Assembly (NCBI GenBank): GCA_017431825.1
Contig: JAFRKI010000002.1
Coordinates: 155,863-219,862, forward strand
Length of the DNA: 64,000 nt
Direction of reading: 5' to 3'
From: Erysipelotrichaceae bacterium
GTDB lineage: Bacteria > Bacillota_I > Bacilli_A > Erysipelotrichales > Erysipelotrichaceae
Both the position numbers and the translations under genes were made by a program. The notes under the pieces were generated by a model that saw nothing but the letters and a program-made list of their open reading frames with translations, ran no database searches and was not told the DNA's origin. Positions 1 to 64,000 of the stretch are shown piece by piece. The first letter of the stretch is position 1. The number at the start of each line of letters is the position of its first letter.

Positions 1-1063
1 CGGTATCGACAGCTCTTCTGACGAAATCGTTCCTTACTATGACGGCATAAGCCAGACACATGATCATCACCATGACGAAACAGCTTATCGACCAGAACAG
101 GACGTGACGGTCATTGGCGTAGATGTTCTCGGTCAGAGCCACGGCGCAGATCACGGTATGATTACCGAAAGATTTTGATACGCAGTGGTATTTGATGCCG
201 TTGATGGTCTCAATACCGGAATAGCCGTCGACCAGCGCATCCTCTGAAAGACCGCTTTCAAAGACGTTTTTACCGGTCAGGCTTTCCTCATCATTCTCGA
301 AGTAGCTGAAAGAGTTGTTTTCGGTGTCGACCGCAAAGAGGAATCCTTCATTATTGATGGCTGTATTTCTCAATACTGCCGACAGATCCCTTAATGATGA
401 TATCTGCACGTCAAGGACCGAAGCATCCGATCCCAGCACTATCGTATATTGGGCATTTCCATAGAAATACGGAATTGAATAGAAATAGTAATCGCCGTAG
501 CTGTTTTTCACCGCCACCGGTTCTACTGTACCGTTGCTGCGTTTAGTTCCCTGAACGAGCCTTTCGATACTGCCCCGGCTCAGTAAGCCAAGGTCCGTAA
601 GATTATATCCGTAATACCCTTCAGCAGGCGCAAAGATCACTCTGCCGTCATTATCCATCAGGAAAAGATATTCTACTCCGGTCCTTCCCATCAGATCATT
701 GAGGAATCCGGCTCTGGTCTTTTCATCAGCTTCAGCCAGATGATCGAATACTCCGCTCTTGAACAGTTCGCTTAAGTCATCCAGCATGTCCTGATTGGAA
801 TCATGGAAGATGGCCGAGAGATCCTCGGCTTCCTGTTCATTGGTCTCCAGCGTCTCTACGGCTTCATTCAGGGCTAATTCAGAGTTTATACGCTGTTTAT
901 ATAAAGATGCCTTATTCTGTACAAAACGCAGAAAAAAAGCTATCAGAACGGCTCCTATGATGATCAGAGCAGCATTGAACAGTACCTTGGAGAAGAAATA
1001 TCTGTTGGCTTTCTTCCTTATATCCTGATATACTTCTTTTTCGATTTCTTCATAATTGCTCAT
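1..1063 (-). CDS. Membrane sensor protein, N-terminal part (TM, extracytoplasmic Cache-like domain, TM). The output domain lies outside the window.
   Basis: Open minus-strand frame running off the window edge; it is not in the ORF track. ATG at 1061-1063 is preceded by AGGAGA. My translation is MSNYEEIEKEVYQDIRKKANRYFFSKVLFNAALIIIGAVLIAFFL (TM1), then about 270 hydrophilic aa, then HVLFWSISCFVMVMIMCLAYAVIV (TM2). The domain family is a guess from topology. Confidence 0.5.
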   Translation of the reverse strand, partial: MSNYEEIEKEVYQDIRKKANRYFFSKVLFNAALIIIGAVLIAFFLRFVQNKASLYKQRINSELALNEAVETLETNEQEAEDLSAIFHDSNQDMLDDLSELFKSGVFDHLAEADEKTRAGFLNDLMGRTGVEYLFLMDNDGRVIFAPAEGYYGYNLTDLGLLSRGSIERLVQGTKRSNGTVEPVAVKNSYGDYYFYSIPYFYGNAQYTIVLGSDASVLDVQISSLRDLSAVLRNTAINNEGFLFAVDTENNSFSYFENDEESLTGKNVFESGLSEDALVDGYSGIETINGIKYHCVSKSFGNHTVICAVALTENIYANDRHVLFWSISCFVMVMIMCLAYAVIVRNDFVRRAVDT

Positions 1064-1101
1064 AGTATTCTCCTGCATCTACCGGATAATAATATTCTAC
1101 C

Positions 1102-1130
1102 AAAAAAGAAAAGAGACTTTTAAGTCTCTT
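1102..1130 (-). terminator. Rho-independent terminator of guaB
   Basis: Perfect 9-bp inverted repeat AAGAGACTT (1111-1119) / AAGTCTCTT (1122-1130). It overlaps the guaB stop codon and is followed on the minus strand by TTCTTTTTT. Confidence 0.75.
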
Positions 1131-2632
1131 TACTGATTATCGAGTTTATTGTTTTTGACGACGACGTCATGGGCACCGCCTTCGACGATGGATGTCGAAG
1201 ATACCACGGTAAGTCTGGCTTTCTTTCTGAATTCAGCCAGAGTATTGGCACCGCAGTTGGACATGGTCGACTTGACCTTGGATATGGTCACCTGTACGTT
1301 GTCCTTGAGATGACCGGCATAAGGCACGTAGGAATCGACGCCCTCCTCGAATTTGAAGCCGCCCTTTCCGCCCAGGTCATATCTCTGCCAGTTACGGGCT
1401 CTGGTGGAACCTTCGCCCCAGTACTCCTTGTAGTAGGTACCGTTGAAGTTGATAAGTGCTGAAGGTGATTCATGGAATCTGGCGAAATATCTGCCTAACA
1501 TAACGAAATCTGCACCCATGGCCAGAGCCAGCGTTATATGATGGTCAAAAACGATGCCGCCGTCCGAACAGATCGGAACGTATTCACCGGTCTTTTTGAA
1601 GTAATCGTCACGGGCCTTGGCCACTTCGATGACGGCTGTTGCCTGGCCTCTGCCGATACCCTTGGTTTCCCTTGTGATGCAGATGGATCCGCCGCCGATG
1701 CCGATCTTCACGAAGTCCGCTCCGGCATCCGCCAGATATCTGAAGCCTTCCGCATCGACGATGTTTCCGGCACCGACTTTCATATTCTTATAGTGTTTCT
1801 TGATCCACGAAATCGTATCTTTCTGATACTCGGTAAAGCCCTCGCTGGAATCGATGCACAAAACATCGACGCCCGCTTCTATGAGGGCAGGTACCCTTTC
1901 CTTGTAGTCTCTGGTATTGATACCGGCACCGACGATGTATCTTTTCTCGTCATCCAGCAGTTCGTTAGGATTGTCCTTATGGGACTCGTAGTCCTTTCTA
2001 AATACCATGTAGGCCAGATTGCCTTTATCGTCTATTACCGGCAGGGTATTGAGCTTATGATCCCAGATGATGTCATTGCAGGTGCTGAGGTCGTCTTTGG
2101 TGCTGCCGCAGATAAGCTTGTCGATAGGAGTCATGTACATGGATACAGGATCGTTCAGGTCCACTTTATTGATACGGTAATCACGCGAAGTGATCAGACC
2201 CATCAGCTTGCCGTTAGGTCCCCCGTTATCGGTAACGGCAACCGTGGAATGGCTTGTCTTTTCGATCAGCGCCAGAAGATCTTCAATGGTATCTTCCGGT
2301 CTGATATTGGAATCGGATACGACGAAACCGGCTTTGTATCTCTTTACCTTTCTGATCATTTCGGCTTCGGATTCGATCGACTGCGACCCGTAAATAAAAC
2401 TGACTCCGCCTTCCTTTGCCAGGGCTATGGCCATACTGTCATCAGATACTGATTGCATTATGGCAGAGACCATCGGCAACTTGAGAGTCAGAGTCGGTTT
2501 CTTTCCTTTTTTATATCTTACCAAAGGAGTGCTCAGATCGATATTCTCGGGAGTATTCTTCTTCGTGGAGAGTCCCGGTACGAGCAGATATTCGTTAAAA
2601 GTCCTTGATTCTTCCTTAAAGTATTTGGCCAT
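1130..2632 (-). CDS. guaB: IMP dehydrogenase
   Basis: 500 aa. TIM barrel with an inserted CBS pair and the catalytic-Cys loop [12 protein letters not shown]. The overall sequence is typical of IMPDH. Confidence 0.9.
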
Positions 2633-2710
2633 GTTTTCTCCTCTTTTTTTACTATTATAAATATAATTATAAAAAAGTAAATATGATATATTTATATCAG
2701 GAGTTTAACT

Positions 2711-4408
2711 ATGAAACTGAATGATTCTTACTTTTTCACACTGAGAGAAGACGCCAGAGACGAGGATTCCGTAAGCGGAAACCTGCTGGTAAAGGCCGGT
2801 TATATCAAGAAGACTTCGGCCGGTATCTACATGATGCTGCCTCTGGGTCTCAGGGTCCAGAACAAGATCGAAAACATCATCCGCAGGCACATGAATGAAA
2901 GCGGAGCCCAGGAAGTCAAGATGCCTGCCCTCATAGCTTCCGAGTATTATGAGGATTCGGGAAGGCTTTCCGGTTTCGGACCTTCGATCTTCAAGCTTAA
3001 GGACAGAGGCGGCAAGGACATGGTCCTTGGCCCTACGCACGAAGAGCTTTTTGCGTATGCCGCAAAGTCCATGATCAGGTCCTATAAGGACATGCCATTC
3101 AATCTGTATCAGTTTCAGACCAAATACCGTGATGAACCGCGAGCCCGTTTCGGTCTCATCAGAGTAAAGGAATTCGTCATGAAGGACGCCTACTCCTTTG
3201 ACGTGGATGAAGCGGGACTTGACGTATCATATAAGAAGATGTTCGATGCCTATAAGAAATCATTCGATGAGATGGGCATCGATTACCGGATAGTAAGAGC
3301 CGATACCGGTATCATGGGCGGTCTGTTATCGGAAGAATTCCAGGCCATCGCCCCTATCGGTGAAGACCAGATCTTCTACTGTGACTGCGGCTACTCTTCC
3401 AATATCGAAGTCGCCCAGCTCAGGTATACCGATCATTCCGATGAAAAAGAGAAAGAACTGACCATGGTCGAAACTCCGCATAAGGATAGCATCGAAGAAG
3501 TCTGCGAGTACCTGAATATTCCGGAAGACAGATCGGTCAAAGCTCTGCTTATGAACATCAACGATGAACTGACCGTCTTCTTCGTAAGAGGAGACAGAGA
3601 ACTCAATGAGACCAAAGTCTGCAAGCTCCTTGGCTGTTCCGAAGTAAATTTCGCCAATGATGAACTGATAGATGCCTCCAATGCCGTGGTCGGCTATACC
3701 GGTCCTATCGGCCTTAAGGCCAGGATCGTCGTTGATAATGAAGTGCTGGCCATGCGCAATTTCTGCTGCGGTGCCAATAAGGAAGGCTATCACTACATAA
3801 ACGCCAATCCTAAGGACTTCTCCTATGACGTTGCCGGCGATATCGTCAACGTCAGGGAAGGTGACATCTGCCCTGTCTGCGGCAAGCCTCTGAAGTTTAC
3901 CAAAGGAATAGAAGTAGGCAATACCTTCAAGCTTGGTACCAAATATGCCGAGGCCATGGATCTCTACTATCTCGATTCCGAAAACAAGGAAGAACCGGTA
4001 TGGATGGGTTCCTACGGTATCGGTCTGGGCCGAACGATGGCTGCCATCGTCGAACAGAACAACGATGAAAAAGGCATCATCTGGCCGCTCAATATCGCCC
4101 CTTACCACTGCATGGTCCTCGTCATGTCCACAAAGGACGAGATCCAGAATAAGCTCGGTGATGAACTGTATGAAAAACTCAACGAAAAAGGCGTTGAAAC
4201 GATACTCGATGACAGAAACGAACGTCCGGGCATCAAATTCAATGACTGTGATCTGATCGGCATACCTTACCGTATAACCGTCGGCAAGAAAGCTGCGGAA
4301 GGCATCATTGAACTTAAGAAACGGGGAAGCGATGAAGTAAAGGAAATGAGCGTCGAAGAAGCCGTTTCATTCCTCAAAGAAGCAATAAAAAAGAATGGTT
4401 CGTTATAG
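2711..4408 (+). CDS. proS: Prolyl-tRNA synthetase (bacterial type with editing insertion)
   Basis: 565 aa. N-terminus MKLNDSYFFTLRED..SGNLLVKAGYI and class II core motifs. The leader is only 78 nt, with no T-box. Confidence 0.9.
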   Translation: MKLNDSYFFTLREDARDEDSVSGNLLVKAGYIKKTSAGIYMMLPLGLRVQNKIENIIRRHMNESGAQEVKMPALIASEYYEDSGRLSGFGPSIFKLKDRGGKDMVLGPTHEELFAYAAKSMIRSYKDMPFNLYQFQTKYRDEPRARFGLIRVKEFVMKDAYSFDVDEAGLDVSYKKMFDAYKKSFDEMGIDYRIVRADTGIMGGLLSEEFQAIAPIGEDQIFYCDCGYSSNIEVAQLRYTDHSDEKEKELTMVETPHKDSIEEVCEYLNIPEDRSVKALLMNINDELTVFFVRGDRELNETKVCKLLGCSEVNFANDELIDASNAVVGYTGPIGLKARIVVDNEVLAMRNFCCGANKEGYHYINANPKDFSYDVAGDIVNVREGDICPVCGKPLKFTKGIEVGNTFKLGTKYAEAMDLYYLDSENKEEPVWMGSYGIGLGRTMAAIVEQNNDEKGIIWPLNIAPYHCMVLVMSTKDEIQNKLGDELYEKLNEKGVETILDDRNERPGIKFNDCDLIGIPYRITVGKKAAEGIIELKKRGSDEVKEMSVEEAVSFLKEAIKKNGSL

Positions 4409-4424
4409 GAACCATTCTTTTTTA
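4391..4424. terminator. Bidirectional terminator between convergent proS and the ABC permease gene
   Basis: 11-bp stem AAGAATGGTTC (4391-4401) / GAACCATTCTT (4409-4419) with a T-run after it and an A-run before it. It contains the proS stop codon. Confidence 0.8.
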
Positions 4425-5141
4425 ATCTTCCTTATTGAACAGCGATATCAGATGATCGAAGAGCGAACTGATAAGGATTATCAGTATCGTCCATGCAAAG
4501 ATATCGGCCATCAGGAAATTGGCTTTGGCATAATAAAGTTCCTTGCCGATACCGCTTTTCACCTGTGAGAGTATCTCGGCCATGATCGATACCTTAAAGC
4601 CCAGTGAACAGCAGTTGCCCAGGGCCGCAAGGATATCTTTTTTTATCAGCGGCAGATAGACGTGGATGATCTTGTGCAGAATCGGTCCCTGATATAATCT
4701 GGTTACCTTTATCAGTGAATCGTCGATATTCAGCAACGCATTCAGAATGGAGTTGTAGAATATCGGAAACACGACCAGCGAAGCGACGAGAATGACGCTG
4801 CCGTTTCTGCCCAGCCATAATAGCGCTACGATGATGTAGGTGATGTTAGGTATCGTCTTCAGCAGGACATACAAAGGATGCAGGAGTTCCCTGACCGTTT
4901 CATTGAAATATGCGCACAGGGCCAGCACCAGCGCTATGAAGAAACTTATCAGCAGACCGAAAAAGGTCCTGTATAAGGTCGTAAAAACGACTTTAAGGAA
5001 AGTGCCGTTTAAAAGGATATCCTTAAGTGAAACAAGAATATCCGTGATTCCCGGCAGTATGTAGCTCTTGTGTATAAGCATGCTGGCTGCCACATAGACC
5101 AGGATGATAATAAGTATCGATATAAGATGATTTTTCTTCAT
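4422..5141 (-). CDS. ABC transporter permease (NitT/TauT-like binding-protein-dependent family)
   Basis: 239 aa, about 6 hydrophobic segments, and it overlaps the upstream binding-protein gene by 1 nt. No cognate ATPase gene lies in the operon. Confidence 0.6.
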   Translation of the reverse strand: MKKNHLISILIIILVYVAASMLIHKSYILPGITDILVSLKDILLNGTFLKVVFTTLYRTFFGLLISFFIALVLALCAYFNETVRELLHPLYVLLKTIPNITYIIVALLWLGRNGSVILVASLVVFPIFYNSILNALLNIDDSLIKVTRLYQGPILHKIIHVYLPLIKKDILAALGNCCSLGFKVSIMAEILSQVKSGIGKELYYAKANFLMADIFAWTILIILISSLFDHLISLFNKED

Positions 5142-6043
5142 TATTCAATTATGACGGCTTTAGACAGCTCCACTTCACACAGCTCCAGGATAGCGGCTAT
5201 TTCATCATAACAGCTCGAGGCATTGACATAATCCAGTCCGCAGTAGTTGTAGGATTCCCTTATCAGGGTATAGTCGTCAAATCCTAGTCTGGTCACGTCC
5301 GTGTTTTCCAGGACGTTGTTGAAGGTGGTCTTATCGGTCTTGTAGGTATTGATGCCGGACTTGATCTTCTTGGCCAGAGCGACGATGTCGTTCTGGTTCT
5401 TTTCGATCAGATCGTTTCTTACGAATATCGCAAATTCCGGATAGCGGCCGTATTTCGTTTCATACTCGTAATCGGCTCTGAGATCTTCGATCTTGAAGAA
5501 CTCCTTGTCTTGGGAATCGTTGAGCTTGTTGAAAGTGATCTCATCGACGATGGCGGCGCTGATCTCGCCGTCTATCATGGCTTTCTCAAGCTGTGAAGGA
5601 CTGTCATACCAGACGATGTTGTAATTCTTGAGGTTTATGTCGGAAAGATAGTTTATCAGTTTACCGCCGACGGTATTGGGACCATAGGCACCGACGTTAC
5701 CGCTGCCGTAGTTTTCCTTATCGGCTACAAGGTAGGAGTTGCCGAATCCGATCACTGCCAGCATGCGGTAGTTCTGGTTTGAATTATAGGAATCGACACC
5801 GACGTTGACCGGAGCGATCAGGATATCGAACTTTCCATCCTCAAAAGAGTGCACGAAAGTATCGACACTCGTCGATGTCTGGATATCATATCCTTCATTT
5901 ACCAGGCTAAGTACACTTAAAGCCGGAGCCCCTCTGTAGGAAAGGATCGAAAACTTCTTTCCTTCATCGTCATCCAGAGTTACCGGACGGCAGCCGATAA
6001 GCAGAAGCAGCATACACAGCAGTGCTACAGTTTTTCTTAACAT
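5141..6043 (-). CDS. ABC transporter substrate-binding lipoprotein (NMT1/THI5-like / NitT-TauT family)
   Basis: 300 aa. Signal peptide with lipobox LLIGC. Overlaps the thrS 3' end by 7 nt. Confidence 0.55.
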   Translation of the reverse strand: MLRKTVALLCMLLLLIGCRPVTLDDDEGKKFSILSYRGAPALSVLSLVNEGYDIQTSTSVDTFVHSFEDGKFDILIAPVNVGVDSYNSNQNYRMLAVIGFGNSYLVADKENYGSGNVGAYGPNTVGGKLINYLSDINLKNYNIVWYDSPSQLEKAMIDGEISAAIVDEITFNKLNDSQDKEFFKIEDLRADYEYETKYGRYPEFAIFVRNDLIEKNQNDIVALAKKIKSGINTYKTDKTTFNNVLENTDVTRLGFDDYTLIRESYNYCGLDYVNASSCYDEIAAILELCEVELSKAVIIE

Positions 6044-7773
6044 AACGATTTTTCTATTTCTTCATTGAATTCCCTGATGGCATCTTCGATCTTCAGCGTA
6101 TGATTGCCTTCCTGTCCGTATCTTCTGATATTGACGGATCTTTCACTGGCTTCATTGTCGCCGACTACGATCTCGACCGGGATCTTCTTGAGCTGGGCTT
6201 CTCTGATACGGTAGCCGAGTTTTTCGTTACGTTCATCGACGGTCACTCTGAAACCGGCTTTGTCGAAGATCTCTTTTACTTCATTGGCGTAGGCGCCATG
6301 AGCTTCCGCATTGACCGGAACGATCCTGACCTGTTCAGGAGCCAGCCATAACGGGAAGGCACCGCCGTAGTTTTCGATGATGATACCAATGAATCTTTCG
6401 AGCGAACCGAAGCAGGCTCTGTGGATCATGACCGGCGTCTTCTTGGAGCCGTCTTCCGCAATATAGACACAGCCGAATCTTCCCGGCAGCTGCATATCCA
6501 GCTGAACGGTACCGCACTGCCAGATCCTTCCTAAGGAGTCGGTTAGCTTGAAGTCAAGCTTCGGGCCGTAGAAGGCGCCGTCGCCCGGATTTATCTTGAA
6601 ATTGTGGCCGGTAGCCAGACATGCTTTCTCTAAAGCCTTTTCCGCTTCATCCCAGACGCTTATCTCACCGATGAAGTCCTCAGGTCTCGTTGAGAGTTCG
6701 ATCGAGTAATTCAGACCGAAGATCGAGTATACGTAATCGTAGAGTTCAAGGATCCTGGCTACTTCATCGCCGATCTGTGATTCCATCAGCAAGGTATGGG
6801 CATCATCCTGAGTGAAGCCTCTTACTCTGAAGAGTCCGCTCAAAGCACCGGAAGCCTCGTATCTGTGGACATGACCCAGTTCCGAATATCTTAAAGGCAG
6901 TTCCCTGTAGGAATGCAGGGAATTGTTGTATACGAGGATAGCACCTGGACAGTTCATCGGTTTGATCGCATACATGCCGTCTTCGACTTCAAAAGTATAC
7001 ATGTCATCCTTATAATGATCCCAGTGACCGGAAGTCTCCCATAATTCTCTGTTTAGGAAGATAGGCGTATCGATTGTCTGATATCCCCTTTCCTTATGCA
7101 GCTTCAGCCAGAAGTCTTCCAGCGTCCTTCTTAAGGTAAATCCCTTAGGCAGCCAGAAAGGCAGACCCGGTCCGTATTCGGAGATCATGAACAGTTCGAG
7201 TTCCTTGCCCAGTTTACGGTGATCTCTCTTCTTGGCTTCTTCCAGAAGATTGAGATGATCGTTAAGCTCTTCTTCCGTTGGGAAACAGATACCGTAGATC
7301 CTCTGCAGCATCTTGTTGCTGGCATCGCCTTTCCAGTAGGCACCGGAAGCCTTCAGCAGTTTGAAGTTTTTCAGTTCCTTTACCGATTCCACATGCGGAC
7401 CGCGGCAGAGATCGGTGAAATCTCCCTGAGTATAAGTGGAGATGACCGTATCGTTTTCATCCATGTTACTGATAAGATCGAGTTTGTAAGGATCGTCCTT
7501 GAACTTCTCCAGGGCTTCTTCCTTGGATATCTCGTTTCTGACTATCCTCTTTCCGTCCTTGACTATCTTCTTCATTTCCTTTTCGATAGCCGGGAAATCA
7601 GCCTCGGATATTACCTTGTCACCCAGATCGATGTCATAGTAAAAACCTTCGGTGATGACCGGACCGACCCAGAACTTGGCATCCGGATACAGATGGCTGA
7701 TGGCCTGTGCCAGCAGATGGGCACATGAGTGATTCAGAGTATTCAGTTTTTCATTTTCCTTAATGTCTATCAT
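6037..7773 (-). CDS. thrS: Threonyl-tRNA synthetase lacking the N-terminal TGS domain
   Basis: The ORF track begins at a TTG at 7803, inside the T-box terminator. I place the start at ATG 7771-7773 (MIDIKENEK), preceded by GGGAGGG. The editing-domain motif HSCAHLL lies near the N-terminus and the class II core is present. Confidence 0.9.
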   Translation of the reverse strand: MIDIKENEKLNTLNHSCAHLLAQAISHLYPDAKFWVGPVITEGFYYDIDLGDKVISEADFPAIEKEMKKIVKDGKRIVRNEISKEEALEKFKDDPYKLDLISNMDENDTVISTYTQGDFTDLCRGPHVESVKELKNFKLLKASGAYWKGDASNKMLQRIYGICFPTEEELNDHLNLLEEAKKRDHRKLGKELELFMISEYGPGLPFWLPKGFTLRRTLEDFWLKLHKERGYQTIDTPIFLNRELWETSGHWDHYKDDMYTFEVEDGMYAIKPMNCPGAILVYNNSLHSYRELPLRYSELGHVHRYEASGALSGLFRVRGFTQDDAHTLLMESQIGDEVARILELYDYVYSIFGLNYSIELSTRPEDFIGEISVWDEAEKALEKACLATGHNFKINPGDGAFYGPKLDFKLTDSLGRIWQCGTVQLDMQLPGRFGCVYIAEDGSKKTPVMIHRACFGSLERFIGIIIENYGGAFPLWLAPEQVRIVPVNAEAHGAYANEVKEIFDKAGFRVTVDERNEKLGYRIREAQLKKIPVEIVVGDNEASERSVNIRRYGQEGNHTLKIEDAIREFNEEIEKSLC

Positions 7774-7977
7774 AATTCCCTCCCAAAACAAAAGGTGGCC
7801 CAAGGGCGCTGAAAGCGCGGTACCACCTTACTTATTACTCTTACTCTTAACGCGAGCGCACGTCTTTCGATTAAGAAGATCTCGTGAGCGGTAATCCTTT
7901 CGCATAGTCAGCTGTTTGCACCAACCACAGCCTCTCTTGAACATCTGCAAGAGGATCATGTCTCAGTCTTCGATAAC
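7774..7977 (-). promoter_or_regulatory. T-box leader (candidate Thr specifier ACC) with terminator/antiterminator
   Basis: Conserved T-box AAGGTGGTACCGCG (core at 7816-7827). The terminator arms are AAGGTGG / CCACCTT, followed by TTTGTTTT. The candidate specifier is ACC-G at 7890-7892. Upstream promoter: TTGAAA (8007-8012), 17 nt, TATATT (7984-7989). Confidence 0.85.
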
Positions 7978-7998
7978 AACACTAATATAAACTAAATC

Positions 7999-8397
7999 TT
8001 ATTTCTTTTCAAGTAAATCGGCTATGCGGTTGAGAGCCTTGAGCTCTTCACTTGGTTCCGGTTCCTTGGCTTCTTCTTCCTTAGGCTCTTCCTTGAGCTT
8101 ATTGATGGCTTTGATGACCATGAACAGGACAAAGGCCACGATCAGGAAGTTTACCACATACTGGATGAACGATCCGTAGTTGAGAGTGATGGCGTTTTCA
8201 CCTTCTCCCTTAAGTACGAGCTTGAGGGAATCAAAGGCAATATCGCCGCATAATAATGCAACTAACGGCATGATAATGTCATTGACGAGCGAGTTGACGA
8301 TGGATGTAAAAGCACTGCCTACGACGAGGCCTACAGCCATATCCATTACGTTTCCTTTGACGGCAAATTTCTTGAATTCTTCGATAAAGTTTTTCAT
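7999..8397 (-). CDS. mscL: Large-conductance mechanosensitive channel
   Basis: 132 aa. FKKFAVKGNVMDMAVGLVVGSAF is the typical MscL N-terminus/TM1. Confidence 0.9.
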   Translation of the reverse strand: MKNFIEEFKKFAVKGNVMDMAVGLVVGSAFTSIVNSLVNDIIMPLVALLCGDIAFDSLKLVLKGEGENAITLNYGSFIQYVVNFLIVAFVLFMVIKAINKLKEEPKEEEAKEPEPSEELKALNRIADLLEKK

Positions 8398-8428
8398 TAC
8401 GGTTTTCCTCTTTTTTTCTATATTAGCA

Positions 8429-8455
8429 TAAAAAAACTCCTCAATCGGAGTTTTA
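8429..8455 (-). terminator. Short terminator after the histone-like gene
   Basis: ACTCC / GGAGT stem (8436-8451) followed on the minus strand by TTTTTTT. The stem is only 5 bp. Confidence 0.5.
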
Positions 8456-8478
8456 ATAAGCTATCAGTCGATTAATAA

Positions 8479-8874
8479 CTATTTAGCTTTCTTAGCTGGA
8501 GCTTTCTTGGCAGGAGCCTTCTTAGCTGCAGGCTTCTTAGCTGGAGCAGCTTTCTTGGCAGGAGCCTTCTTAGCTACAGCCTTCTTTGCAGGAGCAGCCT
8601 TCTTGGCAGCGGCTTTCTTAGGAGCAGCCTTCTTGGCAGGAGCCTTCTTTTCAACAGCCTTCTTAACGGCAGTTGCTTTCTTAGCTACAGCCTTCTTTGC
8701 AGGAGCAGCCTTCTTAGCTACAGCTTTCTTAACAGCAGTTGCTTTCTTAGCTACAGCCTTCTTTGCAGGAGCAGCTTTCTTAGCTACAGCTTTCTTAACA
8801 GCAGTTGCTTTCTTAGCTACAGCCTTCTTTGCAGGAGCAGCCTTCTTAGCAGGAGCTTTCTTTGTTACTGGCAT
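8479..8874 (-). CDS. Lys/Ala-rich histone H1-like (AlgP/Hc-like) repeat protein, probably nucleoid-associated
   Basis: 131 aa, almost entirely K, A, P, V and T. It contains three exact-to-near-exact 22-aa repeats AAPAKKAVAKKATAVKKAVAKK. It has its own promoter and terminator. Confidence 0.7.
   Translation of the reverse strand: MPVTKKAPAKKAAPAKKAVAKKATAVKKAVAKKAAPAKKAVAKKATAVKKAVAKKAAPAKKAVAKKATAVKKAVEKKAPAKKAAPKKAAAKKAAPAKKAVAKKAPAKKAAPAKKPAAKKAPAKKAPAKKAK
8654..8851. repeat. Three tandem copies of a 66-bp coding repeat
   Basis: The units at 8654-8719, 8720-8785 and 8786-8851 differ at only a few positions (c/t and g/a). They are in frame within the histone-like CDS. Confidence 0.9.
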
Positions 8875-8923
8875 AAATCAATTCCCTTTCTTTTTTTCTA
8901 GATAAAAAATTTATCTAATTAAA

Positions 8924-8951
8924 ATTATACTCTTACAATTTCTTATTGCAA
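8924..8951 (-). promoter_or_regulatory. Sigma-70-type promoter of the histone-like gene
   Basis: TTGCAA (8946-8951), 16 nt, TATAAT (8924-8929) on the minus strand. Confidence 0.55.
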
Positions 8952-8966
8952 GAAATCATTTGCATT

Positions 8967-8995
8967 AAAAAGAGAAACGTTACGTTTCTCTTTTT
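8967..8995. terminator. Terminator after valS
   Basis: AGAGAAACG (8971-8979) / CGTTTCTCT (8983-8991) with a 3-nt loop, flanked by A and T runs. Confidence 0.8.
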
Positions 8996-8999
8996 GCGA

Positions 9000-11576
9000 T
9001 CATTCAAATTCTTTCTTCTTTTCAAGTAGTGTTTCGTAAGAATTCTTATACCTGATCAGTTTTTCTTTTTCTTCATTTACTTTTGCTTCAGGTGCTTTTT
9101 CCAGGAAAGATTTATTAGATAAAATTCCTTCGCTTCTTTTAATTTCCGACCTGAGTTTTTCAAGTTCGGAATTGATCTTCGCAAGTTCTTCTTCCCTGTT
9201 TACGATCTCGGACATCCTGAAGGAGATCTTTCCGTCGGTGATCGGTCTGACTATCGTTTCATCATCGATGCTATCTACGACACTGAGCTTGCACATCTTA
9301 TTCAGAATGGAAATCTCGTTGTCATTGATGTCGTAACCTTCGATCATTACTTCAAGTTCCTTAGCCGGCTTGATGCTGTTTTCCATTCTGATCTCCCGTG
9401 ATGCCTTGATGATCTCCAGAAGGACATCGATCTTCTTTGCCTTGGCATCATCGCATTCCTTTTTATCCGGCCATAATGCCGTACAGATACTGCTGTCTTC
9501 ACCGTGTATCGCCTGATACAGTTCTTCGGTAACGAAAGGAATGAACGGATGCAGCAGTCTGATGATCGCATCGAGGACATAGATCAGCGTGTTGAGCGTT
9601 TTATGCTTTTCGATGAGATTATCACCGGTCAGCGTCGCTTTGGTGAATTCGATATATGACGAGCAGAAATCGTTCCAGATGAAGTTCATCAGTTCATTTC
9701 CGGCAATACCCATCTCATAACGGTCGATGTTGTTCGTCGTTTGATCGATGATGTAATTGAGCTTGGAAATGATCCAGTGATCGGTCTCGCTTTCGATCTT
9801 CGGCTCTTCATACTTATATGTTTCATCGATATTCATCAGCACGAATCTCGTCGCATTCCAGAGCTTGTTGATGAAGTTCCAACCGGCTTCGATCTTTTCC
9901 GTTGAGAAGTTTATATCATAACCAGGGGTCGAATTCGTAGTCAGGAAAAGCCTCAGCGAATCATAACCGTACTTGTCTATCACATCGATCGGATCGATTC
10001 CGTTGCCTAAGGACTTGGACATCTTTCTGCCCTTTTCATCTCTTACCAGGCCGTGGATCAGACAGTCCTTGAACGGAACGTCATTCATGAAGTGTCTGGC
10101 GCTTACGGCCATTCTGGCTACCCAGAAGAAGATGATGTCATAGCCCGTTACCAGACAGTCGGTCGGGAAGTAGCGTTTGAGATCATCCGTTTCTTCCGGC
10201 CATCCCAGAGTCGAGAATGGCCATAAGGCACTGGAGAACCAGGTATCAAGAACGTCTTCATCCTGTACATAGTTTTCGATATCCTTTGGCGGATCATACT
10301 CGCAGTAGATCTCACCTGTTTCCTTATGATACCAGACAGGTATCCGGTGACCCCACCATAACTGTCTGGAGATACACCAGTCTTCGATGTTTTCCAGCCA
10401 CTGGACGAAGGTCTTTTCAAATCTCTTAGGATAGAAATTGATCTTGGTTTCAGTGCTTTCCTGAGCCTTCAAAACATCATCAGCCAGCGGTTTCATCTTT
10501 ACGAACCACTGCTTTGAAAGATAAGGTTCGACCATGACGTCGGTCCTTTCCGAGAATCCGACAGAATGCTCGATGTCTTCGATCTTTACCAGCTGTCCGC
10601 TGGCTTCGATCTTGGCTACGGTCTTTTCTCTGGCATCATATCTGTCCAGTCCGTTAAGATCGCCTGCCAGCTCGTTCATGGTTCCGTCTTCATTCATGCA
10701 GATAGGCATCTCCAGATCATGTCTCAAGGCTATCTGATAGTCATTAGGATCATGAGCAGGCGTACACTTCATGGCGCCGGTACCGAAACCGATCTCGATG
10801 TATTCATCACCGATGATAGGCAGAACGTCGCCGTTAGCCGGATTGATGCATTTCTTGCCGATGAGATGATTTAGTTTTTCATCCTGAGGATGAACGACGA
10901 CACAGACATCACCGTACATGGTTTCTGGTCTCGTCGTGGCCACGTCAAAGGTCTCGTCGGAATCGACGACCTTATAACGGAAGTAATACATCTTTCCCTT
11001 GACATCCTTGTGTATGACTTCGATATTGCTTAAAGCGGTCTTGGCTACCGGATCCCAGTTGATGACTCTTTTGCCCTGATAGATGAGTCCTTCCTTGTAG
11101 TAGTCGACAAAGACCTTGGCTACGGCTTTGGACAGTCCTTCATCAAGGGTAAAACGTTCCTTTCTGTAATCAACGGAAAGACCGGTCTTAGCCCACTGTT
11201 TCCTGATGAAATCAGAGTATTCTTCCTTCCACTCCCAGGCCTTTTCCAGGAAGCCTTCTCTTCCCAGATCATAACGGGATATGCCCTGTTCTTTTAATCT
11301 GGCGTCTACCTTGGCCTGAGTGGCGATACCGGCATGGTCCATGCCCGGCAGCCATAAGCAGTCATATCCTCTCATTCGCTTGTAGAGGATGATCATATCC
11401 TGCAAGGCATTATCAAAGGTGTGGCCGATATGCAGCTTGCCGGTCACATTAGGCGGAGGTATAACGATACAGTAAGGCTTCTTACTGAGGTCTCCGGCAT
11501 GGAAGTAACCTTTTTCGATCCACTTATCGTACTTCCCTTCTTCAACTTTACGGGCATCATACTTGGTGTCTAACAT
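9000..11576 (-). CDS. valS: Valyl-tRNA synthetase
   Basis: The ORF track extends to 11672 through the T-box. I place the start at ATG 11574-11576 (MLDTKYDARKVEEGKYDKW), preceded by AAGGAGA. HIGH-type motif LHIGH, KMSKS, and a C-terminal coiled coil are present. Confidence 0.9.
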   Translation of the reverse strand: MLDTKYDARKVEEGKYDKWIEKGYFHAGDLSKKPYCIVIPPPNVTGKLHIGHTFDNALQDMIILYKRMRGYDCLWLPGMDHAGIATQAKVDARLKEQGISRYDLGREGFLEKAWEWKEEYSDFIRKQWAKTGLSVDYRKERFTLDEGLSKAVAKVFVDYYKEGLIYQGKRVINWDPVAKTALSNIEVIHKDVKGKMYYFRYKVVDSDETFDVATTRPETMYGDVCVVVHPQDEKLNHLIGKKCINPANGDVLPIIGDEYIEIGFGTGAMKCTPAHDPNDYQIALRHDLEMPICMNEDGTMNELAGDLNGLDRYDAREKTVAKIEASGQLVKIEDIEHSVGFSERTDVMVEPYLSKQWFVKMKPLADDVLKAQESTETKINFYPKRFEKTFVQWLENIEDWCISRQLWWGHRIPVWYHKETGEIYCEYDPPKDIENYVQDEDVLDTWFSSALWPFSTLGWPEETDDLKRYFPTDCLVTGYDIIFFWVARMAVSARHFMNDVPFKDCLIHGLVRDEKGRKMSKSLGNGIDPIDVIDKYGYDSLRLFLTTNSTPGYDINFSTEKIEAGWNFINKLWNATRFVLMNIDETYKYEEPKIESETDHWIISKLNYIIDQTTNNIDRYEMGIAGNELMNFIWNDFCSSYIEFTKATLTGDNLIEKHKTLNTLIYVLDAIIRLLHPFIPFVTEELYQAIHGEDSSICTALWPDKKECDDAKAKKIDVLLEIIKASREIRMENSIKPAKELEVMIEGYDINDNEISILNKMCKLSVVDSIDDETIVRPITDGKISFRMSEIVNREEELAKINSELEKLRSEIKRSEGILSNKSFLEKAPEAKVNEEKEKLIRYKNSYETLLEKKKEFE

Positions 11577-11825
11577 AGTCGTTCTCCTTAATAAATAAAA
11601 AGGCGGCCCAAGGGCGCAGTGCGCGGTACCACCTTTCTTTTCTCTTGAACTCTTAACGCGAGTAACGTGCATGCTTACTGCTGTTTCAGCACACAGACTC
11701 CCAGACTACTTTTCATTGCTTCCTTGTGTCCTTCGCAGCATCCAGGACATCTCTTATTACCGTCGGCAATTACTTCTTTCTGTTCTCAGTCTTTATCATT
11801 ATAAAACTTATTCGCAAATAATCAA
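11577..11825 (-). promoter_or_regulatory. Promoter plus T-box leader (candidate Val specifier GUA)
   Basis: T-box AAGGTGGTACCGCG (core at 11622-11633), with a terminator ending CCGCCTTTTTATTT. The candidate specifier is GAAAAGTAG, with GTA at 11707-11709. Promoter: TTGATT (11820-11825), 16 nt, TATAAT (11798-11803). Confidence 0.85.
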
Positions 11826-12464
11826 TTACTTATATGACTTGACGTCGATAATGTTGTACTTATCCTTAAGCAGATCAGCTACCTTATCGGAATCGGTCTC
11901 GTCTACTCTGATGATGATATTGATCTTTCCGTTTCTTTCCACTACCAGATGCGTGATGGAGATGTTTTCATCGGAAAGGATAGTAGCGATATCCTTCAGT
12001 ATGCCCGGATGGTCTTCTTCGATCGCAACGACGATCCTGGTGCCTTTGTTGTAGTAGCCCTGAACTTCGATGAAGGCACTAAAGATATCCTTCTGGGTAA
12101 TGACGCCTACCAGAAATCCCTGATCAACGACCGGTAACGTAAAGATGTCGGATTTGATCATCACATCGGCTGCCTCTTCCAGCAGATTATCAGGAGATAT
12201 CGTAGCGATGTCCTTCAGCATGATATCTGCGATCGTCGTCTTGTTCAGGAGATAGTTGATCTCATGGATAGACAAAGAAGTGGCCTTGCTTGGAACGTTT
12301 TCAGCGACCAGAGCTTCGGTTATCAGACCTACGACATGATTTGATCTGTCTACTACCGGCAGACGGTGGAAATCGCATTTATCAAAGATATCTACGGCGC
12401 TTGATACAACGTCATCAGGAGAAATGGTAACAGGGTTTCTTGTCATCTTATCTTTAACGAACAT
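11826..12464 (-). CDS. CBS-pair plus ACT domain protein (AcuB-like)
   Basis: 212 aa. Two CBS-like repeats (..HRLPVVD.., ..FTLPVVD..) and a C-terminal ACT-like segment (GTRIVVAIEEDHPGILKDIATILSDENISI). The start codon lies 1 nt after the livF stop. Confidence 0.7.
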   Translation of the reverse strand: MFVKDKMTRNPVTISPDDVVSSAVDIFDKCDFHRLPVVDRSNHVVGLITEALVAENVPSKATSLSIHEINYLLNKTTIADIMLKDIATISPDNLLEEAADVMIKSDIFTLPVVDQGFLVGVITQKDIFSAFIEVQGYYNKGTRIVVAIEEDHPGILKDIATILSDENISITHLVVERNGKINIIIRVDETDSDKVADLLKDKYNIIDVKSYK

Positions 12465-12465
12465 A

Positions 12466-13164
12466 TTAACCTCCTAGATATAGTTTCTGGACTTTTTCAC
12501 TGGCCGATAATTCTTCGCCGCTTCCTTCAAGAGCTATCCTGCCCGTTTCCATGACATAGGCATGATTGGCTATGGCCAAAGCCATGGAAGCGTTCTGCTC
12601 GACAAGGAAGATGGTGGTACCGGTACTGTTTATCGTCTTTATTATATCGAAAATATTCCTGACAAGTAACGGAGCAAGTCCCATGCTCGGTTCATCCAGC
12701 AGCATGATCTTAGGTTTGGCCATCAAGGCCCTGGCTATCGCCAGCATCTGCTGTTCGCCTCCGGATAACGTACCGGCCAGCTGGGAGGTCCTTTCCTTCA
12801 GTATCGGAAATAGCGAATAGATATATTCGAATTCATCGTCATAGCTGTCCTTACGCTGATAAGCACCTAATAGAATGTTTTCGTAAACGCTCATCTTCTG
12901 GAATATCCTCCGGCCTTCAGGCACCTGAATGACGCCTCTTTTGACTATCTCTTCCGAGTCCATCTTCAAAAGGTCTTCTCCGTCAAGAAATATCTGACCG
13001 CTTTTAGGTGTAAGCAGTCCGGATATGGTATGCATGATGGTCGTCTTGCCGGCACCGTTGGCACCGATGAGCGTACAGATCTCACCGTCCTTGATGGTGA
13101 TGTTTACGCCTTTAACGGCTTCGATCATGCCGTAACTTACCGATAGATCCTTTATTTCCAGCAT
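12466..13164 (-). CDS. livF: Branched-chain amino-acid ABC transporter ATP-binding protein
   Basis: 232 aa. Walker A GANGAGKTT, signature LSGGEQQ, LivF-type C-terminus. Confidence 0.85.
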   Translation of the reverse strand: MLEIKDLSVSYGMIEAVKGVNITIKDGEICTLIGANGAGKTTIMHTISGLLTPKSGQIFLDGEDLLKMDSEEIVKRGVIQVPEGRRIFQKMSVYENILLGAYQRKDSYDDEFEYIYSLFPILKERTSQLAGTLSGGEQQMLAIARALMAKPKIMLLDEPSMGLAPLLVRNIFDIIKTINSTGTTIFLVEQNASMALAIANHAYVMETGRIALEGSGEELSASEKVQKLYLGG

Positions 13165-13934
13165 CAGGCACCTCCCAGGTAGGCTTTGATTACTTCCGGA
13201 TTGTTCTGTATCTCTTCCGGAGCTCCGAAAGCCAAAGTAGTACCATAATTCAGTACGGTTATCTCTTCACAGATGCCCATGACGAATTTCATGTCATGTT
13301 CGATCAGCAGTATCGCAATATCAAAGTGGTCTCTGATATCCTTTATCGTATTCATCAGTTCGGCCGTTTCGCTCGGGTTCATGCCGGCAGCCGGTTCATC
13401 CAGCAGCAGCAGCGAAGGATTGGTGGCTAGAGCTCTGCAGATCTCCAGTCTTCTTTGAGCACCGTAAGGAAGCGAAGATGCCGGATGGTCCATAAGATCC
13501 TGCAGCTTGAAGATGCTTAAAAGATCGATGGCCTTCTGATAGGCTTCCTTTTCCTGTTCCCTGAACCTGCGGTTCCTGATGATGCCTTCAAAGGTATTGT
13601 ATTTTATGGAGTTATGCATGCCGATGAGCACGTTGTCGATAACGCTCAGATTATCGAATAAACGGATATTCTGGAAGGTCCTGGCGATTCCGGCCTTGTT
13701 TACTTCAACGGTAGAAAGCTTATTGATCTGCTGGCCGTTCAGTTCGATGGTGCCTCTGCTTGGATCATAGACTTTCGTAAGCATATTAAAGACGGTAGTC
13801 TTTCCGGCGCCGTTAGGTCCGATAAGTCCGACTATCTGATGCTTTCTGACCGTGATATTGAACTTGTTGACGGCTGTAAGGCCGCCGAAGTCGATACCCA
13901 GATCCTTTACCTGCAGTACGGGAGTTTCGTTCAT
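13164..13934 (-). CDS. livG: Branched-chain amino-acid ABC transporter ATP-binding protein
   Basis: 256 aa. GPNGAGKTT, and a LivG-type C-terminal extension (..NPEVIKAYLG). Confidence 0.85.
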   Translation of the reverse strand: MNETPVLQVKDLGIDFGGLTAVNKFNITVRKHQIVGLIGPNGAGKTTVFNMLTKVYDPSRGTIELNGQQINKLSTVEVNKAGIARTFQNIRLFDNLSVIDNVLIGMHNSIKYNTFEGIIRNRRFREQEKEAYQKAIDLLSIFKLQDLMDHPASSLPYGAQRRLEICRALATNPSLLLLDEPAAGMNPSETAELMNTIKDIRDHFDIAILLIEHDMKFVMGICEEITVLNYGTTLAFGAPEEIQNNPEVIKAYLGGA

Positions 13935-13935
13935 T

Positions 13936-15033
13936 CTATTCCGCCTCCTTACTGTGTGTCCTGTTAAAACGTCTGGTCTTCAGTTCAGCCAGCTTCTCCT
14001 TAAAGAACTTGTTGTTGCTGATAAGCATGATGCCGATGAGCACCAGCGAATAGATGATCATGCGGTAGGATTCGAATGATCTTAAAAGTTCCGGCAGGAC
14101 ATAGAGAACACTGGCCGAGATGATCGTGCCTGTGATATTGCCTAAACCGCCTAAAACGACATATACCAGTAGCAGTATCGACTGGTTGAAGCCGAATTTG
14201 GCCGGAGTAAGCGTCGAGAAGTTAAGACCGTACAAAGCGCCTGCGGCACCAGCCAAAGCAGCCGAAATGACGAAGGCCAGCATCTTTGTCCTGGTCACGT
14301 CGATACCTACGGATAAAGCAGCTATCCTGTTGTCTCTGGCGGCCATTATCGCCCTTCCGTTTCGGGAATCCATCAGATTATAGATAACGATAAGGCTGAT
14401 GATAATAAGGACGATGCCTACCGTAAAGGTCGAGATCCTTTGGGTGCCTGATGCACCGATAGGTCCGCCGATCAGTATCTTGCCGCTGGAACTCAGGTTC
14501 AGCTTGTTCTCGATAAAGGAGAACTGCAGACCTTTCTCATCGAAACCGAAATAGACATTGTTTATAAGTGAAACGATGATCTGACAGAAAGCCAGCGTTA
14601 CGATGGCCAGATAGTCTCCCTGCAGTTTTAAGACCGGTATACCGATCAGAAAACCGAAGAACGCACTGACGGCCGCTCCGATGATAATGACGATAACGAG
14701 CCTTAAAACGGCGTTTGTGAGCGTTCCTGCTAGCAGACCCGAGAGACATACGGCAGTGAAGGCACCGATCGACATGAAACCCGCATGTCCCAATGACAGT
14801 TCACCGGAAAGCCCGACGCAAAGATTAAGAGCCAGCGCCGCTACGATGTAACAGGTGCAAGGCACCAGCAGGTTCTTAAAGAGCGAGGAGATGTTTCCCG
14901 TCTTCAACAAGGCTTCCAGTATGACATATGCGAAAATGACGATCAGATAGGATACCGTCTGTTTCTTATGCTGTTTATCAAATAGTTTATTTAACAGATT
15001 ACTCTTTTTCATAACAAACCTACACTTTCTCAT
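13936..15033 (-). CDS. livM: Branched-chain amino-acid ABC transporter permease
   Basis: 365 aa polytopic membrane protein. The start is ambiguous: ATG 15033 overlaps livH, and an alternative ATG lies at 15012. Confidence 0.8.
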   Translation of the reverse strand: MRKCRFVMKKSNLLNKLFDKQHKKQTVSYLIVIFAYVILEALLKTGNISSLFKNLLVPCTCYIVAALALNLCVGLSGELSLGHAGFMSIGAFTAVCLSGLLAGTLTNAVLRLVIVIIIGAAVSAFFGFLIGIPVLKLQGDYLAIVTLAFCQIIVSLINNVYFGFDEKGLQFSFIENKLNLSSSGKILIGGPIGASGTQRISTFTVGIVLIIISLIVIYNLMDSRNGRAIMAARDNRIAALSVGIDVTRTKMLAFVISAALAGAAGALYGLNFSTLTPAKFGFNQSILLLVYVVLGGLGNITGTIISASVLYVLPELLRSFESYRMIIYSLVLIGIMLISNNKFFKEKLAELKTRRFNRTHSKEAE

Positions 15034-15901
15034 TTACCTTCTTGCCTAGTATACCGGTAGGTTTGATAAGCAAAACAATAATCAGGACCGCAAAGACGAT
15101 CGCATCAGACAGCTGGGTCGAGATATAGGCCTTGGAAAGGTTCTCGATTATGCCCAGCAGCAGACCGCCGACGAAAGCACCGGGGATGGAACCGATACCG
15201 CCGAATACGGCAGCCGTAAAGGCCTTGATGCCCGGCATCGAACCCAAGGTAGGATATACGGAAGGATATGTCGAACATAAAAGAACGGAAGCTATAGCTG
15301 CCAGACCGGAACCGATCGCAAAGGTGATGGAAATGGTCTTATTGACGTTGATGCCCATCAGCTTGGCGGCATCCTTGTCTTCCGAACAGGCCCTCATCGC
15401 CCTGCCGATCTTGGTGTTGTTTATAAAGAGCGTCAGAACGATCATGATGACGATGCAGGTGATGATGGTGAGGATATTGATGTATGCTATGCTCATCTTT
15501 CCGTCAAACAGGGTCAGTGAACGGTTTCCGACGATCGAAGAAAAGATCTTCGGAGATGAAGACCATAGAAGCTGGGCCATGTTCTGCAGGAAATAGGATA
15601 CACCGATGGCCGTGATCAGTACGGATAATGAAGTGGCCTGTCTTAAGGGCTTATATGCCAGTCTTTCGATAAGAACGCCCAGTGTCGTACAGACGGCAAT
15701 GGCCAGCAGTACGGCTGCAACAGCCGGCAGATTATAACGGCTAAGCGCAAAAAAAGCCACATAAGCGCCGATCATGATGACATCGCCATGCGCAAAATTA
15801 AGCATCTTGGCAATGCCGTAAACCATCGAATAACCCAGTGCGATTATGGCATATACCGAACCTAAACCTATTCCTGTGATCAGATATGATAGAAATACCA
15901 T
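15020..15901 (-). CDS. livH: Branched-chain amino-acid ABC transporter permease
   Basis: The ORF-track start at 15952 abuts an 11-bp hairpin. I prefer ATG 15899-15901 (MVFLSYLITGIGLGSVYAIIALGYSMVYG, a typical LivH N-terminus), preceded by GGGGGAAG. Confidence 0.8.
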   Translation of the reverse strand: MVFLSYLITGIGLGSVYAIIALGYSMVYGIAKMLNFAHGDVIMIGAYVAFFALSRYNLPAVAAVLLAIAVCTTLGVLIERLAYKPLRQATSLSVLITAIGVSYFLQNMAQLLWSSSPKIFSSIVGNRSLTLFDGKMSIAYINILTIITCIVIMIVLTLFINNTKIGRAMRACSEDKDAAKLMGINVNKTISITFAIGSGLAAIASVLLCSTYPSVYPTLGSMPGIKAFTAAVFGGIGSIPGAFVGGLLLGIIENLSKAYISTQLSDAIVFAVLIIVLLIKPTGILGKKVNEKV

Positions 15902-15923
15902 ACTTCCCCCTATTACCAAGACA

Positions 15924-15950
15924 GGCAGAGGCTGTTTGACAGCCTCTGCC
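15924..15950 (-). other. Intercistronic stem-loop between the binding-protein gene and livH
   Basis: Perfect 11-bp stem GGCAGAGGCTG (15924-15934) / CAGCCTCTGCC (15940-15950) with a 5-nt loop. No T-run follows on the minus strand. Confidence 0.7.
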
Positions 15951-15960
15951 ATATCAGATA

Positions 15961-17118
15961 TTATTCAGCAGCTACATATACGCCGTTTTCAATAATAACG
16001 GCCTTAGGTGACTTGGAAACTTCACCATTGGCTGCCCAGGTAGCCTTACCTGTCAAACCATCGAAAGTCATTGACGTAAACTGTCCGATCAGAGCATCGC
16101 AGATCTCTTCAGTACTGTTGGTGCCGTCGACACCGGCAGCCTTACAGGCTTCATAGATCGCATATACGGCATCATAAGCATCAGCACCGAACTGAGTAGG
16201 AGTGCCGCCGTATGCTTCCTTGAAAGCAGTTACGAAATGAACGGTCTTATCATCTGTTGCGTCAGCAGCAAACGGAGTAAGCAGATATACGCCTTCAGCT
16301 AAAGCAGTATCGAAACCTTCCAGAGTCAGGATACCGTCCATGCCGTCGATTCCGAAGAATACCGGAGCATAGCCCATGGCATCAGCCTGAGTAAGGATAC
16401 CGGCAGCCGGAGTATAGTAGATAGGCAGGAAGACGACATCGGCACCCGCATTCTGTGCAGCAGTCAGCTGGGCAGAATAGTCGGAATCGGTATCGATGAA
16501 CGAACCTTCGTAAACGATGTCAAGACCGACTTTGGCAGCTTCGTCTTTGAACTTCTGATAAACGGTAGTTGAATAGTCGTCATCGGATCTGTAGATGATG
16601 GCAACTTTCTCGCCTAAAGCGTTGTTCTTGATGTAATCGGCAGAAGCAACGCCCTGGTTAGGATCTGTGAAACAAACCTGGAAACAGTTGTCATAATTAG
16701 TTGAACCGTTGTATACCAGACCAGGATTCGATCCTGATGGCGTGATGGCGAAGATACGGTCATTGAAGTAATCTTCAACTACAGCCAGACCGGCACCGGA
16801 AGTGGTGGTATAGATGGATACCTGCATGCCCCAGTCCTTCAGGACGCCGTAAGCATTAGGAGCCTTTTCCGGATCAGCTTCATCATCTTCGAATTTGAAA
16901 TCAAAGAAGTCGAAACCTTCAGCTTCGTTGATCTCCTTGACAGCCAGCTCGGCTGCATGGAATACGTCATTGCCGTAAACGGCAGCGCCGCCGGTCAGAG
17001 GTCCCGAACCACCAAGCTTGATGGTAGGAGAAGCTTCATCGCCGCCGGATCCTCCGGAACAGCCTACCAAGCCGAATACTACGAATACGCTCAGCAGTAC
17101 AACCAATAACTTTTTCAT
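15961..17118 (-). CDS. livJ: Leu/Ile/Val-type ABC substrate-binding lipoprotein
   Basis: 385 aa. Lipobox LVGCSGG. Periplasmic-binding-protein type I fold typical of LivJ/BraC-like proteins. Substrate class is supported by operon context and by the BCAA-rich leader peptide. Confidence 0.75.
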   Translation of the reverse strand: MKKLLVVLLSVFVVFGLVGCSGGSGGDEASPTIKLGGSGPLTGGAAVYGNDVFHAAELAVKEINEAEGFDFFDFKFEDDEADPEKAPNAYGVLKDWGMQVSIYTTTSGAGLAVVEDYFNDRIFAITPSGSNPGLVYNGSTNYDNCFQVCFTDPNQGVASADYIKNNALGEKVAIIYRSDDDYSTTVYQKFKDEAAKVGLDIVYEGSFIDTDSDYSAQLTAAQNAGADVVFLPIYYTPAAGILTQADAMGYAPVFFGIDGMDGILTLEGFDTALAEGVYLLTPFAADATDDKTVHFVTAFKEAYGGTPTQFGADAYDAVYAIYEACKAAGVDGTNSTEEICDALIGQFTSMTFDGLTGKATWAANGEVSKSPKAVIIENGVYVAAE

Positions 17119-17172
17119 AATCTTTCCTCCAAATAATTTATAGCAACAGTCTGACTGTAACTATCAAAATAA

Positions 17173-17210
17173 AAAGATGAGCCCTAACAGATAACATTCA
17201 GCTCATCTTT
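17173..17210 (-). terminator. Attenuator terminator in the liv leader
   Basis: 10-bp stem AAAGATGAGC (17201-17210) / GCTCATCTTT (17173-17182) with an 18-nt loop, followed on the minus strand by TTTATTTT. It lies 55 nt upstream of the livJ ATG. Confidence 0.7.
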
Positions 17211-17247
17211 ATTTAACTAATATGCTGAAATGATATCCGTTATCCTG

Positions 17248-17349
17248 CTACGACATAATAATAATGCCACCTAACAGGCGCAGTCGCAGGATAACCACAA
17301 TAACCATTTCATCAACAAAGGAAATACATGCATCAAGTATCTTTTTCAT
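17248..17349 (-). CDS. 33-aa Ile/Leu/Val-rich leader peptide (candidate attenuation peptide)
   Basis: It is not in the ORF track because it is too short. ATG at 17347-17349 is preceded by AAAGGAGA. Translation: MKKILDACISFVDEMVIVVILRLRLLGGIIIMS, then TAG. 16 of 33 residues are I, L or V, and 12 of the last 18. Confidence 0.55.
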   Translation of the reverse strand: MKKILDACISFVDEMVIVVILRLRLLGGIIIMS

Positions 17350-17372
17350 AACGTATCTCCTTTCTTGTATTC

Positions 17373-17401
17373 ATATTAACGCTTATGAAAATAAGTGTCA
17401 A
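17373..17401 (-). promoter_or_regulatory. Sigma-70-type promoter of the liv leader/operon
   Basis: TTGACA (17396-17401), 17 nt, TAATAT (17373-17378) on the minus strand. Confidence 0.6.
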
Positions 17402-17444
17402 TATTCATTTTCATAATATTTTCATTATTCTGAAAATATTTTCA

Positions 17445-18023
17445 TTAAGGGACACGGTAGAATATCGGACTCGTTGCATTCTTGAGATATAAAGGACCGA
17501 TGATGGTCGTACCGAGATAATTGCCCTGTAAGGCCGTTTCCGGTCCAAGATAGATGGCCCAGTGCTCGTAGCCGATACCGCCGTTGGCATAATAGACGAC
17601 GTCGCCCGGTACCGGATCGGATATCTGATAAGCGTCAGCTATGCGGTGTCCTTCGCCCATATAGATAGTGATGAACTTCTGGGCTACGTAGAAGCAAGAG
17701 CCGCCGGTCCCCACCAGATAATTGGCTATATCCCACACGGAATCAAGGCTAGGAAGCGAGGTCTTTCCCCTCTTGGCGTTCTTTTCCTTGATCTCCTTGA
17801 TCGTTTCGATCTTGATATCCAGGAAGCTGTCCAGGACAGTGATATCTTCATAGGACAGGGAAACGTCATTCTTCGATACGACGCTGTCCTGTTTGGGAGC
17901 GATGATCTCCACGTTTTCAACGTCCTTGAAAGGACCCGGATTCTCCGGATCTTCCGTTTCCGGTGCATTTCCCGCCATCAGTACGTTGATGACCTCGAAT
18001 ATAACAATAAGTTTTCTAATCAT
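17445..18023 (-). CDS. NlpC/P60-like (papain-fold Cys/His) domain protein
   Basis: 192 aa. The C-terminal half has ..GGSCFYVAQ.. (Cys) and ..YEHWAIYLG.. (His) with NlpC/P60-like spacing. The N-terminal hydrophobic stretch is weak. Overlaps the engB end by 8 nt. Confidence 0.4.
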   Translation of the reverse strand: MIRKLIVIFEVINVLMAGNAPETEDPENPGPFKDVENVEIIAPKQDSVVSKNDVSLSYEDITVLDSFLDIKIETIKEIKEKNAKRGKTSLPSLDSVWDIANYLVGTGGSCFYVAQKFITIYMGEGHRIADAYQISDPVPGDVVYYANGGIGYEHWAIYLGPETALQGNYLGTTIIGPLYLKNATSPIFYRVP

Positions 18024-18585
18024 AATTACCTATAGTTTCTTCTATCGTTTCCTTTAGTTCTTTGATGCCGCTCTTCTTAAGACAGCTGGTGACGATCATG
18101 TTTTCCTCATCGACTTCCAGCGTTTCCGCTATCAGTCTTGTCTGTTTCGTTACTTCATTGCCTGATAGCTTGTCGGCCTTGTTCAGGACGAAAAGACAGG
18201 GTTTCTCATAATAATCGAGATATTCGAACATGTCCAGATCGTCTTCATTGGGAGTCCTGCGGATATCGAGGATCATGACACAGAGCTTCAGTTCTTTTCT
18301 TTTGCTGAAGTACTCTTCCATCATTTCCCCGAAGCTGATGATCTCCCTGTCCGAGATGTTCGCATAGCCGTATCCCGGTACGTCGCAGACGGTATAGCGG
18401 CCGTCGACGTCAAAGAAATTAAGGAGTCTGGTCTTGCCGGGCGTTTTGCCGACATACGCTATAGTACCATACAATGCGTTGATAATGCTACTTTTTCCGA
18501 CGTTGCTGCGCCCGACGAAAACGACCTCCCCTTCACTGGAAGGATAGCTTTCGATACTTTTGGCTGAATTAAGAAACCTTATCAT
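18016..18585 (-). CDS. engB: Ribosome-biogenesis GTPase YsxC/EngB
   Basis: I place the start at ATG 18583-18585 (MIRFLNSAK..), overlapping the lon stop as TAATG. G1 motif GRSNVGKSS. The lon-engB synteny is conserved. Confidence 0.85.
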   Translation of the reverse strand: MIRFLNSAKSIESYPSSEGEVVFVGRSNVGKSSIINALYGTIAYVGKTPGKTRLLNFFDVDGRYTVCDVPGYGYANISDREIISFGEMMEEYFSKRKELKLCVMILDIRRTPNEDDLDMFEYLDYYEKPCLFVLNKADKLSGNEVTKQTRLIAETLEVDEENMIVTSCLKKSGIKELKETIEETIGNYD

Positions 18586-20891
18586 TACCTGACAAAAGCC
18601 TCTTTGATAACGCTGTCCACCTTGTCGCAAGGCACGAATTTGATGCTTTCCTTTACGGTATCCGGCAGTTCATCGAGATCCTTGATGTTGCCCTTAGGGA
18701 TGATGATCTTCGCAATGCCTGACCTGTGAGCAGCCAGAGATTTCTCTTTAAGACCGCCGATCGGCAGCACGTTTCCTCTTAAGGTGACTTCGCCGGTCAT
18801 CGCGATATTGGAATCTACCGGAGTCTTGGTGATGGCACTGACGATGGCTGTAGTCAGCGTTACGCCGGCTGACGGTCCGTCCTTCGGTACGGCACCTTCC
18901 GGTACGTGGATATGGATGTCGTGGTTCTCAAAGAAGGAGATGTCGATGTTGTACTTCTTGGCATTGGCCTTGATGTAGTCCAGAGCTATCTCTGTCGATT
19001 CTTTCATGACATCGCCAAGCTGACCGGTAACCACCAATCTGCCTTTTCCTTCGAAATAGTTTACTTCGACCGGCAGGATATCGCCGCCGAACTGCGTGTA
19101 AGCCAAGCCCGTTACGACGCCGATCTGATTGGCCTTTTCCTTCAGTCCGTATTCGTATTTCTCGCTTCCCAGCCACTGTTTTACCAGAGACTTGGTGATC
19201 TTGACGGAATGTTTGCCGTTCTTAAGGATCTCCAGTACGCTCTTACGGCATAAGGCGCCGATAAGACGTTCGAGCTGTCTTACTCCGGCTTCCCTGGTAT
19301 AGTGTCTGATAAGATAGTAGATTATATCGTCATTTAAAGTAAACTGCTTATCCTGCAGGCCGTTCATTTCCGTCTGTTTCCTGATCAGATGGTTCTTGGC
19401 AATCATCAGTTTCTCTTCTTCGGTATAGGAACTGAGATTGATGATCTCCAGTCTGTCCAGTAAGGCAGCCGGGATGTTTTCCATATAATTGGCGGTCGCA
19501 ATGAAAAGCACGTCGCTTAGGTCGTAAGGTTCTTCAAGATAGTGGTCGGAGAACAGGGAATTCTGTTCAGGATCCAGCACTTCCAGCATGGCGGAACTAG
19601 GATCGCCCTTATAATCGGCACCCATCTTGTCGATCTCATCGATCAGGAATACCGGATTAAGGGTACCGGCTTTCTTCATTCCCTGGATGATACGGCCCGG
19701 CATGGAGCCCAGATAAGTCCTTCTGTGTCCTCTGATTTCCGCTTCATCTTTCACGCCGCCCAGTGAGATCTTGACGAACTTTCTGTCAAGAGCTCTGGCT
19801 ACGGACTTCGCAAGAGAAGTCTTACCGACGCCCGGAGGGCCGACCAGACAGATTATCGGCGACTTTAGGGAATTGGTCATCTGCTTCACTGCCAGATATT
19901 CCATGATCCTTTCCTTGACCTTATCCAGGCCATAGTGGTCCTCATCGAGTATCTTCTGGACCAGGTTCAGGTCTTTGTTGTCCTCGGATTTCTGCCACCA
20001 AGGGACATTCAGAAGCCATTCCAGATATGATCTGATCACTCCCGATTCACCGGAAGCCTGCGGGATCATCTCATAATGCCTGAATTCTTCCCTGGCTTTG
20101 GCTTTGATGTTTTCAGGATACGGATTATTCTCAAGCTTCTCCTTGAGGTCATCGATATCGGATACTCCGGCAGTATCACCCAGTTCATCCTTGATGGCCT
20201 TGAGCTTTTCCCTCAGATAATAGTCCTTCTGTCCCTCCTCGATCCTTTCCTTGACCTTTTCGTTTATCTCCCTTTCGATGGCGTCCATCTGTTTCTCACG
20301 GGAGATGAATTCCAGCATCATTTCCAGTCTCTTTCTGACGGAGAGCTCTTCCAGGTACTTCTGTTTCTCAGCAGTATCCTGGATATAGACCTGCGCAAAG
20401 GTATCGACCAGTGAGGATGCCAGCTGGGCATCGAACTTTATGACGTTGCCGATAGGAAAACCGGGACGCCCGTATTTCTGGGCTACCACGTTGAATTCGG
20501 TAAGAGCTCTCTTGCAGATGACTTCTATTTCCAGTTCATCTTCCCTGGTATCTTCCAGAAGCTCTACCGTAACGTATTTAACGCCATTATTTACGTAATT
20601 CTTATAGATCCTGACTCTTGTCTTGCCACCGAAAATGACTTTTAAATGGTCACCTCTGTTGCGGCTGGATTTGATCCTGCATAAGGTACCGTAAGCGTAT
20701 ATGTCCTTTTCCGTCGGATTATCTACCGTAAGATCTATCTGGGATACCACTACGATATCCAGTGAGTTGTTAAGGGCATAGTTAACGGCTTTGATGCTTT
20801 CGTCTCTTCCCACTTCGATGGATAATTCCTGAAGCGGAAAGATGACGGCGCCTCTGGTACACAATAAAGGAAAATCATTGAATTTTGCCAT
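18585..20891 (-). CDS. lon: ATP-dependent Lon protease
   Basis: 768 aa. Lon N-domain, Walker [10 protein letters not shown], proteolytic PKDGPSAG. Confidence 0.92.
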
Positions 20892-20910
20892 ACAATACCT
20901 CCTTATTAGA

Positions 20911-20929
20911 AAAGACGCGAAGCGTCTTT
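20911..20929 (-). terminator. Hairpin / partial terminator between tig and lon
   Basis: AAAGACGC (20911-20918) / GCGTCTTT (20922-20929) with a 3-nt loop, followed on the minus strand by TTCTAAT and then the lon RBS. Confidence 0.5.
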
Positions 20930-20932
20930 GTG

Positions 20933-22201
20933 TTACTTGTTATTCTTCAGGAAATCAATGGCCTTGGAAAGCTTTAAGTCTTCCCTGACGCTATCTTCGG
21001 AAACGTACTTCTTTATTTCCTCGATATCCATCTTATACATATCAGCCATCTCTTCATAGTGCTTGGCGATATCGTCATAGCCCGCTTCTATCTTCTCCTT
21101 AGCGGCCAGAGCTTCCAGGCACAGTGAAGTCTTGACTCTTCGTAAAGCCATCGGCTCAAGTACCTTCTTCATCTCATCGTTATTCTGTCCGATGATCTTC
21201 TGGTACTGTTCCATCGATATACCCTGGTACATCAGTCTCTGAGCCTGATCCTGGAACATGCGATCCACTTCGTCATCTATCATTACCTGAGGAACGTTCA
21301 CTTCACAGGTTTCCGTGAATTTATCGAGCAGTGCCTCCTCAGCTGCACTTTCAGCTTCTTTCTTTTTGGCGCTGAGGTTCTGCTCCTTAAGATGGTTCTT
21401 ATATTCCTCGACGGTATTCACGTTATCGATCTTAAGTTCTTTAACAAATTCATCATTAAGTTCCGGTAAGACTTTCTTCTTGATCTCATGGACTTTTACC
21501 TTGAATTTTGTAGCAGCACCCTTTAGGTCTTCCACATGGTAGTTTTCAGGGAAAGTCACGTCTATCTCTTTCTCTTCTTCCGGTTTCATGCCGATGAGCT
21601 GCTCCTCAAAGCCCGGAATGAAGGAATTGGAGCCGATGACCAGATCGCAGTTCTCGGCTTTTCCGCCTTCAAAAGGAACGCCGTCCCTGAAACCTTCAAA
21701 ATCGATCACGGCCGTATCGCCGTTTTCAACTTCTCCGTCTTCCTTAAGCTCAAGATCGGCCTTTCTTTCAAGGACTCTGCTGATCTCTTTTTCGATCTCT
21801 TCGTCAGTCACTTCAACGTTTTCGACTTCGTATCTGACTGAACTGTAATCTCCCAGCTTGACATCCGGTTTGATCGGACAGGTGAAAAGCATGCTTACCT
21901 TGTCGTTATCCAGTTCCTTGAGTTCAAGGCTGGCCTTGTCGATCAGTTCGACGCCGTGCTCCTTAAGGACTTCATCGAAAGTCTCGTTGGTGATGCTGTT
22001 GGCTGCTTCGTAATTCACCTCGGCATCACTTATATGCTTGGCTGCCAGGCTTGGCGGGACCTGGCCCTTTCTGAAACCCTTAAGCGAAAGGGATCTGGCT
22101 AATTTATTGAACGCTTTCTTTCTGGCGTCGTTCCATTTTTCGCCGTCGACAGTTACTGAAATTTCTGCCTTACCATCTTCTATTTTTCTGTACTCAGACA
22201 T
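20933..22201 (-). CDS. tig: Trigger factor
   Basis: 422 aa. Ribosome-binding motif GFRKGQVP and a central FKBP-type PPIase domain. Confidence 0.9.
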   Translation of the reverse strand: MSEYRKIEDGKAEISVTVDGEKWNDARKKAFNKLARSLSLKGFRKGQVPPSLAAKHISDAEVNYEAANSITNETFDEVLKEHGVELIDKASLELKELDNDKVSMLFTCPIKPDVKLGDYSSVRYEVENVEVTDEEIEKEISRVLERKADLELKEDGEVENGDTAVIDFEGFRDGVPFEGGKAENCDLVIGSNSFIPGFEEQLIGMKPEEEKEIDVTFPENYHVEDLKGAATKFKVKVHEIKKKVLPELNDEFVKELKIDNVNTVEEYKNHLKEQNLSAKKKEAESAAEEALLDKFTETCEVNVPQVMIDDEVDRMFQDQAQRLMYQGISMEQYQKIIGQNNDEMKKVLEPMALRRVKTSLCLEALAAKEKIEAGYDDIAKHYEEMADMYKMDIEEIKKYVSEDSVREDLKLSKAIDFLKNNK

Positions 22202-22359
22202 AAGACCTCCTATAAACGCTAAATCATTATATCAAAAAGAGCCGTATATTGCCATAATACAGCTGCTTAAGAAGTGCCAGAAAACAGCAGTCTTTTAGCA
22301 CTTTATCAATAAGGAATGTATGGTACAGACGCCCCTGTTCGTGGCAGCTCTATAATATG

Positions 22360-22986
22360 TTAACCTTCAAAAGCCTTATCGACATATTCGACGATTCTTT
22401 CAGCCGCAATGATGCCTTCCTCTTCATCAAGATTGAGGGGAAGGCTTAGGATCGCTTCCTTGTACAGAAGGTCGAGTGCGATGCGGATCTTGCTGGGTTC
22501 CTTCATATATACTTCGTTTATATATCGGCTGCCGCTTAAGAAGCCGTCGCTTTCTTCGACAGGCAGAAGGTACTTGGGAATGAATTCATATTCCATGCCT
22601 TCGTTTTCCATCCTGATCTCTTCCCCTATTTCCTGTCTTATCAGGGAATCCACCAGCAGGACTTTGGCGTTGATGTAGGCATCGGATGTCAGGTACTCAT
22701 TGCACAGATCTATGTAATTCCTGAGATTCTGTTTATTGAGCCAGTCGACTGCCAGCAGCTGCTTCTCTTTTGAATCTCTGAGAAAACTGCCGATATCGTC
22801 TTCACTGATGCTGAAAGCGCTGTTTGCGGGCCTTATTTCCCCGTATATCCTCTTTATCTCTTCTTCGAAATCCTTGGGAAGATAAGGAGCATCCAGTTCG
22901 TTTTCGATGAGCTTTATGGCCTCCTGCAGTTCGTTTTTATCGATTTTTTCTTTTATCTTCAGAAGTGTCTCTTCATAATAATTCAT
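22360..22986 (-). CDS. Hypothetical acidic helical protein
   Basis: 208 aa with no motif I can assign. Its position divergent from the flavodiiron gene and its coding-like composition support a real gene. Confidence 0.4.
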   Translation of the reverse strand: MNYYEETLLKIKEKIDKNELQEAIKLIENELDAPYLPKDFEEEIKRIYGEIRPANSAFSISEDDIGSFLRDSKEKQLLAVDWLNKQNLRNYIDLCNEYLTSDAYINAKVLLVDSLIRQEIGEEIRMENEGMEYEFIPKYLLPVEESDGFLSGSRYINEVYMKEPSKIRIALDLLYKEAILSLPLNLDEEEGIIAAERIVEYVDKAFEG

Positions 22987-23062
22987 GATTAAATTCTATC
23001 ATAACGGGCAAGCTTTACTCTTTTTTATCCATATCAAATATAATAAGAGTGGAGGAACGAAT

Positions 23063-24856
23063 ATGGAAATACAGAATGACATCAAGTATGTCGGCGTCAA
23101 CGACCACGACATCGACCTTTTTGAAGGACAGTATCAGGTACCTAACGGCATGTCTTATAACTCCTATGTGATCATGGATGAAAAGATCGCCGTAATGGAT
23201 ACCGTCGATCAGCGTTTCACCCATGACTGGCTGGATAATATCCAGTCCGTTCTCGGCGACAGGAAACCTGACTATCTTATCATCCAGCATATGGAACCTG
23301 ACCACAGTGCCAACATCGCCAATTTCATCAAGATCTATAATGATACTTTCATCGTTTCCAGCGAGAAATCATTTGCGATGATGAACAACTACTTCGGTAC
23401 GGATTTTGTGGAAAGACAGATCAGGATAAGCGAAGGCGATACGCTGGATCTTGGCAAACACAAGCTCACTTTCGTAGCAGCGCCGATGGTCCACTGGCCG
23501 GAAGTAATGCTGACATACGATACTACCGACAAGATACTCTTCTCTGCCGATGCTTTCGGCAAGTTCGGTGCCCTGGACAGAGAGGAAGAATGGCTCGATG
23601 AAGCCAGAAGATACTATATCGGCATCGTCGGCAAGTACGGCACACAGGTCCAGAATCTCCTGAAGAAAGCCTCTGGTCTGGAGATAACGAAGATCCTGCC
23701 TTTGCATGGTCCTATTCTTACAGAAAACCTTTCTTATTACATCAAACTCTACAATACCTGGTCATCTTACGACGTAGAGAAAGACGGCATCGTGGTATTT
23801 TACACATCGGTATACGGACATACCCGCAAGGCCGTAAATACGCTGGTCGATAAGCTCAAGGACAACAATGCCCCGGAAGTCAAGGTCTATGACTTAGCCA
23901 GGACCGATATGTCCAAGGCCGTGGCTGATGCCTTTGCGTATTCCAAGATAATCCTTGCTACTACCACTTATAATGCCGATATCTATCCGTTCATGAAGGA
24001 ATTCATCAATCACCTGACGGAAAGAAACTTCCAGAACAAGCGTGTCGGCATCATCGAAAACGGATCCTGGGCGCCGCTGGCTGCCAAGACCATCAAGGGC
24101 ATGCTGGAAAAGTCAAAGAACGTTACCTTTGAGGAACCGGTAGTGACCATCAAGTCTTCGCTGAATGAAGAATCAAGTGCCAAGCTCGATCAGCTCGCCA
24201 AGAACATGTGCATCGACTATGCCGCCAGAGACAACAGCGATGAAAACAAGAAAGACATGAAAGCCCTCTTCAAGATCGGCTACGGTCTCTATGTCGTTAC
24301 CAGCAATGACGGTACCAAGGACAACGGTCTGATCGTCAATACCGTAGCTCAGCTTACCGATAACCCGTACAGAGTCATGGTTTCCATCAACAAGGCCAAC
24401 TACTCCCATCACGTGATCAAGCAGACCGGCATCATGAACGTCAACTGTCTCAATACTGATGCTCCGTTCAAGATCTTCCAGAACTTCGGTTTCCAGTCCG
24501 GCAGGACCGTCGACAAGTTCAAGGACTTCGATAATATCCTTAGATCCTCAAACGGTCTTATCTATCTGCCTCATTACATCAATGCCTATATGTCGCTTAA
24601 GGTCGAAGATTATGTGGATCTGGGAACCCACGGCATGTTCATCTGCTCGGTAGATGATGCCCGTACCATCAATAACGTTGATACGATGACCTATACCTAC
24701 TATCAGAACAACGTCAAGCCGAAACCGCAGACCGAAGGCAAGAAAGGCTTTGTCTGTAAGATCTGCGGATACATCTATGAAGGCGACGAACTGCCTGAAG
24801 ACATCGTCTGTCCGTTATGCAAGCACGGCGCAGCCGACTTTGAACCGATAAAATAA
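23063..24856 (+). CDS. Multidomain flavodiiron protein: diiron metallo-beta-lactamase-like, flavodoxin-like, flavin-reductase-like and rubredoxin domains
   Basis: Start moved to ATG 23063 (MEIQNDIKYVGVND), preceded by GGAGGA. Diiron motif HMEPDHS. Flavodoxin-like IVVFYTSVYGHTRK. Flavin-reductase-like LYVVTSNDG..NGLIVNTV. C-terminal rubredoxin CKICGYIYEG...CPLCKHG. Confidence 0.8.
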   Translation: MEIQNDIKYVGVNDHDIDLFEGQYQVPNGMSYNSYVIMDEKIAVMDTVDQRFTHDWLDNIQSVLGDRKPDYLIIQHMEPDHSANIANFIKIYNDTFIVSSEKSFAMMNNYFGTDFVERQIRISEGDTLDLGKHKLTFVAAPMVHWPEVMLTYDTTDKILFSADAFGKFGALDREEEWLDEARRYYIGIVGKYGTQVQNLLKKASGLEITKILPLHGPILTENLSYYIKLYNTWSSYDVEKDGIVVFYTSVYGHTRKAVNTLVDKLKDNNAPEVKVYDLARTDMSKAVADAFAYSKIILATTTYNADIYPFMKEFINHLTERNFQNKRVGIIENGSWAPLAAKTIKGMLEKSKNVTFEEPVVTIKSSLNEESSAKLDQLAKNMCIDYAARDNSDENKKDMKALFKIGYGLYVVTSNDGTKDNGLIVNTVAQLTDNPYRVMVSINKANYSHHVIKQTGIMNVNCLNTDAPFKIFQNFGFQSGRTVDKFKDFDNILRSSNGLIYLPHYINAYMSLKVEDYVDLGTHGMFICSVDDARTINNVDTMTYTYYQNNVKPKPQTEGKKGFVCKICGYIYEGDELPEDIVCPLCKHGAADFEPIK

Positions 24857-24876
24857 ACAGCATAACAACAAATAAA

Positions 24877-24898
24877 AGTCTGTCCTTACGGACAGACT
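24877..24898. terminator. Bidirectional terminator (flavodiiron gene / hydrolase gene)
   Basis: AGTCTGTCC / GGACAGACT 9-bp stem with loop TTAC, an A-run before and a T-run after. Confidence 0.85.
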
Positions 24899-24901
24899 TT
24901 T

Positions 24902-25810
24902 TTAATCCCCGAATTCTTCCTTAAACTGTTTTTCCAGGAACTCTTCTACATACTGTTTATAAAGTTCCGGCTCCGTGAATACCGATACGGCATGCCCGGC
25001 ACCCGGGATCAGCTTTACTTCGCTGTATCCTTTTGTCCTTTGTGACATTCTCTTTGAATTTTCAGGACTTATAAGCTCATCCGCATCACCATGAATAAAC
25101 AGTATCGGTACCGTATTATCATCAAGGGAATCGATCGGACGCATTTCTTTTAATGAATAGTGATAACGGAGCTTAGCCATGAGATCGGCCAGGTCAAAAG
25201 TGAATGACGGCAGGTGGGCGCTGTCATATCCGGCTCTTAAAACGTTTTCGATATCGGAAAAGCCGCAATCGGCGACCGCAAAGTCAACTTCCGGCTTGTA
25301 TTTAAGACAGGTGATCGTTGTAGCCGAACCCAGCGATTCGCCATGCAAGCCAAGCAGGGATATATCCTTATATCTTTCCCTTGTATCCTCTATCACACAT
25401 AAGAGATCATTTCCTTCCTTTATTCCGTATGTCGTAAAGGTGGGCTCGTTTTCACCATGGCCTCGCAGATCATAGATTATGCAGTTGAAACCCAGTTCCA
25501 GATATATCGGTACATACTTAAGAGAGCCGATATGATTGTCCGTATAACCGTGGGTGATTATTACGTATCTGTCTGTCGGTTCAGGATTCTTCAGGTATTC
25601 CACATGGAGATCATAACCTTCAAAGCCCTTTACGATATAATCCGTTTTCTCCAGTTTTTCATAAAATGAAGTATCAAACTGTTCGCTCTGCCACTTGAAT
25701 GCTTCATCCAGTGTCTGTCTCTTTCCGGTCATAACGAAAGACGGCAGCCACCAGGCAAAGCCGATAAACAGAAGCAACAGAACGCATAATATGATAAGTA
25801 TTATCTTCAT
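24902..25810 (-). CDS. Membrane-anchored alpha/beta-fold hydrolase
   Basis: 302 aa. N-terminal TM segment, nucleophile elbow GESLG, and late D and H residues (HGDADE, GAGH). Confidence 0.7.
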   Translation of the reverse strand: MKIILIILCVLLLLFIGFAWWLPSFVMTGKRQTLDEAFKWQSEQFDTSFYEKLEKTDYIVKGFEGYDLHVEYLKNPEPTDRYVIITHGYTDNHIGSLKYVPIYLELGFNCIIYDLRGHGENEPTFTTYGIKEGNDLLCVIEDTRERYKDISLLGLHGESLGSATTITCLKYKPEVDFAVADCGFSDIENVLRAGYDSAHLPSFTFDLADLMAKLRYHYSLKEMRPIDSLDDNTVPILFIHGDADELISPENSKRMSQRTKGYSEVKLIPGAGHAVSVFTEPELYKQYVEEFLEKQFKEEFGD

Positions 25811-25856
25811 GATTTTCCCCTTTTTTCATCTTCACCAATATCATATCACCTGTGCC

Positions 25857-25885
25857 AATAAAAAAGGCTGTCACAGGACAGCCTT
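25857..25885 (-). terminator. Terminator of the hydCBA operon
   Basis: AAGGCTGTC (25864-25872) / GACAGCCTT (25877-25885), followed on the minus strand by TTTTTTATTGG. Confidence 0.8.
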
Positions 25886-25904
25886 AAATGATATAGAGTT
25901 TAGA

Positions 25905-27680
25905 TTATTCAGGATCGTTGAATCTCTCTCTTGCGGCATATGTGGTATGCAGGAGCTCATGTGCCAGATGAGAGTTAGGTTCACCGAGGAACTTCTCGTA
26001 AAGCTCGATGATCTGAGGATTGTTGTGAGACTGTCTGACGACCTGTCTTTCATCTTCAGTATACAGAGCCTTGGCTCTCTTTTCCTTGTAGGTATCGAGA
26101 ATGTCATCAGCTTCATTTGGTAGGAAGCATGGCTTTACATATGACTGGCCGCCGCCGTTGATACAGCCGCCCGGACAGCACATGAATTCTATGAAGTGAT
26201 ATTTGGACTTGCCTTCTCTGATCTCGTCAAGCAGGATCTTGGCGCTTCTCATGCCGGAAGCGACAGCGATGTTTACGGTAGTACCGTTGATATCGAGAGA
26301 TGCTTCTCTGATACCGGCATCATGTCCTCTTACTTCTTCAAAGACGATCTTGCCGTATTCCTTGCCGGTGAGCTTGTAGTAGACAGTTCTTAAGGCTGCT
26401 TCCATGACACCGCCGGTAACACCGAAGATAACGGCTGCACCGGTGTAATCGCCCATGATATCCTGATCCCATTCTTCTTCTGGGAGCTTATTGAACTGGA
26501 TACCGGCACGCTTGATGAGCTTGCCCAGCTCTCTGGTGGTCAGTACGGCATCGACATCAGGATAGCCGTTGGTGACCAGCTGCGGTCTTTCCTTCTCAAA
26601 CTTCTTGGCGGTACAAGGCATTACGGATACTACGAAGATATCCTTAGGGTCGATGCCCTTTTCCTTGGCCCAGTAAGACTTGATGATGGCACCCTGCATT
26701 TCATGAGGGGACTTGCAGCTTGATACGTGATCCAAGAGATCGCCGTAGTAGTATTCGGCATAGTTGATCCAGCCAGGTGAGCAGGAAGTGATCATCGGCA
26801 GTACGCCACCGTTGGTGATCCTTCCTAACAGTTCAGTACCTTCCTCCATGATGGTGAGGTCGGCACCGAAGTTGACGTCGTAGCATCTTTCAAAGCCCAG
26901 CCTTCTTAAAGCAGCGATCATCTTACCGGTAACAGGAGTACCGATAGGCAGATCGAACTCTTCACCTAAGGAAGCTCTTACAGCCGGAGCGACCTGGATG
27001 ATGACATGCTTGCCGGCCTTGAAGGCTTCGTCGACCTTGTCGATCTCGGAAACTTCCATTAAGGCGCCGGTCGGACATACGGTAGTACACTGGCCGCATA
27101 ACAGACAAGGAGAATCCTTGAAGCTTCTGTTTTCAGCAGGTCCTACCACGGTATGGAAACCTCTGTTGATGAAGCCTAATACGGATAAGCCGTGAGCTTC
27201 TTCACATCTGGCGATACATCTTCCGCAGAGCACACACTTTGAAGTATCTCTCTTGATGGAAGGAGTCAGCTGATCGACGGTAACTTCCGTCTTGGCACCG
27301 TTGAAGCGGGCTTCTCTGGCACCGGTGATCTGTGCAACATGCAGCAGTTCACATTTGCCGTTCTTGTCACATTCCTGACAGTTACGGTTATGATTTGAAA
27401 GCAGTAATTCAACACTGGTCCTTCTGGCTTCTACGGCCTTAGGAGAAGAGATGGTGATCTCCATGCCTTCAGCGACCGGATATACACAGGAAGCGACCAG
27501 TCCTTTGGTTCCCGTAGCTTCAACGAGACATACTCGACAGGAAGCCAAAGAACACTTGCCATGATTATAAGTACACAAAGAAGGAATTTCATAACCACAG
27601 GCCTTACAAGCTTCCATTATGGTCTGGCCGGCCTCTACCTCGTATGGCTGACCTTCAATTTTAATATTAACTTTTGCCAT
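25905..27680 (-). CDS. hydA: [FeFe] hydrogenase catalytic subunit (HydA/HndD type, with an N-terminal 2Fe-2S and multiple 4Fe-4S domains)
   Basis: 591 aa. H-cluster motifs VMPCTAKKFE and FMCCPGGCINGGGQ are canonical. The first motif reads TSCSPGW (see findings). N-terminal ferredoxin-like Cys patterns are present. Confidence 0.85.
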   Translation of the reverse strand: MAKVNIKIEGQPYEVEAGQTIMEACKACGYEIPSLCTYNHGKCSLASCRVCLVEATGTKGLVASCVYPVAEGMEITISSPKAVEARRTSVELLLSNHNRNCQECDKNGKCELLHVAQITGAREARFNGAKTEVTVDQLTPSIKRDTSKCVLCGRCIARCEEAHGLSVLGFINRGFHTVVGPAENRSFKDSPCLLCGQCTTVCPTGALMEVSEIDKVDEAFKAGKHVIIQVAPAVRASLGEEFDLPIGTPVTGKMIAALRRLGFERCYDVNFGADLTIMEEGTELLGRITNGGVLPMITSCSPGWINYAEYYYGDLLDHVSSCKSPHEMQGAIIKSYWAKEKGIDPKDIFVVSVMPCTAKKFEKERPQLVTNGYPDVDAVLTTRELGKLIKRAGIQFNKLPEEEWDQDIMGDYTGAAVIFGVTGGVMEAALRTVYYKLTGKEYGKIVFEEVRGHDAGIREASLDINGTTVNIAVASGMRSAKILLDEIREGKSKYHFIEFMCCPGGCINGGGQSYVKPCFLPNEADDILDTYKEKRAKALYTEDERQVVRQSHNNPQIIELYEKFLGEPNSHLAHELLHTTYAARERFNDPE

Positions 27681-27691
27681 GATTTCTCCTC

Positions 27692-29578
27692 CTACTGTTT
27701 AGATACTGCACCGACTTTACATACGGACATACAGTTACCGCACTTGACGCAGTTAAGCGGATCGATATGGTAAGAAGCGAGCTTATGTCCAGGTGCAACA
27801 TAATCGGTCTGGGAAATAGTACTGGTCGGACAGTTCTTGGCACACATGCCACAGCCGATACATTTTTCCTTGTCGATAACATATTCCATCAGGTTCTTAC
27901 ATACATGAGCCGGACACTTCTTGTCGACGATATGAGCTACATATTCGTCTCTGAAGTGAGCCAGTGTCGAAAGGACCGGATTAGGAGCAGTCTGACCCAG
28001 ACCGCATAAGGAGTTGGTCTTGATCTTGGCAGCCAGATCCTCGAGTTCGTCGAGGTCTTCCATCGTGCCGTTGCCGTCGGTGATCTTGGTCAGCAGTTCC
28101 AGCATTCTCTTGGTACCGATACGGCATGGAGAGCACTTGCCGCAGGATTCATCGCAGATGAAGTCCAGATAGAACTTGGCTACGTCGACCATACAGTTGT
28201 CTTCGTCCATGACGATGGCACCGCCGGAGCCCATCATTGAGCCTCTGGCTACCAGGTTATCGTAATCGATCTCGGCATCCAGATCTTCGGCAGTCAGACA
28301 GCCGCCGGAAGGTCCGCCGGTCTGAATGGCTTTGAACTTCTTGCCGTTAGGGATACCGCCGCCGATATCATAAATGAGTTCCTTGAGGGTAGTACCCATA
28401 GGTACTTCCACAAGGCCGACATTGGTGATCTTACCGCCCAGAGCGAAGACCTTGGTACCCTTTGATTTTTCAGTACCCAGTTTCGCAAAGGCAGCAGCAC
28501 CTTCTCTGAGGACATATGGAACACAGGCGAGCGTTTCAACGTTGTTGACAACGGTAGGTCTGCCCCATAAACCGCTGACAGCCGGGAATGGAGGTCTAGG
28601 TCTAGGCATACCGCGCTTGCCTTCGATGGAGTTCAGTAATGCAGTCTCTTCGCCGCAGACGAAGGCACCGGCACCTAAACGCAGATTGATACGGAAATTG
28701 AAGCCCGTACCCAGGATATTGTCACCTAAGAGGCCCATTTCTTCAGCCTGCTTGATGGCATTCTTAAGCCTCTGTACAGCTACCGGATATTCAGCTCTTA
28801 CATAGAAGTAACCGGCACTGGCACCGATGGCGTAACCGCCGATCATCATACCTTCGATAACGGCCAGCGGATTGCCTTCCAGTACGGATCTGTCCATGAA
28901 TGCACCAGGGTCGCCTTCATCACCGTTACAGACGATGTACTTGTCACCCTCTACATCAGGAACGAATGACCATTTTCTTCCGGTAGGGAAGCCGGCACCG
29001 CCTCTTCCTCTGAGTCCGGAATCCAGGACTTCCTGGATGACTTCTTTTCTGCCCATCGAAAGAGCTCTGACGAAGCCTTTGAATGCACCGGCTCCGATGG
29101 CTTCTTCGATGTTTTCAGGATCGATGACGCCGCAGTTGTTCAGGGCGATCTTTTCCTGTTTCTTATAGAAAGGGATCTCGCTTTCCTTCTTGATCTTTTT
29201 GTTGGCAGCCGGATCGACATAGAGCAGTCTCTCTACGATCTCACCGCCGATGATATCCTTTTCGATGATCTCTCTGGCATCTTCAGGCTTGACTAAAGTG
29301 TAAAGAGTATCGTCAGGATAGATCTTGGCGAAAGGGCCCGATGAACAAAGACCGAAACAGCCGCCTAAATCGACCGTTACCTTGTCTAAGAGATCCTTTT
29401 CCTTAAGGACGTCCAGCATGTTGGCTTTGATCTGCTCGGAATTGGCTGATGCACAGGCACCGCCGCCGCAGATAACGATGTGTTTCTTGCCGTCAGAGCC
29501 GTCTATCTTGGCTTTAAAGCAGCCGGCACACTTGGCGCTTAACTGCTGTAAATCTTCTACTGTTTTAAGAAAATCCAT
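27692..29578 (-). CDS. hydB: NuoF-like flavoprotein subunit of bifurcating-type hydrogenase
   Basis: 628 aa. GRGGAGFPTG FMN/NADH module, an N-terminal thioredoxin-like 2Fe-2S region, and a C-terminal 2x[4Fe-4S] region (CIGCGMCAKNCP, CVKCGNCMSVC). Confidence 0.85.
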   Translation of the reverse strand: MDFLKTVEDLQQLSAKCAGCFKAKIDGSDGKKHIVICGGGACASANSEQIKANMLDVLKEKDLLDKVTVDLGGCFGLCSSGPFAKIYPDDTLYTLVKPEDAREIIEKDIIGGEIVERLLYVDPAANKKIKKESEIPFYKKQEKIALNNCGVIDPENIEEAIGAGAFKGFVRALSMGRKEVIQEVLDSGLRGRGGAGFPTGRKWSFVPDVEGDKYIVCNGDEGDPGAFMDRSVLEGNPLAVIEGMMIGGYAIGASAGYFYVRAEYPVAVQRLKNAIKQAEEMGLLGDNILGTGFNFRINLRLGAGAFVCGEETALLNSIEGKRGMPRPRPPFPAVSGLWGRPTVVNNVETLACVPYVLREGAAAFAKLGTEKSKGTKVFALGGKITNVGLVEVPMGTTLKELIYDIGGGIPNGKKFKAIQTGGPSGGCLTAEDLDAEIDYDNLVARGSMMGSGGAIVMDEDNCMVDVAKFYLDFICDESCGKCSPCRIGTKRMLELLTKITDGNGTMEDLDELEDLAAKIKTNSLCGLGQTAPNPVLSTLAHFRDEYVAHIVDKKCPAHVCKNLMEYVIDKEKCIGCGMCAKNCPTSTISQTDYVAPGHKLASYHIDPLNCVKCGNCMSVCKVGAVSKQ

Positions 29579-30060
29579 TAGTTGGCTCCTTTCTGGTACT
29601 TCTCGACTATACCTTTGACTTCATCAACCTTTACCTTGGAATAGACGGTACCGTTGATGGTTACGGCCGGTGCAACCGAACAGGCACCGATACATCTTAA
29701 GGCATCGATGGTGAATAAGCCGTCATCAGTGGTTTCTCCGGCTTTGATACCTAAGATCTCTGAGAATTTGTCGATTACTTGTTGAGCACCCTTAACGTAG
29801 CAGGCAGTACCCAGGCAGCATCCTATTACGTATTTTCCCTTCGGTTTTAAGGAGAAGAATGAATAGAATGTGACGACACCGTAGATCTCAGCTACGGATA
29901 TGCCGGTTTTTTCAGAAACTAATTCCTGGACTTCCAGAGGAATGTAACCGTATTCCTTCTGAATGTCACTCAGAATCATGACCAGCGGCGTATTTTCGTT
30001 TTTGTAGCGATCGCAGATCTCTTCGATCTGTTTTACAGCCGCCTCATTTAAATGAGCCAT
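29578..30060 (-). CDS. hydC: NuoE-like 2Fe-2S subunit of the hydrogenase
   Basis: 160 aa. Cys pattern CLGTAC...CIGAC, typical of NuoE/HndA. Overlaps hydB by 1 nt. Confidence 0.85.
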   Translation of the reverse strand: MAHLNEAAVKQIEEICDRYKNENTPLVMILSDIQKEYGYIPLEVQELVSEKTGISVAEIYGVVTFYSFFSLKPKGKYVIGCCLGTACYVKGAQQVIDKFSEILGIKAGETTDDGLFTIDALRCIGACSVAPAVTINGTVYSKVKVDEVKGIVEKYQKGAN

Positions 30061-30094
30061 ACATTAGACCTCCTTATCTAAAACTCATTTACGC

Positions 30095-30112
30095 TTAATG
30101 TGGGCACATTAA
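30095..30112. promoter_or_regulatory. Perfect palindrome upstream of hydC (candidate operator)
   Basis: TTAATGTG-GG-CACATTAA, with 8-bp arms, 35-52 nt upstream of the hydC ATG. Confidence 0.35.
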
Positions 30113-30221
30113 AAACGTATAAAACCGCTATTATTATAACATATCTAAATAGCCCTAAAAATATGAAATAACAGATATTTAGTCTATTAAACCGTAAAAC
30201 TTTTGATATAATTCAAGTGTT

Positions 30222-31703
30222 ATGCGTGAGATCGGCTTCGACTTAAACAAGTACATAAAGCTGCAGTCCCAGAACATCTCCAAGAGAGTTTCCAGGTTTT
30301 CCAAACTCTACATCGAATTCGGGGGCAAACTCTTTGACGACAATCACGCTTCCCGTGTCCTGCCGGGTTTCGCGCCTGATTCCAAGATAAAGATGCTTCT
30401 CAACATCAAGGATCAGGTCGAAATGATGCTGGTAATAAATGCCAATGACATCGAAAAGAACAAGACCAGGTCTGATCTGGGCATCACCTATTCCCAGGAT
30501 CTGTTCAGACTGATCGATGCTTTCGTGCTGGCCGGCCTTGATATCGGCGGAGTCGTCATCACCCACTACAACAAGCAGGAAGAGGCCAAAAAGCTCAAGA
30601 AGAAGCTTGAATCCTCCAAGATAAAGGTTGCCTATCATTATCCTATCGACAATTATCCTAATGATATCGAAAAGATACTCAGCGATAAGGGTTTCGGCAG
30701 GAACGAATACATTGAAACATCCAAGCCGATAGTAGTCGTAACGGCTCCGGGTCCCGGTTCCGGCAAGATGGCTACCTGCCTTTCCCAGATGTATCATGAC
30801 AATCAAAGAGGCATCAAATCCGGCTATGCCAAGTTTGAGACCTTCCCGATCTGGAACATCCCTCTTAATCATCCTATCAACCTGGCTTATGAAGCCGCTA
30901 CGGCTGATCTCAATGACGTCAATATGATCGACCCGTTCCATCTGGAAGCCTATGAGAAGATCGCCATCAACTATAACCGTGACGTCGAGGTCTTCCCGGT
31001 CCTTAATGAGCTTCTGATGAAGATCATGGGCAGGAAGATCTACAACTCTCCTACTGACATGGGCGTAAATATGGTCGGCATGTGCATCAAGGACGATGAA
31101 GTCTGTGCCAGAGCCGCCAAGCAGGAGATAATCAGAAGATACTACGATGCCCTGGTGGATTTCCGTAAGGACAAGATCCCGGAGGATATCATAATCAAGC
31201 TCGATACCATCATGGCGAAAGCCGATATAACCAAGGATGACAGACCGGTGGTGGCTGCCGCCAATAAACTGGCTGCGGAAACCAAGGAACCGGCCGTCGC
31301 CATCGAACTCAACGACGGTACCATCGTTACCGGTAAGACTTCCAAGCTTATGGGCTCTTCCAGTGCCGCCCTGCTCAATGCGGCCAAGATAGCTGCCGGT
31401 GTCGATGACATCAAGATCCTTAATTCCGACATCCTGGCTCCGATCCAGGAGCTTAAGACCAGACATCTTAAGGGCAATAACCCTCGTTTACATACCGATG
31501 AGACCCTGATCGCTCTGGCGATCTCATCGCAGGATGACGAAAACGCCAAAAAGACCATGGATGCCTTATATGATCTGGAAGGCTGTGAAGTCCATTCCAG
31601 TGTTATCTTATCTGAAGTCGACTGCAACACATTTAAAAAGCTAGGCATGCACCTAACTCAGGAAGCGGTTTATCAGACCAAGAAGCTCTATCACAACAGG
31701 TAG
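30222..31703 (+). CDS. UPF0371 / DUF1846 family protein
   Basis: 493 aa. N-terminus GFDLNKYIKLQS..KLYIEFGGKLFDDNHASRVLPGF is characteristic of this family. Confidence 0.75.
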   Translation: MREIGFDLNKYIKLQSQNISKRVSRFSKLYIEFGGKLFDDNHASRVLPGFAPDSKIKMLLNIKDQVEMMLVINANDIEKNKTRSDLGITYSQDLFRLIDAFVLAGLDIGGVVITHYNKQEEAKKLKKKLESSKIKVAYHYPIDNYPNDIEKILSDKGFGRNEYIETSKPIVVVTAPGPGSGKMATCLSQMYHDNQRGIKSGYAKFETFPIWNIPLNHPINLAYEAATADLNDVNMIDPFHLEAYEKIAINYNRDVEVFPVLNELLMKIMGRKIYNSPTDMGVNMVGMCIKDDEVCARAAKQEIIRRYYDALVDFRKDKIPEDIIIKLDTIMAKADITKDDRPVVAAANKLAAETKEPAVAIELNDGTIVTGKTSKLMGSSSAALLNAAKIAAGVDDIKILNSDILAPIQELKTRHLKGNNPRLHTDETLIALAISSQDDENAKKTMDALYDLEGCEVHSSVILSEVDCNTFKKLGMHLTQEAVYQTKKLYHNR

Positions 31704-32320
31704 TCTTTCCTGCAGATCTTCTTAAAAGGACAGTCTGTACAGTCAGGCTTTACAGCCTTGCATTTATATCTGCCGAAGAATATGAACTGATGATGAAGTT
31801 TCCCCCAGTGATCCTCAGGGAAATAAGCCATCAGTTTTTCTTCGATCTCTTTTACGTCATCATCCTTATCCGCAATGCCCAGTCTCCTGGATACCCGTGA
31901 GACATGGGTATCGACCGCAAAGGCCGGATAGTCGAAACAGTTGTTGAGGATGATGTTGGCGGTCTTGCGTCCAACTCCTGGTAAAGTTTCCAGGCTTTCC
32001 CGGTCATCAGGTACCCTGCCTTTATGCCTGTCTGCAAGCATTTTTGATGCTTCGACGATGTTACGAGCCTTGTTCTTATAGATACCGATAGGCTTGATGA
32101 TCTCTTCGACATCTTTCAGATCAGCTTTAGCCAGAGCGTTTGTGTTCTTATACTTTTTAAAAAGCGCCGGCGTTACCGAATTGACTCTTTCGTCGGTCGT
32201 CTGGGCACTTAAGATGACAGCGATCAGCAGTTCAAAATGCGAGCGGTGATCAAGCTCGCAATGGGCATCGGGATAGAGTTTTTCCAGTCCGTCTATGATA
32301 AGCTTACTGTTTGTTTTCAT
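31691..32320 (-). CDS. nth: Endonuclease III
   Basis: I place the start at ATG 32320 (MKTNSKLI..), overlapping the dnaD end. HhH-GPD motif LPGVGRKTA and Fe-S cluster CKAVKPDCTDCPFKKIC. The 3' end overlaps the convergent DUF1846 gene by 13 nt. Confidence 0.88.
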   Translation of the reverse strand: MKTNSKLIIDGLEKLYPDAHCELDHRSHFELLIAVILSAQTTDERVNSVTPALFKKYKNTNALAKADLKDVEEIIKPIGIYKNKARNIVEASKMLADRHKGRVPDDRESLETLPGVGRKTANIILNNCFDYPAFAVDTHVSRVSRRLGIADKDDDVKEIEEKLMAYFPEDHWGKLHHQFIFFGRYKCKAVKPDCTDCPFKKICRKDYLL

Positions 32321-32807
32321 TGCGGAGTATTCCTTCGACATAATCCAACGAAGTCTTGCGGTAGGCTTCGGCCGTCCTGATCGCATCGATTATCCTATTC
32401 TCATCGTATTTATCCAGCAGTTCGTTGATCTTCTGCAGCTGGGCGGGCGTAAGCGGCTTGTTTACCAGTTCCTCCGCAATATCGTAAATATTCTTGTTTT
32501 CTATGACTTCGTACTTTTCCGGATCGAATTCAAAGATATTGTCGAAATCGAAACTGATGCCTTTTTCATTGGTATTGATGGAAAGATAATGCTTGCCTAC
32601 AAGTCCGGAAAGTATCTTATCCAAAGCTCTGGTGTCGATACCCAGTTTTGAACAGAGAAAATCATAGTTGATCTTCTTCTTCGTGTCCTTGGCATAATCG
32701 ATCAGAAGGATCAGCATGGCCTCTTCGGCGCTGAGATTGAGCTTGTCAAAGTTTTCGATTATCCATATCTTCCGGTCAAAATAAGCCTGTTTATACCACT
32801 TTTTCAT
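32304..32807 (-). CDS. dnaD: DnaD-domain replication initiation/primosome protein
   Basis: 167 aa. C-terminal DnaD-like repeat (LTPAQLQKINELL...IDAIRTAE) and the conserved dnaD-nth synteny of Bacillota. Confidence 0.65.
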   Translation of the reverse strand: MKKWYKQAYFDRKIWIIENFDKLNLSAEEAMLILLIDYAKDTKKKINYDFLCSKLGIDTRALDKILSGLVGKHYLSINTNEKGISFDFDNIFEFDPEKYEVIENKNIYDIAEELVNKPLTPAQLQKINELLDKYDENRIIDAIRTAEAYRKTSLDYVEGILRNENKQ

Positions 32808-33504
32808 GTTTCCTACCTATGACTAACACCTTTTCATCTTCCACGAAATCTTCGATCATTTCGGTATCAAAACCGCAGTTCTCCATCTTTTCTCTGACCA
32901 TGTTCGGATCGAATATGTTCTGGGTGTGATGTTCTTGTATCATACCATCAGGCGTATAAAAAGTAAAATGCTCATTGAGCGTATTCTCGTCTTTATCCGC
33001 ATTTATGGTCCACTGGTAATATGTATCCTCATCGATCTGCCCTTCTTCGATGTATTCTTCCGCAAATTCGTTTAGTCTTTCCTTATGGTGCATGTCGAAA
33101 ATGAAACGTCCGCCTTCGTTCAGATGACGGTACACGCTTTTGAACATCGTCTCCAGTTCCTCTTCATAGAGGTAATTGATCGAATCTACTATGCATAAGA
33201 CCAGATCGTAGGTCCTGTGAAGCTCGAAATCGATCATGTTGAGCCTGAGATATTCGCCGTCGAAGTTTCTTCCGGCGACTTCGATCATCTCATCGGAAAT
33301 ATCCGAGGCCGTCACTTCATAGCCCTTATCCTTGAGGATCCTGGCCATCACTCCGGATCCGGAAGCCAGTTCCAGACAGGTCTTAAAAGGCTCCTTCTCT
33401 ATGTATTCCAGCCATAAGGAAAAGCCTTCTTCATCACCTAAGAGAAAGTCATAATACCTGGCCAGATATTCATATTCCCTTACTTCTTTATCAGATCTTT
33501 CCAT
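32791..33504 (-). CDS. Class I SAM-dependent methyltransferase (YqeM-like position)
   Basis: 237 aa. SAM motif LELASGSG. Lies downstream of rsfS, as in the Bacillus yqe cluster. Confidence 0.7.
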   Translation of the reverse strand: MERSDKEVREYEYLARYYDFLLGDEEGFSLWLEYIEKEPFKTCLELASGSGVMARILKDKGYEVTASDISDEMIEVAGRNFDGEYLRLNMIDFELHRTYDLVLCIVDSINYLYEEELETMFKSVYRHLNEGGRFIFDMHHKERLNEFAEEYIEEGQIDEDTYYQWTINADKDENTLNEHFTFYTPDGMIQEHHTQNIFDPNMVREKMENCGFDTEMIEDFVEDEKVLVIGRKHEKVV

Positions 33505-33809
33505 AAGCCTTCCAGATCGTACTTTTCTCTTTCGCCGTCATAGAAAATGTGGATTATGATGTCACCCAGATCGATCAGGAACCATTTGGAATCCTTGTTG
33601 CTGTCGATATGCTTTACTTCGATACCTTCCTTAGCACAGTAATCGTCGATATAATCGATCACCGCATTGGCCATGCGTCCGTTCCGTACCGAACCGATCA
33701 GGAAGTAATCCATAAAAGGACTCTTTTCCCTGAAATCAAGAGTCACTATGTCTTCGACCTGTTTTTCGTCCATCAGTCTGATCAGTCTGTCTTTTAATTC
33801 CATCTCCAT
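33480..33809 (-). CDS. rsfS: Ribosome silencing factor
   Basis: 109 aa, iojap/RsfS-like (..DYFLIGSVRN..WFLIDLGDIIIHIF..). Confidence 0.85.
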   Translation of the reverse strand: MEMELKDRLIRLMDEKQVEDIVTLDFREKSPFMDYFLIGSVRNGRMANAVIDYIDDYCAKEGIEVKHIDSNKDSKWFLIDLGDIIIHIFYDGEREKYDLEGLWKDLIKK

Positions 33810-33815
33810 ATCCTT

Positions 33816-34406
33816 TTAATCGTTATCATTGTCTTTGAGATAAGCCTTGAGGGCATCATCCTTATACTCGTGTTTCTCTTTCCATTTGTTTATCAGCGTT
33901 TCCACGGCTTTCTTCAGATCTTTCCTGGCGATAGCCACGACTTCATCGTTTATGCCTCTGTTCGGTTCTCTTTTGTCGGCCACATAAGTGATAAGCGATA
34001 GCTTGTCATTCGATCTCAATACCGTGTGATTGTAGACGGCATTGAGGATATCCTTGTCGTTTATGTGCAGTTTTTCCCTTAGGTAATACTTACCCACATG
34101 GGAATGTTTTACCTTGTCGGGTTCGTCAAGCTTTTCGGGATCGTAGTACTCCAGGTACCTGTTGGTCTCTTCAGGCGGTATCTCCTTGGCCATATCATGA
34201 AGCAGGCCGGTAAGCCAGGCTTTATGGGGATCATAGTGATGGCATAAGGCCAGTTCCTTACAGAGTTCTGCAGTGCCTAACGAATGCCTGAACCTTCTTT
34301 CGGACATGTTGGACCTTACCAGGTCGATCAAAACCTCGTCGTTGTTGAGGATGAAACGGCGCTGCTTGCTGCTTAAAAGATGAAAATTATCTATCGGTTT
34401 GCTCAT
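33816..34406 (-). CDS. yqeK: HD-domain bis(5'-nucleosyl)-tetraphosphatase YqeK
   Basis: 196 aa. HD motif (RHSLGTAE...LLHDMAK) and synteny. Confidence 0.75.
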   Translation of the reverse strand: MSKPIDNFHLLSSKQRRFILNNDEVLIDLVRSNMSERRFRHSLGTAELCKELALCHHYDPHKAWLTGLLHDMAKEIPPEETNRYLEYYDPEKLDEPDKVKHSHVGKYYLREKLHINDKDILNAVYNHTVLRSNDKLSLITYVADKREPNRGINDEVVAIARKDLKKAVETLINKWKEKHEYKDDALKAYLKDNDND

Positions 34407-34690
34407 GGAAGGATGATCTTGTTGTCGGAACTTCTCTTGTAGAAAACGATGGTCCGTCCTATCTGCTGCACCAGTTCGCAGCGGCAGTTGGCACAGATCT
34501 CCACTTCTATCTCATTCAAGGACAGTTCGCATGTTTTAAGTACGTTTACCTTGATGAGTTCATGGACCTTCAGCGCCTCATCGATGCCGGTAAACAGATG
34601 ATCGCTAAGCCCTTCCTTGCCGATCTGAAAAAAGCTCGGAAGACCGTTCGCAAGACTTCTCAGATACCTTCTCTGTTTACCGTTCAGCAT
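34403..34690 (-). CDS. yhbY: YhbY/YqeI CRS1-type RNA-binding protein
   Basis: 95 aa. LNGKQRRYLRSLAN...QIGKEGL is typical of the YhbY family. Confidence 0.85.
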   Translation of the reverse strand: MLNGKQRRYLRSLANGLPSFFQIGKEGLSDHLFTGIDEALKVHELIKVNVLKTCELSLNEIEVEICANCRCELVQQIGRTIVFYKRSSDNKIILP

Positions 34691-35727
34691 TACACGTTCA
34701 CCTCGTTTTTATATACCTTAATTCTATCATTTACTCTGATGTTGACTTCACATTTTCCTTTGATCTTGAATAAGCCAAGACCTTTGATGATGAAGGTATT
34801 GAGCTTATCGATCCTGCAGCGGTTATCCGCAAAAGGCAGCAGTTTCAGCTTAAAGCCGTCCTTGTTTCTTTCCAGATAGTTTTCCGCATTGGCAAGCTTC
34901 GTACGGTGGACCTCGAGATTGTTGTTGATCATGAAGGTGATGCTGCATTCTTCATAAGGCTTCACATCAACGGCTATCAGTCCCTCGATACTGTAGGACT
35001 GACCGTCATACACCTGGAAATTCTGGGCCTTGATCGTCTTTAAAGGCAGGATACTGTTTATCTTCGAATTATCGATATAGGTCAGAACGGATTCCTCATC
35101 GAGCAGACCCGGTGTATCGATGAACGTATATTCGCCGGATCTTATCTCATTGAAACCGATAGTCGTTCCCGGATATACGGAAATGGTCAGATCCTCGTTC
35201 CGGCAGAGCTTGTTTATAAGCGTAGACTTGCCCGCGTTGGTCCTGCCCACGAAAACTGCCTTTTTATATCCCGACTCTTCAAGGATCTCGAAGAATAGAT
35301 CGCTGAAAGTATGATCGCCCTTCTGGGTCAGAACGCATTCGATGTTTTCATCATCCTTATAGGCTTTCAGCGTATCGGCGTATATCTCATTGATCTTGGC
35401 TTCCGTTATGTTTCTAGGAAGCAGATCGGTCTTGTTTATTGCCAGAAGGACCCTGCGGTCTTTAAAATGATCGAGCAGCCTGTCCTGATCCAGTATCATC
35501 CCGTCAAAGACATCGACGATCAGCACGAACAGAGCATCCTTTACTTCCTTATAGTATTCGATGACTTCCTTATTGTCCTTCAGGTTCTTCTTAAGACCGC
35601 TGATATCCCCGTAATGGGTCAGCCGGAAACAGCGCTGACAGTATTCAAAAGACTCATCCGGTGCATATCCGGGTTTATCCCTGTCTTCGTACTGGAGTAT
35701 TGCTCCGCAGCCCTTACACTTTCTCAT
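34690..35727 (-). CDS. yqeH: Circularly permuted ribosome-biogenesis GTPase YqeH
   Basis: 345 aa. N-terminal zinc ribbon CKGCGAILQ...CQRC, and permuted G motifs (NKTDLL ... GRTNAGKST). Confidence 0.85.
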   Translation of the reverse strand: MRKCKGCGAILQYEDRDKPGYAPDESFEYCQRCFRLTHYGDISGLKKNLKDNKEVIEYYKEVKDALFVLIVDVFDGMILDQDRLLDHFKDRRVLLAINKTDLLPRNITEAKINEIYADTLKAYKDDENIECVLTQKGDHTFSDLFFEILEESGYKKAVFVGRTNAGKSTLINKLCRNEDLTISVYPGTTIGFNEIRSGEYTFIDTPGLLDEESVLTYIDNSKINSILPLKTIKAQNFQVYDGQSYSIEGLIAVDVKPYEECSITFMINNNLEVHRTKLANAENYLERNKDGFKLKLLPFADNRCRIDKLNTFIIKGLGLFKIKGKCEVNIRVNDRIKVYKNEVNV

Positions 35728-36217
35728 GGAGTATGTGTCTGAAAACGAACCTTTCTATTCTTCGGTTGAAGGAAGTTATCCTGCTGTCGGATTCCACTAT
35801 CGGTCTTACGTATATGGTATGAACACCGGCACCGTTGCCGCCCAGGATATCGGTAAGAAGCTGATCGCCCATACAGATGACTTCATTTCTCCTGATCTTA
35901 TAGTCTCTGATGGCCTTATTGAACTTGAAAGGTAGCGGCTTCATGCACCAGCAGTAGTATTCGCAATTCAGAGACCTGGCTACTTTCCCCACTCTTTCAT
36001 CGGTATTGTTGGAAAAGACGATGACCTTGAAACCGGCTTCCTTGAGCTTTCTTACGAATTCCTTTCCTTCATCATCGGGTATCTTCTGATAATGAGGGGT
36101 TATGGTATTGTCCACATCCAAAAGGATGACCGAATAGCCTTCGGATCTTTTGCCTTCCATGTCAAAATCCTGGTATCTTTCCAGTCGTTCGTCAGGTCTG
36201 AATATGTTCATAGTCAT
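35714..36217 (-). CDS. yqeG: YqeG-family HAD phosphatase
   Basis: 167 aa. HAD motif I LLDVDNT, plus synteny. Confidence 0.8.
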   Translation of the reverse strand: MTMNIFRPDERLERYQDFDMEGKRSEGYSVILLDVDNTITPHYQKIPDDEGKEFVRKLKEAGFKVIVFSNNTDERVGKVARSLNCEYYCWCMKPLPFKFNKAIRDYKIRRNEVICMGDQLLTDILGGNGAGVHTIYVRPIVESDSRITSFNRRIERFVFRHILHEKV

Positions 36218-38715
36218 TCTTCAAAGAGATTGGTCTGGTCAAACTCTTCATCTTCTTCATAGTAATCGGCAGGCAGATCGATAATCTCGGCTTCCTTGAT
36301 ATCGGACATGTCATCCTTGATGAAGGAATATTCGCCTTCCACGTCGAAAGGACTGGAGAAGGTCGCTTCCGTATCCATGAAAGGTATCTCGCTTACCGGC
36401 AGGGAGATGCTTTCGCTCTGATCGAATATCAGAGAGGTATATGAAGATACTTCCTTGCAGTAGATCAGCGTATGCGGATTGGATTTGATCTGCTTGAACA
36501 GACGGTTGCCCTTGGCATTGCGGCTTGTGAATTCCAGATCGTCGAAATGGATCCGCTTGAAGCCGCCCTTGTCGCTGGCCAGCAGCAGTTCGCTGCCGTC
36601 ATGATGATCAGTGACGATGCCGCATAAGGAATCGGCCTTGACGTTGATGCAACCGACGCCTAAAGCTCTAGGAGCCAGGTCGGAGAGCACTTCACTGGAG
36701 TACTTGTTGTAGTGGCCGTCTTTGGATATGGCTACGATATCATCGTCCTCGTAGCATAAAGCCATGGATACGACTTCATCGTCGCTCCTGAGCTTCATTG
36801 CCGGCAATGATTTCGAAGTTCTGTTCGCATTGAAACGCGGTATGGAAGTCTTCTTAATCATGCCCTTTCTGGTAGCCGTCAGGATGAAGGCATAGGTATC
36901 AAAGTTCTTGACGACGATGGCACCGACGATCTTTTCGTTGCCTTCCATCTTGACATATGTCGAAACGTGTTTGCCCTGTTCCTTGAACTTGCATTCATCG
37001 ATCCTGTACACAGGAAGATGGATATAGTAGCCCTTGGAAGTGAATATCAGCAGGGTATCGAGCGTCTCACAGTCCTTGATGCCGACCAGGAAGTCGTTGT
37101 CCTTGGTATAAGGCACCTGACCGAGGTTCGCGTCATAGGCTCTTTGGGAGAAACGCTTGATATAGCCGTCCTTTGAAAGAGCTATGTAGCATTCCTCGTT
37201 GGCGATCATCGCGGTCTTGTCGATGACGATGTCTTCTACTTCATCTTCGATAAGCGTCTTGCGAGGAACCGGATTCTTTTCGTTTACTTCCTTGAGTTCT
37301 CTGGTTATGAGATTATCGAGGACCTTTCTGGACTTGATGATGGATTCCAGTTCAGCGATCTCCTTTGTAAGCTCTGAGAACTCATTCTTTAATTCGGTGA
37401 TATCCGTTGAGGTCAGACGGTAAAGCCTCAGGTTGACGATTGCTTCAGCCTGTTCCTCAGAGAATAGGAAGTTGGCCTTAAGCCTTTCCTTGGCATCTTT
37501 CTTGTCCTTTGACTGTCTGATGGTCTCGATGACGGCATCCAGTATCGATATGGCCTTGATGAGACCTTCGATGATATGGAGGCGGGCTTTCTTCTTGTCC
37601 CGCAGATATACCGATCTGTTTAATACGACCTTTCTTCTGAAGTTTATGTAGGCATCCAGGGCATCGGTCAAAGACAGCAGTGTCGGTCTGTGGTCGACGA
37701 TGGCGATGCTGTTGTAGCTGTAGTTTATCTGCAGGTCGGTGTTCTTATAGAGATAATTCAGGATCATTTCCTGATTGGCATCCTTCTTGAGATCGATGAC
37801 TATCTTGAGTCCGGCCCTGCCCGATTCGTCTCTGACATCGATGATGCCGTCGATCTCTTTGGAAAGATAGATGTCGGAGATCTTCTTTACCAGCTGGGAC
37901 TTGATCACTTCATAAGGGATCTCGGTAACGACGATCTGATTTATGGTCTTGGTTTCGATTATTTCGCATTTACTTCTAAGGACTACTCTGCCCTTGCCGG
38001 TCTCGAATACTTCCCTGATCGCATCCTTGCCCTGGACGATGCCGCCGGTAGGAAAATCAGGTCCCTTGACGATAGCCAGCAGTTCATCGAGCGAACAGCC
38101 CGGATTGTTTAAACGGTAGATGGTTGCATCCACTATCTCATTGAGATTATGCGGAGCGATGTTGGTCGCATAGCCTGAGGCGATACCGGTGGATCCGTTT
38201 ACCAGCAGCAAGGGATATCTGGCCGGCAGTACTGTCGGTTCCAGCACCGTATCGTCATAGTTGTTGGTCATGGTGACGGTCTCATAGTCGATGTCGTCCA
38301 GCAGTAAAGCTGCGTTCCTTGAAAGCCTGGCTTCCGTATAACGCATGGCGGCCGGCGGATCGTCATCGATGGAGCCGTTGTTGCCGTGCATGTCGATCAG
38401 CGGCAGGTTCATCTTCCAGTCCTGAGACATTCTTACCATGGCTTCATAGATACTGGAATCACCGTGCGGATGGAAGACGCCCATGATCTGTCCTACGGCC
38501 TTTGCGGACTTCCTGTGTGGCTTTTCCGAGGTATTGCCGTCTGTATACATGGCATAGAGGATTCGCCTCTGTACCGGCTTTAAACCGTCTCTGGCGTCAG
38601 GCAGAGCTCTTTCCTGGATGATGTACTTGGAATACGCGCCGAAACGGTCGGATACGATATCATCCAGCGCTTCAGTCACGTTCTTTTCTTCGATAAGTTC
38701 CTTATTCCTGGCCAT
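36214..38715 (-). CDS. parC: DNA topoisomerase IV subunit A
   Basis: 833 aa. GLKPVQRRILY and active-site AAMRYTEARL. I call ParC rather than GyrA from the plsY / parE-parC synteny known in Bacillota, and I did not see a GyrA-box. Confidence 0.7.
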   Translation of the reverse strand: MARNKELIEEKNVTEALDDIVSDRFGAYSKYIIQERALPDARDGLKPVQRRILYAMYTDGNTSEKPHRKSAKAVGQIMGVFHPHGDSSIYEAMVRMSQDWKMNLPLIDMHGNNGSIDDDPPAAMRYTEARLSRNAALLLDDIDYETVTMTNNYDDTVLEPTVLPARYPLLLVNGSTGIASGYATNIAPHNLNEIVDATIYRLNNPGCSLDELLAIVKGPDFPTGGIVQGKDAIREVFETGKGRVVLRSKCEIIETKTINQIVVTEIPYEVIKSQLVKKISDIYLSKEIDGIIDVRDESGRAGLKIVIDLKKDANQEMILNYLYKNTDLQINYSYNSIAIVDHRPTLLSLTDALDAYINFRRKVVLNRSVYLRDKKKARLHIIEGLIKAISILDAVIETIRQSKDKKDAKERLKANFLFSEEQAEAIVNLRLYRLTSTDITELKNEFSELTKEIAELESIIKSRKVLDNLITRELKEVNEKNPVPRKTLIEDEVEDIVIDKTAMIANEECYIALSKDGYIKRFSQRAYDANLGQVPYTKDNDFLVGIKDCETLDTLLIFTSKGYYIHLPVYRIDECKFKEQGKHVSTYVKMEGNEKIVGAIVVKNFDTYAFILTATRKGMIKKTSIPRFNANRTSKSLPAMKLRSDDEVVSMALCYEDDDIVAISKDGHYNKYSSEVLSDLAPRALGVGCINVKADSLCGIVTDHHDGSELLLASDKGGFKRIHFDDLEFTSRNAKGNRLFKQIKSNPHTLIYCKEVSSYTSLIFDQSESISLPVSEIPFMDTEATFSSPFDVEGEYSFIKDDMSDIKEAEIIDLPADYYEEDEEFDQTNLFEE

Positions 38716-40633
38716 TTCTCTCTACCTTATAGTCCTCTTCCAGAGTAAAGTCGATATTCTCTTCGATCCACTTCCTTCTCAGTTCCGGCTTATTGCCCAT
38801 AAGCACGCTGATCTTTCTTTCACAGATAGCCGCATCTTCGATGCCTACCTGGATTAGCGTCCTCCTGGCCGGGTCCATGGTCGTATCCCAAAGCTGGTCG
38901 GCATCCATTTCACCCAGACCCTTGTATCTCTGTATCTCAAGCTTGCTTTTGGCATTCTCTCTGTATTTATTAAGTTCATCATCGGAGTAAAGATAGTGAA
39001 TGCCCTCTTTTGTCTTGACACCGTATAAAGGAGGCATGGCCACATAGACATGTCCGGTCTCTATCAGTTCTCTCATGTAGCGGTAGAAGAAGGTCAAAAG
39101 CAGCACCTGGATATGAGCGCCGTCGGTATCCGCATCGGTCATGATGATGACCTTGTCATAGTGGATGTCGTCGATATCAAAGTGCGGACCGAAACCGGCA
39201 CCGATACAGTGGATGATCGTGTTCAGTTCTTCGTTCTTTTCTATTTCGACCAGTGAAGCTTTCTCGGTATTAAGGACCTTTCCTCTTAATGGCAGTATGG
39301 CCTGATATTTGGAATCGCGGCATTTCTTGGCACTGCCGCCTGCCGAATCGCCTTCAACGAGGAAAAGTTCCAGCTTCTTGGAGTCCTTGGATTGGGCGTT
39401 GGAAAGCTTGCCGCTCAAGATCTCCTTAGCCTTGGAATTGGATTTCTTACCGGCACGGGCTTCATCCCTCGCCTTACGGGCCGCTTCCCTGGCTCCGGCA
39501 GCACGCTGCATCTTCTTGATGAGACGGGTAGCCAGATCCCTGTTTTCATTAAGGAAATACATCAGTTTTTCGGAAACGATCGCATCGACCGCATTCTTGG
39601 CTTCCGGTGTACCCAGTTTTCCCTTGGTTTGTCCTTCAAACTGCAGCAGCGATTCGGGTATCGTAACGACGATGATGCTGGTAAGTCCTTCTCTTACGTC
39701 CGATCCTTCGAAATTCTTGTCTTTGTCTCTTAAAAGACCGTTATTGCGGGCAAACTCATTGATAGTCTTGGTGAAAGCCGTCTTATAGCCGACTTCATGC
39801 GTACCGCCATCTCCCGTCCTGACGAGATTCACGTAGGAATAGGTATTTTCCTGATAACCGTCGGTATACTGGAAAGCGATGCTGACGTTGATGCCTCCGG
39901 ATTCACCGCTGAAGATGACCGTATCATGAAGGACGTCCTTGTCTTCATGAAGGTAGTCCATAAAGGCCCTGAGACCGTCATCATAGAGATACTCGGCTTC
40001 CTCGTTGTTGCGGTAATCCTTTACCGTTATCCTGACACCCTGTAAAAGGAAGGCTTCTTCCTGAGCTCTTTCACAGATGGTGGAAAAATTGAACTGTGTG
40101 GTGGAGAAGATCTTTGCGTCCGGCATGAAAGTGACCTTGGAACCGCTCCTGTTGGTAGGACCGATTAGTTCCAGTTTGGATACCTTTCTGCCGCCGTTTT
40201 CAAAGCGCATGCGGTAACGGTTACGGTCTCTGCAGACTTCAACTTCCAGCCAGCTGCTCAAGGCATTGACGACGCTGGCACCGACACCGTGCAGGCCTCC
40301 GGCCGTCTTATAACCGCCGTCCTGCGTGAACTTGCCGCCCGCATGGAGCACGGTAAAAATGACTTCCAGCGTGTTCTTGCCGGACTTGTGCTGACCCACA
40401 GGCATGCCTCTGCCGTAGTCGGTAACACTGCATGATCCGTCTTTATTGAGTTCTATAAGTATCTCCTTACCGTAGCCGTTTAAAGCCTCATCGATGGAAT
40501 TGTCGACTATTTCCCATACCAGGTGATGCAGACCTCTGGCATCGACCGATCCGATATACATGCCCGGTCTTTTTCTGACGGCTTCCAAACCCTGCAATAT
40601 CTCGATACTGCTGTCGTCGTATTTATTGCCCAT
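38702..40633 (-). CDS. parE: DNA topoisomerase IV subunit B
   Basis: 643 aa. GHKL ATPase N-terminus LEAVRKRPGMYIGS, Toprim EGDSAGG. Divergent from plsY. Confidence 0.7.
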   Translation of the reverse strand: MGNKYDDSSIEILQGLEAVRKRPGMYIGSVDARGLHHLVWEIVDNSIDEALNGYGKEILIELNKDGSCSVTDYGRGMPVGQHKSGKNTLEVIFTVLHAGGKFTQDGGYKTAGGLHGVGASVVNALSSWLEVEVCRDRNRYRMRFENGGRKVSKLELIGPTNRSGSKVTFMPDAKIFSTTQFNFSTICERAQEEAFLLQGVRITVKDYRNNEEAEYLYDDGLRAFMDYLHEDKDVLHDTVIFSGESGGINVSIAFQYTDGYQENTYSYVNLVRTGDGGTHEVGYKTAFTKTINEFARNNGLLRDKDKNFEGSDVREGLTSIIVVTIPESLLQFEGQTKGKLGTPEAKNAVDAIVSEKLMYFLNENRDLATRLIKKMQRAAGAREAARKARDEARAGKKSNSKAKEILSGKLSNAQSKDSKKLELFLVEGDSAGGSAKKCRDSKYQAILPLRGKVLNTEKASLVEIEKNEELNTIIHCIGAGFGPHFDIDDIHYDKVIIMTDADTDGAHIQVLLLTFFYRYMRELIETGHVYVAMPPLYGVKTKEGIHYLYSDDELNKYRENAKSKLEIQRYKGLGEMDADQLWDTTMDPARRTLIQVGIEDAAICERKISVLMGNKPELRRKWIEENIDFTLEEDYKVERNGQE

Positions 40634-40684
40634 ACCATGTAATTATAACAAATTTTCCCTGTTTAATTTTGCTATAATGAGTCT

Positions 40685-41290
40685 ATGAAAATTATATTGT
40701 GGTTGATTCTCGGATATCTGGTAGGGTCCATTCCCTGGGCCCTTATCATCGGCAAAGTATTCTATAATACCGACATCAGGACCAAAGGTTCCGGCAATCT
40801 CGGAGGTACCAATGCCGGAAGAGTACTGGGTACGAAAGTAGGTATCATCGTAATCCTGCTTGATGCATCCAAGGCCTTCCTGATGATGGTATTATGTAAT
40901 GCGATAAGTCCTGAATACTGCCGTTATGTAGGCTTGGCCGTATGTATCGGACACTGCTTCCCGGTATTTGCGAACTTCAAGGGCGGTAAGGCCGTGGCCT
41001 GTGCCATGGGCTATATCCTGGGTGTTGGGCTCTTCATTACCCATGATGTGATCTTTACCTTCGTCTTCCCGGTCCTTGTCTGGGCGCTGGTCCTGGGACT
41101 TACGAAGTACATGTCTCTGGCATCCATTTCCGGAGTATGGACGGCTGCCATAATGGGTTTCCTGACATACAAGGATACACAGCTGGCTGTCCTGGTAACG
41201 ATACTGGCTGCCTTCATAACCTTCATGCACAGAGCCAATATCAAAAGACTGTTTAACGGTACTGAGTCAAAGGTATCGTTCCTGAAATAA
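40685..41290 (+). CDS. plsY: Glycerol-3-phosphate acyltransferase PlsY
   Basis: 201 aa membrane protein with the GSGNLGGTN motif. Confidence 0.9.
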   Translation: MKIILWLILGYLVGSIPWALIIGKVFYNTDIRTKGSGNLGGTNAGRVLGTKVGIIVILLDASKAFLMMVLCNAISPEYCRYVGLAVCIGHCFPVFANFKGGKAVACAMGYILGVGLFITHDVIFTFVFPVLVWALVLGLTKYMSLASISGVWTAAIMGFLTYKDTQLAVLVTILAAFITFMHRANIKRLFNGTESKVSFLK

Positions 41291-41309
41291 CAGTAAAAAC
41301 TGAATAATC

Positions 41310-41341
41310 AAAAACCAGTTCATAATTGAACTGGTTTTTTT
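41310..41341. terminator. Bidirectional terminator (plsY / end of the ARH locus)
   Basis: CCAGTTCA (41315-41322) / TGAACTGG (41327-41334) with loop TAAT, an A-run before and TTTTTTT after. Confidence 0.85.
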
Positions 41342-41361
41342 ATGAGTGTTTCTTGAGCGAT

Positions 41362-42297
41362 TTATTTATTCTTGTTTCTGATGAATTCTTTGACCTTCTC
41401 GATGGTCGTGACACCGCCTCTAGGCCCTTCCTTGGTTATGGACATGGCAGCAGCACAGTTGGCGAATTCCAGTGCATACTCCAGGTCGTATCCCAGCATG
41501 AACGTGGCCATAAAGGTGGCATTCATGGTGTCTCCGGCACCGGTGCAGTCAACGATATCTACCTTATTGGCAGGCAGTGATATATCGACTCCATCTTTTG
41601 TCAGCAGCCGGCAGCCTTCGGCACCAAGCGTCAGCAGGAGGTTCTTGATATCCAGATCGAAGATCTCCCTGATGAACTCCTCTTCGGTCATGTCCTCGCC
41701 TTTTCTGAAGGTCTCGAAACCGAATTCGTTCATGCTGACGGTATGGGCATGTCTTACATAATCCCTCCAGTCCTTACAGAAGTAGTTGGATTCAACGTCA
41801 AAGAAGGTCTTTACACCGTTCTCATGCAGGAAATTCATGAAACCCTTGACGTCATCCAGTATTCCCACATAGCCGATGGTTCCGTATACGAATTCCGCAT
41901 TCCTGAAGAAGTCCAGCTGTTCATCACTTAAGTGATATCTCGGCGGTTCTTCATTTACACAGAAGATCGAACGATCTCCGTCAGGGAACTGGAAGATGAG
42001 ACACTTGGAATCCTTTACGGAATCCAGTCTGATGACCCGGGAGATATCGACGTTGCTCCTGATGAGGTCATCATAGAGAAAGTCTTCACTCGGATCGGTG
42101 CTTTTGACGTCAAAGACATAGGTCTTGATGCCATAACCTGCACAGACGCAGGCCGCATTGGCGATCATGCCACCGGCTACCGGTCCGATGTACTTGGCAT
42201 TGGCCTTTTCACCCTTGGCCATCCAGTTATCCATTCTGTAGTACTCGTCCACACAGGCAAAGCCCATGAAGACGGCATAGGGTTTATTTGTTTCCAT
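41362..42297 (-). CDS. PfkB-family carbohydrate/nucleoside kinase (last gene of the locus)
   Basis: 311 aa. PfkB signature DIVDCTGAGDTMNATF. Its start lies 1 nt after the stop of the preceding ARH gene. Confidence 0.75.
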   Translation of the reverse strand: METNKPYAVFMGFACVDEYYRMDNWMAKGEKANAKYIGPVAGGMIANAACVCAGYGIKTYVFDVKSTDPSEDFLYDDLIRSNVDISRVIRLDSVKDSKCLIFQFPDGDRSIFCVNEEPPRYHLSDEQLDFFRNAEFVYGTIGYVGILDDVKGFMNFLHENGVKTFFDVESNYFCKDWRDYVRHAHTVSMNEFGFETFRKGEDMTEEEFIREIFDLDIKNLLLTLGAEGCRLLTKDGVDISLPANKVDIVDCTGAGDTMNATFMATFMLGYDLEYALEFANCAAAMSITKEGPRGGVTTIEKVKEFIRNKNK

Positions 42298-42298
42298 T

Positions 42299-43375
42299 TT
42301 ACTTACCTGTTGTCAGTTCGCTTACCTTTCTGGCAACCTCACACAGATCGAAGCTGTTGGCCTTCTGTATCATGTCCAGATGATACTGGGCATTGGTGAT
42401 GCCGCTGAAACCCTGATAGGCACCGCACATCGATCCGCAGATGGCACCGACCGTATCGGTATCATCACCTGCGTTCATAGCCATGTGGATAGCCTTAAGG
42501 GTATCGCCTCCGGCAGCCACCATGAAACCGAATCCGGCCGGAATGGCTTCGGTGGCCCTGATGCCAAGACCTACCAGGTCATTCATTTCCGTGATGCATC
42601 TGTCAAAGTCATCACTGTACTTTAGACCGATGCCTACGGCCAGTTTCATGCGTTCCACAACGTCTGAACCGGTGACCGAAGGATAGATCTTTGAAGCTCT
42701 CAGATAGCCTTCCTTAGCACCATAGAAGCCCGCATCGAGCACCTTGTCCAGGGTCGAGTGTTCATCCATGGCCACAGCGGTCGCAGCAGCTACGGCTGCA
42801 CCAGCCGATAAGGCGATCCTGTTTGGATGCGTGATGCCCGCATAGACGATGAGATCATCTATGGCCTTATCCGGATCAAGCGGATTGAATACGCCGGCAA
42901 CGAAGGCCTTCATACCGGCGCCGTTGGTCGATGCCTTGTTCAGAGGATAACTGCCATGACTTCCGTCATACTCCACGTACGGCCTGTTATCTTCCAGGGC
43001 ATAATAACCCACCAGCTTGGCGATGGCGTCTCTGGTCGATGGTCCTGAATGCGGTATGTAGTATTCCGGTATCTTCGACCATTCCAGCAGGCCTCTTTTG
43101 GCTCCTTCTTCCGTGATCTTTCCGTCTTTCAGGAATTCTAATGCTGAAATATAGGAAACGGAAAGGTCATCAGTAGCGATACCCAGCCTTCTGGCAGGAG
43201 GATATTCCGCAACCAGCGTAGTCTCCAGAGGCACCGTGTAATCAAACGTATAGTCACCGTTGCCGATGTCTTTCTTTATGAGATATGTCGGCCTTGTCTC
43301 TGTAGGAGCACCCAGGGCATCGCCCATTCCGCAGCCCAGGAAGGCACCAAGAGTTCTGTCATAATTGATATTCAT
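42299..43375 (-). CDS. ADP-ribosylglycohydrolase-family protein, paralogue type 1
   Basis: 358 aa. N-terminal motif LGCGMGDALGAPTETRP and C-terminal metal motif NAGDDTDTVGAICGSMCGAY. Confidence 0.8.
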   Translation of the reverse strand: MNINYDRTLGAFLGCGMGDALGAPTETRPTYLIKKDIGNGDYTFDYTVPLETTLVAEYPPARRLGIATDDLSVSYISALEFLKDGKITEEGAKRGLLEWSKIPEYYIPHSGPSTRDAIAKLVGYYALEDNRPYVEYDGSHGSYPLNKASTNGAGMKAFVAGVFNPLDPDKAIDDLIVYAGITHPNRIALSAGAAVAAATAVAMDEHSTLDKVLDAGFYGAKEGYLRASKIYPSVTGSDVVERMKLAVGIGLKYSDDFDRCITEMNDLVGLGIRATEAIPAGFGFMVAAGGDTLKAIHMAMNAGDDTDTVGAICGSMCGAYQGFSGITNAQYHLDMIQKANSFDLCEVARKVSELTTGK

Positions 43376-43377
43376 TC

Positions 43378-44412
43378 TTAATTACCTCCCAGATACGTAT
43401 CGATGTCCTCAGCCATCTTTTCCAGATCGAAACCGTTCTCTCTGTTGATGAGATCGAGGTATTTGTCCTTAAGCACTCCAGGACCCTCGAGCGCACCAAC
43501 GATGAATCCGGCCATGCAGCCTACCGTATCGGTATCATCGCCCGCATTTACGGCCATCAGGATTGTCTTCCAGATGTCGCCTTTTACGGCAGTGATGATA
43601 CCGAAGGCAGCCGGAACGGCTTCATTAGCCGGTAATCCGGTCCCGATGATCTTCGAAATGCTTTCCATGGCTTCGTCGAAATCATCCTGATACTGCAGTC
43701 CCAGATCGATGGCATATTCCATACGTCTTTCTATCGTAGCACCGCAGGTCGGTACCGTAATGTCTACGCTTCTCTTATAGCCTTCCCTGGCTCCGTAGAA
43801 ACCGGCTTCGACCACTTCAAGCCAGGATACTCTTTCTTCCATGGCTTTGGCAGTCGCGGCAGCTATCGCACAGGCACCGGATAAAGCGATGGCATTGTCA
43901 TGAGTCACCTTACACATGACGATGGCTTCATCGATGGCCTTATCGACGTTACCGGCATTGAGTAAGCCGATGATGCCGACTTTCATGGCGGCACCGTTGC
44001 TGGCTTCCCTGTTTCTGGTTACCAGATTGTCCTGCTTGGTATGCGGCATCGGAATGCCTTTGATACGGTTATAGGCGGCACGGGAAGTCGGACCGGCATA
44101 ACGGGTATACTTGGAATCAGGTTCGTCAAACCAGCGGATCACCGCTCTTTTGGCTCCTTCTTCGCTTACCTTGCCGTCCTTGAGGAATTCTTCCGCACTG
44201 TAATAAGCGATGGAAAAATCATCGGTCACGACACCTTTGGTGGTACCGCCGTGCGGGAATGATCCCTCAGGCATGTCCACGATGTCCGTGCAGAGTCCGC
44301 CGAAGTATTTCTTAATAGTCTCTATCGAACCGTTTTCCGTACAGCAGCCCATCGCATCCGCAACGGAAGCTGCCAGTAAGGAACCCAGGATCTTGGATCG
44401 TCTGTCTGACAT
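43378..44412 (-). CDS. ADP-ribosylglycohydrolase-family protein, paralogue type 2
   Basis: 344 aa. LAASVADAMGCCTENGS and NAGDDTDTVGCMAGFIVGAL. Confidence 0.8.
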   Translation of the reverse strand: MSDRRSKILGSLLAASVADAMGCCTENGSIETIKKYFGGLCTDIVDMPEGSFPHGGTTKGVVTDDFSIAYYSAEEFLKDGKVSEEGAKRAVIRWFDEPDSKYTRYAGPTSRAAYNRIKGIPMPHTKQDNLVTRNREASNGAAMKVGIIGLLNAGNVDKAIDEAIVMCKVTHDNAIALSGACAIAAATAKAMEERVSWLEVVEAGFYGAREGYKRSVDITVPTCGATIERRMEYAIDLGLQYQDDFDEAMESISKIIGTGLPANEAVPAAFGIITAVKGDIWKTILMAVNAGDDTDTVGCMAGFIVGALEGPGVLKDKYLDLINRENGFDLEKMAEDIDTYLGGN

Positions 44413-44413
44413 C

Positions 44414-45454
44414 TTAAGCCTTTCCGTTTAAGATCTTATCTATATCCTTGGCCAGCTTTTCGAGTTCGATGTCGTTCTGCTTTTCAAGGAACTTGAGGTT
44501 CTTAGCCGGTAAGGATTCGACGCCGTTTAAGGCACCGAGGATGCCTCCGACCATGGTAGCTATCGTATCGGTATCATCACCGATGTTGACACCGCCATAG
44601 ATGCCCTGCATCGTATCGCCCTTGGCAGCTACCATCAGACCGAAGACGGCCGGAATGGCTTCGTTGGCTGCCAGGCTTGAGCCTACCAGTGAACCCAGCT
44701 TATCGATGGCTTCATCCATGTCTTTGGCAGTAAGACCGACCCAGATAGCCAGTTTCATTCTTTCTTCGACACTGGCACCGGCGTTCTCATGGTACTTGGC
44801 ACCGAGTCTTTCGCCTTCTCTGGCGCCGTAAAGACCGGCCTGTACGACTTTGAACAGGTCTGCGTCGTCATTCATGGCGCAGGCTGTAGCTGCTGCTACG
44901 GCACAGGATCCGGCCAGAGCGATCTGGTTAGGATGAGTGAGCGATGCGACCGTGATGGCGATCTTGATGGCCTTGTCGACATCGCCGCCGCTGAACAGCG
45001 CAACCGGAGCGATCTTCATGCCGGCGCCGTTGGATGACTGGGCATTCATGTTTACCGGCGTAAAGAGATTGGCCGGATCGAACTTGTTGACATCAGGAGC
45101 AGTGCCTTTCATCTTGGCAATGTTTGCTCTGGTGGTAGGACCCGCAAAACGGGAGAACCATTTGTCTACTTCCGACCATTCCAGTAAGGCTTTCTTGGCA
45201 ACGGCTTTGGTTACAACACCCTTATTGTCAGCGATCCTTCTGGCTGTCACATAGGCGACAGAGAAGTCATCGGTGATCTGACCGGCCTTGGAGCCTCGGG
45301 CATAGGTATCCTTAGGCGGCGCATAGAATTTCTTTACGTCACCGCCGAAAAATTCATGGATCTGCTTACGGGAACGGATCTCCGTTGCGGCACCCATGGC
45401 GTCGCCGGTAGCTCCGCCTACCAGACAGCCTAAAATCTTGTTATATGCAATCAT
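44414..45454 (-). CDS. ADP-ribosylglycohydrolase-family protein, paralogue type 3
   Basis: 346 aa. VGGATGDAMGAATEIRS and NIGDDTDTIATMVGGILGAL. Confidence 0.8.
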   Translation of the reverse strand: MIAYNKILGCLVGGATGDAMGAATEIRSRKQIHEFFGGDVKKFYAPPKDTYARGSKAGQITDDFSVAYVTARRIADNKGVVTKAVAKKALLEWSEVDKWFSRFAGPTTRANIAKMKGTAPDVNKFDPANLFTPVNMNAQSSNGAGMKIAPVALFSGGDVDKAIKIAITVASLTHPNQIALAGSCAVAAATACAMNDDADLFKVVQAGLYGAREGERLGAKYHENAGASVEERMKLAIWVGLTAKDMDEAIDKLGSLVGSSLAANEAIPAVFGLMVAAKGDTMQGIYGGVNIGDDTDTIATMVGGILGALNGVESLPAKNLKFLEKQNDIELEKLAKDIDKILNGKA

Positions 45455-45477
45455 GATGTTATTCTCCTTTTCGTATA

Positions 45478-46503
45478 TTAATCAGTAAACTTATCAACTG
45501 CGTCTATAAGACCCTTGATATCGAGATCATTGGCTTCAGACAGAAAAGACATGTAGTTGCTCGGAATGTCCTTAGCGCCGGAATAGGCACCGCACATGGC
45601 ACCGGTTATGGCCGCGATGGTATCGGTATCATTACCGCAGTTGACGCCCATGTAGATGGCATCCATAACCTTGCCTTTGGCAGCTACAAAGAAACCGAAG
45701 GCCGCAGGGATAGCTTCATTGGCGTTGAGCCCCGTACCTACCAGACCGGCCATCTCCTTGAGCAGTCCATCGAAATCATTCGCATAATTCACGCCGATGG
45801 TAACGGCCATCCTGATCCTGTCTTCGACACTGGCACCGGCTGACGGTTTGGTGAATTTCCAGGATCTTTCATAGCCTTCATGGGCACCGTAAAGCCCGGC
45901 ACTTACCACATCGTCAAGCGTGGAATTCTTCGTCATGGCCACAGCGGTAGCAGCAGCTACGGCAGCAGCGGCAGAAAGAGCGACTGGATTGTCGTGAGTG
46001 ACCTTGCACATGGTCATCGCATCTTCGATGGCCTTTTCCACATTGCCCATGTTGAAGACACCGGCTACCCAGGCTTTCATGCCGGCTCCGTTAGTGGCGG
46101 CAGAATTGTTGCAGCAGGCATAATCGTTCTTTGTATCCACTTCTTCACCCTTGATAAGAGCGATGGCTTTCTTGGAAGTAGGACCGGAATGAGCTATGTA
46201 GTAACGATCATATTTGGACCATTCGACCATGGCCTTTTCGGCAGCTTCCTTGGTGATTCCTCCGGCTTCAATGAATGCCTTGGAACTGAGATAGCTTACC
46301 GAGAAGTCATCGGTACACTGGCCGGCCGGCTGTCCGGCAGCCAAAGTGTCAGGACGAGGTTCAACGAACTTCTTTACATAGCGTCCGCCGCCTACGTCTT
46401 TCTTTATCAGATCGGTAGGACGAGTTTCTGTCGGTGCGCCCATGGCATCACCGATGGCACAACCTAAATACGCACCTTTGATGCGATCATACTTGGTAGT
46501 CAT
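45478..46503 (-). CDS. ADP-ribosylglycohydrolase-family protein, paralogue type 1'
   Basis: 341 aa. LGCAIGDAMGAPTETRP and NCGNDTDTIAAITGAMCGAY. Its start overlaps the upstream stop as TAATG. Confidence 0.8.
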   Translation of the reverse strand: MTTKYDRIKGAYLGCAIGDAMGAPTETRPTDLIKKDVGGGRYVKKFVEPRPDTLAAGQPAGQCTDDFSVSYLSSKAFIEAGGITKEAAEKAMVEWSKYDRYYIAHSGPTSKKAIALIKGEEVDTKNDYACCNNSAATNGAGMKAWVAGVFNMGNVEKAIEDAMTMCKVTHDNPVALSAAAAVAAATAVAMTKNSTLDDVVSAGLYGAHEGYERSWKFTKPSAGASVEDRIRMAVTIGVNYANDFDGLLKEMAGLVGTGLNANEAIPAAFGFFVAAKGKVMDAIYMGVNCGNDTDTIAAITGAMCGAYSGAKDIPSNYMSFLSEANDLDIKGLIDAVDKFTD

Positions 46504-47543
46504 TACTTGTCCTCCTTTTCCAGAAGCTTGCAGATCTTCGTGGCCGTCTTTCTCAGATCGAACTTGTTTTCCTTTTCGATCAGTTCCAGGAATCTGGCAG
46601 GAATGCGGTCATAACCGTTCAGGGCACCGACGATATATCCGGCCATGCAGGCAACAGTATCGGTATCATCGCCGGCATTGACAGCCATGACGATGGTGTC
46701 CATCGCATTGCCCTTGGTAGCGGCAATATAACCGAAGGCAGCCGGAACGGCTTCCGCAGCCGGCAGGCCGCCGCCGATCTCTCTTGAGAGGATGTCCATG
46801 GCTTCGTCGAATCTGCCCTGGTACCTCATGCCCAGATCAACTGCGTGCCTGATCCTCCTGACGATATCAGGACCGGCAACGGGACTTACACCTTCGATCT
46901 TCGAAGAACGCAGGAATCCCTGTTCAGCACCGTAGATACCGGCTTCGATAACGTCGAGATAGGAAACCCTGTCCTTGCAGGCTTCTGCTACGGCAGCAGC
47001 TATGGCGCAGGTACCGGCTAAAGCGATGGTATTGTCATGAGTAGGCTTGCACATTGTGATGGCATCATCGATGGCCTTATCGACGTTGCAGGCATCAAAG
47101 AGGCCTACACATCCTACCTTCATGGCACCGCCGTTAGAGGCTCTGCTGTTTACGCACAGTAGTCTGTCCTGCTTGGTAGGAGGAAGCTTCTGACCCTTCA
47201 TCCGGGCAATCGAACGCCTGGTGGTAGGTCCGGCACACTGCGAATAGTTAGGATCTTCAAACCACTTAAGGACAGCCTTTTCGGCACCCTTTTCCGTGAT
47301 CTTACCCTTGTCCTTTATTATCTGCAGGGCATGGTAATAGGAAACGGAGAAATCATCCGTGACCTGTCCTCTTCTGGACCAGTGGGCCCAGGTATCTTCA
47401 GGAGCCTGAATGATATCGGTCACCAGATGTCCCCATTTGTCTTTGATCATTCCGGTGGTACGTATCTCGGTCGAGGCACCCATGGCATCGCCGGTTGCGC
47501 CTCCTAAAAGACCGCCTAAGATCTTGTCATATATATTCCGCAT
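46503..47543 (-). CDS. ADP-ribosylglycohydrolase-family protein, paralogue type 2'
   Basis: The ORF track extends to 47618. I place the start at ATG 47541-47543 (MRNIYDKILGGLLGGATGDAMGASTEIRT), preceded by AAAGGA, which gives 346 aa. C-terminal motif NAGDDTDTVACMAGYIVGAL. Confidence 0.8.
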   Translation of the reverse strand: MRNIYDKILGGLLGGATGDAMGASTEIRTTGMIKDKWGHLVTDIIQAPEDTWAHWSRRGQVTDDFSVSYYHALQIIKDKGKITEKGAEKAVLKWFEDPNYSQCAGPTTRRSIARMKGQKLPPTKQDRLLCVNSRASNGGAMKVGCVGLFDACNVDKAIDDAITMCKPTHDNTIALAGTCAIAAAVAEACKDRVSYLDVIEAGIYGAEQGFLRSSKIEGVSPVAGPDIVRRIRHAVDLGMRYQGRFDEAMDILSREIGGGLPAAEAVPAAFGYIAATKGNAMDTIVMAVNAGDDTDTVACMAGYIVGALNGYDRIPARFLELIEKENKFDLRKTATKICKLLEKEDK

Positions 47544-47559
47544 ATTATATCCTTTCAGT

Positions 47560-48471
47560 TTAGATCTTGCCGAACTTCTTGAGGTTCTTGAAGTTGGTAA
47601 TGAACAGAATGATGACAACAGCCAGATACGGCAGCATGCCGGTAAACTGGGTCGGAACGCCCAGCGATGACCAGGTCAAAGCCAGAGCCTGGCAGTAACC
47701 GAAGATCAGACCGAACAGCATGCCTTTTAGAGGGTTGCCGTCAGCGACCATGGTGGATGCCATGACCATGAAGCCTCTACCACCCGACATGTTTTCGGTA
47801 AACATGGCCAGGGAATTAAGAGACAGGAAGGCACCGGCCAGTCCCATCGTAGCACCTGATACCAGCATGGCTATCCAGCGGTACTTGACGACTGAAACAC
47901 CGGCCGTTTCCGCAGCTTCCGGATTAAGACCTAAAGCACGGATACGGATACCGAACGTCGTCTTATACATGACGATATAAGCGATTATGGTAAGTATCGG
48001 AGCCAGCCATACCAGCAGCGTCTGGTTATTGAAGATGTCCTTGATGAAAGGAATGGAATTGATGACCGGTATATCGATGGTATCGTAGCTTACGGCACCG
48101 ACGTTGGTGGCTCCACGGGTATGGAAGATCATTACCAGCAGCATGGTGGTAAGGCCCCAGCCCGATAGATTGAAGCCGACACCGGTTATCAGTCCGTTGG
48201 CCCCCAGGTGGAAGGTAAACAGTCCGTATAGCGCAGCCAGAACGACGGCAGCGATGACACCGAACAGTGTACCGATCATATAGTTCTTAGTCAGATAGCT
48301 GCCCAGTAAAGCGAAGAAGGCGGCTATCAGCATAAAGCTTTCCAGGGCGATGTTCATGATTCCCGCTTTTCTGCAGAAACAGTAGCCGGCAATACCCAGA
48401 ATAAGAGGAGCCGACATACGGAACGTCGCATTCAAGGTTACAGTTGAAAACATAACACGTAAGAGTTCCAT
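47560..48471 (-). CDS. ABC permease of the BMP/nucleoside-type importer (NupQ/RnsD-like)
   Basis: 303 aa polytopic protein with typical family architecture. It is in an operon with a BMP-family binding protein. Confidence 0.75.
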   Translation of the reverse strand: MELLRVMFSTVTLNATFRMSAPLILGIAGYCFCRKAGIMNIALESFMLIAAFFALLGSYLTKNYMIGTLFGVIAAVVLAALYGLFTFHLGANGLITGVGFNLSGWGLTTMLLVMIFHTRGATNVGAVSYDTIDIPVINSIPFIKDIFNNQTLLVWLAPILTIIAYIVMYKTTFGIRIRALGLNPEAAETAGVSVVKYRWIAMLVSGATMGLAGAFLSLNSLAMFTENMSGGRGFMVMASTMVADGNPLKGMLFGLIFGYCQALALTWSSLGVPTQFTGMLPYLAVVIILFITNFKNLKKFGKI

Positions 48472-48475
48472 TCAA

Positions 48476-49570
48476 CTATTCCTCCTTCTTAATAGCTTCA
48501 CGAGCTTTTTTATCTTTATACTTGCGGTAAAGCATACCGTAATCGATGGAAATAAAGAGTACGAATAAAGCCTGCAGGAGGTTCATCGTATATCTGTTCA
48601 AAGTGGTGGCTCTTTCCATCTGCATGGCACCTGTCTTGAAGGCGGCCCAGATGAAGGATACCAGCAGTACGCCGACCGGAGAGTTGGCCGCAACACGGGT
48701 GATCATGACACCATCCCAGCCCAGGTTCGCCGAGAACTGGGCGATGAAACGGTGGTTGACGCCGATTACCTCGGTAGCTCCGCAGATACCGGCAATGAAT
48801 CCGGATACCAGGAAGATGATGATGAACATCTTATTGGAATCGACACCGCCGGCTCTTGAGAACGGCAGATTGGAACCGACCATCTTCATTTCGTATCCTA
48901 CCAGCGTATACTTATACAGCAGATAGACGATGAGGATGATCGCCAAGGCCAGGAAAAGACCGGTCGTAGCCGAAGTTCCTTTGATGATAGGCGTCAGTTC
49001 CGCCGTCTTATTGACGAAAGGCGTAACGATGGAAGTCTGTGAAGTAGCCGAGTTGCCGCCCATGAGTTTCAAGGTAATGTATTCGGTAGCCAGTACCGCT
49101 ACATAGTTCAAAAGCAGCGTCGTTATGACTTCATCGATCTTGAAATACAGTTTCAGCAGGGCCGGTATCAGCGCATACAGAAGACCCGCAAGACCGCCGG
49201 CAAAGATACAGGCAAGCTGATGAACGACCGGAGGCAGTTCGATCATATAGCCGACACAGGCAGCGGTCAGTGCACCGAAATAAAGCTGTCCTTCAAGACC
49301 CAGGTTGAAGACGCCGGATTTGAAGGCAACGGCTGCGGAAATGCCTACCAGCATACACGGTATCGCCCAGTGGATGGTATTGCCGATAGCCAGTTTGGAA
49401 CCGAAGGCTCCTTTGAACATTTCTCTAAGAGCGACGCCGGCATTGGCGTTGTTGGCAACGATCAGCAGATATCCGATCAGTAAGGTAGCGATCAGCGATA
49501 TGACGTATCTGGCAACATTGATCTTGGTGCTGTCAGCCAGAAAATGTTTGAGACTATTCAATGGTTTCAT
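48476..49570 (-). CDS. ABC permease of the BMP/nucleoside-type importer (NupP/RnsC-like)
   Basis: About 364 aa. The ORF-track start at 49585 is a GTG adjacent to AGGAGG. ATG 49568-49570 (MKPLNSLKHF) is more plausible, but the start remains ambiguous. Confidence 0.75.
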   Translation of the reverse strand: MKPLNSLKHFLADSTKINVARYVISLIATLLIGYLLIVANNANAGVALREMFKGAFGSKLAIGNTIHWAIPCMLVGISAAVAFKSGVFNLGLEGQLYFGALTAACVGYMIELPPVVHQLACIFAGGLAGLLYALIPALLKLYFKIDEVITTLLLNYVAVLATEYITLKLMGGNSATSQTSIVTPFVNKTAELTPIIKGTSATTGLFLALAIILIVYLLYKYTLVGYEMKMVGSNLPFSRAGGVDSNKMFIIIFLVSGFIAGICGATEVIGVNHRFIAQFSANLGWDGVMITRVAANSPVGVLLVSFIWAAFKTGAMQMERATTLNRYTMNLLQALFVLFISIDYGMLYRKYKDKKAREAIKKEE

Positions 49571-51110
49571 ATTTCTGTGCCACACCTCCTGTCATTAATA
49601 AGCCTAACTGGGATTCATCGAATTCGCCGTATTTGCCTCCGTCATAGAGTTCGCCGTTATACATGACCATGATACGGTCGGAGAGCTCCATGACTTCATT
49701 GAGTTCATGGCTCACCAGCAGTACGGCAGCGCCCTGGGAAGCGAATTCCAGCAGTTTGCCCCAGATGTATTCGATGGCACCGACGTCGATTCCTCGGGTC
49801 GGGTCTTCGATCAGCAGAAGCTTGTTGTCCTGGGAGAATTCCCTTCCGACTATCAGCTTCTGGATATTGCCGCCGGATAATGATCCGACATTGGAATTGA
49901 TGCTCTGGACCTTTACGGCAAAGTCATCGACGACTTTCTCCGTAAACTGGTTGGCATCCTTATGATCTACCAGCCATCTGGTCTTGAAACCGTGGGCTCT
50001 GTGATAACCCATGATGGTGTTTTCCCAGATGCTGGTCTTGACATCACATCCCATGACCATACGGTCCTGAGGAACGTAGCCGATATGGTCGGCACGGTTT
50101 TCCCTAGGGGTATTGCCCGTAATGTCTTTGCCCAGATATTCGATCTTACTGCCCTCGGCAGCCTTACTTAAGCCAAAGATGGTCTTGCTTAAGTACTGCT
50201 GTCCAGATCCGGCAACACCGGCGATACCCAGGATCTCACCTGCATGGATATCGAAACTTACATTCTTAAGTCTCTGGATGTTATCCTGGTCATAGACCGA
50301 AAGGTTCCTGACGCTTAATACCGGTTCGCCAGGTTCGCCCGGCTGCTTGTTGGCCTGAAGGATGACTTCCCTTCCGACCATCAGGTTAGCCAGTTTCTGC
50401 TGGTTCAGATCCTTAGGATCATATGTACCGACATATTTGCCTAAACGAAGTACGGTGATCTCATCACTTACTTCAAATACTTCCTGCAGTTTATGGGTAA
50501 TAAACAGGATAGTCTTGCCGGCTGCCTTCAGTACCCGCATGGCCTGGAACAGACCTTCGATACCCTGTGGAGTAAGAGTAGAAGTCGGTTCGTCCATGAT
50601 GATCAGATCGGCACCACGGTAAAGCACTTTGACAATTTCAATCTGCTGCAGCATGGCAACAGGCAGCTCGTTGATGACTTCATCCAGCGGAAGATTGAAA
50701 TTGTAGTCCTTGCAGATCTTTTCAACTTTTTCTCTGGACTTCTTGTAATCAACGAAAGCGCCTTTCGTTTCTTCAAAACCGACGATGATATTCTCAAATA
50801 CACTAAAGTTAGGTGCCAGCATGAATTCCTGGTAGATCATACCGATACCATGTCTGCAGGCATCCATCGGATTCCTGAATACGACCTTTTCCCCGTTGAG
50901 GATGATGTCGCCATAGTCAGGTTTTACCGTATCGGTAAGGATACCCATTAAGGTAGACTTGCCCGCACCGTTTTCACCGACTATTGCATGGATGGTATTA
51001 CGCTTAACTTTAAGTGAGATATGATCGTTGGCTTTTAAAGGGCCATAGAACTTGCAGATATCTCTTGTCTCAAGTACATATTCACTCTGATTCGAGATAT
51101 TTTCGCTCAT
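49554..51110 (-). CDS. Double-domain ABC ATPase of the BMP/nucleoside-type importer
   Basis: 518 aa. Two nucleotide-binding domains (GENGAGKST; LSGGNIQK). Confidence 0.8.
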   Translation of the reverse strand: MSENISNQSEYVLETRDICKFYGPLKANDHISLKVKRNTIHAIVGENGAGKSTLMGILTDTVKPDYGDIILNGEKVVFRNPMDACRHGIGMIYQEFMLAPNFSVFENIIVGFEETKGAFVDYKKSREKVEKICKDYNFNLPLDEVINELPVAMLQQIEIVKVLYRGADLIIMDEPTSTLTPQGIEGLFQAMRVLKAAGKTILFITHKLQEVFEVSDEITVLRLGKYVGTYDPKDLNQQKLANLMVGREVILQANKQPGEPGEPVLSVRNLSVYDQDNIQRLKNVSFDIHAGEILGIAGVAGSGQQYLSKTIFGLSKAAEGSKIEYLGKDITGNTPRENRADHIGYVPQDRMVMGCDVKTSIWENTIMGYHRAHGFKTRWLVDHKDANQFTEKVVDDFAVKVQSINSNVGSLSGGNIQKLIVGREFSQDNKLLLIEDPTRGIDVGAIEYIWGKLLEFASQGAAVLLVSHELNEVMELSDRIMVMYNGELYDGGKYGEFDESQLGLLMTGGVAQKYETIE

Positions 51111-51130
51111 ATTTTCACTCCTATGAAATT

Positions 51131-51157
51131 GGGCTGATAGGCAAAGCCCATCAGCCC
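51131..51157 (-). other. Intercistronic stem-loop after the binding-protein gene
   Basis: GGGCTGATAGG / CCCATCAGCCC-type inverted repeat (51131-51157), a stem of about 10-11 bp including one G-U pair. It lies between the binding-protein gene stop (51191) and the ATPase start (51110). Confidence 0.6.
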
Positions 51158-51190
51158 GTTTTTAATCGATTAGTTTTTTTCTTCTAACTA

Positions 51191-52249
51191 TTACTGATAG
51201 TCAGATGGATCCCAACGATAGGAATCGTAACCTGCATATACATCAACAGCACCGGAAGCGATGTCAGCCATCAGCTGAGTGACCTTTTCCTGTACTTCTG
51301 CCGGTAAGAGATCGAAGTCTCTCTGATCATATACAGCAGCACCAGCAGCGATATCGTAGTAGCATACATGACCTTCCCAGGTACCGTCAGCAACTTCTCT
51401 GCAGCACTTGGTGATAGCGTCATTGATAGGCTTTAATGCAGACCAGAATACAGTTTCCTGACCGAAGTCGCCGCCCTGCCACATATCAACACCGATAGCC
51501 TTGACGCCTTCTTCCTTACATTCAGTCATAACGCCTAAACCGGAAGTATTGGCAGCCTGGTCGATGATGTCTACGCCGTATTCAGCGATCATAGCCTTGG
51601 CAGCTTCCTGACCCTTGTTGGCATCCTGAGCATCGCCGGTGTAACCGAAGATTACTTCAGTGCCGTTGTCAGCATACTTAACGCCGCCTTCGAAACCGTA
51701 TTTGAATCTGTCCTGAGAAACCTGATCAGTATGGCCTAACCAGCCGACTTTACCGGCTTCAGTCATCTGAGCTGCAACATAACCGGCAACGAATTCAGAC
51801 TCCCATGGGTCACAAATGATATTTGCGCAGTTGGTAGTCTTGTTGGCACCTAATACATAAGAGTCATTCAGGAAGATCTTAAGATCAGGATAGTTTTCAG
51901 CCAGTTCATCAGCTAACTGTAAAGCAACTTCACCGAGAGCATCGAATTCAGTTACGATTACATGGTAGCCTTCAGCAGCCATGGCACGGATCTGGTCAGC
52001 GAACTCGGAAGTTTCTTTGACTTCGAGGATCTTGACGTCCCAGCCTTCCTGTTCAAGGACCTTGACACCAGTTACACACATAGCTGTAAATGGAGCAGCC
52101 TCACCATACTGAGTGATGTAAACAACACTCTTAACAGGATCGACACCGGTAGTCGGTTCATCACCGCCCTGAGGCTCGCCGCCACCGGAGCATGCTACTA
52201 ATGCCAGACATACTAACACAGTAGCAAGAACTTTGAATAGTTTCTTCAT
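51191..52249 (-). CDS. BMP/PnrA (Med/TmpC) family ABC substrate-binding lipoprotein
   Basis: 352 aa. Lipobox LVACSGG. BMP-family features (..AGYVAAQMT.., ..FGYTGD..D..KG...A......GVD.I..AA...G.GV). Confidence 0.75.
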   Translation of the reverse strand: MKKLFKVLATVLVCLALVACSGGGEPQGGDEPTTGVDPVKSVVYITQYGEAAPFTAMCVTGVKVLEQEGWDVKILEVKETSEFADQIRAMAAEGYHVIVTEFDALGEVALQLADELAENYPDLKIFLNDSYVLGANKTTNCANIICDPWESEFVAGYVAAQMTEAGKVGWLGHTDQVSQDRFKYGFEGGVKYADNGTEVIFGYTGDAQDANKGQEAAKAMIAEYGVDIIDQAANTSGLGVMTECKEEGVKAIGVDMWQGGDFGQETVFWSALKPINDAITKCCREVADGTWEGHVCYYDIAAGAAVYDQRDFDLLPAEVQEKVTQLMADIASGAVDVYAGYDSYRWDPSDYQ

Positions 52250-52368
52250 TTTTTTCCTCCCTTGTAGTAAATTTAGAAACTTGAGCGTATATATGCATTT
52301 TAATGTGCATATGTAAACGCATTCATGTTCATTAAAAATATTATATGCTTACTTGGTCTATGTTTCAA

Positions 52369-53160
52369 TCACTTAGATAGCTGTTTTATGAACGTTTTCA
52401 CTCGTAAAAGATCGACAGGATTATTGACGTTACCGCCTTTTTTAAATGAACTTCCCACTATGGCACCGTCGATGATCTCAAAGAATTCCTTAGCGTTGTC
52501 CTTATTTACGCCGCTGCCCACGAATACAGGCATATTATGGGCCATTTTCTTAAAGTTAAGGGCATCTTCCACGCTTGGGCTCTTACCCGTCGTAATGCCC
52601 GTTAAAATGAGGGCATCGGCACCTCCTTCGATGCAGGATTCGATGGTGAAATCAAGCGGCTGATCGGTCAATGGGAAAGTGTGCTTGACGTTTACGTCAG
52701 CCAGTATCACGATATCCTTCGGGTACTGTGCTCTTATACGCATGAGCTTAGGTCCGGCCGCTTCCAGGATACCGTTAGGACCGCAGCGGTTTTCAGCCAG
52801 TACCTCGACTCTGATGAAGTCATAACCGCAGGCATAGGCCAGAGCCCACTCGGCTTCGATGTCATTGTACTGAAAATTGATGCCCATAGGAAGTTTAGTC
52901 AGTTTCCTTAATTTCGTGGCAATAACCGCAAAGGAAGTAACTGCGATCAGGGAATTGTTCTGAGCGTAAGGAACGTCTCCGAAATTCTCGATGATAACCG
53001 CATTGCAGCCACCTTCGATCAGCGCCTTCAGGTCCTTTTCCGCTGCTTTGTATACCTTGTCAAGATCGCCGCAGAAACCCACGGAACCCGGTAAAGGCAG
53101 CAGATGGACCATGCCTACCACGATCTTCTTATTTCCGAATAGCTTTTCGTATCTGTTCAT
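52369..53160 (-). CDS. BtpA/SgcQ-family TIM-barrel protein
   Basis: 263 aa. N-terminus IVVGMVHLLPLPGS...AVIIENFGDVPY is characteristic of the BtpA/SgcQ family. Confidence 0.75.
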   Translation of the reverse strand: MNRYEKLFGNKKIVVGMVHLLPLPGSVGFCGDLDKVYKAAEKDLKALIEGGCNAVIIENFGDVPYAQNNSLIAVTSFAVIATKLRKLTKLPMGINFQYNDIEAEWALAYACGYDFIRVEVLAENRCGPNGILEAAGPKLMRIRAQYPKDIVILADVNVKHTFPLTDQPLDFTIESCIEGGADALILTGITTGKSPSVEDALNFKKMAHNMPVFVGSGVNKDNAKEFFEIIDGAIVGSSFKKGGNVNNPVDLLRVKTFIKQLSK

Positions 53161-53161
53161 T

Positions 53162-54121
53162 TTATGCTTCCTTTAATTTCTTTACCAGTTCATTCCAGTA
53201 GAAGTCGATATTGGATGAGTTGATAAGACCGTATTCACAGATTAGACCGGTAATATCGGAAGCCGGCGTCACGTCAAAGAACTGATTGATGACCGTCAGG
53301 TTCTTATGGCTCTTGAAGTCTCCTTTGGAAATGATCTCGTTTTCCGTCCTTCTTTCCAGTTCGATCGGTACACCTTTCTTGGTGAGCGGGTTGTATTTAT
53401 ACAGTTCGGCTGCGACATAGAACGGTTTCTTGCACAGTTTGGCCAGTGCCGCCAGCATGGCGGTGCCCATCTTATTGGCGATTGAACCGTTAGAAGCCAG
53501 TGAATCGGCACCTACCAGAATGAAGTCAGCCTTCGGCATGAACTCGTAAGCTTCCGCATCAGTGATGTAGATGATTTTTTCATCCCATTCCTGCAGGTAG
53601 TGAACAGCTTTGCGGGATTCCCTTAACGGACGAGATTCCGTGCAGATGACAGTGAATTTCTTGCCCTGTTCGGCTGCCTTTATGAAGATGGCCATCAGGG
53701 TACTGGTATAACTGTGCATCATGATGGTGCTGCCGTCCTTTATCAGATTGGCTCCTACTTCAGCCATCTTGTCTATCGCCGCATATGAGTTATCGATGAT
53801 ATTGTCACAGACCTTAATGACCTTTTCCTTGATCACTTTGAGGTCTTCGTTCTTATTCTCTTCATAGACTTCCTCGATGATGTTGCAGGAATTATGGATG
53901 GTGCCCATGGTCGGCTTAAGGGTCAGCATCTGCTTTTTCAGGTCCTTATAGCGGGTTCGGAGCTCTCTTTTGGTGTTGAGCTTTTCCTTCTGCGTTGCGA
54001 GCTTTAAAGCCCAGGCAGCGGCACGGCCGAAAGGACTGCCGCCCTTGACGTTCATGTCTCTGATCTCCTGAACGACGTGATCTGCCGATCTGAAATCAAT
54101 GTCTTTTACTTTTTCTCTCAT
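53162..54121 (-). CDS. eIF-2B alpha/beta/delta-family sugar-phosphate isomerase homologue (ribose-1,5-bisphosphate-isomerase-like)
   Basis: 319 aa. IRDMNVKGGSPFGRAAAWAL, CTESRP, LVGADSLASNGSIANKMGT, FDVTP. The size and motif spacing match archaeal R15P isomerase more than MtnA. Confidence 0.7.
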   Translation of the reverse strand: MREKVKDIDFRSADHVVQEIRDMNVKGGSPFGRAAAWALKLATQKEKLNTKRELRTRYKDLKKQMLTLKPTMGTIHNSCNIIEEVYEENKNEDLKVIKEKVIKVCDNIIDNSYAAIDKMAEVGANLIKDGSTIMMHSYTSTLMAIFIKAAEQGKKFTVICTESRPLRESRKAVHYLQEWDEKIIYITDAEAYEFMPKADFILVGADSLASNGSIANKMGTAMLAALAKLCKKPFYVAAELYKYNPLTKKGVPIELERRTENEIISKGDFKSHKNLTVINQFFDVTPASDITGLICEYGLINSSNIDFYWNELVKKLKEA

Positions 54122-54182
54122 TTTTCTCCTCCTTGATTATCAGTATCTATATCCTCCCTTAATACCTCAGGGGAATAACTGC

Positions 54183-55169
54183 CTATATCCTTTCGAGATA
54201 TACTCTGTCTTCTTCCTGTTTCCAGTCAAGACCGTTTTCCTTTAAAAGCTCCTTCATGGCTTCAACGGTCGGACAATGGATGCCGGTGCCCGGTGTCATC
54301 GTCTTGACGGCTCCGGCCGCATTGGCGACGTTCATATAGGAATCGACGTCCCAGTCATGAAGATATCCGTACATGACCGCCGCAAAGAAGGAATCCCCGG
54401 CCCCCATCGTGTCGATCTTAGGGACCTTAAAGCCAGGATACCACTTCCCGTTTCTTTCTTTGTCTATCACGAAGCAGCCTCTGGCTCCGGCCTTTACGAT
54501 GACGATACCCTTCGTCTTTTCCGCCATCTTCCGGGCGGCTTCTTCCTCATCCTTTATTCCGGTATAGATCTCGGCTTCCTCATTGTTGAAGCAGACGATG
54601 TCGCTGAGTTCCATTATCTCTGCCATTATTTCAGGATCGATGTTGCCAACGACCGGTCCCGGATCAAAGAATAAGGACTTGCCCTGTTTATGGAATTCCC
54701 GGTATGCATACATGCAGTCCCGGATCATCGGCAGATCTTTATCCCCGTGCATGCTGTAACCGGACATATAGAAGGCCCTGCATTCCTTTATGAAACCGTC
54801 AAGCAGCTTCCGGTCAACATAATCGGCCGTAGGCAAAGTAGCCGCAAAGGTATGATGTCCGGCCTTGTCGATAAGACAGTTGGAGACCTGGGTTTCAAAA
54901 CCTTCCTTAACGATCAGACCTTTAGTCTCTATGCCCAGCTTCTCATAGGTCCTTTTCATCCATTCGCCGTAGATATCATCGCCGATCGGACAGTAAGGCA
55001 GGCATTTGCCTCCCAGTCTTTCATAGACCACGAAAACGTTTCCGGATCCTCCGGGCTGCCATTCGATGTTGCCGATACGGATATAGGTATCTCCTTCGAT
55101 AGGAAAAAGTCCGTCTATCCTTTGAACGACGTCTACGGGTAAACAGGTCATATCCAGCAGGTCATACAT
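54183..55169 (-). CDS. PfkB-family kinase (first gene of the locus)
   Basis: 328 aa. PfkB signature KIDTMGAGDSFFAAV and GG dipeptide QPGGSGNV. Confidence 0.75.
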   Translation of the reverse strand: MYDLLDMTCLPVDVVQRIDGLFPIEGDTYIRIGNIEWQPGGSGNVFVVYERLGGKCLPYCPIGDDIYGEWMKRTYEKLGIETKGLIVKEGFETQVSNCLIDKAGHHTFAATLPTADYVDRKLLDGFIKECRAFYMSGYSMHGDKDLPMIRDCMYAYREFHKQGKSLFFDPGPVVGNIDPEIMAEIMELSDIVCFNNEEAEIYTGIKDEEEAARKMAEKTKGIVIVKAGARGCFVIDKERNGKWYPGFKVPKIDTMGAGDSFFAAVMYGYLHDWDVDSYMNVANAAGAVKTMTPGTGIHCPTVEAMKELLKENGLDWKQEEDRVYLERI

Positions 55170-55259
55170 GTCTTGTTCCTCTTTTCTTAATTTATAAAAA
55201 AAGGACGATTCTCATTAAAATAAGTAAAGTCCCGTTTTCTTATCATCTTTAGTTCAGAC

Positions 55260-55472
55260 TCATTGTCCCATCGACTTCATGATGGCTCTTACCTGGGCCT
55301 CAGAAGGCTTTCTGCCCATCTGGGCATACAGGGATCTGATCATCTTGGCGTTGATCGGAGGATTCTCCCTTAACTGCTTCTCATAAACGTGCCTTGTGAT
55401 CAGGAAACCGGCGGCACCGCCGACGAGAATTCCGACTACCAGATATAATACTGAACTCCAAACACTTGACAT
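55260..55472 (-). CDS. yneF: UPF0154 family small membrane protein
   Basis: 70 aa. An N-terminal TM segment followed by ..NPPINAKMIRSLYAQMGRKPSEAQV.., typical of YneF. Confidence 0.8.
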   Translation of the reverse strand: MSSVWSSVLYLVVGILVGGAAGFLITRHVYEKQLRENPPINAKMIRSLYAQMGRKPSEAQVRAIMKSMGQ

Positions 55473-55519
55473 ATTAATTCACCTCGCTACTATTCTAACT
55501 TATCTAAAGTAAATTGTCT

Positions 55520-55640
55520 AACGGACCTGATGAGGAAAATTTCCTGATGCGCCAATCAGGTGGGTCAGCTACATATGCCTTCAGGATCCCTGGTCAGGCC
55601 AGGCTTTCAACACCGGCATACGACGCGCATAAGACCCGTA
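55520..55640. other. Structured, locally GC-rich intergenic element (candidate sRNA or 5'-UTR element; family and strand unassigned)
   Basis: Nested complementary segments: GGGTC (55562-55566) / GACCC (55633-55637); TATGCC (55574-55579) / GGCATA (55615-55620); CCTGG (55589-55593) / CCAGG (55599-55603). There is also a hairpin CCTGAT / ATCAGG (55543-55560). The 245-bp gap is otherwise unexplained. Confidence 0.3.
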
Positions 55641-55717
55641 TAAATAATGTAGGAATTTAACAACTCACCAGGCACTTATATTATCTTATAGAAATGCCGT
55701 CATTTAAAGTCTTGACA

Positions 55718-56269
55718 TTATTCGCAAAACGGAGTAAGCATCTTACGGTATACTGCCTTGAGCTCATTGATGTCGTTTTCGTCGTAGTCGCTGCCGGTCC
55801 AGGTAGTGCCTACCTGATAGGACGTAATGATGCCGTCTACTACCGTAAAGACTTCCGGAGTCTGTATCTCCTTGCCTTCATCTCCTTCATTGAGCGTCGT
55901 ATATAAAAGATCGAAGAGGATGTCGTAATTATCGGTACCCAGTATCGGATATTCATCGGACATTGCATCGATGTAGTAGATAGTAACACCCAGTTCTTCC
56001 GCTACCGCATTGAGATACTGCATCGCCATCTGACAGTGATTGCAGCCCGTCCTGCTCAAGACGAAGACGCCGTAGCCCTTCTCATTTACCGTTCTTTCAA
56101 GTTCCCTGACAGTCGTGCCCTTGAACATATGCTTCGTTGAACTGAGACCTTCATAGCCGGACATATCGCAGGCATAGGTCTCCAGCTCAAAAGGCTTGCT
56201 CATATCGGGCTTTTTATTGCAGGCACTGAGGCACAGTAAAAGGATCAGCAGGCAGATTATCTTTTTCAC
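55718..56269 (-). CDS. Thioredoxin-fold lipoprotein with a CxxC motif
   Basis: 183 aa. Lipobox LSAC and redox motif GCNHC. Overlaps the upstream kinase gene by 4 nt. Confidence 0.6.
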   Translation of the reverse strand: MKKIICLLILLLCLSACNKKPDMSKPFELETYACDMSGYEGLSSTKHMFKGTTVRELERTVNEKGYGVFVLSRTGCNHCQMAMQYLNAVAEELGVTIYYIDAMSDEYPILGTDNYDILFDLLYTTLNEGDEGKEIQTPEVFTVVDGIITSYQVGTTWTGSDYDENDINELKAVYRKMLTPFCE

Positions 56270-57165
56270 TTGTATTCGAACCTCTCGGCTTTGAGTTCTT
56301 TATAGTTCTTATGGATGAGATCCATGTCGGCGGTCCTTTCCAGCAGATTGGTAGATATCGTTACCGCATTGGCGCTTAGGAAGGCTTCTTCCGGTGATGC
56401 CGCCTTAAGGCTGGCCCACAGGAATCCGGCTATCATGGAATCGTTGGTACCGATAAGAGACTGCGGATTCTTATCGGAGATATCACATTTGTAGTAGCAG
56501 TCTTTGGTACACATGATCGAAGGCATGTAGTGAGCCGAATACATGAAGTATTTTGCGCCCTGGTCGATGTATCTCTTTCCGACTTTTACCACTTCATCGA
56601 GGTCCTTGCCGATGACGAAATAAGTCATCTTGATCAGGAACGGCTTATATGGAGCCAGACGTTCGATAATGTCATAATCGGTATCCAAAATGACCTTATG
56701 TCCGCTTTCCATGAGCTTTATCATAGTCTCAACGACTTTTTCCTTAAGATCTTCCTGAACGTTGCCGCTGAGTACGACATAATCGTTTTCAAAGATATAA
56801 TCGAAACGCTTCAGGAACCTTTCGAATTCCTCATCGGTGATGTCCGGTCCCTTGGCGTTAAGGGAAGTCTCTTCACCGGCATCGATCTTGACGTTTATTC
56901 GGGTACTGCCCTTGATCGGCGTGAATAAAGGCTGGATGTGCTCATAGCCGGCCAGGATATCGAGGTAATAATCCTTATTGTAGCCGCCCAGGAAGCCCAA
57001 AGCAGTAGAGTTTATGCCCAAATTATTAAGGAATTTTGATACGTTGACGCCCTTTCCGGCCGCATCAAAGGTCTCGCCTTTGGATCTGTTAAGTACGCCG
57101 ACATTGAGTTCATCGATCTTGAGATAATAATCCAGTGAAGGATTGGTTGTAATCGTATAAATCAT
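56266..57165 (-). CDS. 1-phosphofructokinase/tagatose-6-P-kinase-like PfkB kinase (divergent signature)
   Basis: 299 aa. N-terminus MIYTITTNPSLDYY..., AAGKGVNVS. The second PfkB signature reads GTNDS instead of GAGDS. Confidence 0.6.
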   Translation of the reverse strand: MIYTITTNPSLDYYLKIDELNVGVLNRSKGETFDAAGKGVNVSKFLNNLGINSTALGFLGGYNKDYYLDILAGYEHIQPLFTPIKGSTRINVKIDAGEETSLNAKGPDITDEEFERFLKRFDYIFENDYVVLSGNVQEDLKEKVVETMIKLMESGHKVILDTDYDIIERLAPYKPFLIKMTYFVIGKDLDEVVKVGKRYIDQGAKYFMYSAHYMPSIMCTKDCYYKCDISDKNPQSLIGTNDSMIAGFLWASLKAASPEEAFLSANAVTISTNLLERTADMDLIHKNYKELKAERFEYK

Positions 57166-57179
57166 ATAATTATTATATA

Positions 57180-58601
57180 ATGTCTGTTGTGAAATTAAGT
57201 CAGATTTTTAAAGATTATAAGGGTGAAGATATCAACATCAGAGGTCTGTCAGTCAACTCCAAGACAGTGGAAGAAGGAGACCTTTTTATCTGCATGAAAG
57301 GCGTAAATGTCGACCGTCATGACTTCATCGATGAAGCCGTAAATAACGGTGCTGCAGCTCTGGTGACGTCAAAAGATGTCGATACGAGCGTACCTTATGT
57401 GAAGGTGGATGATGTCAATGCGGTCTTAAGAGACATCTATGAAGCCTTCTACGATCATCCTGAGAAAAAACTGACATTAATAGGCGTTACGGGAACCGAC
57501 GGCAAGACTTCAACTACCAGCATCATTCAGAAGCTTTTAGGCGACGATGTCTGCGGCTATATCGGTACCAACGGTTATTCCTGCAGGACTATAAAGGGCG
57601 AGACCGACAATACCACTCCGGGCATTGAATCCCTTTACAGGATACTGGACGAGTTCGTAAAGGCGGGATGCAGGTATGTAGCCATGGAAGCCTCTTCCGA
57701 GGCCTTCTTCTATAAACGTTTAAAAGGAATAGAGTTCACCGTCGGTGCCCTGACCAACGTCGACAAGGAACACCTCAATACCCATAAGACCCTGGAAAAC
57801 TACATCGACTGCAAGAAGCAGCTCTTCAGACAGTCAAAGACTTCCGTCCTTAACAGCAATGATAAACACTACGAAGAGTTTAAGGAACTGTGTCCTGACG
57901 CTCTTTCCTATGGCTACAAAGAAGACGATGATCTTTATATCAGAGACTATAAGATTAGCCCCGCAAAGACCGATATCACCTATGTCTATAAAGGAAAGGA
58001 CTACAGTATCACATCACCGCTTTTGGGCCAGTTCAATATCGAGAATCTGGCTGCTGCCCTGCTTAGCTGTCTGGCCCTGGGTAAGGCAATGGAAGAGCTC
58101 ATTCCTAACATATCAGAGTTATCAATAGATGGCAGGATGTCATCCATAAACATGGGACAGGACTTCTACGTCCTGGTCGACTATGCCCATACGCCAAACG
58201 GTCTTGAAAGGCTCTTCAGTTTTACCAATAAACTCGATGTCGGCAGAAAGATCGTCGTTACCGGCAACGCCGGTGAAAGAGATGCCTCTAAGAGAAAGTT
58301 CGTCGGCAAGCTCTGCGTCGAAAACAACGATCACGTCATTTTTACCTATGAGGATCCGCGATTCGAAGATCCGTACAATATCGTAAAGGACCTTACCGAA
58401 CTGGTAAAAGACCGGGACAATTACGAAACGGTCATCGACCGTCATGAAGCCATCGAAAAAGCCATCATGATGGCCGAACCAAATGATCTCATCATGATAC
58501 TGGGCAAAGGCAATGAAGACTGGGAAGAAGTCAAAGGTGAATTCCTGGACTTCAATGATGAAGAAGAAGCCCGTAGGGCTATAAAGAAAAAACTGGGATG
58601 A
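57180..58601 (+). CDS. murE: UDP-N-acetylmuramoyl-L-alanyl-D-glutamate ligase (adds the third residue)
   Basis: 473 aa. GVTGTDGKTST P-loop and Mur ligase middle and C domains. The motif EDPR sits near the position of DNPR, so amino-acid specificity is not decided. Confidence 0.8.
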   Translation: MSVVKLSQIFKDYKGEDINIRGLSVNSKTVEEGDLFICMKGVNVDRHDFIDEAVNNGAAALVTSKDVDTSVPYVKVDDVNAVLRDIYEAFYDHPEKKLTLIGVTGTDGKTSTTSIIQKLLGDDVCGYIGTNGYSCRTIKGETDNTTPGIESLYRILDEFVKAGCRYVAMEASSEAFFYKRLKGIEFTVGALTNVDKEHLNTHKTLENYIDCKKQLFRQSKTSVLNSNDKHYEEFKELCPDALSYGYKEDDDLYIRDYKISPAKTDITYVYKGKDYSITSPLLGQFNIENLAAALLSCLALGKAMEELIPNISELSIDGRMSSINMGQDFYVLVDYAHTPNGLERLFSFTNKLDVGRKIVVTGNAGERDASKRKFVGKLCVENNDHVIFTYEDPRFEDPYNIVKDLTELVKDRDNYETVIDRHEAIEKAIMMAEPNDLIMILGKGNEDWEEVKGEFLDFNDEEEARRAIKKKLG

Positions 58602-58611
58602 CCCAGTTTTT
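58587..58611. terminator. Bidirectional terminator between convergent murE and pheT
   Basis: CTGGG (58593-58597) / CCCAG (58602-58606) flanked by AAAAAA and TTTTT. It contains the murE stop. Confidence 0.6.
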
Positions 58612-58612
58612 A

Positions 58613-61009
58613 TTATCTCTGACTGGCGTTGTACTGCTTATTCAGTTCTGCCAGTATCTTTTCGTGATGTTCGTTGATGTCTTCGACCTTAAGGGTCCTG
58701 TTAGGATCTTCATAGACGATCGAAAGGGATACTGATTTCTGGCCTTTTTCGATGTGTTCGCCTTTATAGACATCGAATACTTCAACGCTCTTTACGAGTG
58801 ATCCGCCGGCTTTCTTGCAGACCTTTATCAGATCATCGGCCTTGACATCATCGCTCAGGGTGATGGAGATATCTCTGGAGATCGAAGGATATCTGCTTAC
58901 CTGCGGTGCTTTTACTTTGCCTGGATTTTTATCCAGCAGCTTATCCAGCATCAGTTCACAGTAATAAACGTCCTTAAGCTTAAGGGTATTAAGGTATCGA
59001 GGATGAAGCTTGCCCATGATGCCTACCGTTTCATTATTGATGACGATGAGCACCGACTGATAAGGATGGAAATGCTCCGTATCAAGATCGTTCTCCTTGA
59101 GCATCACTCTCTTGCCTTCATATCCGAGATTATCCAGCAGTTCCAGCACGATGCCCTTCAATACATAGAAATCGGTCTTTAAGGCATTATGAAGTACCTT
59201 ATACTGGCTGAGGTAGCCGTACATTGCCATTCCCAGCCTTTCGCCTTCAACGTCCTTTCCGTATACGGAAGAGATTTCAAATAGATTGAGGTTGGTGCTT
59301 GAGTGGTCAAGATTGTAGGACAGTGTTTCCAGCATTGAGTTCATCAGGGAATTCCTGACATACTTTCTGGCATCGCTCAGCGGTGATACCAGAGCCAGAG
59401 CTTCTCCTACCGGCAGTAAAGCCTCATCGATCTTCTTCTGATCGACCAGCGTATAGGATACGGTCTCATTGAAACCGGCATTGGTAAGCGTCTCTCTGAT
59501 ATTCCTTCTGATGCGCTGGATTGGCGATAATCTGCCGACAGTCTGCGGCATCAGAGGTAAGGTGCTCTTGAGATCATCGAAATCGGTCAGTCTGACTATC
59601 TCTTCATCGAGGTCGACAGGTATCTTCAGATCGGATGAACGGTGAGAAGGAATGCTTACCCTGAAGGTCTCGTTATCATGTTCAGTCTCGAAACCAAGTC
59701 GTTTCATTACGGAAACGGCTTCTTCCATCGTGTATTCCTTGCCGATAAGGCTGTTAAGATGCGTAAGCGTCTCTTCGATCACATAAGGCTCGTAATCAGC
59801 CTTTCCGTACTCGACTGTTTCTTCAAGATCTTTCGCATCAGCCAGTTCGATCAGAAGCTGTACAGCCCTGTCAACAGCCTTGTTCTGAGAAAGAGGTTCA
59901 AGACCCTTGGAGAATCTGGCAGCAGCTTCCGTCTGTAATCCCAAACGGTTGGATGTCCTTCTGATCTGGGCATGATCGAATAAGGCCGCTTCGATGATAA
60001 GTCCTTTAGTCGTATCGAGGATCTTGGTGTTTTCACCGCCCATGATACCGGCGATGCCGATCGGCTTGCCGTCGGACATGATCATCAGATCGCCCTTTTC
60101 GATATCGTATTCGATGCCGTCCAGTGCCATGTATTTTCCTTCATAGTCATCTCTTACTTCGATGTTCCTGTTCGGATTGGTAGCCAGATCATAGAAGTGT
60201 AAAGGCTGACCTGTTTCCAGCATGACATAGTTGGATATATCGACGAGGTTGTTTATCGCTTTGACGCCGTTGGCTCTCAAGTGCTGCTTCATCCATTCCG
60301 GAGATTCCTTGATGGTGACGTCGTTTACGACTTTGGCCACGAAATGGGTACAGTTCTTTGATGCGCTGTTAAGCGAGAAGTTGCCTTTCCTGCCGGTGTT
60401 TGCCGCACCTTCAAAATCAGGCAGTACGCACGGTCTGTCCAGGATGGCAGCAGCCTCCTTAGCCATGTAGAACATGGCGGCACAGTCCGGTCTGTTGGCA
60501 TAGATGGATACGTCAAGTATCGTATCCTCATAGCCCAGCTTGTTCAGGATATCGGTATCACCTACCTCAAATCTGTCGTCAAGCTCTTCGATTCCGTTTA
60601 AGGAAGGAGAATCTGCAGGAAGCATGTCATCGGTCAGATTAAGTTCCTTCAGTGAGCACAGCATGCCGTTGGACTTTTCGCCTCTGATCACTCCGGCCTT
60701 TATTTCGCCGCCCGGTAACTGGGCACCGACCTTGGCCACGATGACCTTCAGGCCTTCACGGCAGTTAGGTGCACCGCAGACGATATCGAGCACTTCAGAT
60801 CCGATATCGACCTTGCAGATATGCAGATGATCTGAATCAGGATGTTCCCTGCATTCGATAACTTTTCCGACTACCAGATTGGTGCCTAAACCGAGATGTT
60901 CCTCGGATTCCACTTCAAAACCGGCTTTTACCAGCTTTTCTTCTATTTCCTTTTCAGTTAATCCGTCCAGATCGACGAATTCATTAAGCCATTTTAAACT
61001 CAGTAACAT
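58613..61009 (-). CDS. pheT: Phenylalanyl-tRNA synthetase beta subunit
   Basis: 798 aa. N-terminal tRNA-binding domain, B3/B4, B5 and FDX-ACB domains, recognisable by length and motifs. Confidence 0.9.
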   Translation of the reverse strand: MLLSLKWLNEFVDLDGLTEKEIEEKLVKAGFEVESEEHLGLGTNLVVGKVIECREHPDSDHLHICKVDIGSEVLDIVCGAPNCREGLKVIVAKVGAQLPGGEIKAGVIRGEKSNGMLCSLKELNLTDDMLPADSPSLNGIEELDDRFEVGDTDILNKLGYEDTILDVSIYANRPDCAAMFYMAKEAAAILDRPCVLPDFEGAANTGRKGNFSLNSASKNCTHFVAKVVNDVTIKESPEWMKQHLRANGVKAINNLVDISNYVMLETGQPLHFYDLATNPNRNIEVRDDYEGKYMALDGIEYDIEKGDLMIMSDGKPIGIAGIMGGENTKILDTTKGLIIEAALFDHAQIRRTSNRLGLQTEAAARFSKGLEPLSQNKAVDRAVQLLIELADAKDLEETVEYGKADYEPYVIEETLTHLNSLIGKEYTMEEAVSVMKRLGFETEHDNETFRVSIPSHRSSDLKIPVDLDEEIVRLTDFDDLKSTLPLMPQTVGRLSPIQRIRRNIRETLTNAGFNETVSYTLVDQKKIDEALLPVGEALALVSPLSDARKYVRNSLMNSMLETLSYNLDHSSTNLNLFEISSVYGKDVEGERLGMAMYGYLSQYKVLHNALKTDFYVLKGIVLELLDNLGYEGKRVMLKENDLDTEHFHPYQSVLIVINNETVGIMGKLHPRYLNTLKLKDVYYCELMLDKLLDKNPGKVKAPQVSRYPSISRDISITLSDDVKADDLIKVCKKAGGSLVKSVEVFDVYKGEHIEKGQKSVSLSIVYEDPNRTLKVEDINEHHEKILAELNKQYNASQR

Positions 61010-61019
61010 GTCACACCTC

Positions 61020-62048
61020 CTATTTCTTAAATCCGCTTAAGAAACGGACGTCATTTGCGTAAAGATCACGGATATCGGTAATGCCGTATTTCAGCATGGC
61101 CAGTCTTTCGATTCCTACACCGAACGCAAAACCGGTGTACTTTTTCGAATCGATGACGGCCATTTCCAGAACGTTCGGATGGACCATGCCGCTGCCCAGG
61201 ATCTCGATCCAGCCGGTACCCTTGCAGGTCCCACAGCCCTTGCCGCCGCAGATATGACAGGTCATATCCACTTCAAAGCTAGGTTCGGTAAACGGGAAGT
61301 AAGAAGGCCTGAACCTGATCTTTGCATCTCTCTTGAAGAGTTCCATGATCATCAGCTCGAGCGTCCCTTTGAGATCGGCTACCGTGATGTTTTCACCGAT
61401 GACCAGTCCTTCACACTGGACGAACTGATGAGAATGGGTCGCATCGTCATCGTCTCTTCTGTAGACCTTGCCCGGACAGATGACCTTGATCGGCAGGTTA
61501 TTGGCTTCTTTCTCCAATACCCGCATCTGAATGGCCGTGGTCTGGGACCTTAAAAGATGATTGACGTCGATATAGAAGGTATCCTGCATGTCTCTGGCCG
61601 GATGTCCTTCCGGAGTATTGGCTCTGGTGAAGTTGTATTCATCGAGCTCCACTTCCGGACCTTCTGCCACGTTATAGCCCATGCCGATAAAGACGTCTTC
61701 CAGCTCCTTCTGCACCAGTGTCAAAGGATGCAGGGAACCGGCCTTTGGCGTATAGGCATCTAAAGTCAGGTCGATCCTGTCGTTTTCCAGTTCCGCATCA
61801 AGGGAAGCACTGTCAAGCATCTGCTTCTTTTCTTCGATCGCTTCCGTTACGCTGTTCTTCAGATCATTTACCAGCTGTCCGAACTTCGGCTTTTCCTCAG
61901 GACTCAGATTACGCATTTCTGCCATCAGTCCCTGGATCTTTCCTTTCTTGGAAAGGTACTCAAGTCTCAGTTCTTCAAGAACCTTGGAGTCCTTTGCCTC
62001 TTCTATGGCTTTTAAAGCCGCTTCTTTAAGGGTTTTAAGATCATCCAT
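61020..62048 (-). CDS. pheS: Phenylalanyl-tRNA synthetase alpha subunit
   Basis: 342 aa. Class II motifs (..HPARDMQDTFY.., ..FRPSYFPFTEPS.., ..GFAFGVGIERLAM). Confidence 0.92.
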   Translation of the reverse strand: MDDLKTLKEAALKAIEEAKDSKVLEELRLEYLSKKGKIQGLMAEMRNLSPEEKPKFGQLVNDLKNSVTEAIEEKKQMLDSASLDAELENDRIDLTLDAYTPKAGSLHPLTLVQKELEDVFIGMGYNVAEGPEVELDEYNFTRANTPEGHPARDMQDTFYIDVNHLLRSQTTAIQMRVLEKEANNLPIKVICPGKVYRRDDDDATHSHQFVQCEGLVIGENITVADLKGTLELMIMELFKRDAKIRFRPSYFPFTEPSFEVDMTCHICGGKGCGTCKGTGWIEILGSGMVHPNVLEMAVIDSKKYTGFAFGVGIERLAMLKYGITDIRDLYANDVRFLSGFKK

Positions 62049-62288
62049 AAGATTACTCCTTTACATAAAAAAACCGCGATATAGGAACGAAGATCGCGGT
62101 ACCATCCTAATTCAGTAATAAATACTGCACTTTATAACTATAACGCGTTACCGGACATGATTGGTGTCACTATAAGGATGAATTCACTTATCTGCTCATA
62201 CAGGGCTTGCACCGTATCCCTGCTCGCTTCATGGACTTAAGATAAGCTACTGCTTCCTTTTTAATCGCTTTACTTAAGTATTGTAGCA
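62049..62288 (-). promoter_or_regulatory. T-box leader (candidate Phe specifier UUC) with promoter
   Basis: T-box AGGATGGTACCGCG (62095-62107). Terminator ATCGCGG (62093-62099) / CCGCGAT (62074-62080) followed by TTTTTTT. Candidate specifier TTC-A at 62180-62182. Extended -10 TGCTACAAT at 62280-62288. Confidence 0.85.
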
Positions 62289-62310
62289 CATTTAATCATT
62301 CAGGAATAAT

Positions 62311-62334
62311 AAAAAGGCTGATATTCATCAGCCC
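62311..62334 (-). terminator. Terminator after rplA
   Basis: GGCTGAT / ATCAGCC 7-bp stem (62316-62333), followed on the minus strand by TTTTT. Confidence 0.8.
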
Positions 62335-62343
62335 TTTTATTTA

Positions 62344-63030
62344 TTAGTTGTTGGAGACTTCGACTCTTACGCCAGGACCCATATTGGATGATAAGGTCGT
62401 GCCCAGTACATACTGTCCCTTGACAGCAGCCGGTCTGGCCTTGAGGATCTGCTGGTATAAGGCATTGAAGTTCTCTTCGAGCGCCTTGGTCTCAAAGCTG
62501 GTCTTACCGATCAGACAGTTGATGTTTCCATCCTTGTCTACTCTGTAAGTAACTTTACCTTTCTTGATCTCTTCTACGGCACCGGCAATGTTCTGAGTTA
62601 CCGTACCGGTCTTAGGGTTAGGCATGAGGCCCTTAGGGCCTAAGATCTTACCCAGTTTACCGAGTTCACCCATCATGTCAGGTGTAGCGACGATGACATC
62701 GAAATCGAACCAGCCGCCCTTGATCTTTTCCAGGATCTCCTTGTCGCCGACATAATCGGCACCGGCAGTCTTAGCTACTTCGATATTAGGACCCTGAGTT
62801 ACGACCAGGACCTTCTGGCTCCTTCCGGTACCGTTAGGCAGTACCATGGCGCCACGGATCTGCTGTTCGGCGTGTCTTGGGTCAACGTTAAGCTTGAATG
62901 ATACTCTTACCTGAGCGTCATACTTGACGGTAGAAGTCTTCTTTACCAGTTCGCAGGCTTCGGCAACCGGATACTTCTTTGTCTTTTCGTAAAGACTTAA
63001 GGCATTCTTATAGGATTTGGATCTCTTCAT
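62344..63030 (-). CDS. rplA: 50S ribosomal protein L1
   Basis: 228 aa with typical L1 sequence. Confidence 0.95.
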
Positions 63031-63032
63031 TA

Positions 63033-63452
63033 TTATTCCTCACCTTCTATCTTGATGCCCATGTTTCTTGCCGTACCGGCAATGATCTTCATGGCAGCTT
63101 CGACGTCGTTGGCGTTAAGATCAGGCATCTTGTATTCAGCTATTTCTCTTAACTGATCCTTGGTGATCTTACCGGCAGTAACGGAATTTGGCGTACCGCT
63201 GGCCTTATCGATGCCTGCAGCCTTCTTTAACAAGAATGCAGCCGGAGTCGTCTTGAGGACGAAGTCGAATGACTTGTCTTCATACGAAGTGATGATGACC
63301 GGTACGATGTCGCCCATTCTGTCCTTGGTCTGATCATTGAACTGCGTACAGAACTGAGGCATGTTGATACCGGCAGAGGCAAGTGCTGGTCCCGGTTTGG
63401 CCTGTCCGGCCAGGAACTGCAGCTTGCTTACTTTTGCAACTTTCTTTCCCAT
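63033..63452 (-). CDS. rplK: 50S ribosomal protein L11
   Basis: 139 aa with typical L11 sequence (..[22 protein letters not shown]..). Confidence 0.95.
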
Positions 63453-63465
63453 TTTTTCCTCCTTA

Positions 63466-63500
63466 TGGTAGTGGTTAACGGAGCAGTTGCACTCCTACCA
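63466..63500 (-). promoter_or_regulatory. Structured leader of the L11-L1 operon (possible L1 autoregulatory site)
   Basis: TGGTAG (63466-63471) / CTACCA (63495-63500) enclose GAG (63481-63483) / CTC (63492-63494), directly upstream of the rplK RBS. Confidence 0.3.
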
Positions 63501-63543
63501 CGTGCTTATCTATTTTAGCCTTTATTAAAGGCATTTTCAAGAC

Positions 63544-64000
63544 CTAATTTAGATTGCCTTTAGCGAATTCATCCAGCATCTCTCTGGTGAGAGCATAGTC
63601 TTCGTTTCTGATATCAAGATCGCTCCTTTTTATCCAGAAAGCATCGGCATTCTCGCTGTAATCGACGGTCAGTTTATCGTCACCGTCAAGATCGGCCACG
63701 AAACCCAGAAGCAGTGAATCGGAGAATGACCACGGCTGCGATTTATAGTAGCGGATGTTCTTTATCCTTACGCCAACTTCCTCCATCACTTCCCTGCGGC
63801 AGGTATCTTCCACCGTTTCGCCAACTTCCGTAAAGCCGGAGATGAGAGCCAGGCCCTTGGATTCCGGTCTTCTTCTGGTAACGATGATGGAGTCGTTTTC
63901 CTTATTAACCACAGCTACGATGACTGCAGGTGAGATCCTGGGATAGATCGTCGTTTTACAGTTCTCGCAGTACAGCATCCTCTCCTTATCGGAGAAGGAA
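63544..64000 (-). CDS. nudC: NudC-like NAD(H) pyrophosphatase (Nudix), probably truncated by the window edge
   Basis: Nudix box GFTEVGETVEDTCRREVMEEVGV and SQPWSFSDSLLLGF, typical of NudC. Only the second CxxC of the zinc ribbon is present, and the frame stays open upstream of ATG 63978 to the window end. Confidence 0.7.
   Translation of the reverse strand, partial: SFSDKERMLYCENCKTTIYPRISPAVIVAVVNKENDSIIVTRRRPESKGLALISGFTEVGETVEDTCRREVMEEVGVRIKNIRYYKSQPWSFSDSLLLGFVADLDGDDKLTVDYSENADAFWIKRSDLDIRNEDYALTREMLDEFAKGNLN

Follow-up and report, generated by a model that had tools for sequence, protein, structure and literature searches.

We have found that the leader preceding the branched-chain amino acid (BCAA) transporter operon livJHMGF of a rumen/gut Erysipelotrichaceae bacterium is very probably a ribosome-mediated transcription attenuator, judging from the sequence of the leader and of its relatives. 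The leader lies in a 64-kb window, which is the whole stretch of DNA analysed. A first-pass annotation of this DNA had read the locus as leader-peptide attenuation; every sequence-level hallmark supports that reading, and the arrangement is kept, with covariation, in 42 leaders from the same genus. Two refinements are added by the comparison. The universal codon signal is a run of Ile codons, rather than Leu or Val codons, and an extra conserved hairpin is predicted to pair the leader SD with codons 8-12. Conservation in relatives is the main evidence that this arrangement goes beyond chance.

All elements of the leader are on the minus strand. The promoter (17373..17401) is of the sigma-70 type and has the elements previously claimed for it, with a -35 element TTGACA at 17401-17396, a 17-nt spacer and a -10 element TAATAT at 17378-17373, for 10 of 12 matches. 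The strong RBS is likewise present as an SD, AAAGGAGA, at 17363-17356, ending 6 nt 5' of the ATG. This SD is contained in a segment (17352..17368) that forms the 5' strand of an SD-sequestering hairpin, P0. The leader ORF (17248..17349) has 33 codons plus TAG and encodes MKKILDACISFVDEMVIVVILRLRLLGGIIIMS, with 7 Ile, 5 Leu and 4 Val; as had been pointed out, I, L or V make up 12 of the 18 C-terminal residues. Ile is encoded by codons 4, 9, 17, 20 and 29-31, the last three being an ATT ATT ATT run at 17265-17257. Five of the seven Ile codons are ATT, compared to only 9% of the Ile codons in 10 neighbouring genes. Overall, the ORF looks translated.

An intrinsic terminator (17166..17210; -13.1 kcal/mol) follows the ORF, with an 11-bp stem (17210-17200/17183-17173), a 16-nt loop and the T-run TTATTTT at 17172-17166. 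It had been described as a 10-bp stem 55 nt before livJ; the terminator is confirmed, with the stem counted here as 11 bp and ending 54 nt before the livJ ATG at 17118. Its loop, longer than 8 nt, is the only reason why it escaped a simple scanner.

The competing pairings that had been proposed for this RNA are also found. Region 1 (17279..17315) is the 5' strand of a 1:2 anti-antiterminator, and its core GTTATCCTGC (17295-17286) is perfectly complementary to GCAGGATAAC (17248-17239), the core of region 2 (17222..17254). Region 2 begins 4 nt ahead of the stop codon, and the 1:2 duplex has an energy of -30 kcal/mol. The adjacent part of region 2, GGATATCATTTCAGC (17238-17224), pairs instead with GCTGAATGTTATCTG (17202-17188) in region 3 (17184..17207), which consists of the terminator 5' arm plus loop and serves as the 3' strand of the antiterminator. 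This second pairing stands as annotated except for the end of its partner, which is at 17188 and not at 17186, a difference of 2 nt. It has 13 pairs, one bulge and one mismatch. The 2:3 duplex reaches -21.4 to -21.7 kcal/mol (z = -4.5 to -4.9) and occupies 7 of the 11 nt of the terminator 5' arm. Folding of the entire 254-nt leader gives -72.8 kcal/mol (z = -4.8 against 200 dinucleotide shuffles, 0/200 of which were as good).

Two further hairpins accompany the switch. The 3' strand of P0 is an anti-SD segment, TGTATTTCCTTTGTTGA, spanning codons 8-13 (17312..17328). The SD:anti-SD duplex has an energy of -18.3 kcal/mol here (z = -5.1) and a median of -13.8 kcal/mol over the 42 leaders, and z is below -2 for 30 of these. 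An I-S-F motif in the peptide is conserved because its codons encode this pairing strand. A post-terminator hairpin, TAGTTACAGT-CAG-ACTGTTGCTA (17141..17163), precedes a TATAAA sequence; it is present in 34/42 leaders, its inner stem co-varies, and it is missing from those leaders whose T-run lies 20-27 nt from livJ.

The operon, including the livJ SD (GGAGG, 17130-17126), spans 12466..17130 on the minus strand. It comprises livJ (17118..15961), livH (15952..15020), livM (15033..13936), livG (13934..13164) and livF (13164..12466), as indicated by Pfam matches, and a CBS-CBS-ACT gene (12464..11826) lies on the same strand directly 3' of livF. LivJ has a single match in the whole genome (94% complete), and a search of that genome found no ilvC, ilvD, BrnQ or CodY. 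The bacterium is thus an apparent BCAA auxotroph with liv as its apparent sole BCAA importer, a setting in which a sensor of tRNA charging placed on the importer makes physiological sense. The contrast drawn earlier with the aaRS genes holds: T-boxes precede ThrRS, ValRS and PheRS within the window, two of the three scoring just under the Rfam gathering score. CodY control of the operon was considered and rejected, as the CodY-box-like sites at 17406-17438 have 3 mismatches and such sites occur at chance-level frequency across the window, and no CodY gene was found. We note that these CodY-box-like repeats, including ATGAAAAT, sit by the leader promoter.

To determine the distribution of the leader, a covariance model was run against 58 genomes of the same genus. 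It matched 39 of them, once per genome and always just 5' of livJ, and diverged versions occur in nine further genomes. Overall, 48 of the 53 livJ-bearing genomes of the genus have a homologous leader. It was absent 5' of livJ homologues at 20 loci from other genera of the order. Among 80 livJ loci of a species collection only three carry the leader, namely a contig already in the genus count (G003) and two Erysipelotrichaceae rumen MAGs. Three unrelated ILV-rich leader candidates were found 5' of livJ homologues in the same collection, in Clostridia-type MAGs. No Rfam family matches the leader at the gathering score. When 16900-17700 was searched at E ≤ 10, only chance-level hits were returned (best E = 0.22, an unrelated sRNA), with no leader family, T-box or riboswitch among them. 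Four leader peptides searched against Pfam and NCBIfam gave no relevant family.

Feature counts rest on 42 distinct leaders of the genus. A promoter of the TTGACA-16/17-TAAACT/TAATAT type, with at least 9 of 12 matches, lies 5' of 36/42, usually 23-31 nt ahead of the leader ATG. The start codon is ATG in all 42 and an SD-like motif is present in 40. The reading frame is open in every leader, at lengths of 32-41 codons, and the +1 and +2 frames are closed in 42/42 and 38/42, respectively. Ile makes up 17.4% of leader residues versus 9.2% in neighbouring genes. An Ile run of at least three residues occurs in 31/42 leaders, the longest same-residue run is Ile in 30/42, and Leu and Val are mildly enriched. 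Ile positions change synonymously and conservatively among leaders (ATT/ATC/ATA, I/V/L), and a C-terminal GIIIM run is restricted to a sub-clade. Region 1 holds 2-8 Ile codons in every leader. All 42 have a region 2 that begins between -4 and +1 nt relative to the stop codon, and all have a terminator with its T-run. Median energies are -22 kcal/mol for 1:2 and -14.8 kcal/mol for 2:3, the latter with z < -2 in 38/42. The two duplexes share 13-33 nt, and the antiterminator invades at least 3 nt of the terminator 5' arm in 37/42. In eight leaders only 20-27 nt separate the T-run from the livJ ATG; this leaves no room for a separate promoter, so that livJ would be transcribed only through readthrough.

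Covariation in orthologous liv leaders had been suggested as a check, and both folds show compensatory changes. For 1:2 plus the terminator, 82.5% of cells are paired across the 42 leaders, versus 33-52% when partners are slid, and both sides change in 22 of 29 pairs. The covariation score of this structure, to which the alignment had been fitted, is 0.293 versus 0.166 for shuffled alignments and was matched by 0/500 shuffles. In the terminator stem itself 95.6% of cells are paired and 5 of 9 pairs change on both sides. The 2:3 antiterminator, to which the alignment was not fitted, is paired in 83.8% of cells versus 34-51% when slid, and both sides change in 9 of 14 pairs; its score was also matched by 0/500 shuffles, although for both folds the phylogenetic correlation of the relatives exaggerates the significance of such statistics.

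Alternative-state folding in silico, also suggested earlier, supports the switch overall and discriminates weakly for this bacterium's own leader in truncated transcripts. In its full-length leader, a ribosome whose A site lies on any of codons 15-32 brings the terminator probability to ~0, and one with the stop codon in the A site gives 0.9. Transcripts cut before the terminator 3' arm were scored by the probability of the specific 2:3 pairs. Over the 42 leaders, a ribosome on Ile codons gives these transcripts a median antiterminator probability of 0.84-0.92, and a ribosome at the stop gives 0.27. For the leader studied here the probability falls only from ~0.9 to 0.5 with the ribosome at the stop and is 0.69 without translation. 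At equilibrium of the full transcript, the terminator wins throughout in 4-5 of 15 leaders. Two procedures were discarded: a footprint fold permitting pairs across the ribosome, in which 1:2 misleadingly re-formed around the masked segment, and, for truncated transcripts, a metric of how much of the 5' arm was engaged in pairs of any kind, which did not separate ribosome positions.

From these elements, their conservation and their covariation we infer that the ORF is translated, that ribosomes stall on it, that a terminated RNA is made and which amino acid is sensed, in the following scheme. Transcription would start at ~17366, and a ribosome would load on the leader ORF before codons 8-12 sequester the SD. 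With ample charged Ile-tRNA, and probably Leu- and Val-tRNA, the ribosome would reach the TAG at 17250-17248 and mask region 2. Region 3 is proposed then to be free to pair with region 4; the terminator would form, RNA polymerase would stop at the T-run (17172-17166), and a leader RNA of ~200 nt would be released. If translation were absent, 1:2 would pair and the terminator would form as well. When charged tRNA-Ile is scarce, the ribosome would stall on the Ile-rich stretch of codons 15-32, 12 of these 18 encoding I, L or V. The stall site would be on or just past region 1, so that region 1 would be masked or kept from region 2. The free region 2 would pair with the terminator 5' arm and loop as the 2:3 antiterminator, the polymerase would read through into livJHMGF, and import would rise. 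The sensed amino acid is probably Ile, with Leu and Val likewise; Leu is locally enriched too, which leaves the sequence compatible with Ile alone as well as with all three BCAAs. ATT-rich Ile runs also pair with GAUAAU in region 2, and conservation of these codons may therefore partly reflect RNA constraint.

Other readings of the same elements were weighed. Three-way pairing and its covariation do not alone demand translation, and a real terminator/antiterminator switch might be flipped by a trans-acting factor (an RNA-binding protein, an uncharged tRNA or a small ligand), with the ORF incidental or serving only for tuning. RNA pairing does account for much of the peptide conservation, I-S-F being the anti-SD and V-I-I-D region 1, and the CBS-CBS-ACT protein encoded right after livF is a possible amino-acid sensor. 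We regard this reading as improbable in view of how consistently the ORF is maintained: ATG in 42/42 and SD in 40/42 leaders, a frame open at 32-41 codons with +1 closed in 42/42 and +2 in 38/42, a stop codon bordering region 2 in 42/42, and Ile positions that vary synonymously or conservatively (ATT/ATC/ATA, I/V/L). A T-box, riboswitch or other Rfam match is moreover absent even at E ≤ 10. A nascent-peptide arrest of the TnaC/SecM type, in which a C-terminal G-I-I-I-M-x-x-C would stall ribosomes near the stop independently of tRNA charging in response to a free amino acid or other signal, is suggested by the conservation of GIIIM(x)xC-stop at the peptide level in a large sub-clade. It is very unlikely. 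The motif is missing from many leaders with the full RNA architecture, such as those ending in AIISVIIRLLSLRSLLIG, AIIIIILDLCLLISK and LAIIIVIIIMLLSAVTFS, and a ribosome arrested at the stop or close to it would cover region 2 and promote termination, making high amino acid an OFF signal indistinguishable from the classical model. We know of no arrest motif like G-I-I-I-M-x-x-C.

We also give very little credence to the idea that the small ORF, under a promoter and terminator of its own, is a separate gene whose hydrophobic product is a membrane peptide or resembles a type I toxin, with livJ transcribed from a promoter in the ~50-nt gap (TTGATA ... TGCTATAAA). The peptide is indeed hydrophobic, yet Arg residues break the hydrophobic stretch, it matches no Pfam or NCBIfam family, and the element occurs only 5' of livJ, once per genome. 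A TGn-TATAAA extended -10-like sequence does lie at ~17145-17137, between terminator and livJ, but its TG is not conserved, the putative -35/-10 spacing is 19-20 nt, the start would fall in or beside the livJ SD, and the 8/42 leaders with a T-run 20-27 nt from the livJ ATG have no promoter room. The second promoter, TTGATA-19 nt-TATAAA, was accordingly rejected for its wrong spacing, its lack of conservation and the missing segment in eight leaders. A plus-strand promoter-like site and a 50-aa antisense ORF (17264..17416) overlap the leader; the ORF is retained in only 10/42 leaders and was set aside as not conserved. An independent gene would also leave a covarying antiterminator that overlaps the terminator unexplained.

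Apart from attenuation in cis, the predicted terminated leader RNA of ~200 nt and/or its peptide could have a second, trans-acting role, which we consider unlikely. The possibility is suggested by P0, the post-terminator hairpin, CodY-box-like repeats in a genome where CodY was not found, and the GIIIMxxC motif. The SD-sequestering hairpin would restrict the leader to one pioneering round of translation. Precedent is provided by the Sinorhizobium trp attenuator, for whose RNA rnTrpL and peptide peTrpL a trans-acting role has been shown (PMC7298713, PMC7968998). If such a role were true, the locus would act as a hub with several layers of response to BCAA starvation, in a gut bacterium auxotrophic for BCAAs.

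The mechanism we favour, ribosome-mediated attenuation, is of the classical trp/ilv/leu type, to which the uptake target and the genus-wide family are additions. The leader-peptide attenuators of E. coli and Salmonella are those of ilvGMEDA (ilvL), ilvBN (ivbL), leuABCD (leuL) and the trpL paradigm (PMC6123439). With them the present leader shares a short peptide (~28-33 codons there) rich in the regulatory amino acid(s), alternative 1:2, 2:3 and 3:4 pairings, a terminator before the first structural gene and a stop codon whose position lets a terminating ribosome cover region 2. It differs from these attenuators in its target, an uptake ABC system rather than a biosynthetic operon, and in its lineage, Erysipelotrichaceae (Bacillota), and has no sequence or Rfam similarity to them. 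It also has the extra SD:anti-SD hairpin and, in most members, the post-terminator hairpin, and its pairing elements are formed by the Ile codons (AUU/AUC) and the complementary GAUAAU. Within Bacillota, the leu-ilv operon of Lactococcus lactis has a leader-peptide attenuator. Others precede the ilv-leu operons of Staphylococcus aureus (PMC5794164) and Listeria monocytogenes (PMC5864092). These three leaders are likewise ribosome-mediated and rich in BCAA codons, and the mechanism thus operates in the phylum; their sequences are unrelated to the one here, and they control biosynthesis jointly with CodY, whereas the present leader would control BCAA import in a genome where CodY, ilvC and ilvD were not found. 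Ile/Leu/Val T-box leaders precede BCAA transporters in Bacillota (Wels et al. 2008, PMC2494555) and similarly read tRNA charging by a terminator/antiterminator switch before an importer. A T-box, however, senses uncharged tRNA, whereas the sensor here would be a ribosome translating an ORF. In Bacillus subtilis, bmrB-bmrCD is a case of ribosome-mediated attenuation of a drug exporter through antibiotic-induced stalling (PMC4191407); there too a leader ORF and terminator govern an ABC transporter operon, but without amino-acid codon specificity. The remark in the first-pass annotation that such control is unusual for an uptake system in Bacillota agrees with the literature that could be searched.

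The finding would take a textbook mechanism, leader-peptide attenuation, beyond biosynthetic operons and place it on the only BCAA importer of a bacterium that is apparently auxotrophic for BCAAs, in a lineage that otherwise has T-boxes on aaRS genes and seems to be without CodY. It defines a family of 48 genomes and 42 distinct sequences in which both conformations of the switch are backed by natural covariation. The family is useful for annotating rumen and gut Erysipelotrichaceae MAGs and may be a candidate Rfam-type family, and the leader would be a compact genetic part responsive to Ile. Control of liv importers by translating ribosomes may recur, under-annotated, in Bacillota, as the ILV-rich leaders in Clostridia-type MAGs suggest.

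All elements of the liv leader lie on the minus strand of the window, and the promoter, SD sequence, 33-codon open reading frame (ORF) and terminator that the first-pass annotation had placed upstream of livJ were each located there, between 17401 and 17166. A sigma-70-type promoter (-35 TTGACA, 17401-17396; -10 TAATAT, 17378-17373; 17-nt spacer; 10/12 matches) precedes the SD sequence AAAGGAGA (17363-17356), which stands 6 nt upstream of the ATG of the leader ORF (17349..17248; conceptual product MKKILDACISFVDEMVIVVILRLRLLGGIIIMS). The terminator stem (17210-17200 / 17183-17173; 11 bp, 16-nt loop) lies 37 nt past the leader stop, is directly followed by the T-run TTATTTT (17172-17166), and is separated from the livJ ATG (17118) by 54 nt. 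This hairpin was missed by a consensus terminator scan only because its loop exceeds the 8-nt limit of the scan, and it was recovered by RNAfold in 254-nt and 141-nt folds alike. The leader has a folding energy of -72.8 kcal/mol (z = -4.8), matched by 0/200 shuffles. The proposed competing pairings are likewise all present. Within the ORF, GTTATCCTGC (17295-17286, region 1) is perfectly complementary to GCAGGATAAC (17248-17239, region 2), forming a putative anti-antiterminator (1:2), and the adjacent GGATATCATTTCAGC (17238-17224) can form 13 pairs, with one bulge and one mismatch, with GCTGAATGTTATCTG (17202-17188) in the 5' arm and loop of the terminator (region 3), forming a putative antiterminator (2:3).

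The genome from which the window derives is 1.68 Mb in size and 94% complete, and its close relatives, recovered from rumen and other gut samples, carry the labels uncultured Solobacterium sp. or Erysipelotrichaceae bacterium. An initial DNA search identified 15 same-genus loci with a livJ orthologue and conserved upstream DNA, every one of which carries a 33-41-codon ORF with Ile runs and then a terminator. Fourteen of these loci were used to build a covariance model, which matched once in the window's own genome and in 39 of the 58 genomes of the genus, always with one strong match, directly upstream of livJ. LivJ was found in 53 of the 58. Among the 14 genomes with livJ but no model match, nine keep a diverged Ile-run leader ORF and terminator, and the other five have a different livJ upstream context and no leader, bringing the total to 48/53 livJ-bearing genomes. 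In a close relative, the model gave a weak second match at the livJ 3' end (locus L051, 249-365; genome G003, contig 25, 12975-13091), which is probably due to a terminator-like hairpin in the livJ-livH gap; the corresponding gap in the window is only 8 nt and has no such hairpin.

Other genera of the order were represented by 20 livJ homologues, 13 of them 59-69% identical to the LivJ of the window; leader ORF and terminator were found in 0/20. Among the best 80 livJ loci of a species-level genome collection, the leader occurs in only three, all in Solobacterium- or Erysipelotrichaceae-labelled MAGs (the G003 contig already in the genus count and two rumen MAGs with matching leaders). Non-homologous ILV-rich ORFs and strong terminators precede livJ homologues at three unrelated loci among these 80 (L151, L164 and L165), in one Anaerovoracaceae MAG (MNKLLSYNIIGIIRVLGLIIVGIVVVI) and two other Bacillota MAGs; leader-peptide attenuation of liv may have arisen independently there. 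No Rfam family matched the leader, either at gathering score or at E <= 10.

Comparison of 42 distinct homologous leaders from the genus showed that the ATG is present in all 42 and an SD-like motif in 40; one of the two exceptions appears leaderless, its -10 and ATG being just 6 nt apart. The ORF spans 32 to 41 codons and its frame is open throughout, whereas stops occur in frame +1 in 42/42 leaders and in frame +2 in 38/42. Ile accounts for 17.4% of leader residues vs 9.2% in ten neighbouring genes, with lesser enrichment of Leu (1.4-fold) and Val (1.3-fold), and the longest same-residue run is Ile in 30/42. Only one sub-clade shares the C-terminal G-I-I-I-M of the window peptide; the Ile cluster common to all leaders is central (V-I-I-D, I-I-V-I-I-I, A-I-I-S-V-I-I, I-I-I-I-I) and falls within region 1. 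An arrest-peptide reading of GIIIMxxC does not hold up, as the motif is missing from many family members. A hairpin with T-run is present in 42/42 leaders, and the start of region 2 falls between -4 and +1 nt relative to the stop codon in 42/42. The 1:2 duplex (median -22 kcal/mol) and the 2:3 duplex (median -14.8 kcal/mol; z < -2 vs shuffles in 38/42) draw on the same 13-33 nt of region 2, and the latter extends into the terminator 5' arm by at least 3 nt in 37/42.

These pairings are kept despite sequence change. GTTATCCTGC/GCAGGATAAC of the window is replaced by ATTATCGAT/ATCGATAAT in most leaders and by ATTATAATTAAC/GTTAATTATAAT in another clade, and in one genome the terminator is wholly different (AAATAAGTTGG...CCAACTTATTT type) and region 2 matches it. 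In a 41-sequence alignment, where relatedness inflates covariation statistics, both sides change in 22/29 pairs of the 1:2 duplex and terminator (score 0.293 vs 0.166 shuffled) and in 9/14 antiterminator pairs, each score being attained by 0/500 shuffles. Slid-partner controls preserve this relatedness yet score far lower: 82.5% of cells are paired vs 33-52% for 1:2 and terminator, to which the alignment was fitted, and 83.8% vs 34-51% for the antiterminator, to which it was not.

The geometry, judged from sequence, is that of the classical attenuation model. A ribosome at the stop codon (A site 17250-17248) would cover region 2 and let the terminator form; one that stalls within codons 15-32, which are rich in Ile, Leu and Val, would mask region 1 or sit between regions 1 and 2, leaving region 2 free to pair with the terminator 5' arm and loop. 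When only RNA 3' of the ribosome footprint was folded, terminator probability in the window leader rose from ~0 with the A site at codons 15-32 to 0.9 at the stop. Comparable ribosome windows exist in about 10/15 leaders; in 4-5/15 the equilibrium always favours the terminator, a result expected if the decision is kinetic. For transcripts ending before the 3' arm, median 2:3 probability across the 42 leaders was 0.84-0.92 with a ribosome on the Ile codons, 0.27 with one at the stop and 0.39 untranslated; the window leader gave a weaker contrast (about 0.9 vs 0.5, Ile codons vs stop).

Two more observations are consistent with a tuned sensor. ATT makes up 5/7 Ile codons of the window leader vs only 9% of those in neighbouring genes; since ATT/ATC and the complement GATAAT double as pairing elements, codon and structure constraints are entangled. 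In addition, the SD region (17368-17352) pairs with codons 8-13 (17328-17312) in a conserved hairpin (-18.3 kcal/mol in the window; median -13.8 kcal/mol and z < -2 in 30/42 leaders), which accounts for a conserved I-S-F peptide motif and would confine initiation to the nascent transcript. Comparable sequestration of the leader ribosome-binding site is described for the E. coli trp leader.

Transcription of livJ from a separate promoter downstream of the terminator is unlikely, since eight leaders leave only 20-27 nt between T-run and livJ ATG, the -35/-10-like boxes in the window are 19 nt apart, and the TG of an extended -10 is unconserved. The small ORF fits poorly as an independent membrane peptide or toxin: the element occurs once per genome and only with livJ, Arg residues break the hydrophobic stretch, no Pfam or NCBIfam family matched the peptide, an overlapping antisense ORF is unconserved, and the covarying antiterminator would be unaccounted for. 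A factor-dependent RNA switch in which the ORF is incidental would leave the conservation of start, frame and stop unexplained, and we regard it as improbable. We consider it highly likely that the leader is a ribosome-mediated attenuator of the liv importer. The signal may be Ile alone or all BCAAs. The original observation is confirmed and its interpretation supported.

Other conserved features flank the leader. A post-terminator hairpin, TAGTTACAGT-CAG-ACTGTTGCTA followed by TATAAA (17141-17163, minus strand), is kept in 34/42 leaders, with a conserved outer TAGA/TCTA and a co-varying inner stem (ACAG/CTGT, AGTC/GACT, AGCC/GGCT, AAGC/GCTT); the eight leaders without it have a T-run that directly adjoins the livJ SD. 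Possible roles are mRNA stabilisation as a 5' structure, processing of the transcript or protein binding. The segment directly upstream of the -35 (17406-17440, minus strand) contains three copies of the repeat ATGAAAAT and, with 3 mismatches each, two CodY-box-like sites; relatives lacking the leader have similar TGTGAAAA / TTTTCAGAAAA motifs upstream of livJ. Because a CodY gene was not found in the genome, these elements may serve another regulator or function like an UP element. Downstream, livJ (Peripla_BP_6), livH and livM (BPD_transp_2), and livG and livF (ABC_tran) are followed by a CBS-CBS-ACT gene (11826-12464, minus strand; 212 aa) that begins 1 nt past livF and is apparently the last gene of the operon. 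Amino acids are common ligands of ACT domains, and this protein may assist the transporter by sensing BCAAs. A T-box and ValRS come next. As had been noted, three aaRS genes of the window carry Rfam T-boxes on the minus strand, namely ThrRS (7799-7979), ValRS (11607-11796) and PheRS alpha/beta (62080-62274), those of ThrRS and PheRS scoring just under the gathering score (73.8 and 89.3 vs 93 bits). A 6S RNA match at 55520-55677 (minus strand) was below the gathering score (36.7 bits vs 46.4; E = 8e-4).

Control of BCAA biosynthesis by leader-peptide attenuation is textbook in enterobacteria. Demonstrated cases also include S. aureus and L. monocytogenes (PMC5794164, PMC5864092; reviewed in PMC6123439). 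For Firmicutes, 'regular' leader peptides were predicted by Naville and Gautheret, together with many unexplained ABC-transporter leaders (PMC2965389). Ile T-boxes are known upstream of BCAA carriers and ABC systems (PMC2494555), and the bmrCD exporter is under ribosome-mediated attenuation (PMC4191407). In agreement with the first-pass annotation, no amino-acid-sensing leader peptide on a liv importer was found described in the full-text literature searched. The leader is a new, genus-wide case of a known regulator type, with a regulatory function predicted from sequence.

In the 94%-complete genome, ilvD (PF00920), ilvC (PF07991), BrnQ (PF05525) and CodY (PF06018, PF08222) were not found by profile searches in which every control genome gave the expected result, and a single LivJ homologue is present. 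With no ilvD, ilvC or BrnQ found and one LivJ, the organism is probably a BCAA auxotroph reliant on one importer. It also seems to lack CodY, the usual BCAA regulator of Gram-positive bacteria. For such an organism, a tRNA-charging readout on the importer would be a sensible solution.

Follow-up and report, generated by a model that had tools for sequence, protein, structure and literature searches.

Why a bacterium should carry five genes of one enzyme family in a row, and on what their products act, is the question raised by a locus in an Erysipelotrichaceae bacterium (GCA_017431825.1 JAFRKI010000002.1:155863-219862; the whole 64,000-nucleotide stretch that was analysed is referred to as the window). 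Five minus-strand open reading frames (ORFs), A to E, occupy positions 42299–47543, each with an ATG start and a TAA stop, and the ADP_ribosyl_GH domain (PF03747) that defines the ARH family covers all five almost end to end (E-values 6e-39 to 2.5e-53). In transcription order these are E (type 2, 346 aa, 46503–47543, 1.8e-47), D (type 1, 341 aa, 45478–46503, 3e-49), C (type 3, 346 aa, 44414–45454, 2.5e-53), B (type 2', 344 aa, 43378–44412, 5.2e-50) and A (type 1', 358 aa, 42299–43375, 5.6e-39), the last with an insertion of ~10 residues near residues 128–145. The ATG of E, which opens the ARH array, lies at 47543 behind a ribosome-binding site (RBS), and gene calling in an identical locus (L058) gives the same 346-aa gene.

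The metal-binding and catalytic residues (D19, E26, T68-D69-D70 and D305-T306-D307-T308, numbered as in A) are kept in all five proteins. A first-pass annotation of this DNA had placed five ARH genes at these positions, with intact metal-site motifs and no decayed copy among them, and the alignment, from which no catalytic residue is missing, bears this out. The motifs by which it separated two types also align as described, namely YDR..GA.LGC..GDA.GAPTETRPT.LIKKD.G and CGAY.G in type 1, and KILG.LL, GLPA.EAVPAAFG and VNAGDDTDTV.CMAG.IVGAL in type 2. The products of the five genes are predicted to be cytoplasmic glycohydrolases of the ARH fold that bind two metals at one site, and would form the enzymatic core of the operon.

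The region has a repetitive look, which is the one argument for an assembly artefact or for recent, decaying duplicates. Against an artefact, the exact C protein occurs on at least 20 independent metagenome contigs, the gene order is constant at the six places shown, with five ARH genes on every contig that extends far enough, and a second species (L069) carries the same array at 80–85% identity. Against recent duplicates, the copies differ at 45–58% of residues while ORFs and active sites are intact. We give this reading practically no credence; the earlier view of an old duplication that is no artefact is upheld by the independent contigs, the second species and identities of 42–54% between copies.

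Global pairwise identity is 54.5% for B and E and 50.7% for A and D, with the remaining pairs at 41.8–46.5%. In a tree of 93 homologues, E falls in a type 2 clade (bootstrap 95) and D in a type 1 clade (bootstrap 100), confirming the division that had been made by eye. A and B take equivalent positions in their own clades (bootstraps 88 and 92) with near-congruent topologies, which indicates that duplication or acquisition involved the pair as a whole. Judged from the sequences, the two-type structure is real but modest inside the window, and becomes clear only once homologues are added. C had been thought closer to type 2, which the data do not support; it shares 44–46% identity with each of the other four paralogues, branches outside the type 1 plus type 2 clade (bootstrap 78) and is sister to a protein from another locus (L002_12033, bootstrap 100). 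The array is thus best read as two ancient paralogue types and a third lineage.

Types 2 and 1 are inherited together. Both are present in 13 of the 13 other loci of the genome scan that carry either type, spread over three bacterial families and with further examples beyond these; type 2 comes first, type 1 follows at a spacing of −4 to +18 nt, and a PfkB kinase comes next. Together the two form an ancient two-gene unit. How two such units came to share one array can be read from relatives, in which K denotes the kinase after E-D and K' the kinase after B-A. In a sister Solobacterium metagenome-assembled genome (MAG), ABC-E-D-kinase-C and B-A-kinase' lie on separate contigs. In L067 and L072, C sits after the kinase (E-D-K-C), E, D and C are 79–87% identical to their window counterparts, and a terminator-like hairpin closes the L072 operon; D itself is 87% identical to its Solobacterium MAG orthologue (L072) and 72% to that of Anaerofilum hominis (L002). 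L001 holds B-A-K' alone, with non-coding sequence before B and with A and B orthologues that are 76% and 82% identical, and the second species has the merged order E-D-C-B-A-K'.

The kinase at the end of the array, PfkB1, shares 68–73% identity with the kinase that follows B-A in L001 and L069, against only 40–42% with the one that follows E-D in L067 and L072, and by these identities is assigned to the B-A module. Since the modules lie on separate contigs in the sister MAG, with kinases (K and K') that are only 41% identical, the array is a merger of two older, diverged operons, ABC-E-D-kinase-C and B-A-kinase', followed by loss of the first kinase, and not a tandem duplication in situ. The proposal of a duplicated two-gene module was right in that the pair is the unit of inheritance, but the copies did not arise in place; two diverged operons merged.

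E and D share 1 nt, the stop of E running into the start of D (TAATG), and the gaps are 2 nt between B and A, 1 nt between C and B, 23 nt between D and C (with an RBS) and 1 nt between A and the kinase, or ~31 nt if the kinase's second ATG is used, the kinase start being either 42297 or, as in the L058 annotation, 42267. The overlap and the 2-nt gap had been correctly noted as signs of coupling within the pairs, but they are not pair-specific, as C/B and, from the first kinase ATG, A/kinase are tight too. From this spacing we infer that the ABC, ARH and kinase genes form one minus-strand operon. PfkB1 (41362–42297, PF00294, E-value 6.7e-33) is its last gene. Upstream of the array lie ABC permease 2 (47560–48471; 70–87% identical to its L002 and L072 counterparts) and ABC permease 1 (48476–49585), both BPD_transp_2 (PF02653 in L058), an ATPase with two ABC_tran domains (49554–51110; PF00005 twice in L058) and a BMP/PnrA-family lipoprotein, the substrate-binding protein of a nucleoside-type importer (51191–52249, PF02608, E-value 4e-35), all on the minus strand. 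The translation of the last has a lipobox-like LVAC motif at its N-terminus, and its nearest solved relatives are Lbp (7x0r) and Borrelia BmpA/BmpD. The best sigma-70-like promoter match (11/12) lies on the same strand at 52340–52368, within the 119-nt gap that precedes the BMP gene; it is a consensus match, in a region where total matches do not exceed the shuffled expectation, and probably marks the start of the ABC-ARH-kinase transcription unit.

A BMP-type ABC importer, a PfkB kinase and a ribose-1,5-bisphosphate-isomerase-like gene together point to cytoplasmic cleavage of imported ribosides, and the most likely task of the five ARHs is to release ribose from small molecules that have been taken up, not ADP-ribose from proteins. 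The importer would take up a ribosylated small molecule, such as an unusual or modified riboside, and an ARH enzyme would hydrolyse its bond at C1 of the ribose. Phosphorylation by the PfkB kinase may fall on either the riboside before cleavage or the freed ribose after it; the former order is suggested by analogy with the pseudouridine kinase and glycosidase and by known ARH substrates, whose ribose is in every case 5''-phosphorylated. PsuK, a PfkB kinase, acts with PsuG, a metal-dependent glycosidase that cleaves a 5'-phosphorylated nucleoside to yield ribose-5-phosphate. The weak match of PfkB1 to the pseudouridine-kinase model (33 bits, cutoff 540) is no ground for calling it PsuK. The best NCBIfam match of PfkB1 is ribokinase, far under cutoff (84 vs 300 bits), and by these cutoffs the window kinases do not have bona fide ribokinase status, which counts against the explanation favoured here.

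Membership of PF03747 and the metal-binding residues shared with DraG and ARH3, together with weak and partial matches to the models for DraG and Tri1, could instead point to a regulatory or immunity system that removes ADP-ribose from proteins or nucleic acids and counters an ADP-ribosyltransferase. These matches fall far short (DraG 35–70 bits, cutoff 337; Tri1 28–49 bits, cutoff 490), and no DraT, toxin, transferase or defence gene was found among the neighbours at the locus, with 0 PADLOC matches. The association with an importer and a sugar kinase is, moreover, kept across the 57 ARH loci: adjacency of ARH and PfkB is almost universal, a single ARH with a kinase is the commonest arrangement in the scan, and importers of the BMP-ABC type turn up repeatedly, as do GntR/UTRA or IF-2B genes. 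A role of the DraG or Tri1 kind is accordingly very improbable.

Upstream of the transcription unit, also on the minus strand, stand a BtpA/SgcQ-family TIM-barrel protein (52369–53160, PF03437, E-value 1.3e-74), for which a PDB search found no relative, an IF-2B family protein (53162–54121, PF01008, E-value 1.4e-62) and a second PfkB-family kinase, PfkB2 (54183–55169, PF00294, E-value 2.6e-38), which is 52% identical to the product of the first gene of L067. The IF-2B protein is nearest to archaeal ribose-1,5-bisphosphate isomerase (PDB 5yfs, E-value 7e-47, against 1e-31 for MtnA; TIGR00511 211 bits, under the cutoff of 314), and its gene is kept beside the locus in L067 and L072 and beside ARH genes in L018, L042, L045, L048, L049 and L052. 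A BtpA gene also follows the array of L069. Ribose or ribose-5-phosphate as product creates no obvious need for a ribose-1,5-bisphosphate isomerase, which leaves the trio of PfkB2, IF-2B and BtpA without a place in the proposed scheme and speaks against it.

The 13/13 co-occurrence, fixed order and fixed spacing support a functional coupling of types 2 and 1, as had been suggested, and the form that it would take is indicated by how their residues have fared. Type 2 is the invariant catalytic member of the pair, with every site residue kept in 16 of 16 proteins. In type 1, metal ligands have been lost twice, in separate lineages, one (L004/L005/L011) with D69Y together with D19N and T68S, the other (L014, P0065, P0078) with E26A/D69E/D70G/D305N; the degenerate L004/L005 type 1 has a dN/dS of 0.11 and its intact partner one of 0.12. 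In a sister pair family (L030/L032/L050), from which the fusion evidence derives and not from type 2–type 1 itself, the downstream member is degenerate, and at least 14 protein clusters (53–100% identical) are fused double-ARHs of ~690 aa in which the N domain is intact and the C domain consistently degenerate; AlphaFold2 models the fusion as one compact unit (pLDDT 88, pTM 0.91). A degenerate yet selected type 1 and the fused double-ARH indirectly favour a physical pair, and types 1 and 2 would most likely form a hetero-oligomer with type 1 as the faster-evolving partner. Type 1 would then add substrate recognition or regulation, the window pairs keeping both active sites. Vertebrate ARH2/ADPRHL1, a catalytically dead ARH paralogue retained for a non-catalytic role, is a precedent.

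No catalytic residue is missing from most of ~60 type 1 proteins, A and D among them, and type 1 may simply be an independent enzyme. The five ARHs would then be monomeric isozymes, each with its own riboside specificity, that widen the range of one importer/kinase system, with types 2 and 1 co-travelling solely through sharing an operon. The full active sites in all five are in keeping with this, as are the description of characterised ARH and DraG enzymes as monomers (PMC8120803), the similar loci elsewhere with 1, 2 or 3 ARH genes (triples in Hungatella (L023), L026 and L039), which look like modular gain and loss, and the absence of a type 2–type 1 fusion among the top 120 relatives of D. 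Against it, the two types are never apart in those 13 loci, metal-less type 1 persists beside intact type 2 under purifying selection, and in the sister family catalytic and pseudo-catalytic ARHs are joined in single polypeptides that are conserved. Isozymes remain a serious alternative, to which we give about one chance in three in our own weighing of the readings, below that of the favoured explanation.

The pair could also act in consecutive steps without forming a complex, cutting in turn two different glycosidic bonds of one complex substrate, perhaps a ribosyl-riboside or another compound that carries two riboses. Such a scheme is favoured by the ability of ARH3-type enzymes to break O-glycosidic bonds between riboses, by the strict co-occurrence, by the fixed order and by the intactness of both members in most genomes. 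A degenerate type 1 would be incapable of the second hydrolysis, yet its gene is selected, and single-ARH loci with a kinase are the commonest arrangement; we regard consecutive steps as unlikely. Taken as one explanation, a riboside-scavenging operon whose ARH array arose by merger and whose type 2 and type 1 proteins act as heteromers has a probability of roughly 0.5 in our estimate. If true, one transporter and one kinase would serve about three specificities, one each for the pairs E/D and B/A and one for C.

No account of such arrays of ARH paralogues was found in the searchable literature, in agreement with the first-pass annotation; the transporter-ARH-PfkB operon and ARH genes in ribose-utilisation loci have, on the other hand, been noted before. 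Like the window, E. coli yegTUV combines a nucleoside-type importer (YegT, nucleoside:H+ symporter-like), an ARH (YegU) and a PfkB kinase (YegV) in one operon, with a GntR/HutC-type repressor (YegW/GgaR) that the GntR/UTRA regulators at related loci resemble (L067; fused to an ARH domain in L016, L018 and L025). YegU is 25–28% identical to the five ARHs and YegV 20–23% to the window kinases. yegTUV has an MFS transporter and one ARH, whereas the window has a BMP-ABC importer and five, with the type 1/type 2 pair and the IF-2B and BtpA neighbours that yegTUV lacks.

DraG, ARH1, ARH3 and Tri1 have the PF03747 fold and acidic metal-binding residues in common with the window ARHs, whose closest solved structure is MJ1187 (PDB 1t5j, E-value 7e-34). 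They are reported to be monomers, with ADP-ribosylated proteins, poly(ADP-ribose) or O-acetyl-ADP-ribose as substrates (PMC8120803), and, unlike the window genes, theirs lie outside importer/kinase operons; the window ARHs score below the cutoffs of the equivalog models. The ribose-utilisation systems (RUS) of Bacteroidetes link the uptake of ribose and one or two ribokinases to variable ‘ribose-liberating’ enzymes, a list that names ADP-ribosylglycohydrolases explicitly (Glowacki et al., bioRxiv 10.1101/574913), and by analogy an ARH-family enzyme would be a putative nutrient-scavenging hydrolase in both. RUS are SusC/D-type polysaccharide utilisation loci (PULs) of Gram-negative Bacteroidetes, for which neither ARH arrays nor paired ARH paralogues are described, whereas the window holds a Firmicute ABC operon. 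PsuK/PsuG, like the window, sets a PfkB kinase beside a glycosidase and may serve as a working model for the order of the kinase and ARH steps, although the PsuG fold differs from the ARH fold; a PsuG-family gene (PF04227) stands at the BtpA position in the orthologous locus L072.

On the minus strand of the window, five adjoining ARH genes are encoded, here called E (46503-47543), D (45478-46503), C (44414-45454), B (43378-44412) and A (42299-43375) in order of transcription, each with an ATG start and a TAA stop. All five proteins are members of the ARH/DraG-like superfamily PF03747 (ADP_ribosyl_GH), with scores of 135-182 bits against a gathering cutoff of 26.2 (E 6e-39 to 2.5e-53) and coverage of profile positions 1 to ~285 of 287 in each; the closest solved structure is that of MJ1187 (PDB 1t5j, E 7e-34), which is uncharacterised. 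In an alignment of A-E, residues E26, T68-D69-D70 and D305-T306-D307-T308 (A numbering) of the two-metal centre are invariant in 5/5, and we take them to be the metal-site residues of ARH3 and DraG. One basis for this correspondence is the listing of catalytic residues in PMC8120803. The motifs that the first-pass annotation had quoted for its types 1 and 2 were all recovered in the same alignment, and its view that none of the five is a decayed copy agrees with the complete reading frames and the invariant metal site. At least 20 independent metagenome contigs encode an identical C protein, with the array layout unchanged in all six places shown, so the array is no assembly artefact, in line with the first-pass annotation. 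A 195-aa Gly/Ser/His-rich ORF on the opposite strand (45880-46467, plus), antisense to D, lacks supporting evidence and is most likely spurious.

Global pairwise identity is 50.7% between A and D (type 1) and 54.5% between B and E (type 2), with the remaining pairs at 41.8-46.5%. A scan at one genome per species yielded 57 loci, whose ORFs were labelled by BLASTP against the window proteins, and a bootstrapped neighbour-joining tree was built from 93 ARH proteins. A and D fall with 13 other proteins in one clade (bootstrap 100) and B and E with 14 others in a second (bootstrap 95), so the two types drawn by eye are borne out by both identities and phylogeny. The two clades are sisters (bootstrap 78) and C, the sole type 3 protein, branches outside both, its neighbour there being a third ARH protein from Anaerofilum hominis (bootstrap 100); the earlier impression that type 3 is closer to type 2 finds no support here. 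Only five positions discriminate type 1 from type 2 at ≥80% conservation, too few to derive pocket differences without structures.

The two types travel together. In 13/13 external loci with a type 1 gene, found in Oscillospiraceae, Erysipelotrichaceae and Diplocloster, a type 2 gene lies directly upstream (gap −4 to +18 nt) and a PfkB kinase gene follows the pair wherever the contig extends far enough; further type 2-type 1 examples occur in loci L065, L067 and L072. The types are reciprocally monophyletic, with one of each per pair, across these 13 loci and the two pairs of the window. The internal topologies of the clades are nearly alike, A grouping with D and its relatives at bootstrap 88 and B with E and its relatives at 92, and these equivalent branch positions show that inheritance and duplication acted on the type 2-type 1 pair as a whole. 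The commonest layout among the loci is a single C-like ARH gene with a PfkB gene. Triple ARH arrays are present in Hungatella hathewayi (L023), L026 and L039, and five-copy arrays were confined to the species of the window and a single relative, such that single, pair, triple and five-gene loci were all encountered when copy number was followed through related genomes.

The origin of the five-gene array can be read from four loci in relatives. The metagenome locus L067 carries PfkB2, GntR/UTRA, IF-2B, Bmp, ABC, E, D, kinase and C, with E/D/C 79-80% identical to the window and the kinase only 42%. In a Solobacterium sp. MAG (GCA_017941735.1), locus L072 has IF-2B, a PsuG-like gene, LysR, Bmp, ABC, E, D, kinase and C (84-87% identical to the window), ending in a terminator-like hairpin, and a different contig of the same MAG (L001) holds B, A and a second kinase (82%, 76% and 68%), with 145 nt of non-coding DNA ahead. 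In a second species (L069) E, D, C, B, A, the second kinase and BtpA are contiguous, at 80-85% identity. The L072 and L001 contigs have no sequence overlap, which together with the hairpin makes E-D-kinase-C and B-A-kinase separate transcription units in the Solobacterium MAG, leaving little room for physical adjacency. Since these operons are separate and their kinases only 41% identical to each other, the window's array arose by merger of two already diverged type 2-type 1-kinase operons, the first kinase being lost, and not by tandem duplication of the module in place. The proposal that a two-gene module had been duplicated thus stands as regards the pair as duplicated unit, and functional pairing likewise holds, whereas the origin of the array lies in operon merger. 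At the position of the window's BtpA gene, L072 has a gene of the PsuG family (1105-2022; PF04227, pseudouridine-5'-phosphate glycosidase family) together with a divergent LysR regulator.

In the window, the array is part of a longer run of minus-strand genes that begins with PfkB2, a PfkB-family kinase (54183-55169), an IF-2B-family protein (53162-54121) and a BtpA/SgcQ TIM-barrel protein without solved relative (52369-53160), continues after a 119-nt gap with a BMP/PnrA-family lipoprotein (51191-52249), an ABC ATPase, two permeases and E-D-C-B-A, and closes with the kinase PfkB1 (41362-42297). The operon end is convergent with plsY, with the housekeeping genes parE and parC beyond. Of the promoter-like matches in the region, the best (11/12) falls in the 119-nt gap upstream of the BMP gene; match counts of the promoter and terminator scan near the operon were no higher than the shuffled expectation, and Rfam gave no riboswitch near it. 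A T-box leader (RF00230) at 11607-11796 on the minus strand (101 bits, E 4e-21) bears no relation to the array. Gaps from the ARH genes to the kinase are at most 23 nt, all on one strand with the BMP-ABC importer. E and D overlap by one base (TAATG) and B and A are 2 nt apart, as described for the two pairs, but such tightness is array-wide, with 1 nt at both C/B and A/kinase; D and C are separated by 23 nt containing an RBS. The start of PfkB1 is ambiguous, being either the ATG at 42297, 1 nt past the A stop (311 aa), or an ATG 30 nt further on (301 aa), the start called in L058.

The nearest relative of the IF-2B protein is archaeal ribose-1,5-bisphosphate isomerase (PDB 5yfs, E 7e-47, versus 1e-31 for methylthioribose-1-phosphate isomerase), although its 211.5 bits on TIGR00511 fall short of the 314.1 cutoff of that equivalog. 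IF-2B genes adjoin ARH genes elsewhere, including in distant phyla (L018, L042, L045, L048, L049 and L052), so that the actual reaction may proceed through an intermediate of the ribose-1-phosphate type. The PfkB2/IF-2B/BtpA trio hints at a bacterial branch resembling the pentose-bisphosphate pathway or the DHAP shunt; it would be superfluous in a plain hydrolytic pathway ending in ribose-5-phosphate.

Membership of characterised ARH groups was considered and rejected. Against DraG (TIGR02662) A-E score 35-70 bits with a cutoff of 337, and the locus contains neither draT nor nif genes; against Tri1 (NF041672) they score 28-49 bits with a cutoff of 490, and a Tri1-type immunity protein would moreover call for a toxin neighbour. 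No ADP-ribosyltransferase, toxin or nitrogenase gene lies near the locus, and PADLOC defence models have no match there, which also disposes of a broader defence or immunity reading. DraG and Tri1 are the only characterised bacterial members of the fold in a 2021 review of bacterial ADP-ribosylation (PMC8120803).

Among described systems, E. coli yegTUV comes nearest. It encodes a nucleoside:H+ symporter-like protein (YegT), an ARH protein (YegU) and a PfkB kinase (YegV), is controlled by YegW/GgaR, a GntR repressor, and had gene functions still unassigned in 2024 (PMC10819704). Both systems have ARH genes co-oriented with and adjoining a PfkB kinase gene and a nucleoside-type importer, here BMP-ABC, five ARH genes and PfkB1, and the same importer-ARH-PfkB layout recurs in L002, L006-L008, L017, L067 and L072. 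YegU, however, is only 25-28% identical to A-E, amounting to a shared superfamily rather than an orthologous group, and no GntR/HutC-type (UTRA) repressor gene adjoins the locus in the window. A GntR/UTRA gene is present in the orthologous L067, and in L016, L018 and L025 a UTRA regulator and an ARH domain form a single protein. A Citrobacter ARH gene (L053) was tried as a yegU and set aside, having no DNA match in E. coli genomes. ARH genes have also been described as variable "ribose-liberating" enzymes in ribose-utilisation loci of Bacteroidetes (bioRxiv 10.1101/574913). The locus is of an already known kind, in which ARH-family enzymes are combined with an importer and a kinase in a scavenging operon. 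Searches of the accessible literature, from which many subscription papers are excluded, found nothing on ARH paralogue arrays, the type 1/type 2 pair, double-ARH fusions or the biochemistry of ARH-PfkB loci, and nothing relevant on BtpA with a ribose-1,5-bisphosphate isomerase; to that extent the array is, as first thought, of a type not previously described.

Importer and kinase genes share the tightly packed run of the ARH genes, an association repeated in dozens of genomes, and a scavenging route can be proposed on this basis. The BMP-ABC system would take up a small molecule that contains ribose, the ARH enzymes would hydrolyse the bond at ribose C1, and PfkB1 would phosphorylate either the riboside beforehand or the ribose afterwards; the array would then provide about three specificities, one each for the E/D pair, the B/A pair and C. 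The kinase-first order is favoured by analogy. To our knowledge a 5''-phosphate is present on all ARH substrates; in the PsuK/PsuG pathway the kinase step precedes that of the glycosidase, and a PsuG-family gene occurs in the orthologous L072.

Whether the paired proteins act together or as independent isozymes can be approached through their active sites. Every active-site residue examined is invariant in all 16 type 2 proteins, and metal ligands have been lost twice independently in type 1: in L004, L005 and L011 (D19N, T68S, D69Y), and in L014 (E26A, D69E, D70G, D305N), whose changes are shared by proteins P0065 and P0078 (66-68% identical). Between L004 and L005, dN/dS is 0.11 for the degenerate type 1 gene and 0.12 for its intact type 2 partner, so the degenerate genes are not decaying. 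Another family of adjacent pairs, encoded by separate overlapping genes in L030, L032 and L050, shows degeneration of its downstream member. No fewer than 14 protein clusters from NCBI, ENA and Logan assemblies, spanning 53-100% identity, have such a pair fused into a double-ARH protein of ~690 aa (L012:438-2585 and proteins P0001-P0015), with an intact N domain and a C domain that always carries D70A, D305E, D307A/S and T308A. An AlphaFold2 model of the fusion from a 15-sequence alignment (mean pLDDT 88, pTM 0.91) implies that the two domains pack against each other in a fixed arrangement. GntR HTH-UTRA-ARH fusions of ~595 aa, each encoded immediately ahead of adjacent ARH and PfkB genes, have a degenerate ARH domain in L016 (5723-7504) and L025 (7872-9668) and an intact one in L018 (8174-9952); here the fold appears to have been recruited as the ligand-sensing domain of a transcription factor.

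ARH paralogues of such loci have thus repeatedly evolved catalytic and non-catalytic partnerships, a recurrence that favours a type 2/type 1 hetero-oligomer. Against this, most type 1 proteins are fully intact, A and D included; the best 120 matches to D are all 321-358 aa long, with no type 2-type 1 fusion among them; and characterised ARH and DraG enzymes are considered monomers (PMC8120803). Were the proteins ordinary independent isozymes, the finding would be a modest one of operon merging and paralogue expansion.

The reading that joins the heteromer to the riboside route is a tentative one, with a probability of roughly 0.3. It holds that the MJ1187/YegU-related branch consists not of macromolecule (ADP-ribosyl)hydrolases but of glycosidases in an unrecognised riboside route of gut Firmicutes (ABC importer, PfkB 5'-kinase, ARH phosphoriboside hydrolase), working as obligate heteromers of a catalytic type 2 and a specificity or pseudo-enzyme type 1 subunit, and that the array comprises two such heteromers and a solo enzyme acting on different modified ribosides. 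We know of no such quaternary organisation in the ARH family, nor, with few exceptions, of the ARH/DraG fold other than as an eraser of macromolecular ADP-ribosylation; a large conserved branch in importer-kinase operons suggests a further function for it, in the catabolism of small-molecule ribosides. If true, the reading would give gut and rumen Firmicutes a further way to salvage nucleosides or ribose and the ARH family its first heteromeric enzyme, and would warn against a DraG-like regulator annotation for genes of this sort. Five diverged enzymes on one transporter, a strictly co-inherited pair, pseudo-enzyme lineages and natural fusions offer natural handles, making the array a testable entry to a branch that is uncharacterised within an otherwise well-studied family.

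In L065, an M20 peptidase and a nitroreductase-family gene (12163-13952) lie between the type 2-type 1-kinase module and a third ARH gene, and may hint at the aglycone. G+C content is 0.52-0.53 over positions 42001-48000, which hold the ARH array, against ~0.46-0.47 for most of the window, and the ABC-E-D-C genes are 64-73% identical to a locus of Anaerofilum hominis (Clostridia); both observations are compatible with horizontal acquisition, by which these modules may have spread.

What the first reader, a model, noticed from the sequence alone, without database searches (positions are those of the whole stretch)
52369..55169. PfkB kinase + R15P-isomerase-like + BtpA/SgcQ module: a possible bacterial, RuBisCO-less variant of the pentose-bisphosphate logic
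In Thermococcus, nucleoside degradation is established to proceed through three enzymes:
- a ribokinase/PfkB-family ADP-dependent ribose-1-phosphate kinase
- ribose-1,5-bisphosphate isomerase, an eIF-2B-family ('e2b2') protein
- type III RuBisCO

Haloarchaea use a non-carboxylating variant, with RuBP phosphatase and ribulose-1-P aldolase.

Here a PfkB kinase and an e2b2-like protein of archaeal R15P-isomerase size and motif spacing sit side by side. They are followed 1 nt later by a BtpA/SgcQ protein, a TIM barrel of unknown biochemical function. As I recall, that family is grouped with the ribulose-phosphate-binding barrels. No RuBisCO, HAD phosphatase or class II aldolase is present.

My inference is that BtpA/SgcQ may be the missing downstream enzyme acting on the ketose (bis)phosphate made by the isomerase homologue. 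That would give a first function for this family.
Basis: inference. Interest (0 to 1): 0.65.

Follow-up and report, generated by a model that had tools for sequence, protein, structure and literature searches.

The report
Riboside-scavenging operon with uncharacterised BtpA enzyme
The three genes are real, but they head a 13-gene bacterial operon for importing and breaking down ribose-containing compounds; the supposed isomerase lacks the key catalytic cysteine, while the mystery BtpA protein turns out to sit next to sugar kinases in many other bacteria, which makes its function testable.

Summary
In detail: PfkB kinase (55169-54183), IF-2B-family protein (54121-53162) and BtpA/SgcQ (53160-52369) lie head to tail on the minus strand.

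1. The trio opens a 13-gene operon. Downstream are a Bmp/PnrA-type nucleoside ABC importer, five ADP-ribosylglycohydrolase paralogs and a second PfkB. No nucleoside phosphorylase is present to make ribose-1-phosphate.
2. The IF-2B homologue is not a canonical ribose-1,5-bisphosphate isomerase. The catalytic Cys is an invariant Ser, and the 1-phosphate-binding Gln is an invariant Glu. It also falls below the family cutoff.
3. The conserved partner of this clade is a PsuG-like C-glycosidase (25 of about 37 loci), not BtpA. PsuG is absent from this window.
4. BtpA's nearest relatives sit in PTS-mannose/VOC/SDR cassettes.

BtpA is a confident phosphate-binding TIM barrel. Across 80 metagenomic loci its commonest neighbour is a PfkB kinase, sometimes alongside a nucleoside phosphorylase and aldehyde-handling enzymes. 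The trio recurs in close relatives and in one distant lineage.

Best reading: a riboside-catabolic operon in which BtpA processes a kinase-made sugar phosphate. The chemistry is unproven.

The parts
54183..55169 (-). PfkB_A, ribokinase-like sugar/nucleoside kinase and first gene of the operon
   Evidence: PF00294 132.5 bits. Best NCBIfam hits are all far below their cutoffs: IolC_N 112.7, ribokinase 102.4, ATP-dependent R1P kinase 83.8 against 330. Orthologues precede the IF-2B gene in L084 (60%) and L086 (52%). An RBS and a 90-nt spacer lie upstream.
53162..54121 (-). IF-2B-family protein of the bacterial 'Ser/Glu type', not a canonical R15P or MTR-1-P isomerase
   Evidence: PF01008 211.9 bits. 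TIGR00511 scores 211.5 against a cutoff of 314.1; TIGR00524 scores 185.1 against 185.85. Best PDB match is archaeal R15Pi (163 bits). Cys135 aligns to Ser137 and Gln166 to Glu168. Asp204, Asn214, Lys215 and Lys240 are retained as D206, N216, K217 and K242. The AMP-activator site is lost.
52369..53160 (-). BtpA/SgcQ-family TIM-barrel protein, a putative sugar-phosphate-converting enzyme
   Evidence: PF03437 251.3 bits; TIGR00259 240.3 bits against 153.4. AF2 model pLDDT 93.8, (beta/alpha)8 barrel. No close solved structure: Foldseek TM about 0.6. Family-wide invariants are H19, E58, N59, D62, N95, R117, D155, G215, G217, G236 and K240. It groups with L084/L085, sister to the first paralog of the PTS-Man cassette.
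52250..52368 (-). BtpA-Bmp spacer with the best promoter-like match in the region and an inverted repeat; possible internal promoter and operator for the transporter/ARH block
   Evidence: TTGAAA-17-TATAAT, 11 of 12 matches, at 52368-52340 (the overall count of promoter-like hits is not above shuffles). The GCGTTTACATA core is partly conserved in L084/L085. Function is inferred only.
51191..52249 (-). Bmp/PnrA-like substrate-binding lipoprotein of a nucleoside-type ABC importer
   Evidence: PF02608 121.7 bits. 90% identical to the L084/L085 orthologue.
49554..51110 (-). Tandem-domain ABC ATPase
   Evidence: PF00005, two domains, 153.8 bits.
48476..49585 (-). ABC permease 1 (BPD_transp_2)
   Evidence: PF02653 118.1 bits.
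47560..48471 (-). ABC permease 2 (BPD_transp_2)
   Evidence: PF02653 101.7 bits.
46503..47618 (-). ARH1, ADP-ribosylglycohydrolase-family paralog; true start probably Met26 at 47543
   Evidence: PF03747 162.5 bits. The alignment shows a 25-residue N-terminal overhang from a TTG start. The TDD and GDDTDT metal-binding motifs are kept.
45478..46503 (-). ARH2, ADP-ribosylglycohydrolase-family paralog
   Evidence: PF03747 168.7 bits. Motifs kept.
44414..45454 (-). ARH3, ADP-ribosylglycohydrolase-family paralog
   Evidence: PF03747 182 bits. Motifs kept.
43378..44412 (-). ARH4, ADP-ribosylglycohydrolase-family paralog
   Evidence: PF03747 171.2 bits. Motifs kept.
42299..43375 (-). ARH5, ADP-ribosylglycohydrolase-family paralog
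   Evidence: PF03747 135 bits. Motifs kept. The five paralogs are 40-55% identical to one another.
41362..42297 (-). PfkB_B, second ribokinase-like kinase and last gene of the run
   Evidence: PF00294 114.7 bits. Best NCBIfam hit is ribokinase at 84 bits, below cutoff. Orthologues follow the ARH genes in L010 and L086.

Best explanation
The three genes open a 13-gene, single-strand operon (55169-41362) of an anaerobic Erysipelotrichaceae-like Firmicute. The operon scavenges ribosylated compounds: nucleosides, modified nucleosides or other ribosides.

Proposed flow:
1. The Bmp/PnrA-type ABC system imports the ribosides.
2. Five diverged ADP-ribosylglycohydrolase-family paralogs, all with intact metal-site motifs, cleave ribosyl-aglycone bonds of different substrates.
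3. The two ribokinase-like PfkB kinases phosphorylate the riboside or the released ribose.
4. The Ser/Glu-type IF-2B-family protein and BtpA convert the resulting pentose phosphate for central metabolism.

The IF-2B protein keeps the pentose and 5-phosphate site and the catalytic Asp. It has swapped the Cys base for Ser and the 1-phosphate-binding Gln for Glu. I therefore infer that it acts on a pentose 5-phosphate whose C1 substituent is not a phosphate. The most economical candidate is the ribose-5-phosphate released by PsuG or ARH cleavage, isomerised with Glu168 as base.

BtpA is a phosphate-binding TIM-barrel enzyme. Its family-wide partner is a PfkB kinase or a PTS, so it works on the phosphorylated sugar those enzymes make, as an isomerase, epimerase or aldolase. 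It was recruited into this operon only in a narrow lineage, from a PTS-Man/VOC/SDR cassette.

Shown: gene content, family memberships, residue substitutions, conservation of gene neighbourhoods.
Inferred: substrates, order of steps, all chemistry.
For: -
- The same architecture occurs in relatives: L010, L084/L085, L086/L087 and L169.
- All five ARH paralogs keep the TDD and GDDTDT motifs and are 40-55% identical to one another.
- Every operon form of the IF-2B clade combines uptake, phosphorylation (beta-glucoside-type PTS, an AIRS-like protein, or PfkB) and a ribosyl-bond-cleaving enzyme (PsuG-like in 25 loci, ARH in 5-6).
- Ser137 and Glu168 are invariant and covary perfectly, against Cys and Gln in archaeal R15Pi. 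The 5-phosphate and sugar-binding residues are retained.
- BtpA gives a confident TIM-barrel model. Sequence similarity to known phosphate-binding barrels is confined to beta7-beta8. Twelve family-wide invariant residues were found in 106 diverse sequences.
- PfkB is BtpA's commonest neighbour, and PfkB-linked BtpAs are scattered across the family tree.
- Window BtpA groups with L084/L085 as sister to the PTS-cassette paralog.
Against: - No substrate is identified for any enzyme.
- ARH-family proteins are known for ADP-ribosyl substrates, not nucleosides. The analogous E. coli yegTUV operon is still of unknown function.
- A dedicated ribose-5-phosphate isomerase would duplicate RpiA/RpiB, which almost all bacteria have.
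- In Calditrichia the Ser/Glu-type IF-2B proteins sit in housekeeping, non-catabolic contexts. That fits a sensor role as well as an enzyme role.
- BtpA's closest relatives work with PTS-mannose systems, probably on hexose-type substrates, so its substrate here need not be a pentose.
- PsuG, the widely conserved partner, is missing here and is a pseudogene in L086/L087. The IF-2B step may therefore be vestigial in this lineage.
Confidence: 0.45

Rival explanations
1. This is the first reader's model, a bacterial RuBisCO-less pentose-bisphosphate route. PfkB_A makes ribose-1,5-bisphosphate. The IF-2B homologue isomerises it to ribulose-1,5-bisphosphate. BtpA is the missing downstream enzyme (aldolase, phosphatase or other) acting on the ketose bisphosphate.
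For: - The IF-2B protein is closest to archaeal R15Pi among solved structures (163 bits).
- It keeps the 5-phosphate binders, the catalytic Asp and a still cationic 1-substituent pocket (K26, K69, K217).
- BtpA operons L094, L095, L141 and L164 combine Bmp-ABC, PNP_UDP_1 phosphorylase (an R1P source), PfkB and BtpA with Fe-ADH plus TrpA-like, or with ALDH. This recalls the haloarchaeal non-carboxylating variant that ends in an aldehyde.
- Two of six BtpA-adjacent PfkBs have the haloarchaeal ATP-dependent R1P kinase as their best NCBIfam hit (150-169 bits, below the 330 cutoff).
- PfkB, Ser/Glu-type IF-2B, two BtpA genes and Bmp-ABC recur in the distant locus L167.
Against: - The catalytic Cys is replaced by an invariant Ser, and the equivalent C135S mutant of PH0208 is inactive.
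- The 1-phosphate-binding Gln166 is an invariant Glu, which is unfavourable for a phosphate.
- TIGR00511 scores 211.5 against a cutoff of 314.1. The R1P-kinase models score 83.8 against 330 and 38 against 500 for PfkB_A.
- No phosphorylase in the operon or window makes R1P.
- The PNP-PfkB-BtpA operons lack any IF-2B gene. If the pathway exists there, BtpA does not depend on the IF-2B product.
- BtpA is next to the IF-2B clade in 0 of about 37 genome loci.
Confidence: 0.15
2. The core is a decaying pseudouridine or C-riboside catabolic module of kinase or PTS, PsuG-like C-glycosidase and a Ser/Glu-type IF-2B helper. In this genome PsuG has been deleted. PfkB_A and IF-2B are leftovers, and BtpA is a recently inserted passenger from a PTS cassette with no functional tie to them.
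For: - A PsuG-like gene (PF04227, 446 bits) lies immediately downstream of the IF-2B gene in 25 of about 37 clade loci.
- The order PfkB-IF2B-PsuG-BtpA is seen in L084/L085.
- A PsuG pseudogene remnant lies in L086/L087.
- No PsuG is present in this window.
- Window BtpA is nested beside the PTS-Man cassette paralogs.
- PfkB kinase plus PsuG is the known E. coli PsuK/PsuG logic (established knowledge; PMC9247573 abstract).
Against: - PfkB_A, IF-2B and BtpA are intact and tightly spaced (1 nt). They are conserved at 78-85% identity in a second PsuG-less locus, L169, which argues for selection rather than decay.
- BtpA overlaps PsuG by 4 nt in L084, so it is integrated rather than randomly inserted.
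- BtpA-PfkB linkage is family-wide.
- PsuG may also be encoded elsewhere in the genome, which cannot be seen here.
Confidence: 0.15
3. The Ser/Glu-type IF-2B protein is not an enzyme. It is a sugar-phosphate-binding sensor or regulatory subunit, as eIF2B-alpha is. Only PfkB_A and BtpA are catalytic partners.
For: - The catalytic Cys is lost, as in eIF2B-alpha, where it is Ala or Gly (PMC5789824).
- eIF2B-alpha binds sugar phosphates (PMC8187479 abstract).
- In Calditrichia the Ser/Glu-type homologues sit beside a response regulator, CutA and CdsA, not catabolic genes.
- PfkB-BtpA pairs are common without any IF-2B gene.
Against: - The catalytic Asp206, Asn216 and Lys217 and a new invariant Glu168 at the active site are strictly conserved across phyla. 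That is more than a simple binding role needs.
- The gene is embedded between enzyme genes with minimal spacers in catabolic operons.
Confidence: 0.1

Closest known systems
Archaeal pentose-bisphosphate pathway (Thermococcus R1P kinase, R15P isomerase, type III RuBisCO) and the haloarchaeal non-carboxylating variant
   Same: A ribokinase-family kinase sits next to an IF-2B-family protein of the same size (319 aa against about 322-324) in a nucleoside-related context. The 5-phosphate and sugar-binding residues and the catalytic Asp are conserved.
   Different: - The catalytic Cys is Ser, the 1-phosphate-binding Gln is Glu, and the AMP-activator site is lost.
- Scores are below the family cutoffs.
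- There is no phosphorylase, RuBisCO, HAD phosphatase or class II aldolase.
- Glycohydrolases (ARH) are present instead of a phosphorylase.
E. coli pseudouridine catabolism psuK/psuG(/psuT)
   Same: A PfkB kinase, a PsuG-like C-glycosidase and a nucleoside transporter form the core of related loci (L084/L085, L010 and 25 clade loci).
   Different: - The window itself has no PsuG.
- All related loci add a Ser/Glu-type IF-2B protein that the E. coli system lacks.
- Uptake is by ABC or a beta-glucoside-type PTS, not an NHS or MFS carrier.
E. coli yegTUV (nucleoside:H+ symporter, ADP-ribosylglycohydrolase YegU, PfkB kinase YegV; GntR repressor GgaR)
   Same: A nucleoside-type transporter, an ARH-family hydrolase and a PfkB sugar kinase share one operon. 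A GntR regulator is present in relatives (L086).
   Different: - Here there are five ARH paralogs, an ABC importer instead of an MFS carrier, two kinases, plus IF-2B and BtpA.
- yegTUV is itself functionally unassigned (PMC10819704).
E. coli sgc operon (sgcXBCQAER), home of SgcQ, the BtpA-family member
   Same: A BtpA-family gene is embedded in a sugar uptake and phosphorylation operon (PTS-Gat) next to a ribulose-phosphate-3-epimerase-like gene.
   Different: - Phosphorylation is by PTS, not PfkB.
- SgcQ is divergent: E58 is S, D62 is S and D155 is N at family-invariant positions.
- Its function is unknown. It is annotated only as 'putative nucleoside triphosphatase'.
DHAP shunt / 5-deoxyribose disposal (sugar-1-kinase, MtnA/DrdI IF-2B-family isomerase, class II aldolase); from established knowledge, not tested here
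   Same: Kinase, then an IF-2B-family isomerase, then a third enzyme, as a three-gene unit acting on a ribose derivative.
   Different: - Those isomerases keep the catalytic Cys.
- The kinase there is MtnK-like, not PfkB.
- The third enzyme is a class II aldolase, not a BtpA barrel.

Membership tests
Ribose-1,5-bisphosphate isomerase (TIGR00511, e2b2) | Score at or above the curated equivalog cutoff | tested here: not met
   211.5 bits against a cutoff of 314.1.
Ribose-1,5-bisphosphate isomerase (TIGR00511, e2b2) | Catalytic cysteine (Cys133 in Tk, Cys135 in Ph) | tested here: not met
   It aligns to Ser137 (mtHCHs against mmHSYt). Ser is invariant in 17 of 17 clade proteins and in all 70 bacterial homologues fetched. 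The C135S mutant is inactive (PMC5789824).
Ribose-1,5-bisphosphate isomerase (TIGR00511, e2b2) | Catalytic aspartate (Asp202/Asp204) and sugar-binding Asn214/Lys215 | tested here: met
   D206, N216 and K217 are invariant.
Ribose-1,5-bisphosphate isomerase (TIGR00511, e2b2) | 1-phosphate-binding residues Arg22, Arg65, Gln166 | tested here: not met
   They are K26, K69 and E168. The Glu is invariant and covaries with the Cys-to-Ser change.
Ribose-1,5-bisphosphate isomerase (TIGR00511, e2b2) | 5-phosphate-binding residues Ser137 and Lys240 | tested here: met
   T139 (Ser in the rest of the clade) and K242.
Ribose-1,5-bisphosphate isomerase (TIGR00511, e2b2) | AMP-activator site (Arg124, Arg190, Lys194, Trp231) | tested here: not met
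   They are L126, Y192, P196 and P233.
Ribose-1,5-bisphosphate isomerase (TIGR00511, e2b2) | R15P-to-RuBP isomerase activity | not testable with these tools
   Needs an enzyme assay.
IF-2B superfamily (PF01008) | Pfam gathering score over the full-length domain | tested here: met
   211.9 bits against 22.4, residues 25-301.
Ribose-1-phosphate kinase (NF053626 ATP-dependent; NF041134 ADP-dependent) | Score at or above the curated cutoff | tested here: not met
   PfkB_A scores 83.8 against 330 and 38 against 500. PfkB_B scores 58.8 and 39.7.
PfkB carbohydrate/nucleoside kinase family (PF00294) | Pfam gathering score and a GxGD catalytic motif | tested here: met
   132.5 and 114.7 bits. The G[AT]GD motif is at residue 256 in PfkB_A and 253 in PfkB_B.
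BtpA/SgcQ family (PF03437, TIGR00259) | Scores above the curated cutoffs, full length | tested here: met
   PF03437 251.3 bits against 30. TIGR00259 240.3 bits against 153.4.
Photosystem I biogenesis protein BtpA (NF045918 equivalog) | Score at or above the equivalog cutoff | tested here: not met
   222.1 bits against 400. The window also carries an [FeFe] hydrogenase, consistent with a non-photosynthetic anaerobe.
Pentose-bisphosphate pathway (as a system) | A ribose-1-phosphate source (nucleoside or AMP phosphorylase) linked to the kinase and isomerase | tested here: not met
   No PNP_UDP or DeoA-type gene was found among the ORFs scanned in the 64-kb window. Five ARH hydrolases are present instead.
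Pentose-bisphosphate pathway (as a system) | A downstream RuBP-consuming enzyme (RuBisCO, or RuBP phosphatase plus Ru1P aldolase) | tested here: not met
   None in the window (same calls). BtpA as a substitute is hypothesis only.
yegTUV-like module (nucleoside transporter, ARH, PfkB) | Co-operonic nucleoside-type transporter, ARH-family hydrolase with an intact metal site, and PfkB kinase | tested here: met
   The transporter class differs: ABC/Bmp here against MFS in E. coli.

The most novel reading that the evidence does not exclude
BtpA/SgcQ proteins are the missing sugar-phosphate-converting enzyme (isomerase or aldolase) of a widespread bacterial route that is fed by a PfkB kinase and carries nucleoside-derived ribose into central metabolism. 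This would be a bacterial, RuBisCO-less counterpart of the pentose (bis)phosphate pathways. Ser/Glu-type IF-2B proteins would be a new mechanistic class of pentose-phosphate isomerase that uses a Glu in place of the canonical Cys base. Together this would assign first functions to two large uncharacterised families, including the E. coli y-gene sgcQ.
Probability: 0.2. Interest if true: 0.8.

Novelty: new variant of a known kind. Interest (0 to 1): 0.55.

Why it matters
BtpA/SgcQ is a large family. The word-limited search returned at least 3,500 clusters at 90% identity, and members range from E. coli to cyanobacteria. I found no biochemical function, no solved structure and no biochemical literature in the searched library.

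This locus and its relatives give concrete, testable contexts:
- BtpA follows a PfkB kinase or a PTS.
- BtpA often sits in nucleoside-uptake operons, sometimes with a nucleoside phosphorylase and aldehyde-handling enzymes.

The work also exposes a widespread bacterial Ser/Glu variant of the IF-2B/R15P-isomerase fold. It has a perfectly covarying active-site swap and a conserved PsuG partner, and it is also uncharacterised.

Finally, automatic labels such as 'ribose 1,5-bisphosphate isomerase' and 'translation initiation factor eIF-2B' on these bacterial proteins are probably wrong.

Tried and rejected
- **Literature.** Searches for BtpA/SgcQ biochemistry, for IF-2B with PsuG, and for ARH with PfkB in catabolism found nothing relevant.
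- **PDB sequence search with BtpA.** Only weak TrpA-like hits in the phosphate-binding region.
- **Foldseek against PDB.** Only generic TIM barrels at TM about 0.6: DHPS, HisF, PriA, TrpA, ThiE, KDPG aldolase. This does not discriminate between chemistries.
- **Rfam over the whole window.** Only a T-box before ValRS. No riboswitch lies ahead of the operon.
- **Promoter and terminator scan.** Counts are not above shuffles, so operon boundaries rest on spacing only.
- **tblastn for PsuG, PTS-Bgl, AIRS-like, GntR and YjjI homologues in the window.** None found.
- **Neighbours of distant Ser/Glu IF-2B proteins (Calditrichia and others).** Housekeeping genes, uninformative.
- **NCBIfam typing of PfkB kinases.** All are far below cutoffs, so no substrate can be assigned.
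- **Rejected idea: BtpA replaces PsuG as an analogue.** L084/L085 carry both.
- **Rejected idea: the trio is unique to this genome.** L169, L084/L085 and L167 carry it.

Full report
**1. Observation**

The three ORFs are present on the minus strand at the stated coordinates.
- PfkB_A: 55169-54183, 328 aa, PF00294 132.5 bits.
- IF-2B-family protein: 54121-53162, 319 aa, PF01008 211.9 bits.
- BtpA/SgcQ: 53160-52369, 263 aa, PF03437 251.3 bits, TIGR00259 240 bits against a cutoff of 153.

The spacers are 61 nt and 1 nt. An RBS precedes PfkB_A, downstream of a small YneF-like ORF.

**2. Extended anatomy**

The same strand continues without a break in orientation:
- a Bmp/PnrA-like substrate-binding protein (52249-51191);
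- a tandem ABC ATPase (51110-49554);
- two BPD_transp_2 permeases (49585-47560);
- five ADP-ribosylglycohydrolase (ARH, PF03747) paralogs (47618-42299);
- a second ribokinase-like PfkB (42297-41362).

The five ARH proteins are 40-55% identical to one another. All keep the TDD and GDDTDT metal-site motifs.

The rest of the window is housekeeping for an anaerobic Firmicute. It holds pheST, L1/L11, murC-like, plsY, parEC, Lon, trigger factor, [FeFe] hydrogenase, and ValRS with a T-box. No RuBisCO, class II aldolase, nucleoside phosphorylase or PsuG was found among the ORFs scanned or searched. The nearest relatives are Solobacterium and Erysipelotrichaceae MAGs from ruminant guts.

**3. The 'R15P-isomerase-like' protein**

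It is closest to archaeal R15Pi among solved structures (163 bits). However, it fails the TIGR00511 equivalog cutoff, at 211.5 against 314.1.

I aligned it to P. horikoshii R15Pi and took residue roles from PMC5789824.

| Role in Ph-R15Pi | Ph-R15Pi residue | Window protein |
|---|---|---|
| Catalytic base | Cys135 | Ser137 |
| 1-phosphate binding | Gln166 | Glu168 |
| 1-phosphate binding | Arg22, Arg65 | Lys26, Lys69 |
| AMP-activator site | Arg124, Arg190, Lys194, Trp231 | lost |
| Catalytic Asp | Asp204 | D206 (kept) |
| Sugar binding | Asn214, Lys215 | N216, K217 (kept) |
| 5-phosphate binding | Ser137, Lys240 | T139, K242 (kept) |

That paper reports that the C135S mutant is catalytically inactive.

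Ser137 and Glu168 are invariant in the clade alignment. Among 74 fetched homologues the swap covaries perfectly: every bacterial one has Ser plus Glu, and the three archaeal ones plus Ph-R15Pi have Cys plus Gln. One caveat applies. The genome scan used the motif [VL]ICTESRPL, so its sampling is biased. The 17-sequence alignment from the protein search does not share that particular bias.

The protein is therefore a member of the IF-2B fold but not a canonical R15P or MTR-1-P isomerase. Either the base and the C1 substituent have changed, or catalysis is lost.

**4. Partners of the IF-2B clade**

In about 37 genome loci with 38-78% identity, the gene immediately downstream is a PsuG-like pseudouridine-5'-phosphate-glycosidase homologue in 25 loci (PF04227, 446 bits). 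Two types of upstream gene sets occur:
- a PTS set of EIIA-Glc, a BglG-type antiterminator and a beta-glucoside-family EIIBC (TIGR01995, 415 bits);
- GntR/UTRA, a small AIRS-like protein and a Bmp-type ABC importer.

ARH genes occur in 5-6 of these loci and PfkB in a few. BtpA occurs in none.

The closest loci show a graded series.

| Locus | Gene order |
|---|---|
| L084/L085 | PfkB-IF2B-PsuG-BtpA-Bmp-ABC |
| L010 | IF2B-PsuG-(LysR)-Bmp-ABC-ARH-ARH-PfkB |
| L086/L087 | PfkB-GntR-IF2B-[PsuG remnant]-Bmp-ABC-ARH-ARH-PfkB-ARH |
| L169 and the window | IF2B-BtpA with no PsuG |

Across all forms the shared elements are uptake, phosphorylation, a ribosyl-bond-cleaving enzyme, and the Ser/Glu IF-2B protein. 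I read this as the IF-2B protein handling the shared 5-phosphopentose product. This step is inference.

**5. BtpA**

No solved structure matches by sequence. The AF2 model is a confident (beta/alpha)8 barrel (pLDDT 93.8). Foldseek finds only generic barrels at TM about 0.6. A profile search links BtpA to TrpA, HPS, PcrB, TrpF and OMPDC only through the beta7-beta8 phosphate-binding region. In 106 diverse sequences the invariant residues are H19, E58, N59, D62, N95, R117, G130, D155, G215, G217, G236 and K240. Judged against the strand positions of the AF2 model, most of these lie at or just after the C-terminal ends of barrel strands, where TIM-barrel active sites usually sit.

Its nearest homologues (59-65% identity) sit in a different cassette: PTS-Man IIB/IICD, a VOC/glyoxalase-fold protein, BtpA, an SDR and a second BtpA paralog. 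In an NJ tree the window BtpA groups with L084/L085 as sister to the first paralog of that cassette. Recruitment into the riboside operon is therefore recent and lineage-restricted.

**6. BtpA family-wide context**

An independent scan returned 80 metagenomic BtpA loci. PfkB is the commonest neighbour.
- 17 of the 61 loci with at least 2 kb of flank have a PfkB within 5 kb.
- There are 16 PfkB hits in 425 kb near BtpA, against 0 in 145 kb of far flanks and 0 in 553 kb of control loci.
- PfkB is directly adjacent in 11 of 80 loci.
- PfkB-linked BtpAs are scattered over the tree.

Four loci (L094, L095, L141, L164) share the operon GntR-Bmp-ABC-permeases-isochorismatase-PfkB-PNP_UDP_1-BtpA, followed by Fe-ADH plus a TrpA-like gene, or by ALDH.

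L167 carries Bmp, permeases, a Ser/Glu IF-2B gene, PfkB and two BtpA genes. Chloroflexus locus L080 has a PfkB-BtpA pair 3.5 kb from a degenerate IF-2B homologue.

For two of six BtpA-adjacent PfkBs, the best NCBIfam hit is the haloarchaeal R1P kinase, below its cutoff. The E. coli sgc operon places SgcQ within a PTS-Gat system beside an RPE-like gene.

BtpA therefore acts downstream of a sugar-phosphorylating step and is repeatedly tied to nucleoside catabolism.

**7. Synthesis**

The best-supported reading is a riboside-scavenging operon. The steps are import, ARH-type deglycosylation of several aglycone classes, PfkB phosphorylation, and then conversion of the pentose phosphate by the Ser/Glu IF-2B protein and BtpA. 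I give this a confidence of 0.45.

The strict pentose-bisphosphate model gets 0.15. Three findings weaken it: the active-site substitutions, the lack of an R1P source, and the fact that IF-2B and BtpA are rarely linked. The PNP-PfkB-BtpA-ADH operons keep a BtpA-centred variant of the idea alive.

Two further rivals remain open. One is a decaying PsuG module with a passenger BtpA. The other is a non-catalytic, sensor-type IF-2B protein.

**8. Comparison, novelty and score**

The locus combines features of four known systems: psuKG, yegTUV (function unknown, PMC10819704), the sgc operon and the pentose-bisphosphate pathways. It is a member of none of them. I found no literature describing any of the three uncharacterised components in this context.

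I classify it as a new variant of a known kind, namely nucleoside or riboside catabolic operons. Its practical value is as an entry point to de-orphaning BtpA/SgcQ and the Ser/Glu IF-2B subfamily. Interest is 0.55.

Noticed in passing
L012-L029 and others (e.g. L025 Longicatena caecimuris, L029 Amedibacillus dolichus, L019 Holdemanella, L021 Enterococcus): A conserved five-gene cassette: PTS EIIA-Glc, a BglG-type antiterminator, a beta-glucoside-family EIIBC, a Ser/Glu-type IF-2B protein and a PsuG-like C-glycosidase. It may be a PTS-driven pseudouridine or C-riboside utilisation system. I found no literature on it.
   Followed up: partly
IF-2B homologues in L010-L083; window residues 137 and 168 of 54121-53162: Perfect covariation across the family. 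Archaeal R15Pi-type proteins have Cys plus Gln. All bacterial homologues fetched have Ser plus Glu at the same two active-site positions. This bacterial subfamily spans Firmicutes, Chloroflexi, Calditrichia, Acidobacteria and Thermodesulfobacteriota.
   Followed up: partly
L001-L004, L007, L009, L170, L155, L157, L162: A recurrent cassette of PTS-Man IIB/IICD(/IIA), a VOC/glyoxalase-fold protein, BtpA, an SDR and a second BtpA paralog (about 35% identical). An HxlR-type regulator is often nearby. The substrate is unknown.
   Followed up: partly
L094, L095, L141, L164: An operon of GntR, Bmp-ABC importer, isochorismatase-family hydrolase, PfkB, PNP_UDP_1 phosphorylase and BtpA, followed by Fe-ADH plus a TrpA-like barrel or by ALDH. 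It looks like a nucleoside catabolic route that ends in an aldehyde.
   Followed up: partly
L086 6630-7418; L087 2935-3723: The 790-nt gap between the IF-2B and Bmp genes holds a degraded PsuG remnant (tblastn 47% over 53 aa plus a second fragment). PsuG is therefore being lost in this sublineage.
   Followed up: yes
L030, L032, L034 (Anaerotruncus and relatives); L009: A YjjI-like glycyl radical enzyme (PF11230, 595 bits) lies next to the IF-2B gene or the Bmp-ABC genes in several loci.
   Followed up: no
window 11607-11796 (-): A T-box leader (Rfam RF00230, 101 bits) lies immediately upstream of the valyl-tRNA synthetase gene (9000-11672).
   Followed up: no
window 55718-57165 (-): A third PfkB is 1-phosphofructokinase-like (TIGR03828 195 bits, below the cutoff of 292). 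It overlaps by 4 nt a 183-aa ORF with no Pfam or NCBIfam match. Both lie just upstream of the operon on the same strand.
   Followed up: no
window ~52270-52310 (-), BtpA-Bmp spacer: An inverted repeat, GCGTTTACATATGCA...TGCATATATACGC, follows a near-consensus promoter-like site (52368-52340). The GCGTTTACATA core is shared with L084/L085. It may be an operator for the transporter/ARH block.
   Followed up: partly
window 46503-47618 (-): The ARH1 ORF as listed starts at a TTG and overlaps the preceding permease by 58 nt. Alignment with its paralogs suggests that the real start is Met26, at about 47543.
   Followed up: yes
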